Shown here piece after piece: positions 1-53,367 of a stretch of DNA of 53,367 nt. The notes below the pieces were generated by a model. It worked only from the letters and a program-made list of their open reading frames with translations, made no database searches and was not told the origin of the DNA. Source of the stretch: Rhizaria sp. SCN 62-66 (lineage: Eukaryota); NCBI GenBank assembly GCA_001724265.1, contig MEDY01000059.1:62001-115367 (forward strand), given 5' to 3'. How positions within the stretch are numbered: the stretch's first letter is position 1; each line of letters starts with the position of its first letter. Made by a program: the position numbers and the translations under genes.

Positions 1-77
1 CACTCATGCAGCGATTCTGTGACCATTTTGCCCTTTCTGTGTCGTCCCCCTTCGTGCGCAGTTTTTTTCCGACCTCT

Positions 78-1088
78 ATGTCTACCCCTGCCACCAAGCG
101 TGTCCTCATTACCGGTGCCGCCGGCCAGATCGGCTACTCGCTCGTTCCCCTTGTTGCCATGGGCAAGGTCTGCGGCGAGAACACCCCCGTCGACCTTGTG
201 CTGTTCGACATCCCCCAGGCGCTGGCGTCCCTCAAGGGCCTGCTGCTCGAGATCGAGGACGGCGCCTACCCGCTCCTCCGCAAGGTCATCGTGACGGACG
301 ACATCTCCGTCGCCTTCGAGGGCGTCCAGGTTGCGCTCATGGTCGGCGGCTTCCCCCGCCTCCCCGGCATGGACCGCAAGGACCTGCTCGCTAAGAACGC
401 GCAGATCTTCGTCGCCGCGGGCAAGGCCCTCAACGAGCACGCCGACAAGAACTGCAAGATCCTCGTCGTCGCCAACCCGGCCAACACCAACTGCTACATC
501 ATGCAGCAGAACGCGCCCTCGATCCCCAAGGAGAACTTCTCCTGCCTGACCCGTCTGGACCACAACCGCGCCGTGTCGCAGGCCGCGATCAAGGCCGGTG
601 TCCCCGCCGCAGCCGTGAAGCGCATCACCATCTGGGGCAACCACTCCAACACCATGGTGCCCGACCTCGACCACGCGTCGATCAACGGCGCGCCCGCCGC
701 CGAGGCCATCGCCGACGCCGCCTGGGTCAAGGACAGCTTCACGCCCACGGTGCAGAACCGCGGTGCGGCCGTGCTGGCCGCGCGCCAGAAGAGTTCCGCC
801 ATGAGCGCGGCCAACGGCGTCGCCAACCACGTCTACGACTGGCTCAACGGCACCGCGGACAAGGACGACTGGGTCTCGATGGGCGTCGTGTCGCAGGGCT
901 GGTATGGCGTGGCCAAGGACATCGTCTTCTCGTTCCCCGTCAAGGTGACGGGCGACGGCAAGTACACCGTCGTCGAGGGCCTTGAGATCAGCGCCGATAT
1001 GCAGGCCGCCATCAAGGCCTCCGAGGCCGAGCTGCTCAAGGAGAAGGCCACCTTCGAGGAGATCCAGGCCGAGGCCAAGCAGGCGTAA
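78..1088 (+). CDS. MDH1: Cytosolic NAD-dependent malate dehydrogenase (MDH type 2 family), 336 aa
   Basis: Motifs ITGAAGQIGYSL (Rossmann fold), GFPRLPGMDRKDLL (both substrate Arg residues), VANPANTN, LTRLDHNRA and IWGNHS. ATG at 78 is preferred over ATG at 6 because 6-77 is pyrimidine-rich, includes an acceptor-like CAG at 59-61 and lacks the coding codon bias. Confidence 0.95.
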   Translation: MSTPATKRVLITGAAGQIGYSLVPLVAMGKVCGENTPVDLVLFDIPQALASLKGLLLEIEDGAYPLLRKVIVTDDISVAFEGVQVALMVGGFPRLPGMDRKDLLAKNAQIFVAAGKALNEHADKNCKILVVANPANTNCYIMQQNAPSIPKENFSCLTRLDHNRAVSQAAIKAGVPAAAVKRITIWGNHSNTMVPDLDHASINGAPAAEAIADAAWVKDSFTPTVQNRGAAVLAARQKSSAMSAANGVANHVYDWLNGTADKDDWVSMGVVSQGWYGVAKDIVFSFPVKVTGDGKYTVVEGLEISADMQAAIKASEAELLKEKATFEEIQAEAKQA

Positions 1089-1796
1089 GCAGACGAAATC
1101 AGTCAGAAGCTGTTGACTTGGCTTAAGAAAAGCTGCAAGCTGCGATCTGACTCGTCTGACAAGATGCTTGTGTTGAAGCGTTTTATTAACATGGAAAGGA
1201 TGGGTTTGGCGATGGTGATGGCGATAGTGAGCTGTTTTTACTGCGCGTGACTCTAAATGATAACAATGAGAACTATTATCTTAGTGAGGACCGGAGGTGC
1301 GGCTCGCAATAACAATAAACGATGATTTCGAATTTTTATAAATTGCCTCAACATATGTCCGCTCATGTCTTATATCATATATGAAATTTACTGTGACCGT
1401 TTTCTCCTTTGACTAGTAAAGCTGATAAAATGTGTACTTTTATTACCGACTCTTCCATGTGCTGGTGGCGAAAAAGCGAGTTGTGGCGGGGTCACCTTCG
1501 ATCCGAGTCGCGGCAGTGCGGAGCGGGAAAAACTATTTTGCACACAAGAGACCTTATCTTTATGCGCACGGATGCTTTTTATTCGGAGTTTCGATTGGAT
1601 TTGTTTATAAAACTTATTTGTCATTCAATCAATAGCGTGCTTTGATTCCGGACGTCTCATCCCGCCACCGCTGCTTTCGCCCTCCCCATTTTAGAGGCAG
1701 CTCTTCACCCCAGTCTCACAACTTGTACTGGACAGAGTCCTAGCTCCCGCGTCCGTACACTTAACCCACACTTGTGCACACACACGCGCGAGAGCC

Positions 1797-3485
1797 ATGT
1801 CGAACCGCAAGGTCCCCACGCCGACGGCGAAGCCTGCCGCCGTCGTCAAGGATGAAGGCGCGGCTGCTGCTTCCGCTGCCGCTCCGGCCTCGTCTGCTTC
1901 CGCACTTGCGCCTACGGCTGCTGGCGCGGACGTGAAGCCGCCTGTGTTCGTGCCCAAGGCGCCGCAGCAGCGCCGCCGCGCGGCCGACGCGACCGAGGCC
2001 GTGCCAGACCTCCTCGCGGGCCCGCAGCAGGCCCGCGCCCGGCCCGTGCGCCCCAAGCCCGAGCGCGAGCGCGCGGCTCCCGCGCCCGTGCAGGTCGCGT
2101 TCCAGGCCGTCGCGCGCGCGCCGATCAACCCCCGCGCGCGCGCGACGGCGCTGTCGGCGGCGGACGCGCTGGCGGCCCGGCAGATGCAGGACGGCCACGC
2201 TGACCACCGCAACGCCGATGGCATGTTCGACTACGCCGACAACGACGTCATGGCCGACGACGACGTCCACGGCACGACCTCTTTGCCGCCCGTGCTGCTG
2301 CCACTGCCCGCGCCCGCGGGGCAGGAGCGCTTCTACGACGGCTACGCGGGGAACGAGCCCGTACCGACGCTGCCGGCTTACCACGACCACTCGCTGCCGC
2401 TCATCGTCGACACCATGCGCGAGCTCGCCATCTCCACGGGGCAGCTCGACCCCGACGCCGCCGCCGCCACGCCCGGCGCCAGAGTCAGAGCGGCGGCCGC
2501 CGCCGCTGCCGCCGCCGCCGCGGCCGCGGGGGTCAAGGCCGAGGACGGTGTCAAGCTCGAGAGAGGCGCTAGACACGCCTCCGCATCCGCCGCCGCCGCC
2601 GCCGCCGCTGCGGGTGCCACGCCGGGCTTCGCAGAGCGCGTGCGCGAGCTGGAAGGCCTGCAGTCGTTCCAGGACCCGCTGCCGTGGTTCAACAACGCCA
2701 ACGCGAGCGGTAGCAGTTCGTCCTCCGCCTCCGCGTCCTCAGCCGCGGCGCCGCAGCCGTCGTCTGCCTACGCCGACGGCTCCGAGGCTGCGTCCGCGAC
2801 GGCGGCCAACGACCGCGCGCGCGACCGCGGCGAGCTGCTGCTGGTGCAGCTGCCCTCGCACCTGCCGCTGTACCCGCCCTCGGTCGAGGCAGCCATCCAC
2901 GCGCGCGCCATGGGCGCGCCCTCGGCCGCCGCCGCGGCCGCGGCCGCGGCCGCGGCCGCCGCCGGGCTCGCGTCTACGCTCTCGGGCAGCGGTGTGCACG
3001 CCGTCTCGGCTTCGGCTGCCTCGGCCGCCGCCGCCGCCGCCGCCTCGCGCTCGGGCGCGGGCGCCACATACGCCTCCGCGACGATGGGCGCGGCCAACGC
3101 GGGCGGCGACGAGTGGGAGGCGTCGCTGTCGCATGACGTGCCCATGGTCGTCGACGACACCACGGTCAAGGCGTCGATGACGGCGGCTGCGCTGGCGCAC
3201 GAGTACAAGGTCTTCTCCGTGCAGGGCGAGAACAACATCAAGAATGTGCCCGCGGGCCGCGTAGGCGAGATCGTCGTCTACAAGTCAGGCAAGATGAAGC
3301 TGCGCCTCGGCGACACGCTCTTTAACCTCAACGCTGGCGTCGCGCAGACGTGTCTGGAGGAGCTGGTCTCCATCTCGGGCAACGACCGCGGCGGCAACGA
3401 CCTGCACAAGCTGGGCCAAGTCGACAAGCATCTCGTGTGCTCGCTCGACGTGGACTCGCTCATGACCCGCATCAAGAACGAGTGA
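1797..3485 (+). CDS. POLR3D: DNA-directed RNA polymerase III subunit RPC4 (C53), 562 aa
   Basis: C-terminal RPC4 signature LLLVQLPSHLP...PAGRVGEIVVYKSGKMKLRLGDTLFNLNAG...LGQVDKHLVCSLDVDSL. The N-terminal part is low-complexity and Ala-rich. Confidence 0.85.
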   Translation: MSNRKVPTPTAKPAAVVKDEGAAAASAAAPASSASALAPTAAGADVKPPVFVPKAPQQRRRAADATEAVPDLLAGPQQARARPVRPKPERERAAPAPVQVAFQAVARAPINPRARATALSAADALAARQMQDGHADHRNADGMFDYADNDVMADDDVHGTTSLPPVLLPLPAPAGQERFYDGYAGNEPVPTLPAYHDHSLPLIVDTMRELAISTGQLDPDAAAATPGARVRAAAAAAAAAAAAAGVKAEDGVKLERGARHASASAAAAAAAAGATPGFAERVRELEGLQSFQDPLPWFNNANASGSSSSSASASSAAAPQPSSAYADGSEAASATAANDRARDRGELLLVQLPSHLPLYPPSVEAAIHARAMGAPSAAAAAAAAAAAAAGLASTLSGSGVHAVSASAASAAAAAAASRSGAGATYASATMGAANAGGDEWEASLSHDVPMVVDDTTVKASMTAAALAHEYKVFSVQGENNIKNVPAGRVGEIVVYKSGKMKLRLGDTLFNLNAGVAQTCLEELVSISGNDRGGNDLHKLGQVDKHLVCSLDVDSLMTRIKNE

Positions 3486-3955
3486 GCTCACAGACAACAG
3501 CGCGTGATGGCGTTTGTTTGAGTTGCTAGGGCTTTGTGTTGTGGACGAGGGATACTTATCAAAATCTAGTTTAGCTTCGCTGCGTAGGGTCAGGAGATCC
3601 GACGTATTGTTTCATGTTCGAAGTTATTGTAATATAAATTTACATTATTACACTTGTTGATACATAATATTCATATAAAAAACATTTTTCTGTTTAAATT
3701 CGAAATCTATTTTTAGTTTGAGGTTCTTTGTCAAAAGTATTTTTGTCTTGAAATTAATTGATCGCCCGAAGTTGACTTTGCAGCAAGTGGCAGGGGACAT
3801 TTTAAGTGATAGGAGTACGTATAATTCACACACAAATTTCGTTTTTCTATATTGTAACACGTGAAAACAGCCCCATATAGCTACAAAAACATATTCCAAG
3901 CAACGTTAATGATAATTCATTGTGTATTTCGTTGGGGTGTCTGTCTCAGCTGAGG

Positions 3956-6900
3956 TTAATCGGTGACAATCGCACTGCAAAGTGTGATCTGTGCGGCGAC
4001 GAGCAGGTGGTCCGACCCGCGCTTCAGGTTGGGCAATCCGATCTCCTCGGCAACCTCTTCCACACTGGGCAGCGGCTTCAGCGACTCCACGCGCACCCAC
4101 GCTGCAGCAGCATCAGAGGCGCTGGCTGCGGCGCGCCACAGCGGATGCACGACGGGCGCGGCCGAGTAGAAGATGTAGTCGAGCGTGCCGGACCAGGGCC
4201 CCGAGGCCGTGAGCTGGGGTTTGTCGAAACGCGCCGCCCAGGGGCTGTGCGCGCGCGCCCACTCGCCGCTCGCGGGCGACAGCGCTGCGGCCTCGGGGCG
4301 CGGCGGCAGCGGGCCGTAGCCGGCTACGCGGGCGCTCACTTGCTGCTGCTGCTCCTGCGGCCTCTGCTGCTGCTGCTCACGGGCGTACCCGGTGTGCGCG
4401 TGTGACGCGTCGACAGCCTCCATGCGCGTCAGAACGCGCGAGATTGCGCTCGCAGCCGAACGTACAGCATCGGTGGCGTTACAGGTGCTTTCGTTGCAGT
4501 CCAGCACAGCGAGGTCGGTGCGCGCTGCAGCAACGGCGGCTGCGGCGGCTGCATTAGCGGCGCGCGCCGCGGCCTCCGCGTCCGCGCGCGGGTTCTGCTG
4601 CGGCTGCATCGGGGTGGCGACGGGGAGCGCGGGATAGCTCTCGAAGGCAGAGCGGTACCGCGGCAGCGCCACAGGCACCGCCGCCGCCGAGCCCGCGGCC
4701 GCGGAGTCGGTGGCCGAGGACGCGAATGCCAGACCCAGCAGCGCGGCGTCGCAGAGGCGCTGCGTGACGGGGGCCGCGTACGCGGTGACGAGCCGGCGCA
4801 CGCGCGCGTCGTTCTCCAGGACCGCACCGCAGGCGGCGAAGACGGCCTCGCGCGCGGCGGCGAGTGCGGCCGCGGCGGCGGCCACGGCCGCGGGGTCGCG
4901 CACGTCGCTGCACCGCACCGCGGCCGCGGCGGCCATCGCGCGCGCCAAAGCCTCACAGCCGTTGCCGCTGCCGTCGGCGGCGGTGGCGTTGAGCGACGCC
5001 GTCCAGAGCACGGCGGCGGCGGAGGCCTCCTGGTGCGCCCACTGGCCTGCGAGCGCCAGCACCGTGCTGAACGGCGACACAGGCACCGCGGCCGCGGGGT
5101 CGACGCCGTTGAACGCGCTCTCGAACGCCGCGACGGGCTCGCTCGCCACAAGGGGCACAGCCGCGGACGCGGTAGCCGCGGCCAGCGGAGCCGACGCTGC
5201 GTTGCTGTAACCAGCAGTGACTGTGGGCAGGTAGTTCAGCAGCAGCGGCCCGGCGGCGGGGCCGAGGCGCAGCAGTGCCAGCAGCCCCGCCAGCGCGTCC
5301 GGCGCGCACAGCGCATGCAACAGCAGCACGGCGCGCGCGGCTTCGGCCGTCACGGGCAGCGCCGCGGGGCCGAAGCACTCGGCGCCGCGCGCAAGGCCCG
5401 CGGGCCGCGGCAGCGTTGCGGCGGCCGACAGCGCCGCGCCCGTCGCGGCGAGCGCGGCGGCTGCGGCGGGCTGGCCGCCAAGCGCGGCGGCGAGCCGGGC
5501 CTCGGCGTGCGCGGCGGCGGCGGCCACGGCGGCGGGCGCGGGCGCGAGCGCCGAGTAGCAGTGGAGCGCGGTTGCGAGCAGCGCCAGCGCGGCCGAGACC
5601 GTCGCCGCCGCCGTCGCGGGCGCGGGCAGCGACATGATGATTGCAGGCGCGGGCCGCGGACACGTGGCGAGACTCAGCGGCGTCGCGATGCGGGCCCACA
5701 TGGCGGGGCCGTCCTGCGGCGCAGTCTCTGTCGCAGTAGCGGCGTCGTCAGCGAGGGCCTCGTTCTCGGTCGCGGACCCGTCGGCAGCAGCATCAGCAGG
5801 AGACTCAGCCGCCGTCGCGTCGGAGGCGCCAGCAGCGGCAGCGGCCTCGACAGCTTTAGCAGCGGCCTTAGCAGCCTTGGCGGCAGCGCGCTCCGCCATC
5901 GCAGCCGCTGCGGCACGTGCGGCCTGAGCCTTGGCCTGCGCGGCGGCCTCGACGGCGGCAAAGGCGGGCAGCGCGGGCGGGATCATGGCGTCCAGCACGC
6001 GCACGAGCCCGTCTAAGGGGGTGCTTACACCGAGGCTGCAGTCCGCGGCCGCGCGCACGTACGCTACGTCAGCCTCGGCAACTGCCGCAGCAGCCGCAGC
6101 CGCAGCAGCTTTGTCGTCTTCATCGTCGTCGTCGTCATCGCCGTCCTCGTCGTTGGCGACGTGCGAGCCCTCAGCCCAGGTCTTGAGCCCCATGAGGTAC
6201 TCCTGCTGAAGCATGGCCACCGCCTCCGAGCACAGGTCCGAGGCGCCCGAGGCACTCGCCGCCGCGGTCGCCGTGATGTACGCCAGCGACGCCAGCGGGC
6301 TCGCCAACGCGGACGCGGGCGACACGGGGAACTGCACCGTCACGGACTTGGTGCTGTCACTTTGCGATTGCGAGGGGTGAGACAGAGCGACAAGCTGGGT
6401 GACGTAGGGCCCGTCCGGCGACGCCAGAGAGCGCTTAAACGCCTCCACAGTCTCCGCATCGCACTGCGTACTGGCGCTGGCGTTGGCTGTGATGGCGGTG
6501 AGTGCGGCGAGCGGCCGCGCTAGCCACTGGGGCGCCGTCTCTGCGCACTGCGCGAAGGACCCCGCGTCGCAGCCGTTGGTGTCTCCGCGTGCGACGGGCC
6601 GCGGCAGCGCGTCGGCCTCGGCCTTGCGGCCGCGCGCGAGCAGCCAGTCGCGGCGCTCGAAGTACTGGGCCACGGCGTACGAGTCCTTGGCCGAGGCGGC
6701 GCCCGCGGCGAGCGGCAGCGGCGGCAGCAGCAGCCGGTGCTTGAGCAGCGAGTAGCCCAGCGTCGTCGGCGTCACGTTGAAGTCGCCGCACGTAAAGTGG
6801 AACGGCAGCAGCGGCACCGCGTCTCCAGCACAGTCAGCACCGATCGACGCAGACGCAGTGCCGTCACCGGCAGGGGCGGCGCTGGCCCAGACGGAACGGG

Positions 6901-7730
6901 AGACTGCGCGGGGCAGCGCGTGCGCAAAGGCGGCCATGGAGGAGAGCAGCGCATGGATCTGGCGCGTCTTGAGCCAGTTGGCCATGTGCCGCCAGTTCAG
7001 GTGCGTGTTCGAGAGCAGGACCACCGGTGCCACTGGAGAGCCTTCACTTTCTGACTGCGACTGCAACTGTGATGGAGGCTGCGACGGCGACAGAGTGCGG
7101 AGGCGGTGCGGGCCCTTGACGCGCAGTGCGGCAAGCAGCGCAACGTTTTCGGACCCCAGCGAGGAGGCCTCGCTGTGCGAGCGTGATACCGTGGCGAGGG
7201 ACTCGTAGAATACGGTTTTGACGGCGATGGGCTCGAACACGTCGGTCTTGTACGCGATGGCGAGACCGTGGATCGGGGCCTCAGGCTTCGACGTAAAGAG
7301 CACGCGGTAGCCAGCCGCGGAGAGCGCGGAGTGCCATGAGTCCTTGGCCGCGGGGTCAACGGTGCCGCAGTCGACCTCTTGCATGCACAGGACGTCGAGG
7401 TCCATCGCAAGAACCTACCAAAAGAGTCACGCCAAGAAGGAAGATATGAGAGAAGACACGACCATACCAACGTATGAAGATTATCCTGTCTCCGAGTAGT
7501 TTATTATTACAGTTTCTCTTCTTGCAACAATGATTTGAATGAGGTATGCGACTGGGGAAACGTACCTCGGTGAGGAGCAGCTTGAGCCGATCCTTGCGCT
7601 TGAGGGCTTTGTCACAAGCGTAAGGGAACATGGTCCGCCGGACCAGGCCTTGCGCGAGAATGTTGTAGGTACCAATTGTAAGCGTACCAAGCGCTTTGGC
7701 CGCGTTGCGCCATTCAGGCAGCGTGCTCAT
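3956..7730 (-). CDS. EEP-superfamily CCR4/nocturnin/Angel (Ngl-like) nuclease/phosphatase; exons 7730-7566 and 7414-3956, ~1207 aa
   Basis: Exon 1 encodes TYNILAQGLVRRTMFPY (Ngl/Angel-like). Exon 2 encodes DVLCMQEVD, GLAIAYK, NTHLNW, GDFN, TLDYIFY and GSDH. The exons join in phase 0 (…LLLTE|VLAMDLDVLC…). No LRR region is visible, so it is not CCR4 proper. Confidence 0.88.
7415..7565 (-). other. Spliceosomal intron (151 nt)
   Basis: GAG|GTACGT donor and pyrimidine-rich …TTGGTAG|GTT acceptor; AT-rich; removal joins two halves of the EEP domain in frame. Confidence 0.9.
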
Positions 7731-8678
7731 GACGGTCGCGCACTCCTTGGAGAGAGGCAAGGAGCGTGTGTGGTGGAGATGAGGAACGAACAAAGATATG
7801 TCACAAGAACAGCGAGACGAAAAGTATAATTTCGGGAAAATAGTATTTGCACACTCAATAACCTCACACACAGCAACTAATTTGCTCAGACGATCATTTC
7901 CTTGCGCCCGCCCTTCGGTTTGAATCGAGGCTGCAGCCAGGTGTCGAATGTGGATGTCGAGCCGATGCGCGTTTGTGGTGATGGTCAAATTTGGCGGATC
8001 ATAAGCTAATGTTCAGCACGCATGTACATGATGCTCTTGTTCTTGAAATTTCACATAGTTTTATTTTTGGAGGTGTAATTTCTAACACTCAAGATCGCCA
8101 TTATCGATCAGAAATCTTGTGTGATATAGTTGAATACCGTGTTTCAAGTGGGAATATGATAGCCGACGAAAGAAAAAAATTAACCTTCAAGTAGAATAAC
8201 ACCTATTTCATTTTGAAATAGTGTTAACCTTTGCAGAAATTGTTGTTATGCCACTTTTCTTGCGTCATCAGAGACGTGGAGTGGCGATGACTGACTGTGG
8301 GTTCCGGCAAGGCATTTCCCAACTCGAGACCTAAGGCCATTTTTTCAAGGCATACTACGTTCGTATCGTTGGTCATTATCGAAAAGTATTGGCGGATTTG
8401 ACTAGAAACCCAACTTGAGAGTAGTATATTTATTCCATTCTTCTATGCGCAACCAATTAGTTCATAATCCGCTTTGTTTGTGTTCCTTTCTATATCTTTC
8501 TTTGCAGAACTTCACCCCTTCGCGCACACGGCCGCCGGAGTCCCAACCGATAGCTCTTCGATCAGCCACTCTTCACCGTGCGTACACGGCTTCTCCGCTG
8601 CCGGTTTCCTTCCCGCGCTGCCTCTAGCCCTCCTCCGTGCCCCGCTCCGCACCTCCGCCTCCCGCTCTTGCTGGCGCT

Positions 8679-11600
8679 ATGTCAGCGAGTACTGCCATGG
8701 AGGTTCTCAAGTGTGACGACGTCAATGACGCCGACAACGCCATGGTACGTACCCTCCCCTATTATTTACACCACACTCTCTGCTATTATGTCATTTGCAC
8801 ATGTTTCTGCCGCTTTCTGCATCGTCTAAACCCGTTCTTATCCTCACTCCCAACCCTGCTTGTTTCGCCCCCTCTGCTCCATCGTTCCCGCGCGCGTGCT
8901 CCCTCTCGGCGCTTTTCACTCCCACAGAGCCTTCTGTCCCCGGTTGCGCCCCCGCGGCCAATCCACGCCGACAACCCGAACCCGTTCAACGCACCCAAGG
9001 CGACGCTGATGACGATGTTCCGTCGGCCCTCCGCGCACAATTCGGCCGCGCCGACCCCAGGCTCGGTGCCATCGCTGGCCTCGCTCTCGCTCGATGCCTT
9101 CTCCCCCGGTGCGCTCGCCAGCCCCGCCGGCGCGGCTGACACCGGGGCCGCTCACGGTGCGGACGCGGACGACGCCCACTCGCCGATGACGGACAGCGGG
9201 CTGGTGGTGCCCGTGACATCGCTGTCTTTCGCGGGTATCGTCGACGCCGCCACTCAGCAGCACCGCGGCTTCGCGCTCCCGATGGGCCAGCAGGAGCACC
9301 CGCGCTCCAGGTTCCTCGATTTTGAGGTTATGGACACAGGCCGCAAGCGCTCCGGCTCCAACGCCACGCCTGTGCGCCGCAAGAAGAAGTCCGGAACAGC
9401 CTCGGCCGCTGGCTCGCCCTCGATGGGGCCCAACTCGCCCGCCGTGGCACCCGCGCTAACGCCCGCGCTCGGCCCCGCCGCCGCCTCGGGCTCCCCCGCC
9501 GTCGGCGCGGGCGCGGGCGCAGGCATCCCCGCGCCGCTGCCCGGCATGGTCTCGCCTGTGTCGTCGCGCCATCTGCGCCGCACGCAACCCCCAGCCACGC
9601 CCGCGGCCTGCAACGGCGCCGACGGCACTCCGGCGGGGGCTGCGGCGGCCGCAGGGACGCCCGTGACGGGCCCGGCAGGGCACGCACACGCACTGGGCCA
9701 CCCCGGCCCCCACGGCGGGCTCTCTCTCATCTCTGCCTCGTCGTCCTCCTCATCCTCGTCCGCGTCATCGTCGTCGGCGTCGGCGTCGGCGTCGGCGTCG
9801 GTGCTGGCGCCTGGGTCGCCGCTGTTCGCGCCCAACACGGGCCGCACCCTCTTCGCGTCCCAGCCCGGCGTCGCGCCCGCCACGCCTTCGTCTTCGTCCG
9901 CCGCCGCCGGCGCCTCGGGCACCCCGCGCGCCTTCGGCTCCGGCCTGGGGCTGGGGCTCGGACTGGGCCCCGGGTTGGGCCTCGCGCCCGCGACGCCCTC
10001 GCGCTCTGCCTCGGGCGCGCTGCCCGGCCCCGGCGCCGGTGCGGGCGCGCCCGGGACCCCGCTTGCGGCGCCGTTGGCGGGGCTCGCAGGCAACAGCAGC
10101 TTCAGTCTGCTGCCGCTGTCGGCCGCCGCCTCGGCCTCCGCCGCTGGCTCCAGCGGCGGCTCGGGCCCATCGTCCACGGCTTCCTCGGCCTCGTTTCCCG
10201 CGCCCGGCCACGGCCACGGCCACGGGTCCGCTCACGGGCACCCTGCGGCCCCTGTGTCGCTGCTCTCGGGCTCCGGCGCCGGCCACGGCGCCGGGCTGTC
10301 CGTCATCGTGGGCTCGCCCGCACAGGGCCCGCGCGTCGCCGCCGCCGCGCCCGGGACGCCCCAGTCCGCCGGCCCCGGCCTCGGCCTCCAGGCGCCGCCC
10401 TCGGCCCCCGCCACGCCCTCCTCCAGCAGCAGCAGCGCCGCTGCGGCCGCCGGCGCCGCGGCGAGCGGCGGCGAGACGCCGACAATGGGCGCGAGCGCTG
10501 CGGGCGCGGGCGGCGGGCTGCTGTCGCCGACCAGCGGCCGCTCGCGCCGCGCCAAGAGCATCTCGCGCTCCTCCATCACGGCCGTGCCCGCGGCCGCGAC
10601 GGCGGCGGCCGCGGCGGCGGGCTACGTCGCCGCCACGGGCATGACGCCGCCCGACGCGGGCGCGCCCGTGCCGCTGCCGCTGCCGCTGCCGCTGCCGCTA
10701 CCGCTCGCCAGCGGCTCCGGCTCTACACAGCTTTCTTTCACGCTCGAGTCCTCGCCCCCGCACGCGCCCGCGCAGGCGCAAGCACATACGCCCTCGGCGG
10801 CCGCGCGCACTCTGTCCGCCGCCGGCGGGGCCGGGACTGCCGCCGCGCTCGGGGGTGGTCTCGCGGGTTCGCCCATCGTCGGCGCCAAGCCCGCCGCGGC
10901 CGGCGCGCTCGCCGCGACATCCGCGGCAGGCGCAGGGCTCGGCCACGCCAGCTCGCCCTCGTCGTCCTTCGCGGCCGCGGCGCTGCCAGCCTCGGCGTCG
11001 GCGTCGGCGTCGACGTCGCTCCCGGCGCCCGCGCCCGTTACCGCGCCCCCCAGCTCCAGCGCCGGCGGCAGCGGCAGCTCGGGCCCGTCGGCGGCCACGT
11101 CGTCGGCGTCGTTTGTGCTGGGCGGCGTCGCCGTCGGGAACGGCAACAACAACAACGCGAGCAGTGCGAACGCTGCCGGCGCGGCAGCGGGCGCCGGCTC
11201 CCAGCCGCAGCACCCGCCGCTGCCGCCCGCGCCGCCGCGGCCGCCGGGCTTTGAGCCGTGCGTGGCCGCGACCACGGTCTCGGCGATCCCGATCACCGAT
11301 TCTGGCGTGTCGCAGCGGCGCTCGCTCTACACGACGACGGTGGAGCCGCACTCGTCGCTCGACTCGCTTAAGACGGCACTGGCGACCGCGCCGCCTGGCT
11401 CGCCACTGCCTTTCTCGCTCAACGCCACCGTGCCGGCCGACGTGCGCTGGGAGGGCACGCTGCGCCGCGCGTCGCGCCAGCTGCGCCGCGTGCAGGTCGT
11501 GCGCTTCGCGCTGCCGCCGTCGCCGACGCGCGTGACCAGCAAGGTGCCTACTTTCGCGCCGTCGTACGCCTACGCCAACCCGGGCACCGACGCGCGCGAC

Positions 11601-13415
11601 ACGGCCTCGCTCCCGCTCGACGACGACCCGACGCTCACGCCGTCGTCGTCCTTCCACGTCGCCACCTCGTCCTCGACCGGCGACCAGGCCGCCGCCGCCG
11701 CCGCAGCGGGCGCGCTCTCGCCCTCGGCGCCGGCAGGGCAGGAGTCCGCCGGCCCCGGCGCCATCGCGCGCTCGCAGACGCCTGGTGCCGCGCTGCGCGG
11801 GCCCGGCGGCTCGGGTACCGCCGGCGCGGCGGGCTCGCCGCTGTCGGCGCTGCCGCTGTTGCCGACGCCCTCGGGCGCCACGCCCCTGGGCGGCTCGCGC
11901 GCCTCGCTCGTAGGCACGGGCTCGCTGCTGAGCGCGACGCTCATGGCGGGCTCCACCACCGTGACGGCGACGCGCGACGCCGCCACGCCCGGCGGCTTTG
12001 TCCCGCGGCAGCTCTCGTACGACCAGGTGACACACGCCGCGCGCGCCCGGTTCGCGCGCACGCTGGTGCGGCCGCTGGACCACTACGTCAACGTCGACGA
12101 CGCCGGGCGCGCGCGCCGCGGGTCCGTGCTGGCGGGCACAGTCGCGCTGCCGCTGCCCTACTCGGCTTCGGCCATCGCCAGTACCTCGGCCATCCCCGTC
12201 TCGGCACCCACCACATCCGCCGCCACGGCTGCCGCCTCAAGCACCATGCCTCCGGGCGCCGCGGAGCGCGAGCGTGCCAAGGTCCAGCGGCTCTCGACCG
12301 TGGGCGACGCGCTCGCGGACCCGGCCACGGCCATCGCCGCCGCCGCCGCCGCCGCCGTGGCCTCCGCGGCCGCCGCGGCCGCCGCCGCCGCCAACGCCGC
12401 CACGGCCGCGGCGAACATGACGGCGTCGAACTCGTTTTCGTACGCCAACCTGGGCGCGAACAAGAGCGTGAGCAACGCGTCCTTTGGCGGCAACAACGCG
12501 CTGAGCAACAGCGCGAGCAGCGTGAGCTTTAGCATCCCCACGTCGACGGCGACGGCGACGTCGCACTCGACGGCGCTCACCGTGCCCGGTGGCGGCGGCC
12601 GCGCGCTGCGGTCGATGTCTGTGCTGCGCATGTCTGCGTTCCGGTCCGACGAGCTGGCGCTGTTGCAGGAGGCCGGCGGTGAGGCGGCCGCGGCCGAGGT
12701 CGCGCGGCTGAGTCTGGCCGTGCGGCCTGTGCTCGTGAACCCGTACCCGCCTGGCGTGGTGGCGCGCGTGCAGGCCGACATGGCGCTGCTCGAGGCCAAC
12801 GCGCGCGCCGTCACTGCGCGCATGCGCCAGGGCTGCTTCGTGTACAAGTACAAGGACTTCAAGCCCACGCGGCGCTTCCTGTACCTGGCGGCGGATCACC
12901 AGTCGATCTGCTGGCGCGCGCTGACGAGCAAGGAGGAGAAGCAGATGCGCGCGCTTGACGTGCTGGACGAGAAGGACAAGCCCGTCGCCGACGGCTCTGT
13001 CGTCGGCAAGGAGTCCGGCCGTCTCTTCGGCAAAGGAGCCAAGGCCGTCTCGCTGGCCGACGTAATGCTGCTCTACTATGGGCCCTACTTCGGCAAGGGC
13101 TTCTCCGTCTTTGTGCGTGGCTGCGACGCGGGGCGCTCCAAGGCGTGGCACAGCATGTCGATCGAGACGACCGGTGAGACGCTCAATCTCGTCTTCCCCA
13201 CGCTCTCGGAGGCGACGCTGTGGGCACTGGGCATCCAGTGGCTCGCGCCAGCTAACTTCCGCGCCTTCTCCATGGGCAAGCTGCTGTGGATGCGCGTCAT
13301 TATGAAGATTAACTACATCGGCTTCACCAACTTTGTGCGCAACAAGAACAAGGACTGGACCTCTGTGGTCAGCAAGTCTGGCATCATTGATCCTGCCGAG
13401 CTGCGCAAGGTTTAA
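8679..13415 (+). CDS. Long Ser/Ala/Pro/Gly-rich protein with a C-terminal PH domain (PLC/Num1-like PH); exons 8679-8744 and 8928-13415, ~1517 aa
   Basis: About 12822-13245 encodes MRQGCFVYKYK..KPTRRFLYLAADHQSICWR…VSLADVMLLYYG…SMSIETTGETLNLVFPTLSEATLWALGIQWL, the PH strand pattern plus C-terminal helix with the conserved Trp. The remainder is low-complexity with many SP/TP sites and a basic RRKKK stretch. Confidence 0.75.
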   Translation: MSASTAMEVLKCDDVNDADNAMVRTLPYYLHHTLCYYVICTCFCRFLHRLNPFLSSLPTLLVSPPLLHRSRARAPSRRFSLPQSLLSPVAPPRPIHADNPNPFNAPKATLMTMFRRPSAHNSAAPTPGSVPSLASLSLDAFSPGALASPAGAADTGAAHGADADDAHSPMTDSGLVVPVTSLSFAGIVDAATQQHRGFALPMGQQEHPRSRFLDFEVMDTGRKRSGSNATPVRRKKKSGTASAAGSPSMGPNSPAVAPALTPALGPAAASGSPAVGAGAGAGIPAPLPGMVSPVSSRHLRRTQPPATPAACNGADGTPAGAAAAAGTPVTGPAGHAHALGHPGPHGGLSLISASSSSSSSSASSSSASASASASVLAPGSPLFAPNTGRTLFASQPGVAPATPSSSSAAAGASGTPRAFGSGLGLGLGLGPGLGLAPATPSRSASGALPGPGAGAGAPGTPLAAPLAGLAGNSSFSLLPLSAAASASAAGSSGGSGPSSTASSASFPAPGHGHGHGSAHGHPAAPVSLLSGSGAGHGAGLSVIVGSPAQGPRVAAAAPGTPQSAGPGLGLQAPPSAPATPSSSSSSAAAAAGAAASGGETPTMGASAAGAGGGLLSPTSGRSRRAKSISRSSITAVPAAATAAAAAAGYVAATGMTPPDAGAPVPLPLPLPLPLPLASGSGSTQLSFTLESSPPHAPAQAQAHTPSAAARTLSAAGGAGTAAALGGGLAGSPIVGAKPAAAGALAATSAAGAGLGHASSPSSSFAAAALPASASASASTSLPAPAPVTAPPSSSAGGSGSSGPSAATSSASFVLGGVAVGNGNNNNASSANAAGAAAGAGSQPQHPPLPPAPPRPPGFEPCVAATTVSAIPITDSGVSQRRSLYTTTVEPHSSLDSLKTALATAPPGSPLPFSLNATVPADVRWEGTLRRASRQLRRVQVVRFALPPSPTRVTSKVPTFAPSYAYANPGTDARDTASLPLDDDPTLTPSSSFHVATSSSTGDQAAAAAAAGALSPSAPAGQESAGPGAIARSQTPGAALRGPGGSGTAGAAGSPLSALPLLPTPSGATPLGGSRASLVGTGSLLSATLMAGSTTVTATRDAATPGGFVPRQLSYDQVTHAARARFARTLVRPLDHYVNVDDAGRARRGSVLAGTVALPLPYSASAIASTSAIPVSAPTTSAATAAASSTMPPGAAERERAKVQRLSTVGDALADPATAIAAAAAAAVASAAAAAAAAANAATAAANMTASNSFSYANLGANKSVSNASFGGNNALSNSASSVSFSIPTSTATATSHSTALTVPGGGGRALRSMSVLRMSAFRSDELALLQEAGGEAAAAEVARLSLAVRPVLVNPYPPGVVARVQADMALLEANARAVTARMRQGCFVYKYKDFKPTRRFLYLAADHQSICWRALTSKEEKQMRALDVLDEKDKPVADGSVVGKESGRLFGKGAKAVSLADVMLLYYGPYFGKGFSVFVRGCDAGRSKAWHSMSIETTGETLNLVFPTLSEATLWALGIQWLAPANFRAFSMGKLLWMRVIMKINYIGFTNFVRNKNKDWTSVVSKSGIIDPAELRKV
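8745..8927 (+). other. Spliceosomal intron (183 nt, in frame, no stop codon)
   Basis: ATG|GTACGT donor, pyrimidine-rich body with no internal AG, …CCCACAG|AGC acceptor. Confidence 0.8.
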
Positions 13416-14326
13416 CGTGCTTACACGCATCACAGTCAACTGAATTGGAGCCAGGTGCGTGTTTAGCATCACATCAACTGGTTTTTGAGACCCAATATGT
13501 TAAACAATGCTTGTTGTCTCATCCACTTTTTGTATCATCGATGCTTGTTATAGCCGTTATGTTTTGTTTTTCTCTATGTTTCGTTTTTCTTTTTCCATGA
13601 TTCATTTTTTTTGTTTTTGTTTTTTTGATTGCTTGCCTGCTTGCTTGCTCGCTGCGTATTTGCTGCGTTGTGCTGTGCGCCAACTACTGTATATCTATTT
13701 TGCTTTTCTTTCGAAAGCTTATACGTATTGTATTCCACACGTTCTATCTATCTAAATTTGTCAGTGCTCGTGTGTGTGTATCAAGTTACAGCTGGTGTGT
13801 TTTTCACTAGCACGTCTCGTTAGATGCGCTCGCATGAGCTGACAAGACCGTTTGGTTGGTGGCCACATTACTACCCATTTGCTATGTCTTGTTCAAGCTC
13901 ACAGTCTCACCGCCTCGCGACTGGCCGAGCATTCGTGCTCCACTTTTGCGATTGTCTGTCTCTAGTTCGCCGTGTTTTTTTTTTCTTTGTTTTTCTTTCG
14001 TCGGGTTTTTCATGCTTTCAGGTCAGTCTCACTTGCAGAGGTTTTTCGTGTTTGGTGTGTCAGGTTGTGTGAAATTGCCGGTTAGCGCCAACACCAACAC
14101 GTGACCGATGTACGTTTACGTAAGCAATAAGCTATCGATCTGAGGCATTGTGCATCGTGTGAGCGTGGCTGACAGAGAATACCCTTCTTGGATTTCAACG
14201 AATTTTGTTTTGACTGTTATACTTGATTATTCTAGCCTCATAGGTTTTATTCTATTTGTTGAATGAACAGCTAGCATTGTGAATTGATTGACTAATAAAC
14301 TACTTTAAGTCCTTCTACTTGTGACA

Positions 14327-14440
14327 AAAAGCGGTGGTTTATGAATGATACGAGTGGGTGATACCACACCATAATATACTGGGAAAAGCGGTGGTTTATG
14401 AATGATACGAGTGTGTGATACCACACCATAATATACTGGG
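14327..14440. repeat. Tandem direct repeat, 2 x 57 bp, one mismatch
   Basis: AAAAGCGGTGGTTTATGAATGATACGAGTG(G/T)GTGATACCACACCATAATATACTGGG at 14327-14383 and 14384-14440. Confidence 0.95.
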
Positions 14441-14873
14441 AAATAACAAAAGAGAGAAAGCAAAATAAAATCTATACGAACAAGTGTGTAGAAAAAACTT
14501 GCACAAAACAACCTCAGTTCAAGCAAGCAAAATCACTTCTGTTCGCACGTTCGAAGCAACAGCGACGACATATGTGCCACCGTTAAAGCTTAGATCGCGG
14601 AATAGATGATTGCTTGCAATTACGCGTGCGTTGCGTCAAGGAAACATTGTTTCGCCAAAGCACAAGGAAAAAAATTACATCGGAGCTATTAAAAGTACAT
14701 GCGAGAGAGGGAACGATGTCGTCCACAAATGAAATACAACAACAGCAGCTACGTCAGTGAAAGCAGTAGTAGATAAGAATAAAAGGCAGAGATGAATGCG
14801 ATGAACAGCGAGCGCAAGACACAGTCTTCCTTATGTCCACACAGTCTTGTCCCACCAACAGCGAGTTTCTTAT

Positions 14874-17800
14874 TCACTTCTTGCTGATAACCTTGAGTGT
14901 CTTCTGTAGGCGCTCGCTCTCGGCCTGTGCCTCCTTAACCTGTGCGACTGCAGCGTCGAGGTCCTTCTGGTAGCGCTCAACGCGCGCGAGCGCCTCATCG
15001 CGCTCCTCGGCCGCCTTGGTCATCTCCACGTTCTTCTCCACAGCCTTGAGCTCGAGCCGCGACATGACTTCGGAGAGCTTCTCCACGCGCTGGTTCGCCT
15101 TCTGCAGCGCCTGCTGCAGACGCGTGATCTCAAGGCCCTCCTCGCCCTGCGCCGCAAGCGTCGCCGCGCGCGCCGCGCTCGCCTCCTGCACGGCCAGCTC
15201 GAGCTCCGTGATGCGCGTGCGCATAACGTCGCCCGTCTCCATGAAGGCCGCCTTGGCACGCAGCAGCGTCTCGTCGGCCTCGCCCAGCTGCTGCTCGTAG
15301 AACTCGATGCGCTTGATCAGCTCCGCAATCGCCGCGCTGCCGGGCTGCGCCGCGCCAGCCGCGCGCTTGCCACCAGCCGCAGCAGTGGCCTCCTTGAGTG
15401 CGTCGAAGGTGATGTGGCGCTCGCGCAGCTGCTTGTTCTCACTTGACAGCTTCTGGATCTCGGCCAAGTTGACGGAGGAGTACTCGGCAGCGCGCTCCGC
15501 AAACGTGCGCGCGTTGTTCTCCGTCGTCATCAGCGTGTCCTCGAGCAGCGCAATCTTCTGCGCCGCGCGGGCTGCGATGGCCTCGACCTCCTCCTTCTCC
15601 TTGCGCGCCGCAGAAGCCTCGTTCTTGACCTCGTTGAAGCGCGCCGCGAGGTTCGCCAGACGGTCCTCAAGCTCAGCGCGCTCACGCTCGATGGCGGCCG
15701 ACCGCGCGCCGGCCGCAGACTCGGCGCCAGCAGTCATCGCCTTGGTCGTCGCCACGGCCTGCTTGGACTTGAAGGCATCCTCCTGGCTGCGTGTGGCGAG
15801 CTGCTCCAGACGGCTGCGCTCGGTGCGCAGCGTCGCCAGCTCGGTCTCGGCCGCGGTCAGCTTCTGCTGCGCGCGCACGCACTGCTGCTCCCAGTCCGCG
15901 GAGAGACCAGTAAGCTCGCGCACGCGGCCGCGCAGCACGCGCACCTCGCGCGCGAGCCCGCCGACGTCGCTAGTCGACGAGCCAGCAGGCGAGCCGCCGC
16001 TGAGGCTGGAGCGGCCGCTGTTCTTGCCGCTGTCCTTCTTGCCCTTCTTGGCGGTCGCGGCCTTAAGCGCGGCGGGCACGCGCGTCGGGTCGTCGTACCC
16101 GTCGGGGTTGTAGCCTTCGTCCTCGTCGTCAGAGTGCAGCGACGCGGAGTTGCGGGGCGGGATGTGGTCGTCGTCGTCCTCCTCGGCAGACGCAGCGTCA
16201 ATATCAGACCCGGCCACGTCCGCAGCAGCCGCAGCAGAGCGCAACGCGGCGGCCGCGTTATTGGCCGTGCGCGCGCGCTGCTCGGCGACCTTGCGGGCGG
16301 CCTTGGCGTCGTCACGCTCGGCCTCAGCCGCGGCGAGCTGGCCGCGCAGCTCGGAGATCTCATCGTCCAGCGCCTCCTTGCTCGCGGTCACGCGCATCAG
16401 GCTCTCGACGATTTCGGCAGAGTCGGACTCGCTGGCGCGCGCGTTGGAAAGCAGACTAGCGACGCGCTTCTCGGCCACGGCGACGCGCTCAGCAGAGCGC
16501 GCAGCCTCGGCACGGGCCTCGTCGCGCTCGCGCTCCATCGTGCGAGCGTGCGCAGTCGCGTCGCGGCCCTCGTCAGCGGCGGACCGCGCGGCCTCGCGCA
16601 GCTCCTTGACGCGCGTCTGCGAGGCCGTCTCTGCGTCAGCCAACGAGGCGCGAGCGGCGGCCTCGTTGCTCTTGGCGGCGGCCAGCAGGCCCTGCGTGGT
16701 GGTCAGAGCGGTCTCATGCGACGCCAGCGCGTCCTTGGTGCGGCGCAGCTCGCTGAGCGCCTCGTCGCGAGCGCCCGCGGCCTCGCTGGCGCGCTCCTCG
16801 GCGTCGGCCAGCGCGGCGGACAGACGCTCGCGCTCGGCCTCGACCGCGGCAGCCGCGGCCTCGCGGGCTTCGTGCTCGTCGTCCTCGTCGCCCGCGCCGA
16901 CGGCGGCCTCGAGCTCGACGATGCGCGCTGTAAGGCGCGCCGCCTCGGTCTCCGCCGCCGCGCGGTCCTGACGCGCCTTCTGCTTGGCAGCGCGCGCCGC
17001 GGTGGCAGCGTCGCGCACAGCGGCCTCCTTCTCCTGGCGCACGCGAGAGAGCTCGTCAGCGGCCGCGGTCACGGCAGCCTGCGTCTCCTGCAGCGTGCTC
17101 TCGACGGTAGCCGTGCGCTGGCGCTGAGACACGAGCGCCTCCTCGGCCACAGCCTTGGCCTTGAGCGCCTCGGCCAGCTCCCACTGGCACGATGTGATGT
17201 CGCGGCGCAGACGCGTGATCTCGTCGTGCTTCGACCCCGCCTCGGCCTCCTTGGCCGCGGCGGTCTTCTCGGCCTCGACGCGCGCGTCCTGTGCCTTGAG
17301 CAGTGCGACCTTGGTCTCGTCCAGGTCCGCGCGCAGCGCCTCCAGCTCCTCGGTCGTCGCCGCGCTCGTGGCCGTGGCCGCGGGCGAGCCGGCGTGGCGG
17401 CCGCGCGTGATGCTGGCCAGCGACTCCTGGCGCAGCTGCTCCAGCTGGCGTGTGATCTCGGCGCGCGAGGCCTCGCCTTCGACGCGGGCTTGGTGCGCCG
17501 CAGCGGCGCGCTTTTCGGCGGCGTCGCGCGCAGCAACCGCAGACGCCTCGGCAGCCTGCGCGGACTCGACCATGGCGGCCGCGGTGGACTGCACCGAGGC
17601 CTGCGACGCGCGCGCACTGGCGGCTTCCTCGCGCGCCTGCAGCAGCAGACGCTTCATCTCGTCCGCGCCGGCGTCGATCGAATTGCGCGTGGCCTCGGCC
17701 GTGCGCTGCGCCTCCTCCAGCTCCGCGCGCAGCGCCACCTCGCGGCCCTCAGCTTCGGCGGCGCGCGCGCGCTCGGTGGCGAGGTCGCGCGAGTGGCGGG

Positions 17801-19231
17801 CCACAGCGGCCTCGGCGGCCTCCAGCTCCGCGCGCAGCGTCGTGAGGCTCGTTGCGTGCGCCGTCGCGGCGGCCGCGGCCTTGGCTTGCAGCGCGACGAC
17901 CTGCGCGTGCGACGCGTCGGCCGAGGCCGTCAGCGCGGCCAGACGCTGCTGCTGCTGGGCCAGCGCGTGCGCGTGCTCGTGCTCGCGCTCGTCGGCCGTC
18001 GCGGCCGCCGTAGCCAGGTCGTGCTTCAGCGCCTCGATCTCGTCCTCGCGCTCGCGCAGGCGGGAGACCAGCGCCGCAGTCGTCGCGTTGCCGCCGCCCG
18101 ACGCGGGGGGCGAGCTGGCGGGCGCGGAGGCCTGCGGCGTCGGCGCGGGTTTGGCCGCAGCAGGGGCCGCAGCAGCCGCAGGGGCGGGCTTGGCAGCGAC
18201 AGCCGCAGCGGCGGGCGGGGACACGGGCTTCTTCGCAGCAGCGGCAGCGGCGGCAGCGGGGGCGGGCTTGGCGAACTTGTTCTGCGGGGTTGCGAGCGAC
18301 TTGTGCTTGGTGGGGATGCTGCTTCCGTCGTCACCGCTGTCGGAGCCGTCGTCGGAGCTGTCGAGCAGCGAGGCGGGCTTGAGCCCGTCGAGCACGCCTG
18401 TGGGCTTTTTGGAGAAGGCGTTGGGCACGGGCGCAGTGGCGCCGTCGCTGTCGTCGTCGCTGTCCGACACATCCGCCATGCTCTTCTTCACAGGCTTGCC
18501 GTTCGCCGCAGCGGGCTTCGCAGCGGTCTTGGCCGGCGCGGAAGACGGCGCTACGGGCGTGACGATAGAGCCGGACTTCTCGCGGGAGAAGCCGTCGGCG
18601 TAATCCTCGGCCACGGACGGGCGGCCGTCCATCGCGGTCATGTTGGAAATCTGCACAAAAGAACAGAGGGAAAAGCAAGTTGAACCACATAAAAGACACA
18701 ATTTGACAACCAGGATAGATAACACAGGAAAGTGCGAAAGATCGGTCGTCTAGCAAGACGAGGACGGGTGCGTACCATAGAGACGGAGTCGTCGGCGGCG
18801 GAGACGGGGACGGGGCGAGTATGAATGCGGGCGTGCAGAATGAGGTGATCGAGGCGAATACGAACCTCAGAAACCTTCTCGACGTCGCCACAGTAGGGCG
18901 CGACGTCGAGCTCGCATTTGCCAAGAGTCTTCTCGGCCTTTGCCGTGACGACGCGGGCCTTGAGCGAGGTCGTCTTCTTCTGGAACACATCATCCTTCTT
19001 GTACATCGTCATCATCAGCTGCAAGGGAATCGTCTGCGGGGCGGGCGGCCAGCGGCACGTGGTGCCCTCAGAGTCAACCGGCTTGGACTTGAAAATACGG
19101 GGGCTCTTTTCCCACACCAAAATCACAGGACCAGGAATCTCGCCGCGCTTGCCGTGAGTGAGCTCAATCGGCTCCAGAAGCAAGTGGTACTTGACGGTTT
19201 GGGCGCCTGTACGCGCCAAAACCTTAAACAT
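14874..19231 (-). CDS. NT-C2 (EEIG1/EHBP1-type C2) domain protein with a long coiled coil; exons 19231-18776 and 18650-14874, ~1410 aa
   Basis: Exon 1 encodes VILVWEK…CRW…LMMTMYKK..FQKK..SLK…KTLGKCELDVAPY, the NT-C2 pattern. Exon 2 encodes a Pro/Ala/acidic linker followed by roughly 1000 aa of heptad-like A/E/R/L-rich sequence. Phase-0 join SVSM|ISNM. Confidence 0.8.
18651..18775 (-). other. Spliceosomal intron (125 nt)
   Basis: ATG|GTACGC donor and …TTTTGTGCAG|ATT acceptor; joins ORFs 18638..19231 and 14874..18725 in frame. Confidence 0.88.
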
Positions 19232-19752
19232 CCTGGCTTACAGGTCCTACTAGGCAGTGCCAAAACACAAGAAACGACAATGAGAGAGACGTGAGGTCGG
19301 TTAAGAGAGACAACCGTTCGAACTTGGTGATTCAACAACCAGCTCAGGAGCAAGGCTCATACAGCCTTCTAAGTGACCCTCGGAGATTTTCTGAATTAAT
19401 AAAAGGGAGATAACATCATATGAACAACGGCGCACTACAAATTGACCCGTTTCAACGAGTGATGAGCGACGGGAAACGAAAATTAGAATTGACCCCGGCT
19501 CGTCATCGTCTTCAACACTCAACCCTGTCGGCGGCTGGCTGCAGCGCGTGCCAAGTCACACTTGTGGCTGGGCGCGGATTACGGAGTTTACGACTTGATT
19601 AGTCAATTAGTCGGTTTATTTTCGTACATGGATGGTTATATAGCTTAGTTCATATATAAATATCAAGTCAATTTCGTCAAATAAGTTCTTCTTAAACAGG
19701 TTATGGTGTTGCTAAAGATGGTCACTCAAGGTTAAGTTGTGGTGAAGGTGTT

Positions 19753-22700
19753 TCAAGCCAACCTCACTATCACAAGCGCGACATCCTCCCGATCATAGTA
19801 CGGTGCAAAAACGTGCGGCACAACATCCCACGCCTCCACTTTGCCGTACAGGCCTTCGGTCTGGATCGCAGCCCACAGTCCTGCCTCAAGCTCTGGATCT
19901 GCGAGAGCGATTGTGAGCACACACTCTGCGCAATGCGGCTGCGGCGCGCTCTCGAGAGCGGACCGCACGGCGCGCAGAAGCGGTGCAGCGTCGTTCGCGC
20001 TGTGCCAGCAGTTTGCAACTAGGATAAGTGGCGCTCTCCACGTTTTCAGCGCGCTGCATTGCGTCGCATGTTGCGCGGTGTCAAGCTCGGCGTCGCGCCA
20101 GTCGAAGCGGGCAGCGAGAGTCTCTACAACACTGGTGCGTTCCTCTCCGGGATCTATGCGGTCAAGCTGGCTTGATATGTTGTTAGCGCGTAAGTTGTCG
20201 AGCAGCAGCTCCACCACGACTGGCTCACAGTCCGCCGCAATCACACCTGGGCCTGCATTGCCGCCTGTGCGATGCTCAGGCACAGGTGACGCAGTCGTCC
20301 CCACGTTCCTCAGAGCGAGCGCGGCTACAATCGGCAGTAGCCCTGCGCCCGCCCCAAGCACAAGCACGCGCGGCTCTACTGTTTCAGACATAGCTGCACT
20401 GTGACCAGCTGTAGCGGGAGAGCCATCAAATCGAGCTGCCTGCGCTTGCGGTGCTTGTGCGTTGTCGTGCTGAAAGCGCGCCAAAGCCCACTCTGCTAGC
20501 GCCAGTTCCCCCGGCGTAACCGGCACAACGCCGCCACCACTCACGCTCCCGTCTTCGGGGCGGACGGGCAGAGCAACGCGCACAGTCACTGCGGTGACGG
20601 GGGCTGCGGCTGCGGCGATCAAGCGTTCGCGCGTGCGCTGCGCAACGACCGTGTTGGCATTCAGACAGGTGCAAGTGGTGTCGTCAATGTTAGGGTCAGA
20701 AGAAGACGGGGTATGAGGACCAGCAACACTTTGCACAACGTTGGCATCGACAGGGTCAACGCCTGCAATCTTAATCATACGGGTGCCACTCCCGCCACAG
20801 TCAGCGTTGACAGCGTTGCCATTAGTTATCGTAAAGACCTCAGCGACCTGTTTGTCCACGACTAAAACGCGACCACCAGCCTCGCCACAGCGCTCACAAC
20901 CAGTCGTCACAGCACCGCAGCTCTCACAACCACTGCCGTGGTCGCTGCCATTCCGCGCATTGGCTGCATCACTCGTTGCAGCACTTGGTGCGTTGAGCGC
21001 GTGCTCGCTGGTGGCGACACCGCGACAGACGCAGCCCGCGGCATTGTAGTTGCGCGCGACGCGGACCGAGCGCCGGCCCCAGGCCGCGAGCGCGACGGGC
21101 ATCGTGAGCCGGCCTAGCACGCGGTCTGGCAGCAGCGGCGGCAGCGGCGTCAGCGCCGACAGCGGCGACTTGGGCGGCGCCAGCGCGCCGATCCGTGCTG
21201 CGGCGCCGCCTCCCGTCGCCGGCGTCGCGTGCGCATGCGCGTGCGCGTGCGCGGGCGTGGCCGGGCACGAGAGGCGGATCGTGCTCAGCGAGACCGCGGT
21301 CGGCGACGGCGGCGGCAACTCCGGCAGCGCCGCGATGGCCGCCGCGCTCGACAGGAAGTCCACGTATACTGCGTCCGCCTGGGGGCTCTCGCGCGCGGGG
21401 CACGCGCCGTCGCCTTCGCGCGCTGAGTTGGCGTGCCTGTGTGCAGGGGGCGCGAAGTCAGCGCTGCTGTCGGCGGGGGTCTCGCAGTCGGACAGGGAGA
21501 GTGCCAGCGGCGAAGCGAGGCGCGAGGCCGCAGCCCCTGGAGCGTCTAGGTCTGCGCCGGCTGCTGCCGTGGCCACGGAGGCTTGCAATCGAGGCACTTC
21601 GCGCGCGCGCGACTGCGACCGTGTGCGCACGGCTGCGGGCAACGGCCACTCGGAGAGCTCGTCGCGGTCGAGCGGGACAAACGTGACGCAACACGGGGAC
21701 AGAGACAGCGAAAGAGACGAACCAAACTGTGGTTTAAGCTCTGAACAAGGCACAGGCTTAGTGACTGCGGTTGACGTTTTGGAGCTCTGCCGTCTTTGCT
21801 TGTACAAACGCTGCTGCTTCTGTTGCTCCATAATAGCGGCCGTGCGGGGGCAGAGTGAAGCCACAGCGGGGTCGACGGTCACGCTACGCGCGCACAGTAG
21901 TGTGACGAGCTCAGCTAAAAAGTCAGAAAGTCCGCTGCAAGAGTTCAGGTTCTCACTTTGAGCGCGCTGACTCGCGTCAACGCCCGCCTGCGTGGACGCT
22001 TGCGTTTGGGCGTGCGCATACGCGCTCACGTTTGCGTGCGCGTGCGGCGGCTGCAGAGCGTGTCGCGCGAGCAGACGCTGGTGCCACACGTCGGTCCACG
22101 ACCAGTGCGGCGAGAGCACGCCGCGCGTCAGCGCCAGCGCCGAGACCACCAGCAGCTGCGGCAGCAGGCGCGCGGTCGCCGCCGAGGCCAGGCACGGCGT
22201 GAACTCGGTGCCGTGCGCAGGGGAGGCTTTGAGCGACGTGGAGTCTGTCGCGGGCTCTTTCGGGCTGGGTTCCGGCACCTCTGCTGCTGCCGCCGTGCCT
22301 GTTGTTTCCGTTGTCGGTGTCGGCGCAGAAGCGGTATCGCACTCTCCGTCGCAATCATCGTGGCTAAGGCCGTTGTCGTCGTGCTTGTGGTCGCCGCCGT
22401 CGCCATCGCCGTCGTTGTCCTCGTTGCCGTCGTCTTCAGCGTCAGCGTCGCTATCAGAGAGCGCAGGCATCGGCCGGACACCGACGACGCTAGCGCCAGC
22501 ACTCGGGGCGCCCGCACCAAAGATGAGGCTATCATCAGCGCTTGCACCGGCGACTGCGCCCACGCACCGCTCGCTACTGTGGCTGTGGCTATGGCTATGA
22601 CAGTGACCGCGATGGTGATGGCTGCGACTCTGCCTGTGGATCTGGCCATGACTGTGCGTATGCCCATAACCGTGGCTGTGCTTGTGCTTGTGACTGTGGC

Positions 22701-23690
22701 CCTGGCCGTGGCCGAGACTGTTACACTTCGCGCCGCTCTCGGCGTCGCGTGTCGCCGAGGTGGGCATAGGCGCGGGGTGCCGCAACGGGCACCACAGATC
22801 GAAGTCCCCGCGCAAGTCGGGCCGCCCGCCCGCAAGCACCGTGCGCGCGACTGCCTGCACGTGGCGCGCGCGCATGTGCGCGTGCGCGCAGAGCGCGGAC
22901 CGCAGCAGCGCGATGGCCGCGCGCCACGTGCACTGCAGCTGCATCGACTCCGCCTCCACTGACGGCGTGTCCGGCTCCAGAGAGGCCGGCGTGGCCGGCG
23001 CAGCGGGCGCGACCGCGGCGCTGCCACCGTCCCACGAGCTGTCGCACTCGCTGTCGCGTTCGCTGTCTCGGTGGCTGTGACGAGCATGGTCACGAGCACG
23101 GTCACGGTCATGGCTAAGCGTGTCATTGTTTGTGGCGCCCGCGGTGAATGAGCTGGGGCGCATAAGTGGGCTGATGTGGCCGCCGTTGTAGTCAATGTCG
23201 CCCTGGCCGTCGCTGTAGCTGTTGCCGCCGGCGACACAGTCCGGCATCGACAGGTCGTTCTCGAGCGACTCGATCATTTTGCGGCGGAAGATAGACGTCG
23301 CCAGCGACAGAAGCAGCGCGGTAACCGAGGGCACGGTGGAGCCAGCGGCTGGGACAAGCAGCAGCATGTGTTCCGATGCAAGCGAGTACCAAAGGAAGGG
23401 CGCGAGACAGGCCTCATCGACGCCTGAGAGCGCCACGCAACTGCGCGCGAACTCCTGTACAGCAAGGGGGCAAAGACAGATCAAGAAATGATGAGTGATG
23501 GGTCTCTCGAAGGTCAAATGGCGAAGCTTTGTACCTTGCAAGGTTGATTGAGACACGGACCTGGACGTCGTGGAGCATGGGGCGGCCGGTGTCTTCATCG
23601 AGGGCGACGGCCGCCTCGCTCAGCGCGTCGGTCTCTTCGACGCAGATCAGACTGCGACCGCTTTCCTGCAGGATCACAGTCACATCCTCG
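19753..23690 (-). CDS. Large protein with a C-terminal divergent SAM-dependent methyltransferase domain (family 16 / METTL21-like); exons 23690-23561 and 23454-19753; first exon not resolved
   Basis: LALAEW…RVLVLGAGAGLLPIVAA…VIAADCEPVVVELLLDNLRAN…FDW…LILVANCWH…LL follows the motif order of family-16 lysine methyltransferases. An acceptor TTTAG at 23691 implies at least one further upstream exon that could not be assigned. Confidence 0.65.
23455..23560 (-). other. Spliceosomal intron (106 nt)
   Basis: CAG|GTCCGT donor and …CCTTGCTGTACAG|GAG acceptor; gives the in-frame join LHDVQ|EFARS. Confidence 0.7.
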
Positions 23691-25155
23691 CTAAAGAGCA
23701 ATGGTATAGTATGGTAGACAGATGGACATTTGTGTGAGTTGTTCTTGTTCGTGATTCACAGCGAGTTAGCCGTCAAGTCGGAGGATTCTTGTGAAGGGAC
23801 AGAGTGCAGTTTCAAGATTAGAGCAGGATACATAATAGCCGATGACCATTCGAGCGTGTGCCGGGCAAAGACAACTAACCTTGATGGGAGTGTTGTGAAC
23901 TGGTAGGGTTCCTCGCCCCAGGTGCACACTTTCTAGTAGTATGAGCCATGCGAACGTGGCTCCGCCATGTCCACTATGCGCTGCTGGTCTAAACGAGTCT
24001 GCTATGAAAGAAGAAAACAAACAAAGGATGTATAATTATCAGAACAAGTAGATAATCACAGAAACATATTCGAGTAGAATCTCCGATCGCAGTTATCGAT
24101 CACACGATCGAGATATTATTGCTCGAGTTTAGCAGCTGACAGTCTGCATCTCGCATCAGTGATCAGGAAATACACGCAACGTAGAACTAAAGTAGAGATT
24201 TTAAGTCAAGATCTTAACAAATCAAGGGGATTTTTATGTATAGTATTATGTAAGCACAAACACGATGCGCGGAAGCACAATTAATATACGTATATTGGAA
24301 ATAGGTAGCTGTATATCCTCGGACATGTCATAGAACCATGCAAGTAACACATCTGCCACGCCAACACTTTATAGGGGTAGGCGGCAGTACATCCAGGACT
24401 GTGTCATGACAAAAGAGTTACCTTTACACTGAATGTACAATTTAAATAATAGGCGTACGATGCTTGCATATCTCGCGCTTTTTTGACGCCTCCATTCGAT
24501 GGTCTCATTACTCTTCACATCGAAGCTTTGCAGGATCAGATCTGGTGATTGCATCGCAGAAATACAAGATTTTACATTATAGCAAGACTATTCGACGAAA
24601 TAAAACATGTTGTTTTCGGGCATGTATTAATATGCGTTCAAACCATCGGAAGTTTCAAGTGAGAGTCACTTGAACAGACTTCTAGACGTCGCATAGACAC
24701 AATTATATGAATAATCATACAAAAATCTTTTAGGCATATTGTAAAGTTACATAGATACTTTGTTAATCCAGAATTATCGTACCGGATGACGTTGTATAGC
24801 AAGAGATACACTCGATTCAGAAATATGTGGTGGAAATTAAATCAATTATTATTTTTGCGAACTGCGAGCCAACGACGAAGGGGCTGGTTTTGATTCGCCA
24901 GAGGGTACAGCGCGTCTCAAACGTGTTTTCAACAAACATGGTTTTATTATTATTTTCAATTATACTATAACCATATCGTACTGCGTTCGTATCCCATCCA
25001 GACGATGGCTTGTGTCGTGGCTGGCTGTAATTCTGGACTCCTTTTGGCCTCTGCCCTCATCTTCCTCCCCTTTGCTGACTTGTCCTTTCGTTTGTGCCTG
25101 CCTGTTTGTCTTAATGCTTGCTTTTCCCCGCGCGTAGGTGTTCAACAGAGACGAG

Positions 25156-28100
25156 ATGCGGATCGCTCGCGCACCTCCTTCCCGAGGAGGAGTCGCGTCA
25201 CGCTCTGCGTCGCCGCTCTTGTTGTGGGCGCTGGCACTGGCCGCTTTCTTGCTGGCCCTAGCAGCGCCCATCGTTGGCGTCAAAGCCAGCGCCACAGCGG
25301 CGATGCGCATTGTTTCCGCCGATGACATTGCGTCCAACCCTATTTTGTACGGTAACATCGAGGCTTCGCGAACGCACGGGCTGCTCGAGCGCATCGACGC
25401 CACGGGCTCCTTCACGTCGGTCCAGCGCGAGCTGCACAACCCCTGGTCGCTGATCAAGGGCGCCACGATGGAGCGCCCAGCCAACTACTCGCTGCTGGCG
25501 ATGACGTCGACGATTGAGGGCCAGCAGCAGAACCTGGCGTTCGTGCAGGACGTGGACCCCACGCTGATCTTCCGCAAGTGCGAGCCCGGGTACTCGCCCT
25601 TCTTCAAGTCCTACGCGTGGGGTGGGTCAAGCAAGTACGTGCTGCCGATGACGCGCGTTAAGGGCCACGACCAGCGTGTGGCCTTTGAGGGCGTGATCAA
25701 GGTCGGCGGGCAGTCGATCCCCGTCGGTATCGACACCGGCAAGGGCATCTCCTGGGTCGTGTCCACGGCCGTCAAGCACAAGGCCACGCGCATGCTCAAG
25801 AAGTTCAACCCCACGCGCGCCGTGGGGTCGACCAAGGCCAAGGTGCTGGGCATGCCGGTGCAGATTCGTCTCAGCGAGGGCAGCCGGCAGCCTGACTCGT
25901 ATAACGACATCGCTGCCGGCCTCCAGCGCGTCGACGCCATGGCCAACTTCCTCCCGCCACCGCCCTCGACGCCCTACAAGAGCCCCAGCGGCGGCGGCGG
26001 CGACAAGACGCCGCTGATTGCGACGGCCAATTCGCCGACGCAGAGCATGCTGTCGTGGGCCGGCATGAGCAAGCGCGCGCGCAAGTTCATCCCCAGCGGC
26101 ATGATGCCGCGTATCACGGGCCGCCTCAAGGCCGACTTCCTGTCCAAGCATAAGTCTGGCCCCAACTGGTTCATGAAGCTGCTCATCTTCGCCTTTAAGG
26201 TCCTCAAGGCCGTGTTCAAGGAGTACGCCGACGGCGGCGCTCTATCCGGCGGCGACGACGCCAAGGATGGCGACGCCGCTGCCGAGGGCGGCGAGGGCCA
26301 GTCCGAGGGCAGTGGCGAGGGCCAGGCCTCTCAGGAGGAGCAGGCGCCCGCGGCGGAGGAGGGCTTCTTTACCCAGCTCTCTTCCCTCATCACGACCCGC
26401 ACTCAGTCTCAGGCGGCAACCAAGACCTCCGCCAGCGGTACCGCGAGCGCGACGTCGACGGCCGCCGCGGCTGCGCGCGTGCGCGCGTCGCTGGCGTCAA
26501 TGTTCGCGGCCGCCGAGGCCTCGGACGCGGCCTCGGAGACGGACGCGGCGGCCGTGCACGCGCTGTCCGCGCTGTTGGGTGCCGATGAACTCGCCGGCGA
26601 CCTGGCCTTCGTGCGCCTGCTGGCCCAGAACGACTGGGTCACCGCTGACTCGGTCAAGCAGTTTCTCGCGCTTAACGGCCAGCACAAGGCCGCTACCGCC
26701 GCCGCTGCCGCTGCTGCTGCTTCTGCTGCTGCGGCCGAGGGCGTGTACTCGTTCATTTCGACCGCCGACGAGGCGCGCGCCGCTGTGGCCGCCCAGACCG
26801 CCGCGGCGTCATCGCTTATCGACACCTCCTCTGGCGCCGGCGCGGACTCCGCGGCCGCGGCTGCGGCGTTGCTGTCGACGACGGTGCTGGTGCCGTCGCG
26901 CGCGTGGGCGGCCATGTCCGACGATGAGCTCACGGCGCTGCTCGCGCTTGGCAGTGAGACCACGATCGAGGAGGACGAATCGCTCGCCGCGGAGCTCGAG
27001 GAGGCCGAGGCCGCCGAGGCCGTCGAGACCGAGATCGCGTCGCTGCTCGAGGCCGGCGCCACCGCGGGCGTGGGGCTTAGCGCCGCGCGCGCGACCGAGC
27101 GCGTCACCGCGCTGCGCAAGTACCCGGCCCCGCCGCCGCTGCCGTTCACCTCGCAGCAGCTTGAGGTCTCGCTTGCGCCGCCCGTGCACGTGCTGCAGGC
27201 GCTCGTGGACCGCGTGACGGCCGCGGCCGCGGCCGCCGCGCACGACCCCGTTGCGCGCGACCGCCTGCTGCACGCCGCCGCGGCGTCGCTTGCCCGCAAG
27301 CACGGCCGCCACGTCCCCGCGGTGACTGCGGAGCACCTGCGCGCGCTGGCGGCGTCGGCGCAGTCGGGCCGCGTGCGCACGCTCGTGGACGACTTCTTCG
27401 CACACGCGCAGCACCAGCTGGCGCAGGCGCGCGACCACCGCGCGCGCCTGGCTGTGCGCGCGCGTCTCGCGCGGCGCTTCGCCGACGCCTACGGCGTGGG
27501 CTCGCTGGACGACTACATGGCGGGCCGGCTGCAGGCTGACGAGCTGGGGCTGCTGCGCAAGCCCGACGCGGCGCGCGAGGACCACATCGACTGGGAGACC
27601 TGTCCCTCCACTGATAGCGACGGCGCCGACCACAGCGGCGGCGCCAGCACGGCTTCGACAACCTCACCCAGTGCCGCGGGCGCTGAGGAGGGCGGTGGCA
27701 TGATGACCGCGTCGTTCGCGGCGCCCGCCGTGGCGGCGTTGTCCTCTGCGGCGTTCCCGCGCTGGGTGTCACCCTTCGCGGCCAAGTGCCCGCACCTCAA
27801 TGCCACGGAGCGCTACAACACGCGTCTGTCCGAGGCCGTGTACTGGGCCGAGCCGACAGAGCCGATGCTGCGCCGCGCCGTATATGGGCTTGACCACCTG
27901 CGCATGCCCGATGACATTAACGCCGCCATGCGCGCCGCGGGCGCCAAGGCGGACCGCTTCGCCGCGCTCGTCGCCAGCGCCGACTTCGCGGCCGCGCTGG
28001 CCAACCGCGCCGAGGACGAGCAGGGGCTCGAGACGGACCCGCGCAGCTACCGCGTCATTAACCGCGGCGGCTCCGTCCGCAAGCCCAAGTCCGCGGCCGG

Positions 28101-31100
28101 CGGCAGCAACAGCAAGATCAAGCGGTCCGTGAACCCCGGCGACATCCGTGCGCGCATGCACTCGCTGGTCGAGCAGCAGGCCGAGACCGCCGCGGCCGCC
28201 GGTTCCGCGACCGCCGCCACGGCTGAGGCCGCCACGGCTGAGGCCGCCGCGGCTGCGGGCGCCGCCGCGTCCGCGCTGTACCAGGGCCTCACGCGTGAGC
28301 AGGCGTTGGACCTGCTGTGGGAGCAGTGGGCGGCCGACGCCGCGACGCTGCCCGCGGGGGAGCAGGAGAAGCTCTTCATCGAGCTGGGCTCCTCGCTCGC
28401 GCGCGCCACGGCCGCGGCCGTCAAGAGCGACGACACCAGCGCCATCACTGGCAACATCTACGGCGACGAGGACTACGACACGATCTCGGCGGTTGAGCGC
28501 GAGCGCCGCGCCGCCGTCCGCGAGTCCCTCGCGCGCGCCTACGCGGCGGCCTCCGGCGTGCCGCTGCGCGCGGCACGCCTCGCGATGGCCGCCGCGTCGG
28601 CCGCGCAGAGCGACAACACCGCCACCTCTGGCGCCGCGCTCGACGAGGCCATCTCGGCCGCCGCGGCCGCGCTCAACGCCGACGGCAAGGCTTCGTCCGC
28701 CAGTGCGACCGGCGCGGCTGCCGCGGCTGTCCTGGCCCGCGCCGCCGCCGAGTCTGCTGCGTCGGCTGCGGCTGCGGAGCGCGCGGTGATGAGCGGCGCG
28801 GGCGTGCTGGACTGGGAGCGCGTGTACGGCCCCGAGCTGCTGGCCACGATGATCGGCGCCGACGAGCTCGCGCAGCTCCGCGCGGACGCGCTCGCCACGG
28901 CCTCCGCGCTCACACCTGATGAGAGCGACAGCGCCGACGATAGCAGTGACGACAGCACCGTATTCGCCGAGCTCGGCGCCGGCGTGAGCGCGGGCAAGAA
29001 GAAGGGCGGCAAGAAGGCGGCGAAGGTGACGATCGAGGACATGGGCGCCGTGTCGTACGAGGGTGAGTGGGACGTGCTGGGCACGGGCTACGCCAAGCAC
29101 AAGTTCGCCGTCGTCGTCAAGGTCAATGAAGCGTACCCCACGCTCACCTCGCTCTCCGGGCTTCTCGGGCTGGGTTACAGCGGCGACATGACCGTCACAC
29201 GCGGCCTCACGCAGCCCTTCTTATCCAACGCTTACACGCTGGAGCGGCACCCGGGTACGGGCGCGCCGCCCTGCATGGGCATGCCGTGCGTGATGGACCC
29301 GGCGGCGATGTGCTGCGAGGAGCAGCGGCCGGCGATCTTCTCCTTCTACGTGCACCGCTTCTTCCAGGGCGCGTGCTTCAGCATGCACCAGCCGGATATG
29401 GGATGGGCGGGCGGCCCGATGATGTGGGCGCCCGCTGTGCACTCGTACTCGAGCTGGATGGTGCGCGTCGACGACGTGCTCATCGGCGGCGTCGCGCTCG
29501 GCACGGGCCCCATGCATGCCGCGGTGCACACCAACTACGAGAACGTGGCTGCGCCCATGGACTCGGGCGCCTTCTGGTCCATGAACTTTGAGGCGCGCGT
29601 GCCCGTGGACCCCTCGTGCAAGGACGTGCAGAAGCTGCCCGACGTGACCTTCCTCGTCAACGGTCACCGCCTCACCATGACGTGGGTCGACTACGTGCGC
29701 GTGCTCGACGGCGGCGACGGCTCGCTCGTCTGCCACTCGCGCTTCGTTTCGGGCCCCTGGGGCGCGTTCCCCGCGCCCACCTGGATCTTCGGCTACCCCT
29801 TCCTGGCTAAGTTCTTCACAGTCTTCAACGCTGTGTCGGGGCAGATTGGCTTCGCGCCTGCCGTGCACATCAAGTACGAGGTCCAGGGCTGCAAGCCTGG
29901 CGCGGGCGGCGCGCTCGACACCGTCATGTCCGGCTGCATCAAGAACGGCCCCGGCGGCGCGCCCGGCGCGGCGCCCGGCAACGGTGGTCGCGGCGGCGGT
30001 CGTGGCGGCGGCGGTGGCGGCGCAGCGATCCCGCGTCTGCGCGCGGGCGAGCGCGTGATGCCCGACGGACGCGTGCGTGACGGTAAGGGCAAGGTCATTG
30101 GCCGCATCGACTACAGCACTGGCGCCGTGCGCGGCCGCGACGGGCGCGTGGTGCGGCCCCCGATCGAGCTCAAGAGCCAGGGCAGCACTCAGGGTGCCGT
30201 CGTCAAGCCGCAGACGGAGAAGAAGGACGCCGCGCAGCCGACGCCGCCGCCGCAGACGCCGCTACCCGAGCAGCTGCAGCCGGAGCTGGCGGAGCCGGTG
30301 CCCGAGACTGCGGCCGAGGCCGAGGCGCGCGCCGCCGAGGAGGCGCAGGCCGTGACAGACTTCTCCGACGCCGACGCCGACAACGCGGGCAGCGAGGGCA
30401 ACTCGACGGCGGGCGACAGCACCGAGTCGCTGGGCGCGCGCGTGCGGTCGGGGTTGTCGCAGCTGCACGGGACGGACAAGGGCCACATAGTGAGCGAGCG
30501 CGAGCCGTGGGAGGATGCATGGCGGCGCGTGCTGCGCAAGGTGGGCCAGCTCGAGGTCGAGCTTGACTACTACAACCAGGTTCTCGTCGCGCGCCTGCGC
30601 CAGGAGGGCAAGGAGAGTGTGGCGAGCCTGTTCGAGCGGCAGCTGCAGCGGCTGGCCGAGACGCTGCTGGTCGTCAAGACGTGGGCCGAGGGCCACGCGC
30701 GGACGCCCGCGCACACGGCGCTGCTGCGGCGCGCCGAGCAGCAGGGCCGCGAGGACGAGCGCGTGTGCATGACGACAATGAACCCGGCCTACGGGCGCAC
30801 GTGCCGCGACCTGCTGCGCCTCGCGCGGCGCCTGCAGACGGTCACGGCGGCCGTGGACGTGCAGATGGGCCGCATCCCCGTGTACCCCGACCAGGACAAG
30901 CAGGCCGGGCTTGACGGCGCCGCGGGCCGCGACGCGCGCTCGCCTGCGTGGGCGCGCCAGCGCGTTGAGGAGGGCCGCAAGCTCGCCTGGGCCGTCGTGT
31001 CCGACGCCGAAGCCGAGGCCGCCGCGGTGCGCCGCGCCAACGACATTCTGCAGCGCGGCGGCTACGTCAACACGCTCGCACCCGCGTCCGAGGCGGACCA

Positions 31101-31695
31101 AATGTCCGCTGAGGAGAGCGGGGCCGCCAAAGACGCGGGCCCCAGCAGTAGTGGCAGCAAGGTGAACGAGCGCGAGTGGTACTCGAAGCTGACGGGCGAC
31201 CAGAAGGCCGACAGCTCCGTTATCGAGGGCATGTTCAAACCGCGCCAAGTGCCTGAGTTCATCTCAAAGGCCGGGCTCAACGCGGCCGCGGGCACGACCC
31301 CTACGCAGAGCATCAAGGAGCTCATGCGGCCGCGGTCCTCGCGCGTGGCTTATCTGGAGCGCCGCGGCATCTTCGGGCTCGGCAACGACATGACGGGCGC
31401 CGAGAGCACTCGTGCCTACGGACGCATATACAACGCTGACCTGGTGGCAGCGCAGGGCGCCTCGCTGCTAGAAGTTGGCGCCGGCGCGCGCCAGCGCGTG
31501 CGCGGGGACCTTGCGCAGCGCCGCGCGCGCGGGCCGCCGGGCGCGGACTGGCCCGAGGCCGAGGCAGTCATGGATGAGGCCCCGGTGGACTGGAACCGCG
31601 TGAGCGATGCATGGCAGCAGAGCCAGAACCCGTTCCACCGGACGATGAACAAGTGGCGCAACCGGGTGCACAGCGAGTGGATCCACACGCCGTGA
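25156..31695 (+). CDS. Secreted pepsin-family (A1) aspartic protease-like protein with an atypical active site and very large insertions, 2179 aa
   Basis: N-terminal hydrophobic signal (LLLWALALAAFLLALAA). N-lobe elements FEGVIKVGGQSIPVGIDTGKGISWV, KFNP, SGLLGLGY and IFSFYV. C-lobe elements WMVRVDDVLIGG, VDPSCKDVQKLPDVTFLVNG, WIFGYPFLAKFFTVFNAVSGQIGFA. Start placed at ATG 25156, after an acceptor-like TAG at 25137. Confidence 0.85.
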   Translation: MRIARAPPSRGGVASRSASPLLLWALALAAFLLALAAPIVGVKASATAAMRIVSADDIASNPILYGNIEASRTHGLLERIDATGSFTSVQRELHNPWSLIKGATMERPANYSLLAMTSTIEGQQQNLAFVQDVDPTLIFRKCEPGYSPFFKSYAWGGSSKYVLPMTRVKGHDQRVAFEGVIKVGGQSIPVGIDTGKGISWVVSTAVKHKATRMLKKFNPTRAVGSTKAKVLGMPVQIRLSEGSRQPDSYNDIAAGLQRVDAMANFLPPPPSTPYKSPSGGGGDKTPLIATANSPTQSMLSWAGMSKRARKFIPSGMMPRITGRLKADFLSKHKSGPNWFMKLLIFAFKVLKAVFKEYADGGALSGGDDAKDGDAAAEGGEGQSEGSGEGQASQEEQAPAAEEGFFTQLSSLITTRTQSQAATKTSASGTASATSTAAAAARVRASLASMFAAAEASDAASETDAAAVHALSALLGADELAGDLAFVRLLAQNDWVTADSVKQFLALNGQHKAATAAAAAAAASAAAAEGVYSFISTADEARAAVAAQTAAASSLIDTSSGAGADSAAAAAALLSTTVLVPSRAWAAMSDDELTALLALGSETTIEEDESLAAELEEAEAAEAVETEIASLLEAGATAGVGLSAARATERVTALRKYPAPPPLPFTSQQLEVSLAPPVHVLQALVDRVTAAAAAAAHDPVARDRLLHAAAASLARKHGRHVPAVTAEHLRALAASAQSGRVRTLVDDFFAHAQHQLAQARDHRARLAVRARLARRFADAYGVGSLDDYMAGRLQADELGLLRKPDAAREDHIDWETCPSTDSDGADHSGGASTASTTSPSAAGAEEGGGMMTASFAAPAVAALSSAAFPRWVSPFAAKCPHLNATERYNTRLSEAVYWAEPTEPMLRRAVYGLDHLRMPDDINAAMRAAGAKADRFAALVASADFAAALANRAEDEQGLETDPRSYRVINRGGSVRKPKSAAGGSNSKIKRSVNPGDIRARMHSLVEQQAETAAAAGSATAATAEAATAEAAAAAGAAASALYQGLTREQALDLLWEQWAADAATLPAGEQEKLFIELGSSLARATAAAVKSDDTSAITGNIYGDEDYDTISAVERERRAAVRESLARAYAAASGVPLRAARLAMAAASAAQSDNTATSGAALDEAISAAAAALNADGKASSASATGAAAAAVLARAAAESAASAAAAERAVMSGAGVLDWERVYGPELLATMIGADELAQLRADALATASALTPDESDSADDSSDDSTVFAELGAGVSAGKKKGGKKAAKVTIEDMGAVSYEGEWDVLGTGYAKHKFAVVVKVNEAYPTLTSLSGLLGLGYSGDMTVTRGLTQPFLSNAYTLERHPGTGAPPCMGMPCVMDPAAMCCEEQRPAIFSFYVHRFFQGACFSMHQPDMGWAGGPMMWAPAVHSYSSWMVRVDDVLIGGVALGTGPMHAAVHTNYENVAAPMDSGAFWSMNFEARVPVDPSCKDVQKLPDVTFLVNGHRLTMTWVDYVRVLDGGDGSLVCHSRFVSGPWGAFPAPTWIFGYPFLAKFFTVFNAVSGQIGFAPAVHIKYEVQGCKPGAGGALDTVMSGCIKNGPGGAPGAAPGNGGRGGGRGGGGGGAAIPRLRAGERVMPDGRVRDGKGKVIGRIDYSTGAVRGRDGRVVRPPIELKSQGSTQGAVVKPQTEKKDAAQPTPPPQTPLPEQLQPELAEPVPETAAEAEARAAEEAQAVTDFSDADADNAGSEGNSTAGDSTESLGARVRSGLSQLHGTDKGHIVSEREPWEDAWRRVLRKVGQLEVELDYYNQVLVARLRQEGKESVASLFERQLQRLAETLLVVKTWAEGHARTPAHTALLRRAEQQGREDERVCMTTMNPAYGRTCRDLLRLARRLQTVTAAVDVQMGRIPVYPDQDKQAGLDGAAGRDARSPAWARQRVEEGRKLAWAVVSDAEAEAAAVRRANDILQRGGYVNTLAPASEADQMSAEESGAAKDAGPSSSGSKVNEREWYSKLTGDQKADSSVIEGMFKPRQVPEFISKAGLNAAAGTTPTQSIKELMRPRSSRVAYLERRGIFGLGNDMTGAESTRAYGRIYNADLVAAQGASLLEVGAGARQRVRGDLAQRRARGPPGADWPEAEAVMDEAPVDWNRVSDAWQQSQNPFHRTMNKWRNRVHSEWIHTP

Positions 31696-32610
31696 GGCGC
31701 ATGAACACCGCCGCGCATGCGGAGCATGAATGTTGGTTGCGTCGATTAAGGGCTCGATGACGCACATGCGGTTGGATGGTGGGATAACGAAGTATATCGT
31801 GTATAATGTATATGATGGCCACGCACTTCTGTGTGAGAATGCGGCCTTATTAAGGCGGTCCTCCGTGCGAGCAGTTTACATTGTACATGTAAGTCAAAAT
31901 CATACAAAACCTCATTTAAGCAAAGCGCTTCAGTATCATTTTTCATGTATTTTTAAACTTCTAATGGAACTAAATTTTCCTATATAGTCCAACACGTCAA
32001 ATCACAAGGGTTTTTGAAAAAATATCACTTAGAGCTCGTAATTAAGCAGTGCTTGTGGTGAAAGAACGAACTCTAATGATGTTGATTCCTTCGCTGTGGT
32101 ACGGTTCGGGAAAAATCAGCACACAAAAAAAGACGCTATTTTTCGGTCGGCAAGCGAGTCGGAGAGAGGCGCGAGCCTGTTTCAGAACGTGTGTTTGTGC
32201 ATTGTGCGATACCGAGATAAGGCTATTTCATATTTTTTCGTATAAAGTAGTACATGCCATAGCTGTGGTAACTGCACTTTGGTCGTTTAGGCGGCAGTGG
32301 AGGCAGTGGACGTCCCCCTCCGTTCCAATTCGAGCGACACAGATTTCGCTCAAACAGCCTTCTTGGCGCGCGCCCTGGTCCTGCTTGCCATGCCGGCGAG
32401 GTGTGCTGCGTGCAAGACACTTGTACCAACATTATGTGGGTGACAAAGTCCTCCACGTTTAATTTCACAGTTTCCTGTCGTGCCTGTGCATCGCACAGGC
32501 CCCCGAGCGTGCTGTCCGCGTGCCCTCGCGCCTCCTCCCCTCTCTCACCGTGTTCTGCTTTCATTTCCCCAATTTTGTTTCTTTTGCGACAGGAACGGAG
32601 GTCTGGCCAC

Positions 32611-35600
32611 ATGCGTCATCCTTCACTCCTTAGCGTACTCGCGTACGCTTGTCTGTTCATCATTGGCTTGTTGGCTATCACGACCCAAGCTCAATGCTCT
32701 GTCGACACCTCAGGCATGGCAGTCACATACGACACTACAGTGACCAGTGTGACCAACTCTAACAACTATTACTACTTGGGTAGTGCTTCATCGTCTTCCT
32801 TCGGCATTACACTCACCAATACCACGTCCTCGGAAGGTGTTGCTGTCTGGCTCCGTCGCCGCGCGCGTATCTCCGCCGGCTTCACCGCGACCTTCACCTA
32901 CTCAACTGGGACCACCCCCAACGGCCTCGTGTTTGTCATGCAGTCCCTCGGCTCCACCGCCCGCGGTGGCTCCGGCATGAACCTGGGCTACTCTTTTGCG
33001 CGCTCCATCGCCATCGAGCTCGATATGTTCAAGGACGCAACGGGCGAGACCAACGGCAACCACGTCGAGGTGCACTCGTGCTGGGCCAGCTCCAACTCGG
33101 CCACCACCGACTGCCGCATCGGCACTTCCACCACGCTGGGCTCTCTTATCACGCTCGCCAGCGAGACGCCGCGCACTATCACCGTCAAGTACTCGCCGGT
33201 GACGGGCACGATCACGGCCTCGACGGTGCAGTCGGGCGCCACCACGACGCTCGCCTCCGCCACAATTTCGTCCACCAACTTTGACCTGCTCTTCCCCGAC
33301 GGCAACGCCTATGTGGGCTTTACGTCCTCCACTTCGGACTCCTCCACGCTTGCGCCCGCGCTCGTCCAGGTCTCGGACTTCACGATGACCACGGTGGGCG
33401 TGTCGCCCGCGCTGAGCCGCGACTCGGCGGCCGTGTACGCGCTCACGGCCGAGGCCAACAACGCCGTCACTACGTCCACGCAGCGCACCTTCTACCTCTA
33501 CGACTTCTGCGGCACGCGCATCAATGGCGCGTCCACGGAAGTTGCCACGACCGTGGTCACCGCCAACGACAACGCGTTTGGCACCACGGGCAGCGTCTCC
33601 GTCGCCAGCAACGACGATGGCTCCTACACCATTTCGTACTACCAGTCCACTGTGGGCACCTACGTATTTTCCGTGTATGTCAACAAAACCATTTCGGGCA
33701 CCAGCACCTTTTCGCGCAACTACACTTTGACGGTGACTTCGGCCGCGCCCTCGGAGACGCTTTCTGAAGTCGTCTCCGGCCTGCCTACCAACAACGTCTT
33801 CACTGCTGGCACCAGTGTCAACATCACCGTACAGCTCTATGACCGCTTCAGGAACAAGTACGTCGGCGCTGCGCAATCTGTCAAGGCGCGCTTCGGCTGC
33901 TGCGACGACTTCAGCTACAGCAGCGTCAACACGGCGACGGGCCTGTACACGTTCACTGCGCTGACCACCACGGCCGCGCTGTCCTCGTCGCTCGAGTTCA
34001 AGGTCGGCGGCGTTAACATCAAGGGCTCGCCCTACGCTATCACCGTCAACCCGGGCCCCGTCAAGGGCGCGACGTCGTTCCTCGGTGGCAGCGGGCTGAC
34101 GCAGACCACGGTCGGCGTAACCTCGTACATCCGTCTGCAGCTGCAGGACTCGTACGGCAACTCGATCACCTCACCGCTGGATACGCCCCCCGAGCTGTAC
34201 CTGTACTCCTCCGTCAACGGCACTGCCACTCCGATCGCGAACGACGCGGACACGCCTGGTCCCACGTGGCGTGACACCTACTACGAGTACACCTACTCGA
34301 CCAAGGTCGCCAAGATCTACCTCATCAAGTGCCTCGTCAATGGCGAGGTATGCCGCGATTCTGCCTCGCTGCAGACCACTGTGCTGGCCGGCCAGCTGGA
34401 CGTCACTAAGACGGGCATCACGCTGCCGACCTCCGGCCTCGCCGCCGGCTCGCAGCAGACCGTGGGCATCGTTCCCACGGACCTCTACGGCAACGCGCGC
34501 GGCCGCGAGAACGAGTCCAACAAGACCTTCGACGTCACCGTGACCGCGGCTGGCGGCGTCGCGACCAGTGTGACGTGCAACTCGCAGGGCACGGATGTCA
34601 AGACGACCGAGTCGGTGCGCTCCATGCGGTGCTTTTTCCACACGTCGAACCAGTACCGGCTGACGTTCACGCCCCTCGTGGCCACGCTCAGCGTCGGCAC
34701 GAGCTACTCCGTCGTCGTCACGCTTGGCTCGCAGTCCACGGCCGCCTCTGTGCTTAACATCAAGCCCGGCACCGCATCGGCGGCGACGTCCACCTTCGCC
34801 GTGACCGACTCCGGCGTCGCGGGCCAGCCCGTCACGGCCACCATTACGGCCTTCGACGCTGAGGGCAACGCCGCAGCTCCCCCTGAGTCGACCATTAACC
34901 TCATCCTCAACTCGGCGGGTGTTATCATCACCCCCACGCGCGGTACCGCCATCGTCACTGCCAACAAGTGGACCCAGGATGTCACGTTCTACACCAAGAG
35001 CACCTACACCGTGACTGCCACCCTTGGCGGCCTTATTGTCGGCACCGCCGCTTCAGTGCCTATCGCCGCCGGCGCTCTCAATCTGCCGACGTCGACGATG
35101 TTCGGCGACGCGTCCGGCGTTATCAACACTGACATCACGCTCTCCTTCACCCCGCTCGATCTGTACGGTAACTCCGTCTCTGACGGCGTGTCGGGCCTTG
35201 CGTGCTCTGTCTTCGTTGACGCCTCGACTTCCCTGCCGTGCGCGTTCGGCACTATCGTCGCTGACAAGCCGATCCCGCTCACATTTACTACGCCTTCGAC
35301 CGCGGGCGTGAACTACCAGATCAAAGTCAGCAGTGGCACGGACGACTGGTACGGCTTCCTCACTGGCAAGTCCTACGACGACGGTTCGCAGTACGGCGTC
35401 ATCCTTGCTTCGGGCTCTACGAACCCCGTGTCGGTGCTTAACCTTATCGCCGGCACAACCGTCAACTACACGCTGCAGAACCGCGACATCAACGGCGCCG
35501 TCATCCCCGACGCCGTGTCGTGGTCCGCCGTCATCTACGACAGCGCCGGCGCTCTCGCGCCCACGGCCGTGACGGTGACCATTCCCACGACGCCGGCCGC

Positions 35601-38600
35601 GTCAGTGACGATGACTGTGAAGCCCCGCCTCGCGGTCACCGGCTTCAAGGTGCGCATCTACGCCAACGCCGCCGAGACGAAGCAGAGCACTGACGGCATC
35701 TCGCTTAACATCGCTGTCGGCACCATGAGCTACCTCTACTCGACTGCCACACTCGACGCCTCCTCGGGCTCCGCGGGCGTCTACACCGCCGGCGCGAATG
35801 TGTCGTACTTGGTCGTGCCCTACGACAGCGAGGGCAACCGCGTCGTCACTTCGAGCACCATCACTGTCGCCTACGTCAACTCGGTGGATGATACGTCCGT
35901 GACTGTTTCGTCCGAGTGGGATTCGACCAACAACATCTACAAGGGCTCCTTCACCCCCACTGTTGCGGGCCGCTTCACCCTCGTTGTCCAGGACCCGAAC
36001 CACCAGACGCTGCTGTCTGAGCCCGTCTTCACTGTGGCGCCCGCCGCTCTGTCTGACAAGTCGACCCTTGCGACCTTGGCGGTGTGCGCCATCGGCGAGT
36101 CGTGCAGCGTTGTCTTTACGCCTCGTGACAAGTACAACAACCCCCTCACCGCGCTGACCACGTCCGACTTTGACCTTTACACGCCCTCGGCTTCTGCCTC
36201 TCCTTCGAGCAAGACCTCGTTCACGCTCGAGACGGCCTCCGAAAACACATTTTACGTCTCCTTCACGCCCACTTACCTCGATGCCTCGTACACCAACGCC
36301 ATCCAGGCCAAGGTCGGCGCAGTGGTCATGGCGAGCGTGTCGGTTACCGTGACGTTCGCGGCCAACCTCGACGCGACGCGCACGACGGCCACGGCGATCG
36401 CGAACCTCTCCGCGCCCGGTAACGCCGTCATCACGATCAACGCCAAGGACACGTATGGCAACATTTGGTCCGCGATCCCGGCCGACTACGAGTTCACGCT
36501 CGTGGACCTCACCACCAACGTCAGCACCGTGTTGGGCTCGTCGACCTACGTCGCCGACACCACTCTCGGCACGATGACTGTGACTTATTTCGTCAAGACC
36601 TCGTCCACGTCCTACTCCTGGGTCGTGCGCGCCAAGGACGTCACGCTCTCCATTGCGTCGACCTTTGCCGTGCGTCCCGGCGCGCCGCTGGCGACCCGCA
36701 CTGTGCAGGGCTCGCCCGCGTCGCTTACGGTTCAGGCCAATGATGTCTTTTCCTTCGACATCACGGCCTACGACCAGTACGGCAATCGGCTCGACCGCGC
36801 CGACACGTCGGCGACCTTCACCATCGGCATCTTCGAGGGCCGCTTTGCGTGTACGGGCACCAGCGTACTCATGCCCTCCGAGCTGGCTACTTCTGCTTGG
36901 TCGGCGACCGGCAACTTCACCGGGACCATCGGCAGCTCCAAGATCACGTACACGGCTGACGGCACCTACTCTGTCAAGATCTCCACCACCCGCGCCAACT
37001 CGTTTAACGCCGCCGGCTCGCGCCGCCGCTACTACTACTACATCATGCTTAACGGCGTGCTCATCCGCAGTTGCGACCAGCTCTCGGACACGGTCCAGGT
37101 CACCCCCGGTGTCATCTCCGGCGAGCACTCGCTCCTCACGGGCGTCGACCTCACCGCCATCGAGGCCGGCTCTAGCGTCGCGCTCACCGTCGAGTACGCA
37201 GACAAGTACAAGAACCAGATCCGGTACACCTCGGACGAAGTACTGCCCACCGTGTCGCTGTCCACCGCCGGCCTCTTTGGCTGCTCAGGTACTGAGCTGA
37301 CCGGTGCGACCATCACGGCGGGCAAGGACAACGCGCAGCTGGTCTTCGCGCCCACCAAGTCTGGCACTATGTACTCAGGTATCGTTGTTGCTGGCACCAG
37401 CGTTAAGTACAGCAACTCGAACTGCATTCCTTTTATCGTGCACCACTCGTACCCCTATACTTGGACTGTGAGCCCTGCCCCCCTCGCCTCCGGCACGCTG
37501 ACCGAGGTCCCTATCGTTGCCCTGGATCGCTTCAACAACACCGTTAACCTCACCCAGGCCACGACGTCGTCCGTCAACTCGTTCTCCTTCACCATCGAGC
37601 TTACGCTGACGTCCTCGCCCGACGCCGCGATCACCACCAATGCCGTCGTGTACTCGTACTCGGCCGCGTCGCTCACGCTCGTCTCCGGCGAGTCCAACCT
37701 CAAGGTCCCCATCGCGGTGCTCTGGCCCGGCACCTACGCCGCCACCGTCACTATCGTCGAGTCGACTGTGCGCGAGCGGTCCTACAGCTCCACCACGGGC
37801 TCGCTCACTGTTGATGTCGGCGTCTGCGCGCAGATTAATGCCGAGCTGCCCTACCGCTGCCCCGAGGGCACTTGCAAGGTCGACGCCTCCAAGTGCAATG
37901 GTTACAGTGAAGAGCTCGTCTTCCGCTGCCTCACCAACGCGACGAACAACGCGTATACTTACGTGTCGGATATCGCGAGCTGCCTCTGCCCCACGGACCA
38001 GAAGCTGTGCACGTTCCACGGCCTGTCGTACTGCACGGCCTCGACCACCGCGTGCCCCACGACGACCTCGCCCGCCGTCGCGGCCGCCTCGCAGCGCCAC
38101 TGCAACTTTGGCGACTCGCTGTGCCCGGACCGCCGGACGTGCGTGTCGGACCCGGCCAACTGCCCCGACTCGACCGCCTGCGCCTCCGGCACCGTGCCGT
38201 GCCCCAACGGCTCGTGTGCCAAGTCGGGCGACGAGTGTCCGTCGAGCATCTCGTGCCCCACAGACGCGCCCGTGCTGTGCGCCGACGACTCGTGTGCCGC
38301 CTCGGCCACCACGTGCCCGTCTCTGCGCCCCTGCCTGCCTCCGCGCGAGGTGCGCTGCGCCGACGGCTCGTGCGTCAGCAAGGTTGCCGACTGCCCCTCG
38401 GCCGTCGTGTGTCCCGCCAGCACTGTGCTCTGCGCCTCGGGCTTCTGCGCCGCCTCCGTCGCCGACTGCCCCGCCCCGTTCTCCTGCGCCGCCGGCTTCG
38501 TGCGCTGCTCCGACGGCTCGTGCAAGGCGGACGTGAGCTTCTGCGCCACCAAGCCCTCGTGCCCGTCGGGCCAGGTGCTCTGCGCTGACGGCACCTCGTG

Positions 38601-41600
38601 CGCCACGTCGGCCACGCTGTGCAACAGCAAGCCCTTCTGCCCCACGTCCCGCCCCGTGCTCTGCCCCTCGGGCGCGTGCGCGACCGCGGAGAGCCTGTGC
38701 GGCACTGCGCAGACGTGCCCCAACGACGCGCCCGTGCGCTGCGCCGACAACTCGTGCGCGGCCTCTGCGTCGTCGTGCGCCACAACGGCCTCGCAGTGCC
38801 CTGCGCAGGCCCCCGTGCGCTGCCCCGACGGGTCGTGCCACAAGACGGCCAACGCGTGCGCGTCGATGATCCAGTGCCCCGTGCACCGCCCGCTCAAGTG
38901 CGCCGACTCGCGCTGCGTGGCGACCCCGCTGGACTGCACCGCGCCCTCGACGCTCGCCTGCCCCACTGGCCACGTCCGCTGCCACTCGGGCATGTGCGCT
39001 CCCTTCCTGCTCGCCTGCCCCACTGTGGTGACGTGCGCTGACGACGAGGTCCGCTGCCCCGACGGCACGTGCCGCGCGACGTGCGACGAGCGCGCCGTGG
39101 ATCCACCCGCGTGCCCCGCGGGCCAGGTGCAGTGCCCGCTCGCTGACGCCGGCGTGCACTGCGCCGCCAAGCTCGCCGACTGCCCCACCAGCTTCGTGTG
39201 CCCCAAGACTGCGCCCGTGCGCTGCATCGACATGACGTGCGCGTCCTCGGTCGACGAGTGCGAGCCCGTGGACACGAACCTCATCCCGGCCACGCGCATG
39301 CCCTGCGCTTCCGGTGCCTGGGCCTCGTCCCTGTCCACCTGCGGCACCCCCATCACGTGCCCCACCGCTCAGCCCGTCAAGTGCTGGGACGAGTCGTGCC
39401 GCCGCGTGGCCGCCGACTGCCCGCCTATGCGCCGCTGCGACGTCGACGCGCCCTACCTCTGCGCCGACGGCTCGTGCCAGCTCAACCTCTGGTCCTGTGC
39501 CACGGCCCGCTGCACTGACTCCGAGCGCCCCATCCGCTGCCCCGCATTCTCCTCCAACCGCGGCTGCGTGGCTTCGCTGAGCGACTGCCTCGACGTCGAG
39601 GACCTCAACGCCAACGTCCTCGTCCAATGCCCCTCCGGCCAGCGCTGCTGGGACGGGTCCTGCGCCGCCGAGCTGCGTCTGTGCCCGGCCCGCACGTGCC
39701 CGCGCCACATGCCCGTGCTCTGCTCCACCGGTGCCTGCGCCGAGAGCGCCGCCAAGTGCCCCAACACCAACGGCTGCCCTTGGGACACGCCCTACTTCTG
39801 CCCCGGCACCGCATCCTGCGTCACCAGCGCCGCCAAGTGCTCCTCACGCTCGTGCAGCGACGGCCTCACGCTCTGCGGCGACGGCACGTGCCGCACGCGC
39901 GACGCGTGCCTCGGCGTGACGGCCTTCGGCTGCACGTCCACCACGCCCATCGTCTGCCACGACAAGAAGTGCGCCGCCAATACCACCACGGGCGTCTTTG
40001 ACTGCACTGGTACTAGCGACTCGTACAACGCGTGCCCCGCCTCGCGTCCGTTCCGCTGCGATGGCGGCATGTGCGCCGTGTCGTCGACGCGCTGCCCCGT
40101 CACCTTCGCCTCCGACTCGACGGGCTCGTGCGGCACCGACAGCACCGGCCGCGCCATGCCCGTGCGCTGCGACGACGGCTCCTGCGCCTACTCACTCGCG
40201 CAGTGTCCCATCATCGCGCCTTGCGCCGATGGCTACCTGCGCTGCCCCGACAACACGTGCAAGGCGCTGCCGTGCGACCCCACGCGCGCGTCGTGCCGCG
40301 ACGACGCCACGTCTGCTTTCAACACCCAGCCCTTCCACGGCGCGCTGTGCGCCGACGTGCAGACGTGCCCCACTGCGCGCCCGTACCGCTGCCAAGACGG
40401 CCGCTGCGCCGTCTCTTCGAGCGAGTGCGTCGACGAGTACCCCATCGTGCTCCAGTCGTGCTGCGCCGACGATCTGCCCTACTCGCGCCCCACGACCAGC
40501 AACCCCTACGGCCGCTGCGGCTCCACCGCCGTCGCTGGCGGCTGCACCAACCCCAAGCGCAACGCCGACTCCGTCTCCGGCTGCCCCGAGCTCTACACGC
40601 GCTGCGCCTCCGGTATCTGCATTGCGTCCAACAGCAGCCTCACCTGCGCCAACTACAACACCACGTCCGTCTCGTCGTGCTCCGCCTCTGCGCCGTACAC
40701 TTGCCCTGACGGCTCCTGCGCCACCTCGGCCGCGGACTGCTTGTACAACTCCAACGGCTGCCTCGCTTCTTTCCCCGTTCTCTGCTCTGACGGCTCGTGT
40801 CAGGCTTCTGCTAGCTCGTGCTCCGCGACCACCGCCTGCGCCAATGCTGACCATGTGCGTTGCAGCAACGGTCTCTGCGCCGAGTCGCTCTCCAAGTGCC
40901 TCATGCCCGAGACCAACTGCGCTATGGACACGCCCATCCGCTGCGCCAACGGCGATTGCATGGCCTTTGCCGCGCTCGCCGGTGCCTCTCAGCAATCCCT
41001 GCGCTGCCCGCCCACGCTCAAGTGCGACGCGCGTGCGCCGTACCTCTGCGCAGACGGCACCTGCGTCGCCAGCGAGTCGTTGTGCCGCCCCGTCATGCCC
41101 TGCGCGTCGGGCGTGCGCTGCCCCTTCACGGGCGCCTGCGTCAGCAGTATCTCCTCCTGCCCCGCCACGCTCTCCCAGTGCCCGGCCGCCGCGCCCTTCC
41201 TGTGCCCCAACGGCGCGTGTAAGACCTCGTCGAGCGACTGCGCGCCCGCGCTGTCGACTGTGCGCGCCGCGTCGTGCCCGACCTCGCGCCCCAACCGCTG
41301 CGCCGACGGCTCGTGCGCCAGCACTCCCGCGCAGTGCGTGCAGGTGACCGTGCGCGCGTTTGCCTCTGCCGACTTCGACGTCACCGCAAGTGCAGTTCCT
41401 TCTGGCGTCTGCGCGAACTCTGGCTTCATCTGCCCCAACGGTCTCTGCGTCGCGTCGTCAGCCGAGTGCGCCCTCGTCGCCGCCTGCCCGCTCCACGCCA
41501 CGCGCTGCGCCGACGGCTCGTGCTCCACGACGACGTGCCCTGACAACACCTCGAGCTGCCCCTCCGGCTCCGTCCGCTGCGAGGACGGCACCTGCCGCGC

Positions 41601-43581
41601 CTCGGGCTCCTGCCCGCGCTTCGAGGGCTGCCCGCGCGCCTCGCCCTACGCGTGCTACGAGAAGCGTGTGCAGTGCACGACTACTGCTGATAAGTGCGCC
41701 GCCGCGTCCTCGCTCGAGGCCGGCGCTCTGCCCGAGCTTGACTTCCACGTGACGGCCGACGACGACGACCTCGACGGTCAGGAGGTCTGCGCGGAGAACT
41801 GCGAGCGCTCCGTCGCCGCGACTTCGCAGACCGTCATCACGTCTGGCGCCACTGACACGACGCTTGACGTCTCCACGAACGATAACGGCGTGCCCCGCAC
41901 GCAGATCACCGTGCCTTCCGGCGCCTTCTCTGCTGACACCAAGCTCTCCGTCGCGCCCGTCACCACACTCACTTCGGTCAACTCGACGTACCACACCTCC
42001 AAGGTGCTGTCGACGCCCTTCACGTGCTCGCACACGTCTGTCTCCACTAGCGCCAGCGTCACGCCCAGCGTCCAGCTCGTCGTCACATCGCACGTCGACG
42101 TGCAGACCTTCGACGGCGCCAGCAGCGGCAGCTCCGCGCAGAACTCCACGTTCTCCTGCGAGCTTCAGGGCAGCTGGGACGCCGCCGTGCTGTCTTCGTC
42201 CGCCGTCTCCGGCGCCATGACCGAGTACACTCCCAAGGAGCTCCGCGCGCGCGTGCTCCGCACACACGCCCTGCGGTCCATGCGCACGCTCGACAGCTCG
42301 CCCTGCGCCGGCTCCATCACCGTCAACGGCTCCAGCGTGGTGATCAACATGGACGCGTGTGCGAACCAGTTCGACATCACAGGCACCTACGCGTCCACCG
42401 AGTCCATCCTGCCCTGGTCCGGTGAGTCCGGCGAGCAGAAGGTGTCTGTGCGCGCCACGGCATCTTCTGTCCCGGGCGTCGCGGGCAAGTCCGTGTGCTT
42501 GTTTGTGCAGCGTATCTCTGACCTGCTCTTCGTCGCCTTCCCCGCGGATTTCGGCACCGCCACGCTCACTGACGAGCAGCTTAACACGTGCGTCGACTCC
42601 GCCGTCGGCGTCTATATCACGGCCGTGTACATTCCCAACGCCGACCCTGACGCCGTGGATCCCTGCTCTAAGTCCGCTCTTATCACGGACCAGGTCGCTA
42701 AGAAGGACATCTGCCTCGCCAAGTTCAACGCCACGAACCAGTGGGAGTGCATCCACAGCCGCGACGAGCGCATCGCCAACCCCGTTTGGCAGACCGGCAT
42801 GAGCAACAAGCAGGTCTCGAGCGCGCTCCCCGCGTGCGCCAGCGCCTCCACGGCCTACACCTTCATTTACGAGCCGCTGCCGGCCGCGCCCACTGTCGAG
42901 GAAGATACGTGCGACTGGTGGTGCGAGTACGGCCTGATCGTCATAATCGTCGTGTCCGTCGTCGGTGGCCTCATGGTGATCGGCGTCCTCTTCGGCATCA
43001 AGGTCTACCGCGACCGTGTTGCGTACAAGAAGGAGCAGGACAAGATCAAGGCTCTCAAGGCACAGGCCGAGGACCTCAACCAGTACGACGGTGGTATCGG
43101 CCGTGCCGACGCCGACGGTGAGATCGTCATGGTGGCCAACCCGCTTGTGCTCCAGATCAAGGAGCTGCAGGACGAGCTGGACCGTAACCACATGAACATG
43201 GAGGCTACTGCTCGCGAGGAGGAGAACACGATCCAGCAGCTCGAGCTTCAGCGCCAGCACATCTACGATAAACTCAAGCAGGCCCAGAACGCTCTTAAGT
43301 CCCAGGAGGCCGCCAGCGCGCCCCGTGCGCAGCGCCCGGCCGCGTACGCGCCCGGTGTCAGCAGCAGTGGCAACAGCGCGCCCATGCTGCAGTCGCAATC
43401 GTCTGTGAGCCTCAACAGCCCGATGGCCGCGTCCCCCGCGGGCATGAACCGCCCACTGGCTCCCCTGGAGTCCTCCAGTAGCGGGCTCCAGGCCCAGCTC
43501 AACGGGCCTCAGATGGCGCCTCAGCGCCCCGTGCTCAACACTCCCTCGGCGCCCGTCCAGCCCCGTCGTCGCGACCTCTAA
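32611..43581 (+). CDS. Giant type-I membrane protein: signal peptide, L-type (legume-like) lectin domain, ~13 filamin/Ig-like repeats, Cys-rich repeat array, transmembrane helix, coiled-coil tail; 3656 aa, apparently intronless
   Basis: Signal MRHPSLLSVLAYACLFIIGLLAITTQA. Lectin motifs GFTATFTY, NGLVFVMQ, GMNLGY, SIAIELD, NHVEV and AYVGFTSST. Recurrent D-x-(Y/F)-G-N Ig repeats. CPxxxPxxCxDGxC repeats. TM GLIVIIVVSVVGGLMVIGVLFGI at ~42931-42999. Confidence 0.88.
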   Translation: MRHPSLLSVLAYACLFIIGLLAITTQAQCSVDTSGMAVTYDTTVTSVTNSNNYYYLGSASSSSFGITLTNTTSSEGVAVWLRRRARISAGFTATFTYSTGTTPNGLVFVMQSLGSTARGGSGMNLGYSFARSIAIELDMFKDATGETNGNHVEVHSCWASSNSATTDCRIGTSTTLGSLITLASETPRTITVKYSPVTGTITASTVQSGATTTLASATISSTNFDLLFPDGNAYVGFTSSTSDSSTLAPALVQVSDFTMTTVGVSPALSRDSAAVYALTAEANNAVTTSTQRTFYLYDFCGTRINGASTEVATTVVTANDNAFGTTGSVSVASNDDGSYTISYYQSTVGTYVFSVYVNKTISGTSTFSRNYTLTVTSAAPSETLSEVVSGLPTNNVFTAGTSVNITVQLYDRFRNKYVGAAQSVKARFGCCDDFSYSSVNTATGLYTFTALTTTAALSSSLEFKVGGVNIKGSPYAITVNPGPVKGATSFLGGSGLTQTTVGVTSYIRLQLQDSYGNSITSPLDTPPELYLYSSVNGTATPIANDADTPGPTWRDTYYEYTYSTKVAKIYLIKCLVNGEVCRDSASLQTTVLAGQLDVTKTGITLPTSGLAAGSQQTVGIVPTDLYGNARGRENESNKTFDVTVTAAGGVATSVTCNSQGTDVKTTESVRSMRCFFHTSNQYRLTFTPLVATLSVGTSYSVVVTLGSQSTAASVLNIKPGTASAATSTFAVTDSGVAGQPVTATITAFDAEGNAAAPPESTINLILNSAGVIITPTRGTAIVTANKWTQDVTFYTKSTYTVTATLGGLIVGTAASVPIAAGALNLPTSTMFGDASGVINTDITLSFTPLDLYGNSVSDGVSGLACSVFVDASTSLPCAFGTIVADKPIPLTFTTPSTAGVNYQIKVSSGTDDWYGFLTGKSYDDGSQYGVILASGSTNPVSVLNLIAGTTVNYTLQNRDINGAVIPDAVSWSAVIYDSAGALAPTAVTVTIPTTPAASVTMTVKPRLAVTGFKVRIYANAAETKQSTDGISLNIAVGTMSYLYSTATLDASSGSAGVYTAGANVSYLVVPYDSEGNRVVTSSTITVAYVNSVDDTSVTVSSEWDSTNNIYKGSFTPTVAGRFTLVVQDPNHQTLLSEPVFTVAPAALSDKSTLATLAVCAIGESCSVVFTPRDKYNNPLTALTTSDFDLYTPSASASPSSKTSFTLETASENTFYVSFTPTYLDASYTNAIQAKVGAVVMASVSVTVTFAANLDATRTTATAIANLSAPGNAVITINAKDTYGNIWSAIPADYEFTLVDLTTNVSTVLGSSTYVADTTLGTMTVTYFVKTSSTSYSWVVRAKDVTLSIASTFAVRPGAPLATRTVQGSPASLTVQANDVFSFDITAYDQYGNRLDRADTSATFTIGIFEGRFACTGTSVLMPSELATSAWSATGNFTGTIGSSKITYTADGTYSVKISTTRANSFNAAGSRRRYYYYIMLNGVLIRSCDQLSDTVQVTPGVISGEHSLLTGVDLTAIEAGSSVALTVEYADKYKNQIRYTSDEVLPTVSLSTAGLFGCSGTELTGATITAGKDNAQLVFAPTKSGTMYSGIVVAGTSVKYSNSNCIPFIVHHSYPYTWTVSPAPLASGTLTEVPIVALDRFNNTVNLTQATTSSVNSFSFTIELTLTSSPDAAITTNAVVYSYSAASLTLVSGESNLKVPIAVLWPGTYAATVTIVESTVRERSYSSTTGSLTVDVGVCAQINAELPYRCPEGTCKVDASKCNGYSEELVFRCLTNATNNAYTYVSDIASCLCPTDQKLCTFHGLSYCTASTTACPTTTSPAVAAASQRHCNFGDSLCPDRRTCVSDPANCPDSTACASGTVPCPNGSCAKSGDECPSSISCPTDAPVLCADDSCAASATTCPSLRPCLPPREVRCADGSCVSKVADCPSAVVCPASTVLCASGFCAASVADCPAPFSCAAGFVRCSDGSCKADVSFCATKPSCPSGQVLCADGTSCATSATLCNSKPFCPTSRPVLCPSGACATAESLCGTAQTCPNDAPVRCADNSCAASASSCATTASQCPAQAPVRCPDGSCHKTANACASMIQCPVHRPLKCADSRCVATPLDCTAPSTLACPTGHVRCHSGMCAPFLLACPTVVTCADDEVRCPDGTCRATCDERAVDPPACPAGQVQCPLADAGVHCAAKLADCPTSFVCPKTAPVRCIDMTCASSVDECEPVDTNLIPATRMPCASGAWASSLSTCGTPITCPTAQPVKCWDESCRRVAADCPPMRRCDVDAPYLCADGSCQLNLWSCATARCTDSERPIRCPAFSSNRGCVASLSDCLDVEDLNANVLVQCPSGQRCWDGSCAAELRLCPARTCPRHMPVLCSTGACAESAAKCPNTNGCPWDTPYFCPGTASCVTSAAKCSSRSCSDGLTLCGDGTCRTRDACLGVTAFGCTSTTPIVCHDKKCAANTTTGVFDCTGTSDSYNACPASRPFRCDGGMCAVSSTRCPVTFASDSTGSCGTDSTGRAMPVRCDDGSCAYSLAQCPIIAPCADGYLRCPDNTCKALPCDPTRASCRDDATSAFNTQPFHGALCADVQTCPTARPYRCQDGRCAVSSSECVDEYPIVLQSCCADDLPYSRPTTSNPYGRCGSTAVAGGCTNPKRNADSVSGCPELYTRCASGICIASNSSLTCANYNTTSVSSCSASAPYTCPDGSCATSAADCLYNSNGCLASFPVLCSDGSCQASASSCSATTACANADHVRCSNGLCAESLSKCLMPETNCAMDTPIRCANGDCMAFAALAGASQQSLRCPPTLKCDARAPYLCADGTCVASESLCRPVMPCASGVRCPFTGACVSSISSCPATLSQCPAAAPFLCPNGACKTSSSDCAPALSTVRAASCPTSRPNRCADGSCASTPAQCVQVTVRAFASADFDVTASAVPSGVCANSGFICPNGLCVASSAECALVAACPLHATRCADGSCSTTTCPDNTSSCPSGSVRCEDGTCRASGSCPRFEGCPRASPYACYEKRVQCTTTADKCAAASSLEAGALPELDFHVTADDDDLDGQEVCAENCERSVAATSQTVITSGATDTTLDVSTNDNGVPRTQITVPSGAFSADTKLSVAPVTTLTSVNSTYHTSKVLSTPFTCSHTSVSTSASVTPSVQLVVTSHVDVQTFDGASSGSSAQNSTFSCELQGSWDAAVLSSSAVSGAMTEYTPKELRARVLRTHALRSMRTLDSSPCAGSITVNGSSVVINMDACANQFDITGTYASTESILPWSGESGEQKVSVRATASSVPGVAGKSVCLFVQRISDLLFVAFPADFGTATLTDEQLNTCVDSAVGVYITAVYIPNADPDAVDPCSKSALITDQVAKKDICLAKFNATNQWECIHSRDERIANPVWQTGMSNKQVSSALPACASASTAYTFIYEPLPAAPTVEEDTCDWWCEYGLIVIIVVSVVGGLMVIGVLFGIKVYRDRVAYKKEQDKIKALKAQAEDLNQYDGGIGRADADGEIVMVANPLVLQIKELQDELDRNHMNMEATAREEENTIQQLELQRQHIYDKLKQAQNALKSQEAASAPRAQRPAAYAPGVSSSGNSAPMLQSQSSVSLNSPMAASPAGMNRPLAPLESSSSGLQAQLNGPQMAPQRPVLNTPSAPVQPRRRDL
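33400..37820 (+). repeat. Protein-level array of ~13 filamin/invasin-like Ig-fold repeats (~100-120 aa each); boundaries approximate
   Basis: Anchor motifs in order: YDFCGT, YDRFRN, QDSYGN, TDLYGN, FDAEGN, LDLYGN, RDINGA, YDSEGN, RDKYNN, KDTYGN, YDQYGN, ADKYKN, LDRFNN; Thr/Ser/Val-rich beta-strand composition. Confidence 0.7.
37821..41810 (+). repeat. Protein-level Cys-rich repeat array (~1330 aa; several dozen CP..P..C.DG.C......C units); boundaries approximate
   Basis: Examples: CPTDAPVLCADDSCAASATTC, CPNDAPVRCADNSCAASASSC, CPTSRPNRCADGSCASTPAQC. TGCGCCGACGGCTCGTG recurs at the DNA level. Confidence 0.9.
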
Positions 43582-44794
43582 GCAAACACATCCACGACTA
43601 CTCTAACACACTCCAAACACGAACACCGCCGCGGTTGTTGTAACTTTCTGTGGCGCACTGTCTCTTCAACCGGGACAGAGTCGTTATTGAAAGATGCAGC
43701 CGTGGTGTCGATGTAAACATGCAATCACCTTGCGTTGCGTTGCGTCACGTCGCGTTCTGTTGCTGTCAGTTATTGTCCTCGTCAGTGTTTGTGTTTGCGT
43801 AGCTGTTGCATGTTGACATGACAACGATAGCCGCCACGATACTGATGATGATGCCGACGACGACAACGCTGACGTTGATGATGACGCGCGCGAGATGGTC
43901 TTTGCATATCCATCCACTTGTGCTCTTTCTTTCTTTCCCTCATGCATTTGTATTTAAGCGTTTGCTTTTTCATTCAAGTGACCCATGGCGTGAAATGAGC
44001 GATTGGGCGCAAAACAACACCTTCTCACTCATCCCCTTAAATCTCTTCGGACGTGCGGTGGCTCTGGATTTTGGAACGGACACTCCTTTTTCTGACTTGA
44101 TTCACATCATTCTGTCTTTCATTCTCACACTAATGTCTTGACTTGTTCGTTCGCTCTGCGCAGAGCTTCGCGCTGCCACTGTTTTTGAGGGAGGGACTAC
44201 GTTGTTTGTTTCTTTGGCAAGGAACAGGTGAGCTCCTCTCTCTTTGTACATATCAGCCTTCTATTTCCCCGTTTTTGTTTTTATATCTTCTTCATTTCTT
44301 TTGTTTTCCTCTTTAGTGTTTGTTTCTTTTGGTAGTAAATCATAGTAAACCGTTGTCAGCCATCGTTCGTGTACAGGATTTGCATGTTGGCGTTGTTGCT
44401 GCGTCGTCACTTTGTTTTGTCTCAGCAGACTGTGTTCTCCGAGAGCGCGACCCGCTTTGAGACACTTGTGATGATGCACCAAGGTTAACAAACAAGATAA
44501 TGGATCAAGCTTATGACTTATGTCTGGCGCGTATAAACTTCAACCCATCAAACAATACAACCTTAACGTTAATTTCAACGTTAATTTCTCATTTCTATTT
44601 CGCATTTGAGCATTCGAGTATTTGAACATAGCATCAAGTCATGCTGTTTTGATATGATTTATGTTTTGTGTATGTTAATGTGTGTTTTGCTCTCACACTG
44701 GCCATAAAAATAAACTTCCAAGTAATTTTACTCACAAACCCTGTAGCGTTCAGCAGACCTTCGCGGCAATGACGGTGACAGCACGGCGCAGAAC

Positions 44795-46855
44795 TCACTT
44801 GCTCTTCTTGGTCTTGTTCTTGCTGCCGCCCTTCTTGCTCTTAGTGTTAACGTTGCCCAGCCGGCCGAGCGTGTCGCCCGACTTGGCGACCTGGCCCATC
44901 CACGCCGTGGGGCGCAGCACGCCGCCGACGGTGCCGCTGCTCGCGCGCGGCACGTGGCGCGGCTTCTTGAGCTTGCCGCCACCCGTGAGCACGGCGCCCG
45001 ACGCAAAGGCCTTCATGAAGGCGCCCTGGATCTTGCCCGCGGCGCCGCGCTGCTTCTCCGCCTGCTCCTGCTGGCGCTTGTGACGCAGCTCCGTCGGCGA
45101 CAGCTTCTCGTCCTCGGACTCGCTGTCGTCGGCGCTCGCGTCGTCGTCGTCGCCCGGCGAGCGGCGCTTGCGGCCGCCGCCGAGCTTGCGCTCGTTGCGC
45201 GCCTCGAGTTCGCGCTTGGCCTTGGCCACCTCACCGCTGGCCGTTGCCTTGCCCGTGGTGGCGCTCGAGCCGCTGAGCGAGACCTTGGTGACGCGCAGCG
45301 CGCGGCCGTCAAATTTCTTGCCGTTGAGCTTGAGCGCCTCGGGAACGGAGAACTTGTCCTTGAAGGTGACGAAGCCGATGCCCTTGCCCATGTTAAGCTT
45401 CTTGTCGCGGACGAGGCGCACGAACTCGACCTCGCCGCAACGCGCGAAGTGCGCGCGCACAGCCTCCTCGTTGGCGCCAAAGGGCAGCGCGCCCAGGAAG
45501 ACGGACCGGAACGGGTCCGCGCGGCCCGAGCCCGTGGCCAGGTCGACGCGCACCGTATGCTGCACAGGCGCCACCGCGGCCTCCGCGGCGGCGTTGGCAG
45601 CTGCGGCCTGCTGGTTCGCGATCGACACGCTGCGCGCGCCCTGCGGCAGCGACTGCATGTACTTTTTGCGGGCCTCCTCGGCCGCCTTGGCCGCCGCGGC
45701 CTCAGACATCTTGACCGTCATGACGGTGTTGTTGAGCGCGGCCACGGCCTTGAAGGCGTGCTCCTCGCTCTCGAACACGGCGTACGCGTTCATCGAGTCG
45801 CGCGACGCGTGCAGCTTGTGCTGGCGGAACGAGATGTTCTTGGGCATGTTGGCCTCGGAGAATGCCACAGAGCGGAAGCGCACCGACTCGATCTTGCCGC
45901 CCGCGGGGGCGAGGAAGAGGCGCACGTCGCGCTCCGTGGCGCTCGTAGGCACGTTGCCCAGGAACACCGTGCGCGAGTTGCGGTTGTCATCAGAGGACTT
46001 GTACTTTTTCACCTTGGCGATCTCGCGGCGGCGCGCCTCGTCAGCCTCGAGCTCGGCGTCGCAGTCGCCGTCGACCTCGGCGAAGCGCACGTCCATGGCG
46101 CGCAGGTTCTCGGCCGTGGCGGGGATGAAGCCGGCCTGGTCATCGGTGCCCGCAGCCGCGGCGGCCTCGTCATCCTCGTCCTCAAGATCGATCGACTTAC
46201 GCCACCCATCGTCGGTCGCGTCGTCGGCGTCCGAGTCGTCGTCGGACTCGTCCACGACGCTCTCGTCGCCGTCGCTTTCCTCGTTGTCGCCGCTCTCGGC
46301 CTCGGACTCGCTCTCTGCGGCCGCGGCAGCGGCAGCGGCGGCCTTCTTGCCCTTGCCAGCAACAGCAGCGGCGGCGAGCTTTGCGGCGGCAGCACCGGCC
46401 GGCTTGGCGGTCTTGGTGGCGACCTTACTGGGCTTGGGCTCGGGCGCGCGCATGAAGGGCATGTCCATGGGCACAGCCTCACCGCGGAGCTCGAACTGGC
46501 GCCGCTTGTCGCGCATCAGCGACGCCGCGATTGCCAGCGCGCGCCGAGTCGCATCATCGATCACCGTCTTCTCGGGATCCACGGACATCAGCTTCTCAGC
46601 GCCCGACGCGCTGCGGGGCTGCTGCGCGCCGGCGGCGGAGACGCCCAAGGTTGCGGGGGCCTTCTTGGCTGCATCGGGCTTCTTGTTGTCCTTGGCGGCC
46701 GCGAGAGCCTTCTTGCCCTTAGCAACACGCTCATCAATAGCAGGCGCAGCAGCTGCGACGGATGTCTGGGCGACAGTAGCGGAGTCGGCGTCCTTAAAGG
46801 ACGGGTTCAGCAGACGCGTGATGTCGCCGGGGACGTACTTGTCAGTGGTCGACAT
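44795..46855 (-). CDS. NOP12: Nucleolar protein 12 / RBM34, two-RRM pre-60S biogenesis factor, 686 aa
   Basis: RRM1 RTVFLGNVP…GKIESVRFRS…SMNAYAVF; RRM2 RSVFLGALPF…VEFVRLVRDKKLNMGKGIGFVTF…ALKLNGKKFDGRALRV; acidic N-terminal tracts and a Lys-rich C-terminus. Confidence 0.88.
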   Translation of the reverse strand: MSTTDKYVPGDITRLLNPSFKDADSATVAQTSVAAAAPAIDERVAKGKKALAAAKDNKKPDAAKKAPATLGVSAAGAQQPRSASGAEKLMSVDPEKTVIDDATRRALAIAASLMRDKRRQFELRGEAVPMDMPFMRAPEPKPSKVATKTAKPAGAAAAKLAAAAVAGKGKKAAAAAAAAAESESEAESGDNEESDGDESVVDESDDDSDADDATDDGWRKSIDLEDEDDEAAAAAGTDDQAGFIPATAENLRAMDVRFAEVDGDCDAELEADEARRREIAKVKKYKSSDDNRNSRTVFLGNVPTSATERDVRLFLAPAGGKIESVRFRSVAFSEANMPKNISFRQHKLHASRDSMNAYAVFESEEHAFKAVAALNNTVMTVKMSEAAAAKAAEEARKKYMQSLPQGARSVSIANQQAAAANAAAEAAVAPVQHTVRVDLATGSGRADPFRSVFLGALPFGANEEAVRAHFARCGEVEFVRLVRDKKLNMGKGIGFVTFKDKFSVPEALKLNGKKFDGRALRVTKVSLSGSSATTGKATASGEVAKAKRELEARNERKLGGGRKRRSPGDDDDASADDSESEDEKLSPTELRHKRQQEQAEKQRGAAGKIQGAFMKAFASGAVLTGGGKLKKPRHVPRASSGTVGGVLRPTAWMGQVAKSGDTLGRLGNVNTKSKKGGSKNKTKKSK

Positions 46856-47111
46856 CGTTCTGGCCCTGCGGTTTAGAATACAATAGAAGCAAGATACGAA
46901 CATATGAATTTAAGAATTAAGCAACTGATATCATATATGAGCATACCAATTCGATGCAAATAAATCTGACGACATGTATAGTGCGTTTGACGATGATTGC
47001 GTGTCGGAAGCGGCCGACTAGTCGCGCTCGCAATTTTTTCGCGAACCGTAGTGCGTGCCGGCAGTCCGAAATGAGGACTTGTTTATATGTTATATTCTCT
47101 TGTTTCTGACC
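46856..47111. promoter_or_regulatory. Probable bidirectional promoter region between divergent NOP12 and FCF2
   Basis: Only 256 bp separate the two predicted divergent start codons; AT-rich. No specific element is established. Confidence 0.55.
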
Positions 47112-48281
47112 ATGGCCAAGACAACTGCGACGAAGAAGGCTACTAGTAGTACTTCAACTACTAGTTCCAAAAACGAAATGTCTTCAGGACGTGCTGCCGC
47201 GTCTAAGGCGGTTACTTCCTCCAAGGCATGCACTGCCCGCTCCAGCGTCAGTGACGACGACGCCTCCGCCGCCTCTGACGCCGAGGCCGCGACTACAGAC
47301 GCTGCGAGTGACTCTGAGGCGGACAGCGACTTTGGCGGCGACGCTGAGGACGACATTGATCTCGACGCGCTCGTGTCCAAGGCTGCGTCACGCCTCTCGG
47401 CGCTGGCCTCCGCGACTGCCGCCGCGTCTGCCACGACCGCGGCGTCCGCGCTCGACTCGTCCGCCCGCGTCTCGCGCGTGCTGGGCTTTTCCGCCGCGGT
47501 GTCGGCCTCGGAGGCGAGCGTGAACCCCACGGCGCAGTTCTTCGTGCCGTCGCGCACGGGCGTGATCCAGCTCGCGACGTCGGGGATGGCGAGCTCGGGC
47601 GCCGCTCCCGTCGAGTCCTCCTCGGCCTACATGCGCGCCAGCTCCACGCTGCGCTCCACCGTCAACGACCAGATGAAGACGCTGGAGGAGAAGATCGACG
47701 CTATGGAGGCAGAAGTCGGTGGGCAGACCTCGGTTATCTCACGCCAGGAGATCGTGAAGCTCAAGAACAGCCAGGTACGACCATGCAAGCTTTCACTCTT
47801 TCGATACTTCAACTTACACCGATATTATATTTATATTCTAACTCTATATTCCGGCATAGTAGTATACACATCACATAGAACTGTACATCTCACTGCTTTG
47901 CTCCTGTTCCGCTTTTGTTTGTTTTCTTTCTGTTTCCTCCAGCGCAAGGACACTGCGGGCAAGATGTGGTTCGACCTCCCCGCGACGACGGTGACTCCCG
48001 AGATTGCGCGCGACCTGGCGCTGATCAAGGCGCGCTCGGCGATCAACCGCACAGCCTTCATGCGCCGTGACAACTCTGCGACGCCCAAGTACTTCCAGAT
48101 GGGCACGCTCATCGAGGGCGCGTTCGAGCCGCACAACCGGCTGTCGCGCAAGGATCGCAAGCGCACGCTCGCCGAGGAGATTCTCTCTGACAGCACCACC
48201 ATGGAGTCGGTCAACGCGCGCGTCGCGCAGTTCTCAGAGCGCAGCAAACGCACCGACAAGAACAAGAGCTACCGCCGCTGA
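47112..48281 (+). CDS. FCF2: Fcf2 / DNTTIP2 pre-rRNA processing protein; exons 47112-47774 and 47943-48281, 333 aa
   Basis: Fcf2 domain KDTAGKMWFDLPAT..TPEIARDLALIKAR…PKYFQMGTLIEG…RLSRKDRKRTLAEEILSD in exon 2. Confidence 0.9.
   Translation: MAKTTATKKATSSTSTTSSKNEMSSGRAAASKAVTSSKACTARSSVSDDDASAASDAEAATTDAASDSEADSDFGGDAEDDIDLDALVSKAASRLSALASATAAASATTAASALDSSARVSRVLGFSAAVSASEASVNPTAQFFVPSRTGVIQLATSGMASSGAAPVESSSAYMRASSTLRSTVNDQMKTLEEKIDAMEAEVGGQTSVISRQEIVKLKNSQVRPCKLSLFRYFNLHRYYIYILTLYSGIVVYTSHRTVHLTALLLFRFCLFSFCFLQRKDTAGKMWFDLPATTVTPEIARDLALIKARSAINRTAFMRRDNSATPKYFQMGTLIEGAFEPHNRLSRKDRKRTLAEEILSDSTTMESVNARVAQFSERSKRTDKNKSYRR
47775..47942 (+). other. Spliceosomal intron (168 nt, in frame, no stop codon)
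   Basis: CAG|GTACGA donor, AT-rich body, long pyrimidine tract ending …TTCCTCCAG|CGC. Confidence 0.88.
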
Positions 48282-48905
48282 ACTCCGCAACTTGCGACAC
48301 GGGTGAAAGCTGCTTCGTGCTGTGCGAGTGTTGGACGCGTGCACCGCCGATGGGGCCATGCTGTCTCTGCGTGACAAGCGCACTGTAGGTTGACGGGCCA
48401 GTTGAATTTCACAGGGATATCCGTAATACACAACTCTTAACTCAAACAGACTTGATACTCTCACCGTCAATCGCATATTGTCACATTGTTCATACTCTGA
48501 AGCTCTATGATACTGATTGTATTGAGTTAATTCTTTTATATCTTTAATTATTCCCGCCTTCATCCGCCTTCATGCATTGCTTTCATATCATCCAAACCGC
48601 TCTCCCAGGCAACACCGCGACCATCGTCCGACCAGTTCGGAATGCATGGGCTCCACACAGCGATGATTCCCTCTTGCTTGCCTACACGACACACCACACA
48701 CTATCATAGCACGTATCATACGTGTTGTCATACCATAAAATGACTTGATCTGACCTAAGATACCATACATATTCACCCTTAAGCTAAGTTGTCCTCGAAT
48801 ATTTGCCGTACACACATCGCCGTAGTCTTAGCGCCACTACACCTGCACAGCATCTGACAGACACACACTTCTGCGTCTGCGTCACACAGCCACAGCGTTG
48901 GCGAT

Positions 48906-50308
48906 TCACTCTTGCTGCACCTGGCCACTGGTCGTCACGTACCGCCGGCGCGCGCCCGCTGCCGCGGCAGCCGCAGCCGCCGCGCTCGACGCGCCGGGCG
49001 ACGCCGTGGCCCCACCGGGGGCGGCCGCCGCGCCGCTCGCGGCGCCGCTGCCGGCGCCGGCGGCGTTGGCGCTGCTGGCGGGGACGTAGGGCGTGAGCGG
49101 GACGACCGGCGTGAGTCCGGCGGGAGGCAGTCCGGTGGGAGTGAGCCCGCCGTACGCGGCCGACGCCGACGCGGCGGGGTGCGCGAACGACGACGTGCCC
49201 GCCTGGCCCGCGCCGTAGCCGCTGCCGCTGCCGTAGCCGCCGGCGTTGCCGCCGTAGCCGCCGTAGCCGCTGCCGCCGCTGCCGTAGCCGTAGCCGCCGT
49301 AGCCGCTGCCGCCGTGGTGGCCGTTCCCGTGGCCATGGCCGTAGCCGCCGCCGTGGTGCGCGCCGTGGCCGCCGCCGTAGTGGCTGTGGCCGTGGCCGTG
49401 GCCGTGCGCGCCGTAGCCCTGGCCCTGGCCGTAGCCGCCGGCCTGGTGCTGGCCGCCGTAGGCCTGGCCCTGGCCGTAGCCGCCGTGGAAGCCGGCGCCG
49501 CCGCCGCTCATGAAGTGCGCCTGTTGCGACTGCTGCGCCTGCTGCTGTTGCTGCGCGTGGCCATGCCCGTGGCCGTGCCCGTGGCCGTGCGCGCCCAGCA
49601 TGCCGCCCGCCGCGCCCGCGCCTGCCGTGCCCGCGGCGCCCGCGGCGCCCGCGCCCGCGGATGCGGCGGCGGCGGAGGAGGAGGACATGGGGTAGTACCC
49701 CGTCTGGCCGAGCGCGCCGCCGAAGCCGCCGTGGCCGCCGTGGGGACCGGGGACCAGGTAGTTGGCGCCGTAGCCGCCGCCCAGCACCACCGGCGTCGCG
49801 CCCGCCGCCGCGCCGCCAGAGCCGGCGACAACGCCGGAGCCGGAGCCGACATTGGCACCGGAGCCGGAGCCGGAGCTCGGGGTGGAGCTGTTGGTGGAGG
49901 CCGCGTCCGAGGCGCCGCCGTCCTTGCCGGTGGCCCCGGCGCTGGCGCCGTCGGTGCTGCCGCTGCCGCGGCCGCTAGCGCTCTGCTGCTGCTGCTGCTG
50001 CTGCTGGGCGGCCTGGGCCTGGGCCTGAGCCTGGGCCTGGGCCTGGGCCTGCGCATGAGCGTGCTGCTGCTGGAAGTGCTGGCGTTGGAAGAACTGCATC
50101 TGCTGCTGGTACTGCTGCTGCTGCTGCATCTGCGCGGCGGGGAAGTAGCCGTAGCCGGGGACGGACGCGGCGCCGATGACGCCACCCGAGCCGTAGCCCG
50201 CGCCCGCGCCGGCGCCCGCGGCCGTGGCCGTGAAGGGCGCGAGGCCCTGCGGCACCTGGCCCTGGCCCTGGGTCTGCGCCTGGGCCTGGGCCTGGGCCTG
50301 GCCGGCGG

Positions 50309-50340
<32 letters not shown>

Positions 50341-53300
50341 GCGTTTGCGCCGTAGACGGCGGCGGCGTTGAACATGCCGGGAGCGGGCGCCACGCCCAAC
50401 GCGAAGCCGCCGGTCTGCGCGGGGCCCGCCGCGGCGGCCGCACCGGCGCCAGGAGTGCCCGGAGCTCCGGTCGCGGCCCCGCTGGCAGCGGCGGCGGCGG
50501 CGGCAGCGCCCAGGCCGGTGGGCACGAAGGACGACGAGTAGGCCGAGAGTGACGACGTCGCCGACACGGGGCCCGTCGCGCCGCCCGCGGGGGCGCTCGC
50601 ATCGGGCCTGCGGCCGCCCTGGGGCTGCTGCTGCTGCTGCTGGGGCTGCTGAGGCTGCTGGCCCTGCTGCTGCTGCTGCTGCTGCTGCGGGGCGTATGCC
50701 GCAACGCCCGCGCCGGTGCCGGCGACGGGGCCGACTGCGAGCCAGCCGTAGGCGTTGTACTCACTCACGTAGGGCTGCCAGAAGCTGCTTGTGTGGCCCA
50801 CGCCCATGCCGCCGGCCATGCCACCGCCCATCGCACCGCCCATCCCGCCCGTCATGCCGCCGGTCATGGCGCCCATCCCGCCGACGCCAGCGAGCGGGCC
50901 CGAGAGCGAGCCCGACAGCAGACCGGGCATCGCGCCCGCCATGCCGCCCATCTGAGAGTGCGCGTGCGCGTGCGAGTGCGCGTGCGCGGCCAGCTGGTCA
51001 GGGTACGCCGCCACCGCGCCGGCCGCGCCCGCGCCCGAGGCGCCGGTGCTGCCGGCGGCGGACAGCTGCTGCAGACCAGCGCCCGACTGCGCCGCAGCGG
51101 AGGACGAGGACGAGGACGCGTCGGAGCTCTGCGCGGCCGGCGAGGCGGCCTTGGCGGCCTTGGCGGCGGCGGCGGCCTGCGCGGCGGAGGCGGCGGCGGC
51201 GGCCTTGGCGGCTGCCGAGCTCGCGGGCACGGGCTTGCGTGGGGCGAGCTTGCGCACGCCACCGCCGCTCGTCAGCTCGGGCTCCAGCGTCACCAGCGCC
51301 TCGGCCTCGGCCACGGCCGCCGCGGTCGCAGCCGCGGAGGACTCGGCCTCGGACTCAGGCTCGGCGGCCGCGGGGCCGCTGCGCTTGAGCTCGTGACCGT
51401 GGGCGGCGATACCGTGGGCGGCGTGACCGTGGGCGGGGGCGCGCGCGGGGGCCAGGGCCGGGGAGCCCGCGGCCGACACGTTGCGCGAGCTGCCGCGGCT
51501 TGCATTGCTGTGGCCCTGACTGTGTCCGTGACCGTGTCCGTGTCCGTGGGTGGCCGCGGCGACGACGGCGGCGGCGGTCAGCGGCACGGGTGCCGCGCCG
51601 CCGCCGTTGTCGTGAGCGCCGCGGCCCGTGCCGCCGCGGCCGCCGCGCATGAAGCTCGTGGTGCCGCTGTGCGCGCCGCCCGCCGCCGCGGCGTCGCTGC
51701 GCTGCGACTGCGCCTGCGCGGGAGCAGCGGCGCGGTCGCTGCCGCGGACGCGGGGCTCACGGTCACTCCCGCGGTCGCCGCCGCGGTCGCCGCCGCGGTG
51801 TCCGTCGCGGTGACCGTCACGGTCGCGGTGGACGCCGTGATCGCGGTCGCCCGCGGCGGGGCGCGGGGGCTTGTCCGAGACGGTGACCCACGCGCCCTGC
51901 GCGGCCTCGCGCTCCGCCGCCTCGGCCGCCGCCGCCACGGCCAGTACGGACTCGGGTGTATCGCGCACCGGCCCGCCGCCGCGACGGCGCTCGCCGCCGC
52001 GCTCGCCGCCACGCTCACCGCGGTTGTCGCCGCGGTCGCCGCGGTCGCTGCGGCGGACGCGGTCATCGCGGTCATCGCGGTTGTCGCGAGAGTCACGGGA
52101 GTCACGGGGACCGCGAGAGTCGCGGGCGTCGCGGGAGTCACGGGCGTCACGGGCGTCGCCGCGGCGGCCGAAGTCGCGGTCGCGCTCGCGGTCCTTGTGC
52201 TCGCGGTCACGGGAGTCACGAGCGTCACGAGTATCGCGGTGGCCGTCGCGGGGGCCGTCGCCCACGGCCGCCGCGCTGGTCGGCTCGGCGGCGCCACCAG
52301 CGGCGGGCGCAGCAGAGACAGCGGAGTTCTGGCGGCGGCGGTCCCAGCTCATTTCATTGCGGGGACCGCTGGCACTGGCACTGGCACTGACGCTGGCGCT
52401 GGCGGCGGGCGCCGCGGCCGCGGGCTTGATGCTGTCCACTCTCGTGGTGCTGCTGTTGTTGTTGTTAGTGTTGTTGTTGTCCGTGGCCGCGGGGGCCTTA
52501 TTGCGGAGCCGCAGGTCCCAGCTCATGTCGACCCCGCCGCGGCCCGTCACGGGCGCCGGCGCCACAGCGGGGCGCTCACGGTCACTGCCGCGCTCACGGT
52601 CACTGCCGCGCTCAGGGGCACTGCCACGGTCGGAGTCGCGGCTGCCACGCGAGTCGCGCGAGTCCCGGGAGTCGAAGTTGTCGCGGCCGCCGCGGAAGGC
52701 GCCGCCGCGCACATCACTGCTGTGAAGGCCGTCGAAGCGCGGGGCTGCCGCGGACGAGGCCGAAGCCGCGGCAGGCGCGTCGCCGAAGCGCGCCGCGACG
52801 GGCGCGTCGCCGAAGCGCGCCGCGTAGTCGCGCGTCACGCGCGGCGGGGCGCCGTAGCCACCGTCGCGGTCGCCGCCGCCGTAGCGGCTGCCGTAGCCGC
52901 GGCCGCCATCGGCGCGGTCGTCCTCGACGTCGCCATCATAGCTGCCGCGGCCTCTGCCGTAGCCGCCGCCGTAGCCGTCGCTGTCGCCGTGGAGGTTGCG
53001 GACGTCGTTGCTGCCGATGCCGCCGCCGCCGCCACCGCCCTCGCGCCGGTAGCCGATCCCCATCCCACTGCCGCCGCTGCCGCCGGCGCTGCTGCCGGCG
53101 CCGGGCGCGGAAGCCTTGGGGCGGCTGGACGCGAAGAGCGGGGTGGCCCAGGCCGACACCACGGCCTCCTTTGCGCCCGCGCCCGCGCCCGCGCCGGCGG
53201 CGGAGTCGCGGCCCTCGACGCCGCCGCGACCGGGCGCACGGGCCTCGTCGCCGTCGCGCGCGCCACCGCCGGCCTTGCCCGCCACGCCGCCCGCCTGCGA

Positions 53301-53367
53301 CGACGCCGCAGAGGCCTGCGCGGCCGCCGCGGCGGCTGCGGCTGCGGCCGCGGCGTCTGCGGCGGCC
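48906..53367 (-). CDS. 5'-truncated low-complexity protein (RG/RD-rich, poly-Q, G/Y/H-rich prion-like C-terminus); probable RNA-granule/RNA-binding protein
   Basis: The frame stays open from the window end to the TGA at 48906 (>1480 codons) with coding-like GC bias. No folded domain is visible. A GTACGT donor-like site at 48942 makes the exact C-terminus uncertain. Confidence 0.7.

Follow-up and report, generated by a model that had tools for sequence, protein, structure and literature searches.

Does a pepsin-fold protein that keeps the N-lobe aspartate (Asp32) and carries histidine at the site of the C-lobe aspartate (Asp215) act by unusual chemistry, or is it a non-catalytic binding protein? 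The question is raised by a gene in the window, the whole 53,367-nucleotide stretch of Rhizaria sp. SCN 62-66 DNA that was analysed, for which a first-pass annotation had offered both options; the evidence leans to the second.

Reading frame, pepsin domain and flap insert

The gene is a single ORF of 2,179 aa with a pepsin (A1) domain, on the + strand from the Met at 25156 to 31692 (stop to 31695). The stop-free frame (25138-31695) contains both the DTG and the CAC codon discussed below, and residue numbers are counted from its start at 25138 rather than from the Met. Residues 27-41 (25216..25260, + strand) form the hydrophobic core of a signal peptide or anchor and are the sole membrane-like stretch of the protein, as judged by hydropathy rather than by a dedicated cleavage predictor.

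The Pfam Asp model (PF00026) aligns to the protein in two separate stretches (E 8e-13; 48.9 bits vs. a curated cut-off of 19.9). The first piece (25633..25884, + strand; Pfam Asp 6-68, E 0.0057), also supported by HMM row 178-249 and alignment A5, comprises the N-lobe strands, the Asp32 loop, Trp39, and the first flap strand. The second (29035..29862, + strand; Pfam Asp 86-315, E 6e-11) comprises the second flap strand, the GLG psi-loop, and the C-lobe; it matches cathepsin E in the PDB (E 4.7e-14) and is 44% identical to the relative P0002. Both psi-loop motifs (hydrophobic-hydrophobic-Gly) are present (LLGLG 1342-1346 and WIFG 1549-1552). We infer that the two chain pieces form one pepsin domain with the intervening residues inserted at the flap tip. 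On this arrangement the pepsin flap tolerates an insert of about 1,050 residues (25885..29034, + strand). Ala makes up 25% of the insert and low-complexity sequence 48%, and Pfam gives it no match; X3 contigs and three contigs of the X5 poly(A) library extend over its DNA. Reading the insert as an intron or intein is unsupported: no Hint domain or other known Pfam family was found over 25858-29001 at E up to 1, and there is no GT..AG joint in the ORF among the 15 joints listed of 82. The C-terminal tail of about 600 aa (29893..31692, + strand) consists of a Gly/Pro/acidic linker followed by a helical-looking region, for which there was no Pfam match over the cut-off and no usable match from the ESM Atlas; neither the insert nor the tail convincingly resembles the tails of relatives (best E 0.047).

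Comparison with a relative that shares about 87% identity across 29638-29872 places 22 of the 27 changes listed at third positions and 19 of the 25 changed codons as synonymous, which indicates that the fold is under selection. An apparent stop in the X5 relative was the product of two compensating gaps and disappeared on realignment. A search for a polyubiquitin junction on which to base the Rhizaria insertion test of the host lineage gave no match.

Residues at the catalytic sites

The N-lobe motif D-T-G-K (residues 199-202; 25732..25743, + strand) retains Asp32 as Asp199 and has Lys for the usual Ser35; the DTG (25732-25740) lies within GIDTGKGISWV, as the first-pass annotation had read it, and its codons are GAC ACC GGC. 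Its placement of His at the C-lobe catalytic position is likewise borne out. The CAC codon at 29527-29529 (context AAVHTNYE) encodes His1464, and H-T-N-Y (29527..29538, + strand) falls on Asp215-Thr216-Gly217-Thr218: in all four PDB alignments listed (cathepsin E, cod pepsin, and two cathepsin D sequences) AVHTNYENVAAP is aligned to A-[IV/IA]-DTGTS-x-I-x-x-P, and profile-profile alignment gives the identical register. Spacing agrees, with 24 residues from Trp190 to the His (23-28 in 113 of 129 ordinary A1 rows) and 9 from the His to the Pro (also 9 in 136 of 137 ordinary rows). A D-S-G look-alike overlooked by the annotation (Asp1475; 29560..29568, + strand) lies eleven residues past His1464, out of register; as a catalytic motif it is rejected by its spacing of 35 from Trp190, matched by 2 of 129 ordinary rows, and it is not conserved in the subfamily described below. 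Nor is CAC an assembly error: a contig from run X3 of a second, independent study (P2) covers 28601-31444, and a second X3 contig covers 24811-26015 with the DTGK region, each with 0 differences and 0 gaps, this check being made on assembled contigs rather than raw reads. Runs X6, X8, and X9, which have small shares, contribute nothing to these comparisons.

The best matches of the protein are cathepsin D/E and pepsin (A1A), with which it shares the psi-loop Gly, Trp39, Trp190, and the C-lobe Cys pair, but it lacks the second Asp, has Ser35, Tyr189, Gly217, and apparently Tyr75 replaced, and carries the flap-tip insert and long tail. The C-lobe, said to be otherwise well preserved, is so in its fold and not in its cleft, where Tyr189, Gly217, and Thr218 are likewise replaced; the hydroxyls of Ser35 and Thr218 are both absent, with Lys and Tyr instead. 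At the flap, Leu245 falls on Tyr75 in two alignments and a Phe in three relatives might substitute for Tyr75, the insert making this register uncertain.

The histo-aspartic protease HAP (plasmepsin III; PDB 3FNS, 3QVC) resembles the window protein in its pepsin fold, its one Asp and one His, and apparently its absent flap Tyr. However, HAP has His32/Asp215 (FHTASS, LDSATS) with Ser35 kept, and the window protein has Asp32/His215 with Lys35; neither His32 nor Asp215 of HAP is present (Asp199, His1464). In P. falciparum, HAP is a paralogue of recent origin, described in an excerpt of PMC13637054 as unique to that species, whereas the window protein belongs to a separate clade, in keeping with the proposal that its His arose independently in the lobe opposite His32. 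HAP is the top PDB match of the relative P0012 (45.5 bits vs. 44.5 for gastricsin), with the His site misaligned, and does not appear in the 52 PDB matches obtained with the C-piece of the window protein; cathepsins and pepsins rank ahead of plasmepsins in the PDB matches, and the trees included no named plasmepsin.

A subfamily with a common cleft signature

The annotation had treated the locus as a single-gene oddity, which it is not. At 21-44% identity, five relatives (P0002, P0003, P0006, P0012, and P0026) group with the window protein in a single supported clade, which brings the known members to six, including two fragments. Five of the six carry His215, compared with 0 of 142 other A1 rows, and all four members having an N-lobe carry Lys35 (0 of 95 other rows) and retain Asp32-Thr-Gly-Trp39. 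Of the HTN that the annotation proposed to look for in homologues, the His is found in four of the five relatives, but the exact motif is not shared (HSV, HTG, HNA, and HTS). P0026, which groups with P0003 (98/81) within the clade, has Gly215 and a retained Lys35; thus, His215 can be lost. Judged from these alignments, His215 is the mark of an old A1 subfamily rather than of a one-off protein, and a literature search found no paper describing it.

Other cleft positions change with it. Gly217 is kept in one of the five His members (127 of 142 other rows), the residues at 217 and 218 being N/V/G/A/S and Y/Y/E/A/V, with Thr218 replaced by a non-Ser/Thr residue in all five. Tyr189 is Ser or Thr in all six members. 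In the window protein this position belongs to a P-x-x-H-x-x-x-S-W loop (29431..29457, + strand) that contains His1435 (near pepsin residue 186), Ser at Tyr189, and Trp190. A His near residue 186 occurs in five of six members (3 of 135 other rows), the sixth having Asp, and both His186 and His215 are present in four of six. Two subfamily-specific cysteines, Cys1413 (29374..29376, + strand) and Cys1585 (29890..29892, + strand, directly past the domain end; four of the five members reaching that point vs. 0 of 66 others), probably form a disulfide, given their co-occurrence. Together with the signal sequences of all four full-length members, this pair points to an oxidising compartment. A flap-tip extension is also common to the subfamily, expanded to the Ala-rich insert in the window protein.

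Searches for further members returned little. A word-indexed search with the whole protein scored 0 of 7,996 candidates (1,201-3,824 aa), and two profile searches recovered from the subfamily only P0006, plus two ordinary A1 proteins; both missed P0012 and P0026 and are a weak guide to subfamily size. The ESM Atlas searched with P0012 gave generic pepsin clusters, and a scan of metagenome contigs gave three weak loci (31-48% over short stretches). P0006 is a single Logan protein. Four other A1 loci in the genome have a normal C-lobe DTG, with both motifs seen in three, so proteolysis is covered elsewhere in the genome; no second subfamily copy was found there with P0026 or PF00026 queries, these counts being lower bounds.

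Binding protein or enzyme

The reading that we favour, and regard as probable, is that the protein is a pseudoprotease, secreted or luminal, from an A1 subfamily that is old and so far undescribed: a conserved protein that would use its pepsin fold, with the cleft rebuilt, for binding rather than proteolysis. Folded together as one pepsin domain, the two chain pieces would leave the insert to hang from the flap tip. Water activation would have been lost through the change of Asp215 to His and the replacement of Tyr75, Tyr189, Gly217, and Thr218, with Asp32 probably occupied by the adjacent Lys35. The groove may be retained as a candidate binding site for a peptide or an anionic ligand, since the cleft residues Asp32, Lys35, His186, and His215 are still conserved; the two His could give pH-dependent binding along the secretory path, and the variable flap insert and tail might serve as spacers or present further partners.

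In a structural comparison (PMC11313796, section 2.3.2), HAP, with Asp215, is active and four structures without the C-lobe Asp are inactive, which the authors regard as strong evidence that Asp215 is required; none of the four is said to have His at 215, and they therefore do not test this swap. An excerpt of PMC8004986 identifies Asp215 as the charged Asp, with Ser35 and Thr218 stabilising both carboxyls. Inactivity is favoured by the loss of exactly these hydroxyls across the members, by the mostly lost Gly217, and by the Gly215 of P0026. The normal A1 loci elsewhere in the genome and the mostly synonymous changes in the 87% relative also speak for a retained, non-proteolytic fold. The flap change is no proof of inactivity, because HAP is described as active though its flap Tyr is absent (PMC4987639, in extract). 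Conservation weighs against a pseudoprotease, with His215 kept in most members at low identity and Asp32-Thr-Gly-Trp39 in every N-lobe. Dead enzymes often allow catalytic-site residues to drift.

The A1 non-peptidase homologues without a C-lobe Asp are the most likely working model, and the window protein shares with them a replaced catalytic Asp. The xylanase inhibitor, the basic 7S globulin, and EDGP are similar in having a pepsin fold, a replaced Asp215, and secretion, and are inactive (PMC11313796), but they are plant proteins with known partners, the His215/Lys35/His186 signature is not reported for them, and the window protein has no match to the Pfam TAXi models. Bla g 2, Per a 2, and Lma-p54 are described in an excerpt of PMC9541408 as secreted inactive insect A1 proteins with a suspected binding role. 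Their substitutions differ from those of the window protein, to which they are weak PDB matches (E about 1e-4). Bla g 2 retains both Asp.

That the subfamily is catalytically active, whether as a mirror-image Asp32/His215 protease or as an Asp32/His215/His186 zinc hydrolase, appears unlikely. As a mirror-image histo-aspartic protease, which we hold to be decidedly unlikely, it would swap the lobe roles of HAP, Lys35 keeping Asp32 ionised as general base and protonated His215 stabilising the intermediate. Lys35 and His215 are both subfamily-specific, as this would require, and HAP shows that an Asp/His pair without a flap Tyr can work. HAP His-to-Ala mutants are reported to retain some activity, and such residual activity would account for the Gly215 member. 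The pepsin cleft is also pseudo-symmetric, with plasmepsin Asp protonation given either way round in an excerpt of PMC8004986. Set against this, the structural comparison names Asp215 as indispensable (PMC11313796), Gly217 and Thr218 vary freely, the hydroxyl that would mirror HAP Ser35 is missing from every His member, and P0026 keeps Lys35 without His215.

A zinc site seems a long shot: Asp32, His215, and His186, the last in the space vacated by Tyr189, would bind a metal that either activates water, giving a metallo-hydrolase, or bridges to a ligand, and Lys35 would hold an anion steady. Two subfamily-specific His, the Asp at the 186 site of the sixth member (also a ligand), and the uniform loss of Tyr189 are consistent with this, and apo-HAP binds Zn via its His/Asp pair; but P0026 lacks His215, there is no third invariant ligand, and the Lys adjoining Asp32 would compete with metal binding. 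It is very improbable, and already largely refuted, that this is a functionless, decaying paralogue in which the His is incidental to drift: the very large low-complexity insert, the long branches, and expression weakly shown by contigs of one poly(A) library would fit, but the 2,179-aa frame is intact, changes in the relative are mostly synonymous, and the cleft signature is common to proteins of such low identity. An artefact (an incorrect base in the His codon, two genes misjoined, or the nearby DSG as the true motif) has negligible probability, for although that DSG exists and no single contig among those listed spans the whole gene, the exact X3 match, the His in four relatives, and the spacing test refute it, and the pieces are complementary and both match full-length P0012 and P0026.

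HAP and a small number of inactive homologues are the basis for the view that Asp32 is dispensable and Asp215 essential (PMC11313796). The Asp/His swap at Asp215 as a shared subfamily trait is new here, and the subfamily is a natural mirror case for the question of which catalytic residue pepsins need. P0006, P0012, and P0026 are compact and easier to express, and P0026, without the His, is a built-in control. Activity would overturn the asymmetry or add metal catalysis to the pepsin fold; inactivity would mean that an old clade of pseudoproteases conserves a remodelled cleft, the ligand of which would be worth finding.

The pepsin-fold gene and its catalytic register

The pepsin-fold gene occupies a stop-free + strand frame (25138-31695; first Met at 25156) in a GC-rich eukaryotic genome (assembly 34.9 Mb) whose DNA is present in bioreactor and wastewater runs. 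A hydrophobic stretch lies at the N-terminus of the encoded protein (the window protein), with no membrane helix downstream of it. The Pfam Asp match is split into two pieces that complement each other, covering model positions 6-68 and 86-315, between which lie ~1,050 residues (25% Ala, 48% low complexity) that have no Pfam match; after the domain comes a C-terminal tail of ~600 residues that belongs to no family found in Pfam or the ESM Atlas. Two ordinary A1 paralogues (G000:C59 2-625 and 10696-11775) are located on the same contig, ~80-90 kb from this gene. Directly downstream lies a 3,769-aa frame (32272-43581, +) for a putative giant surface receptor or adhesin. Its product combines a domain resembling legume lectins with Ig/filamin repeats (E 1e-16 to GEX2 N-terminal Ig-like), has an extended Cys-rich repeat region and ends in a membrane helix.

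The DTG at 25732 and the CAC (His) codon at 29527, noted in the first-pass annotation, are both present in this frame, and the proposal that this His occupies the second catalytic Asp site (Asp215) is borne out by all four PDB alignments among the matches listed, with which a profile-profile comparison is concordant. A DSG eleven residues downstream of the His, the alternative source of a catalytic Asp, was rejected as a decoy that is out of register: Trp190 precedes the His by 24 residues (23-28 in 113/129 ordinary rows) and the DSG by 35 (such spacing in 2/129), and the His-to-Pro distance of 9 is shared by 136 of 137 ordinary rows. Pepsin residue numbers 75, 186, 217 and 224 follow the standard numbering where cited passages give none. 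As to sequencing error at the CAC codon, a contig (not reads) from X3, a run from a study other than the possible source study of the window, is identical over 28601-31444 (0 differences); a second X3 contig matches 24811-26015 on the DTG side, and two X4 contigs also cover the His codon, each with <31 letters on one side (again contigs, not reads).

A clade with His at position 215 in most members

A phmmer search of the second pepsin-domain piece (29035-29862) against 1.84 billion cluster representatives gave 473 matches at E <= 0.001. Among the best 150, which were examined, five relatives stand apart: P0002 (a fragment, 44% identical to the window protein), P0003 (a fragment), P0006, P0012 and P0026. 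These six family rows, the window protein included, were compared with 151 others, comprising the 145 remaining matches of the best 150, two profile-search proteins and four own-genome paralogues. The substitution does recur in homologues: His is at 215 in 5/6 family rows and in 0/142 others with a residue there (Asp in 135), whereas P0026 has Gly215; Gly217 is retained in one of the five His members. Family rows also carry Lys at 35 (4/4 vs 0/95), Ser/Thr at the Tyr189 site (6/6; Tyr in 91/137 others) and a His five residues upstream of Trp190 (5/6 vs 3/135). Cys is found at 1413 (counted from frame start 25138) in 5/6 family rows, and is outside the ten commonest residues there in 136 other rows; a second Cys directly past the domain end occurs in 4 of 5 family rows reaching there vs 0/66 others. 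Because the two Cys co-occur and P0006 lacks both, a new family disulfide between them is suggested.

Since the family rows were first chosen by these motifs, the grouping was retested without them. In an IQ-TREE analysis (51 of 148 rows, 170 columns, 11 motif columns removed, midpoint root), the six proteins form one branch (98/94), within which the window protein pairs with P0002 (100/98) and P0026 with P0003 (98/81); in FastTree (139 rows, motifs included) clade support is 0.933. Branches are long in these trees. The matches also contain further odd A1 proteins: P0023 and P0123 have His at position 32, and P0013, P0048, P0112 and P0118 belong to a distinct clade of five (100/100) whose catalytic substitutions vary.

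The flap-tip insert and the host genome

The insert lies between the first flap strand (QIRL) and the second (EDMGAVSYEGEW). In the three full-length relatives this flap tip is longer by roughly 10 residues, and in P0002 the sequence immediately before that point is Ala-rich and unlike pepsin; gene fusion was rejected on these grounds, and the insert is an overgrown family feature. A neighboring endonuclease/exonuclease/phosphatase protein (3959-7414, -) looks similarly interrupted: an Ala-rich insert of great length seems to split its domain (Pfam match 5-262), with the closing motifs apparently at the distal end. Low-complexity inserts on this scale may be usual in this genome, which makes the insert's size weigh less. 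In two alignments a Leu of the window protein falls on Tyr75, but the flap register is uncertain; a Phe is present close to this site in three relatives. The loop after the GLG motif carries an insert that is Cys-rich in the window protein and very basic in P0006 and P0012 (21 and 23 Lys/Arg within 55-61 residues), and is a second variable surface of the family. P0026 residues 604-626, in the tail, give a weak UBA match (18.4 bits, below the 22.4 cut-off), which is unexpected where a signal sequence is present.

Elsewhere in the assembly, a divergent, AT-rich 18S rRNA gene (positions 1501-5945 of stretch L026, from G000:C706), whose organism may differ from that of the GC-rich contigs, is interrupted by four group I introns; the stretch before the first resembles, by eye, a His-Cys box homing endonuclease. 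Ubiquitin genes on G000:C3, C168 and C182 start M-S-M-Q-I-F, the first stretch (L008) having three tandem single-copy genes that end G-G-H-P-Q-stop. Rhizarian polyubiquitin carries an insertion, which the additional Ser may recall; no polyubiquitin monomer junction was found among these genes.

Mechanism and relation to known A1 proteins

Of the two catalytic Asp in pepsin, Asp215 carries the charge and Asp32 is neutral, with Thr218 and Ser35 in support (passages of PMC8004986). The histo-aspartic protease of Plasmodium falciparum (HAP) is active with His32 and retained Asp215, while four proteins of known structure that lack the C-lobe Asp are inactive; on this basis its authors hold Asp215 to be indispensable (passages of PMC11313796). 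In the window protein, Asp215, Ser35, Thr218 and Tyr189 are all replaced. Given these replacements, the loss of Gly217 in most His members, the nested Gly215 member, and four further A1 loci in the host genome whose C-lobe motif is normal, we consider the window protein to be probably a non-proteolytic binding protein. The pepsin fold would be retained. Propeptide Lys blocks pepsinogen, and on inferred geometry Asp32 would pair with Lys35 in much the same way, while the His-lined groove would bind a peptide or anionic ligand, perhaps in a pH-dependent manner. Against this count the retention of the His across great sequence distance, the absence of His215 from the cited inactive examples, and the activity of HAP without its flap Tyr (passages of PMC4987639).

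Of the two outcomes first proposed, unusual chemistry or a non-catalytic binding protein, the evidence favors the latter; an enzyme with new chemistry is unlikely. One form, an improbable one, is a mirror protease in which Lys35 would ionize Asp32 as base, with His215 as acid. The His of HAP is reportedly not essential for activity, which speaks for this form; no support for that non-essentiality was found in the literature searched. Apo-HAP binds Zn, in favor of a zinc site formed by Asp32, His215 and His186, although on inferred geometry we regard this as quite improbable. In the poly(A) library X5, eight contigs among the matches listed lie on the gene, three of them within the insert, a weak hint of expression because the library may contain DNA; no GT..AG joint was present among the 15 joints listed of 82. 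One X5 contig represents a relative, with 32 differences across 29638-29872, short of the His codon; 22 of the 27 differences listed are at third codon positions, and 19/25 changed codons are synonymous. An apparent stop in it disappeared after realigning two compensating gaps. Decay of the gene is very unlikely, and an artefact extremely so.

By sequence the window protein is a homologue of peptidase family A1, but it lacks the second of the two Asp of an active A1 protease; nor is it HAP, whose His and Asp are on the opposite lobes and which is described as unique to P. falciparum (passages of PMC13637054; PMC6411711). No published Asp32/His215 or DTGK pepsin subfamily was found in the largely open-access literature searched, and a comparative rhizarian genomics paper mentions solely an aspartic protease expansion (passages of PMC11069148). 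Such proteins might appear, classed as inactive homologues, in the supplementary protease table of some genome paper. The Asp32/His215 observation is real and conserved, the subfamily is apparently undescribed, and the window protein would most likely work, by analogy, like the non-peptidase A1 homologues (passages of PMC11313796; PMC9541408).
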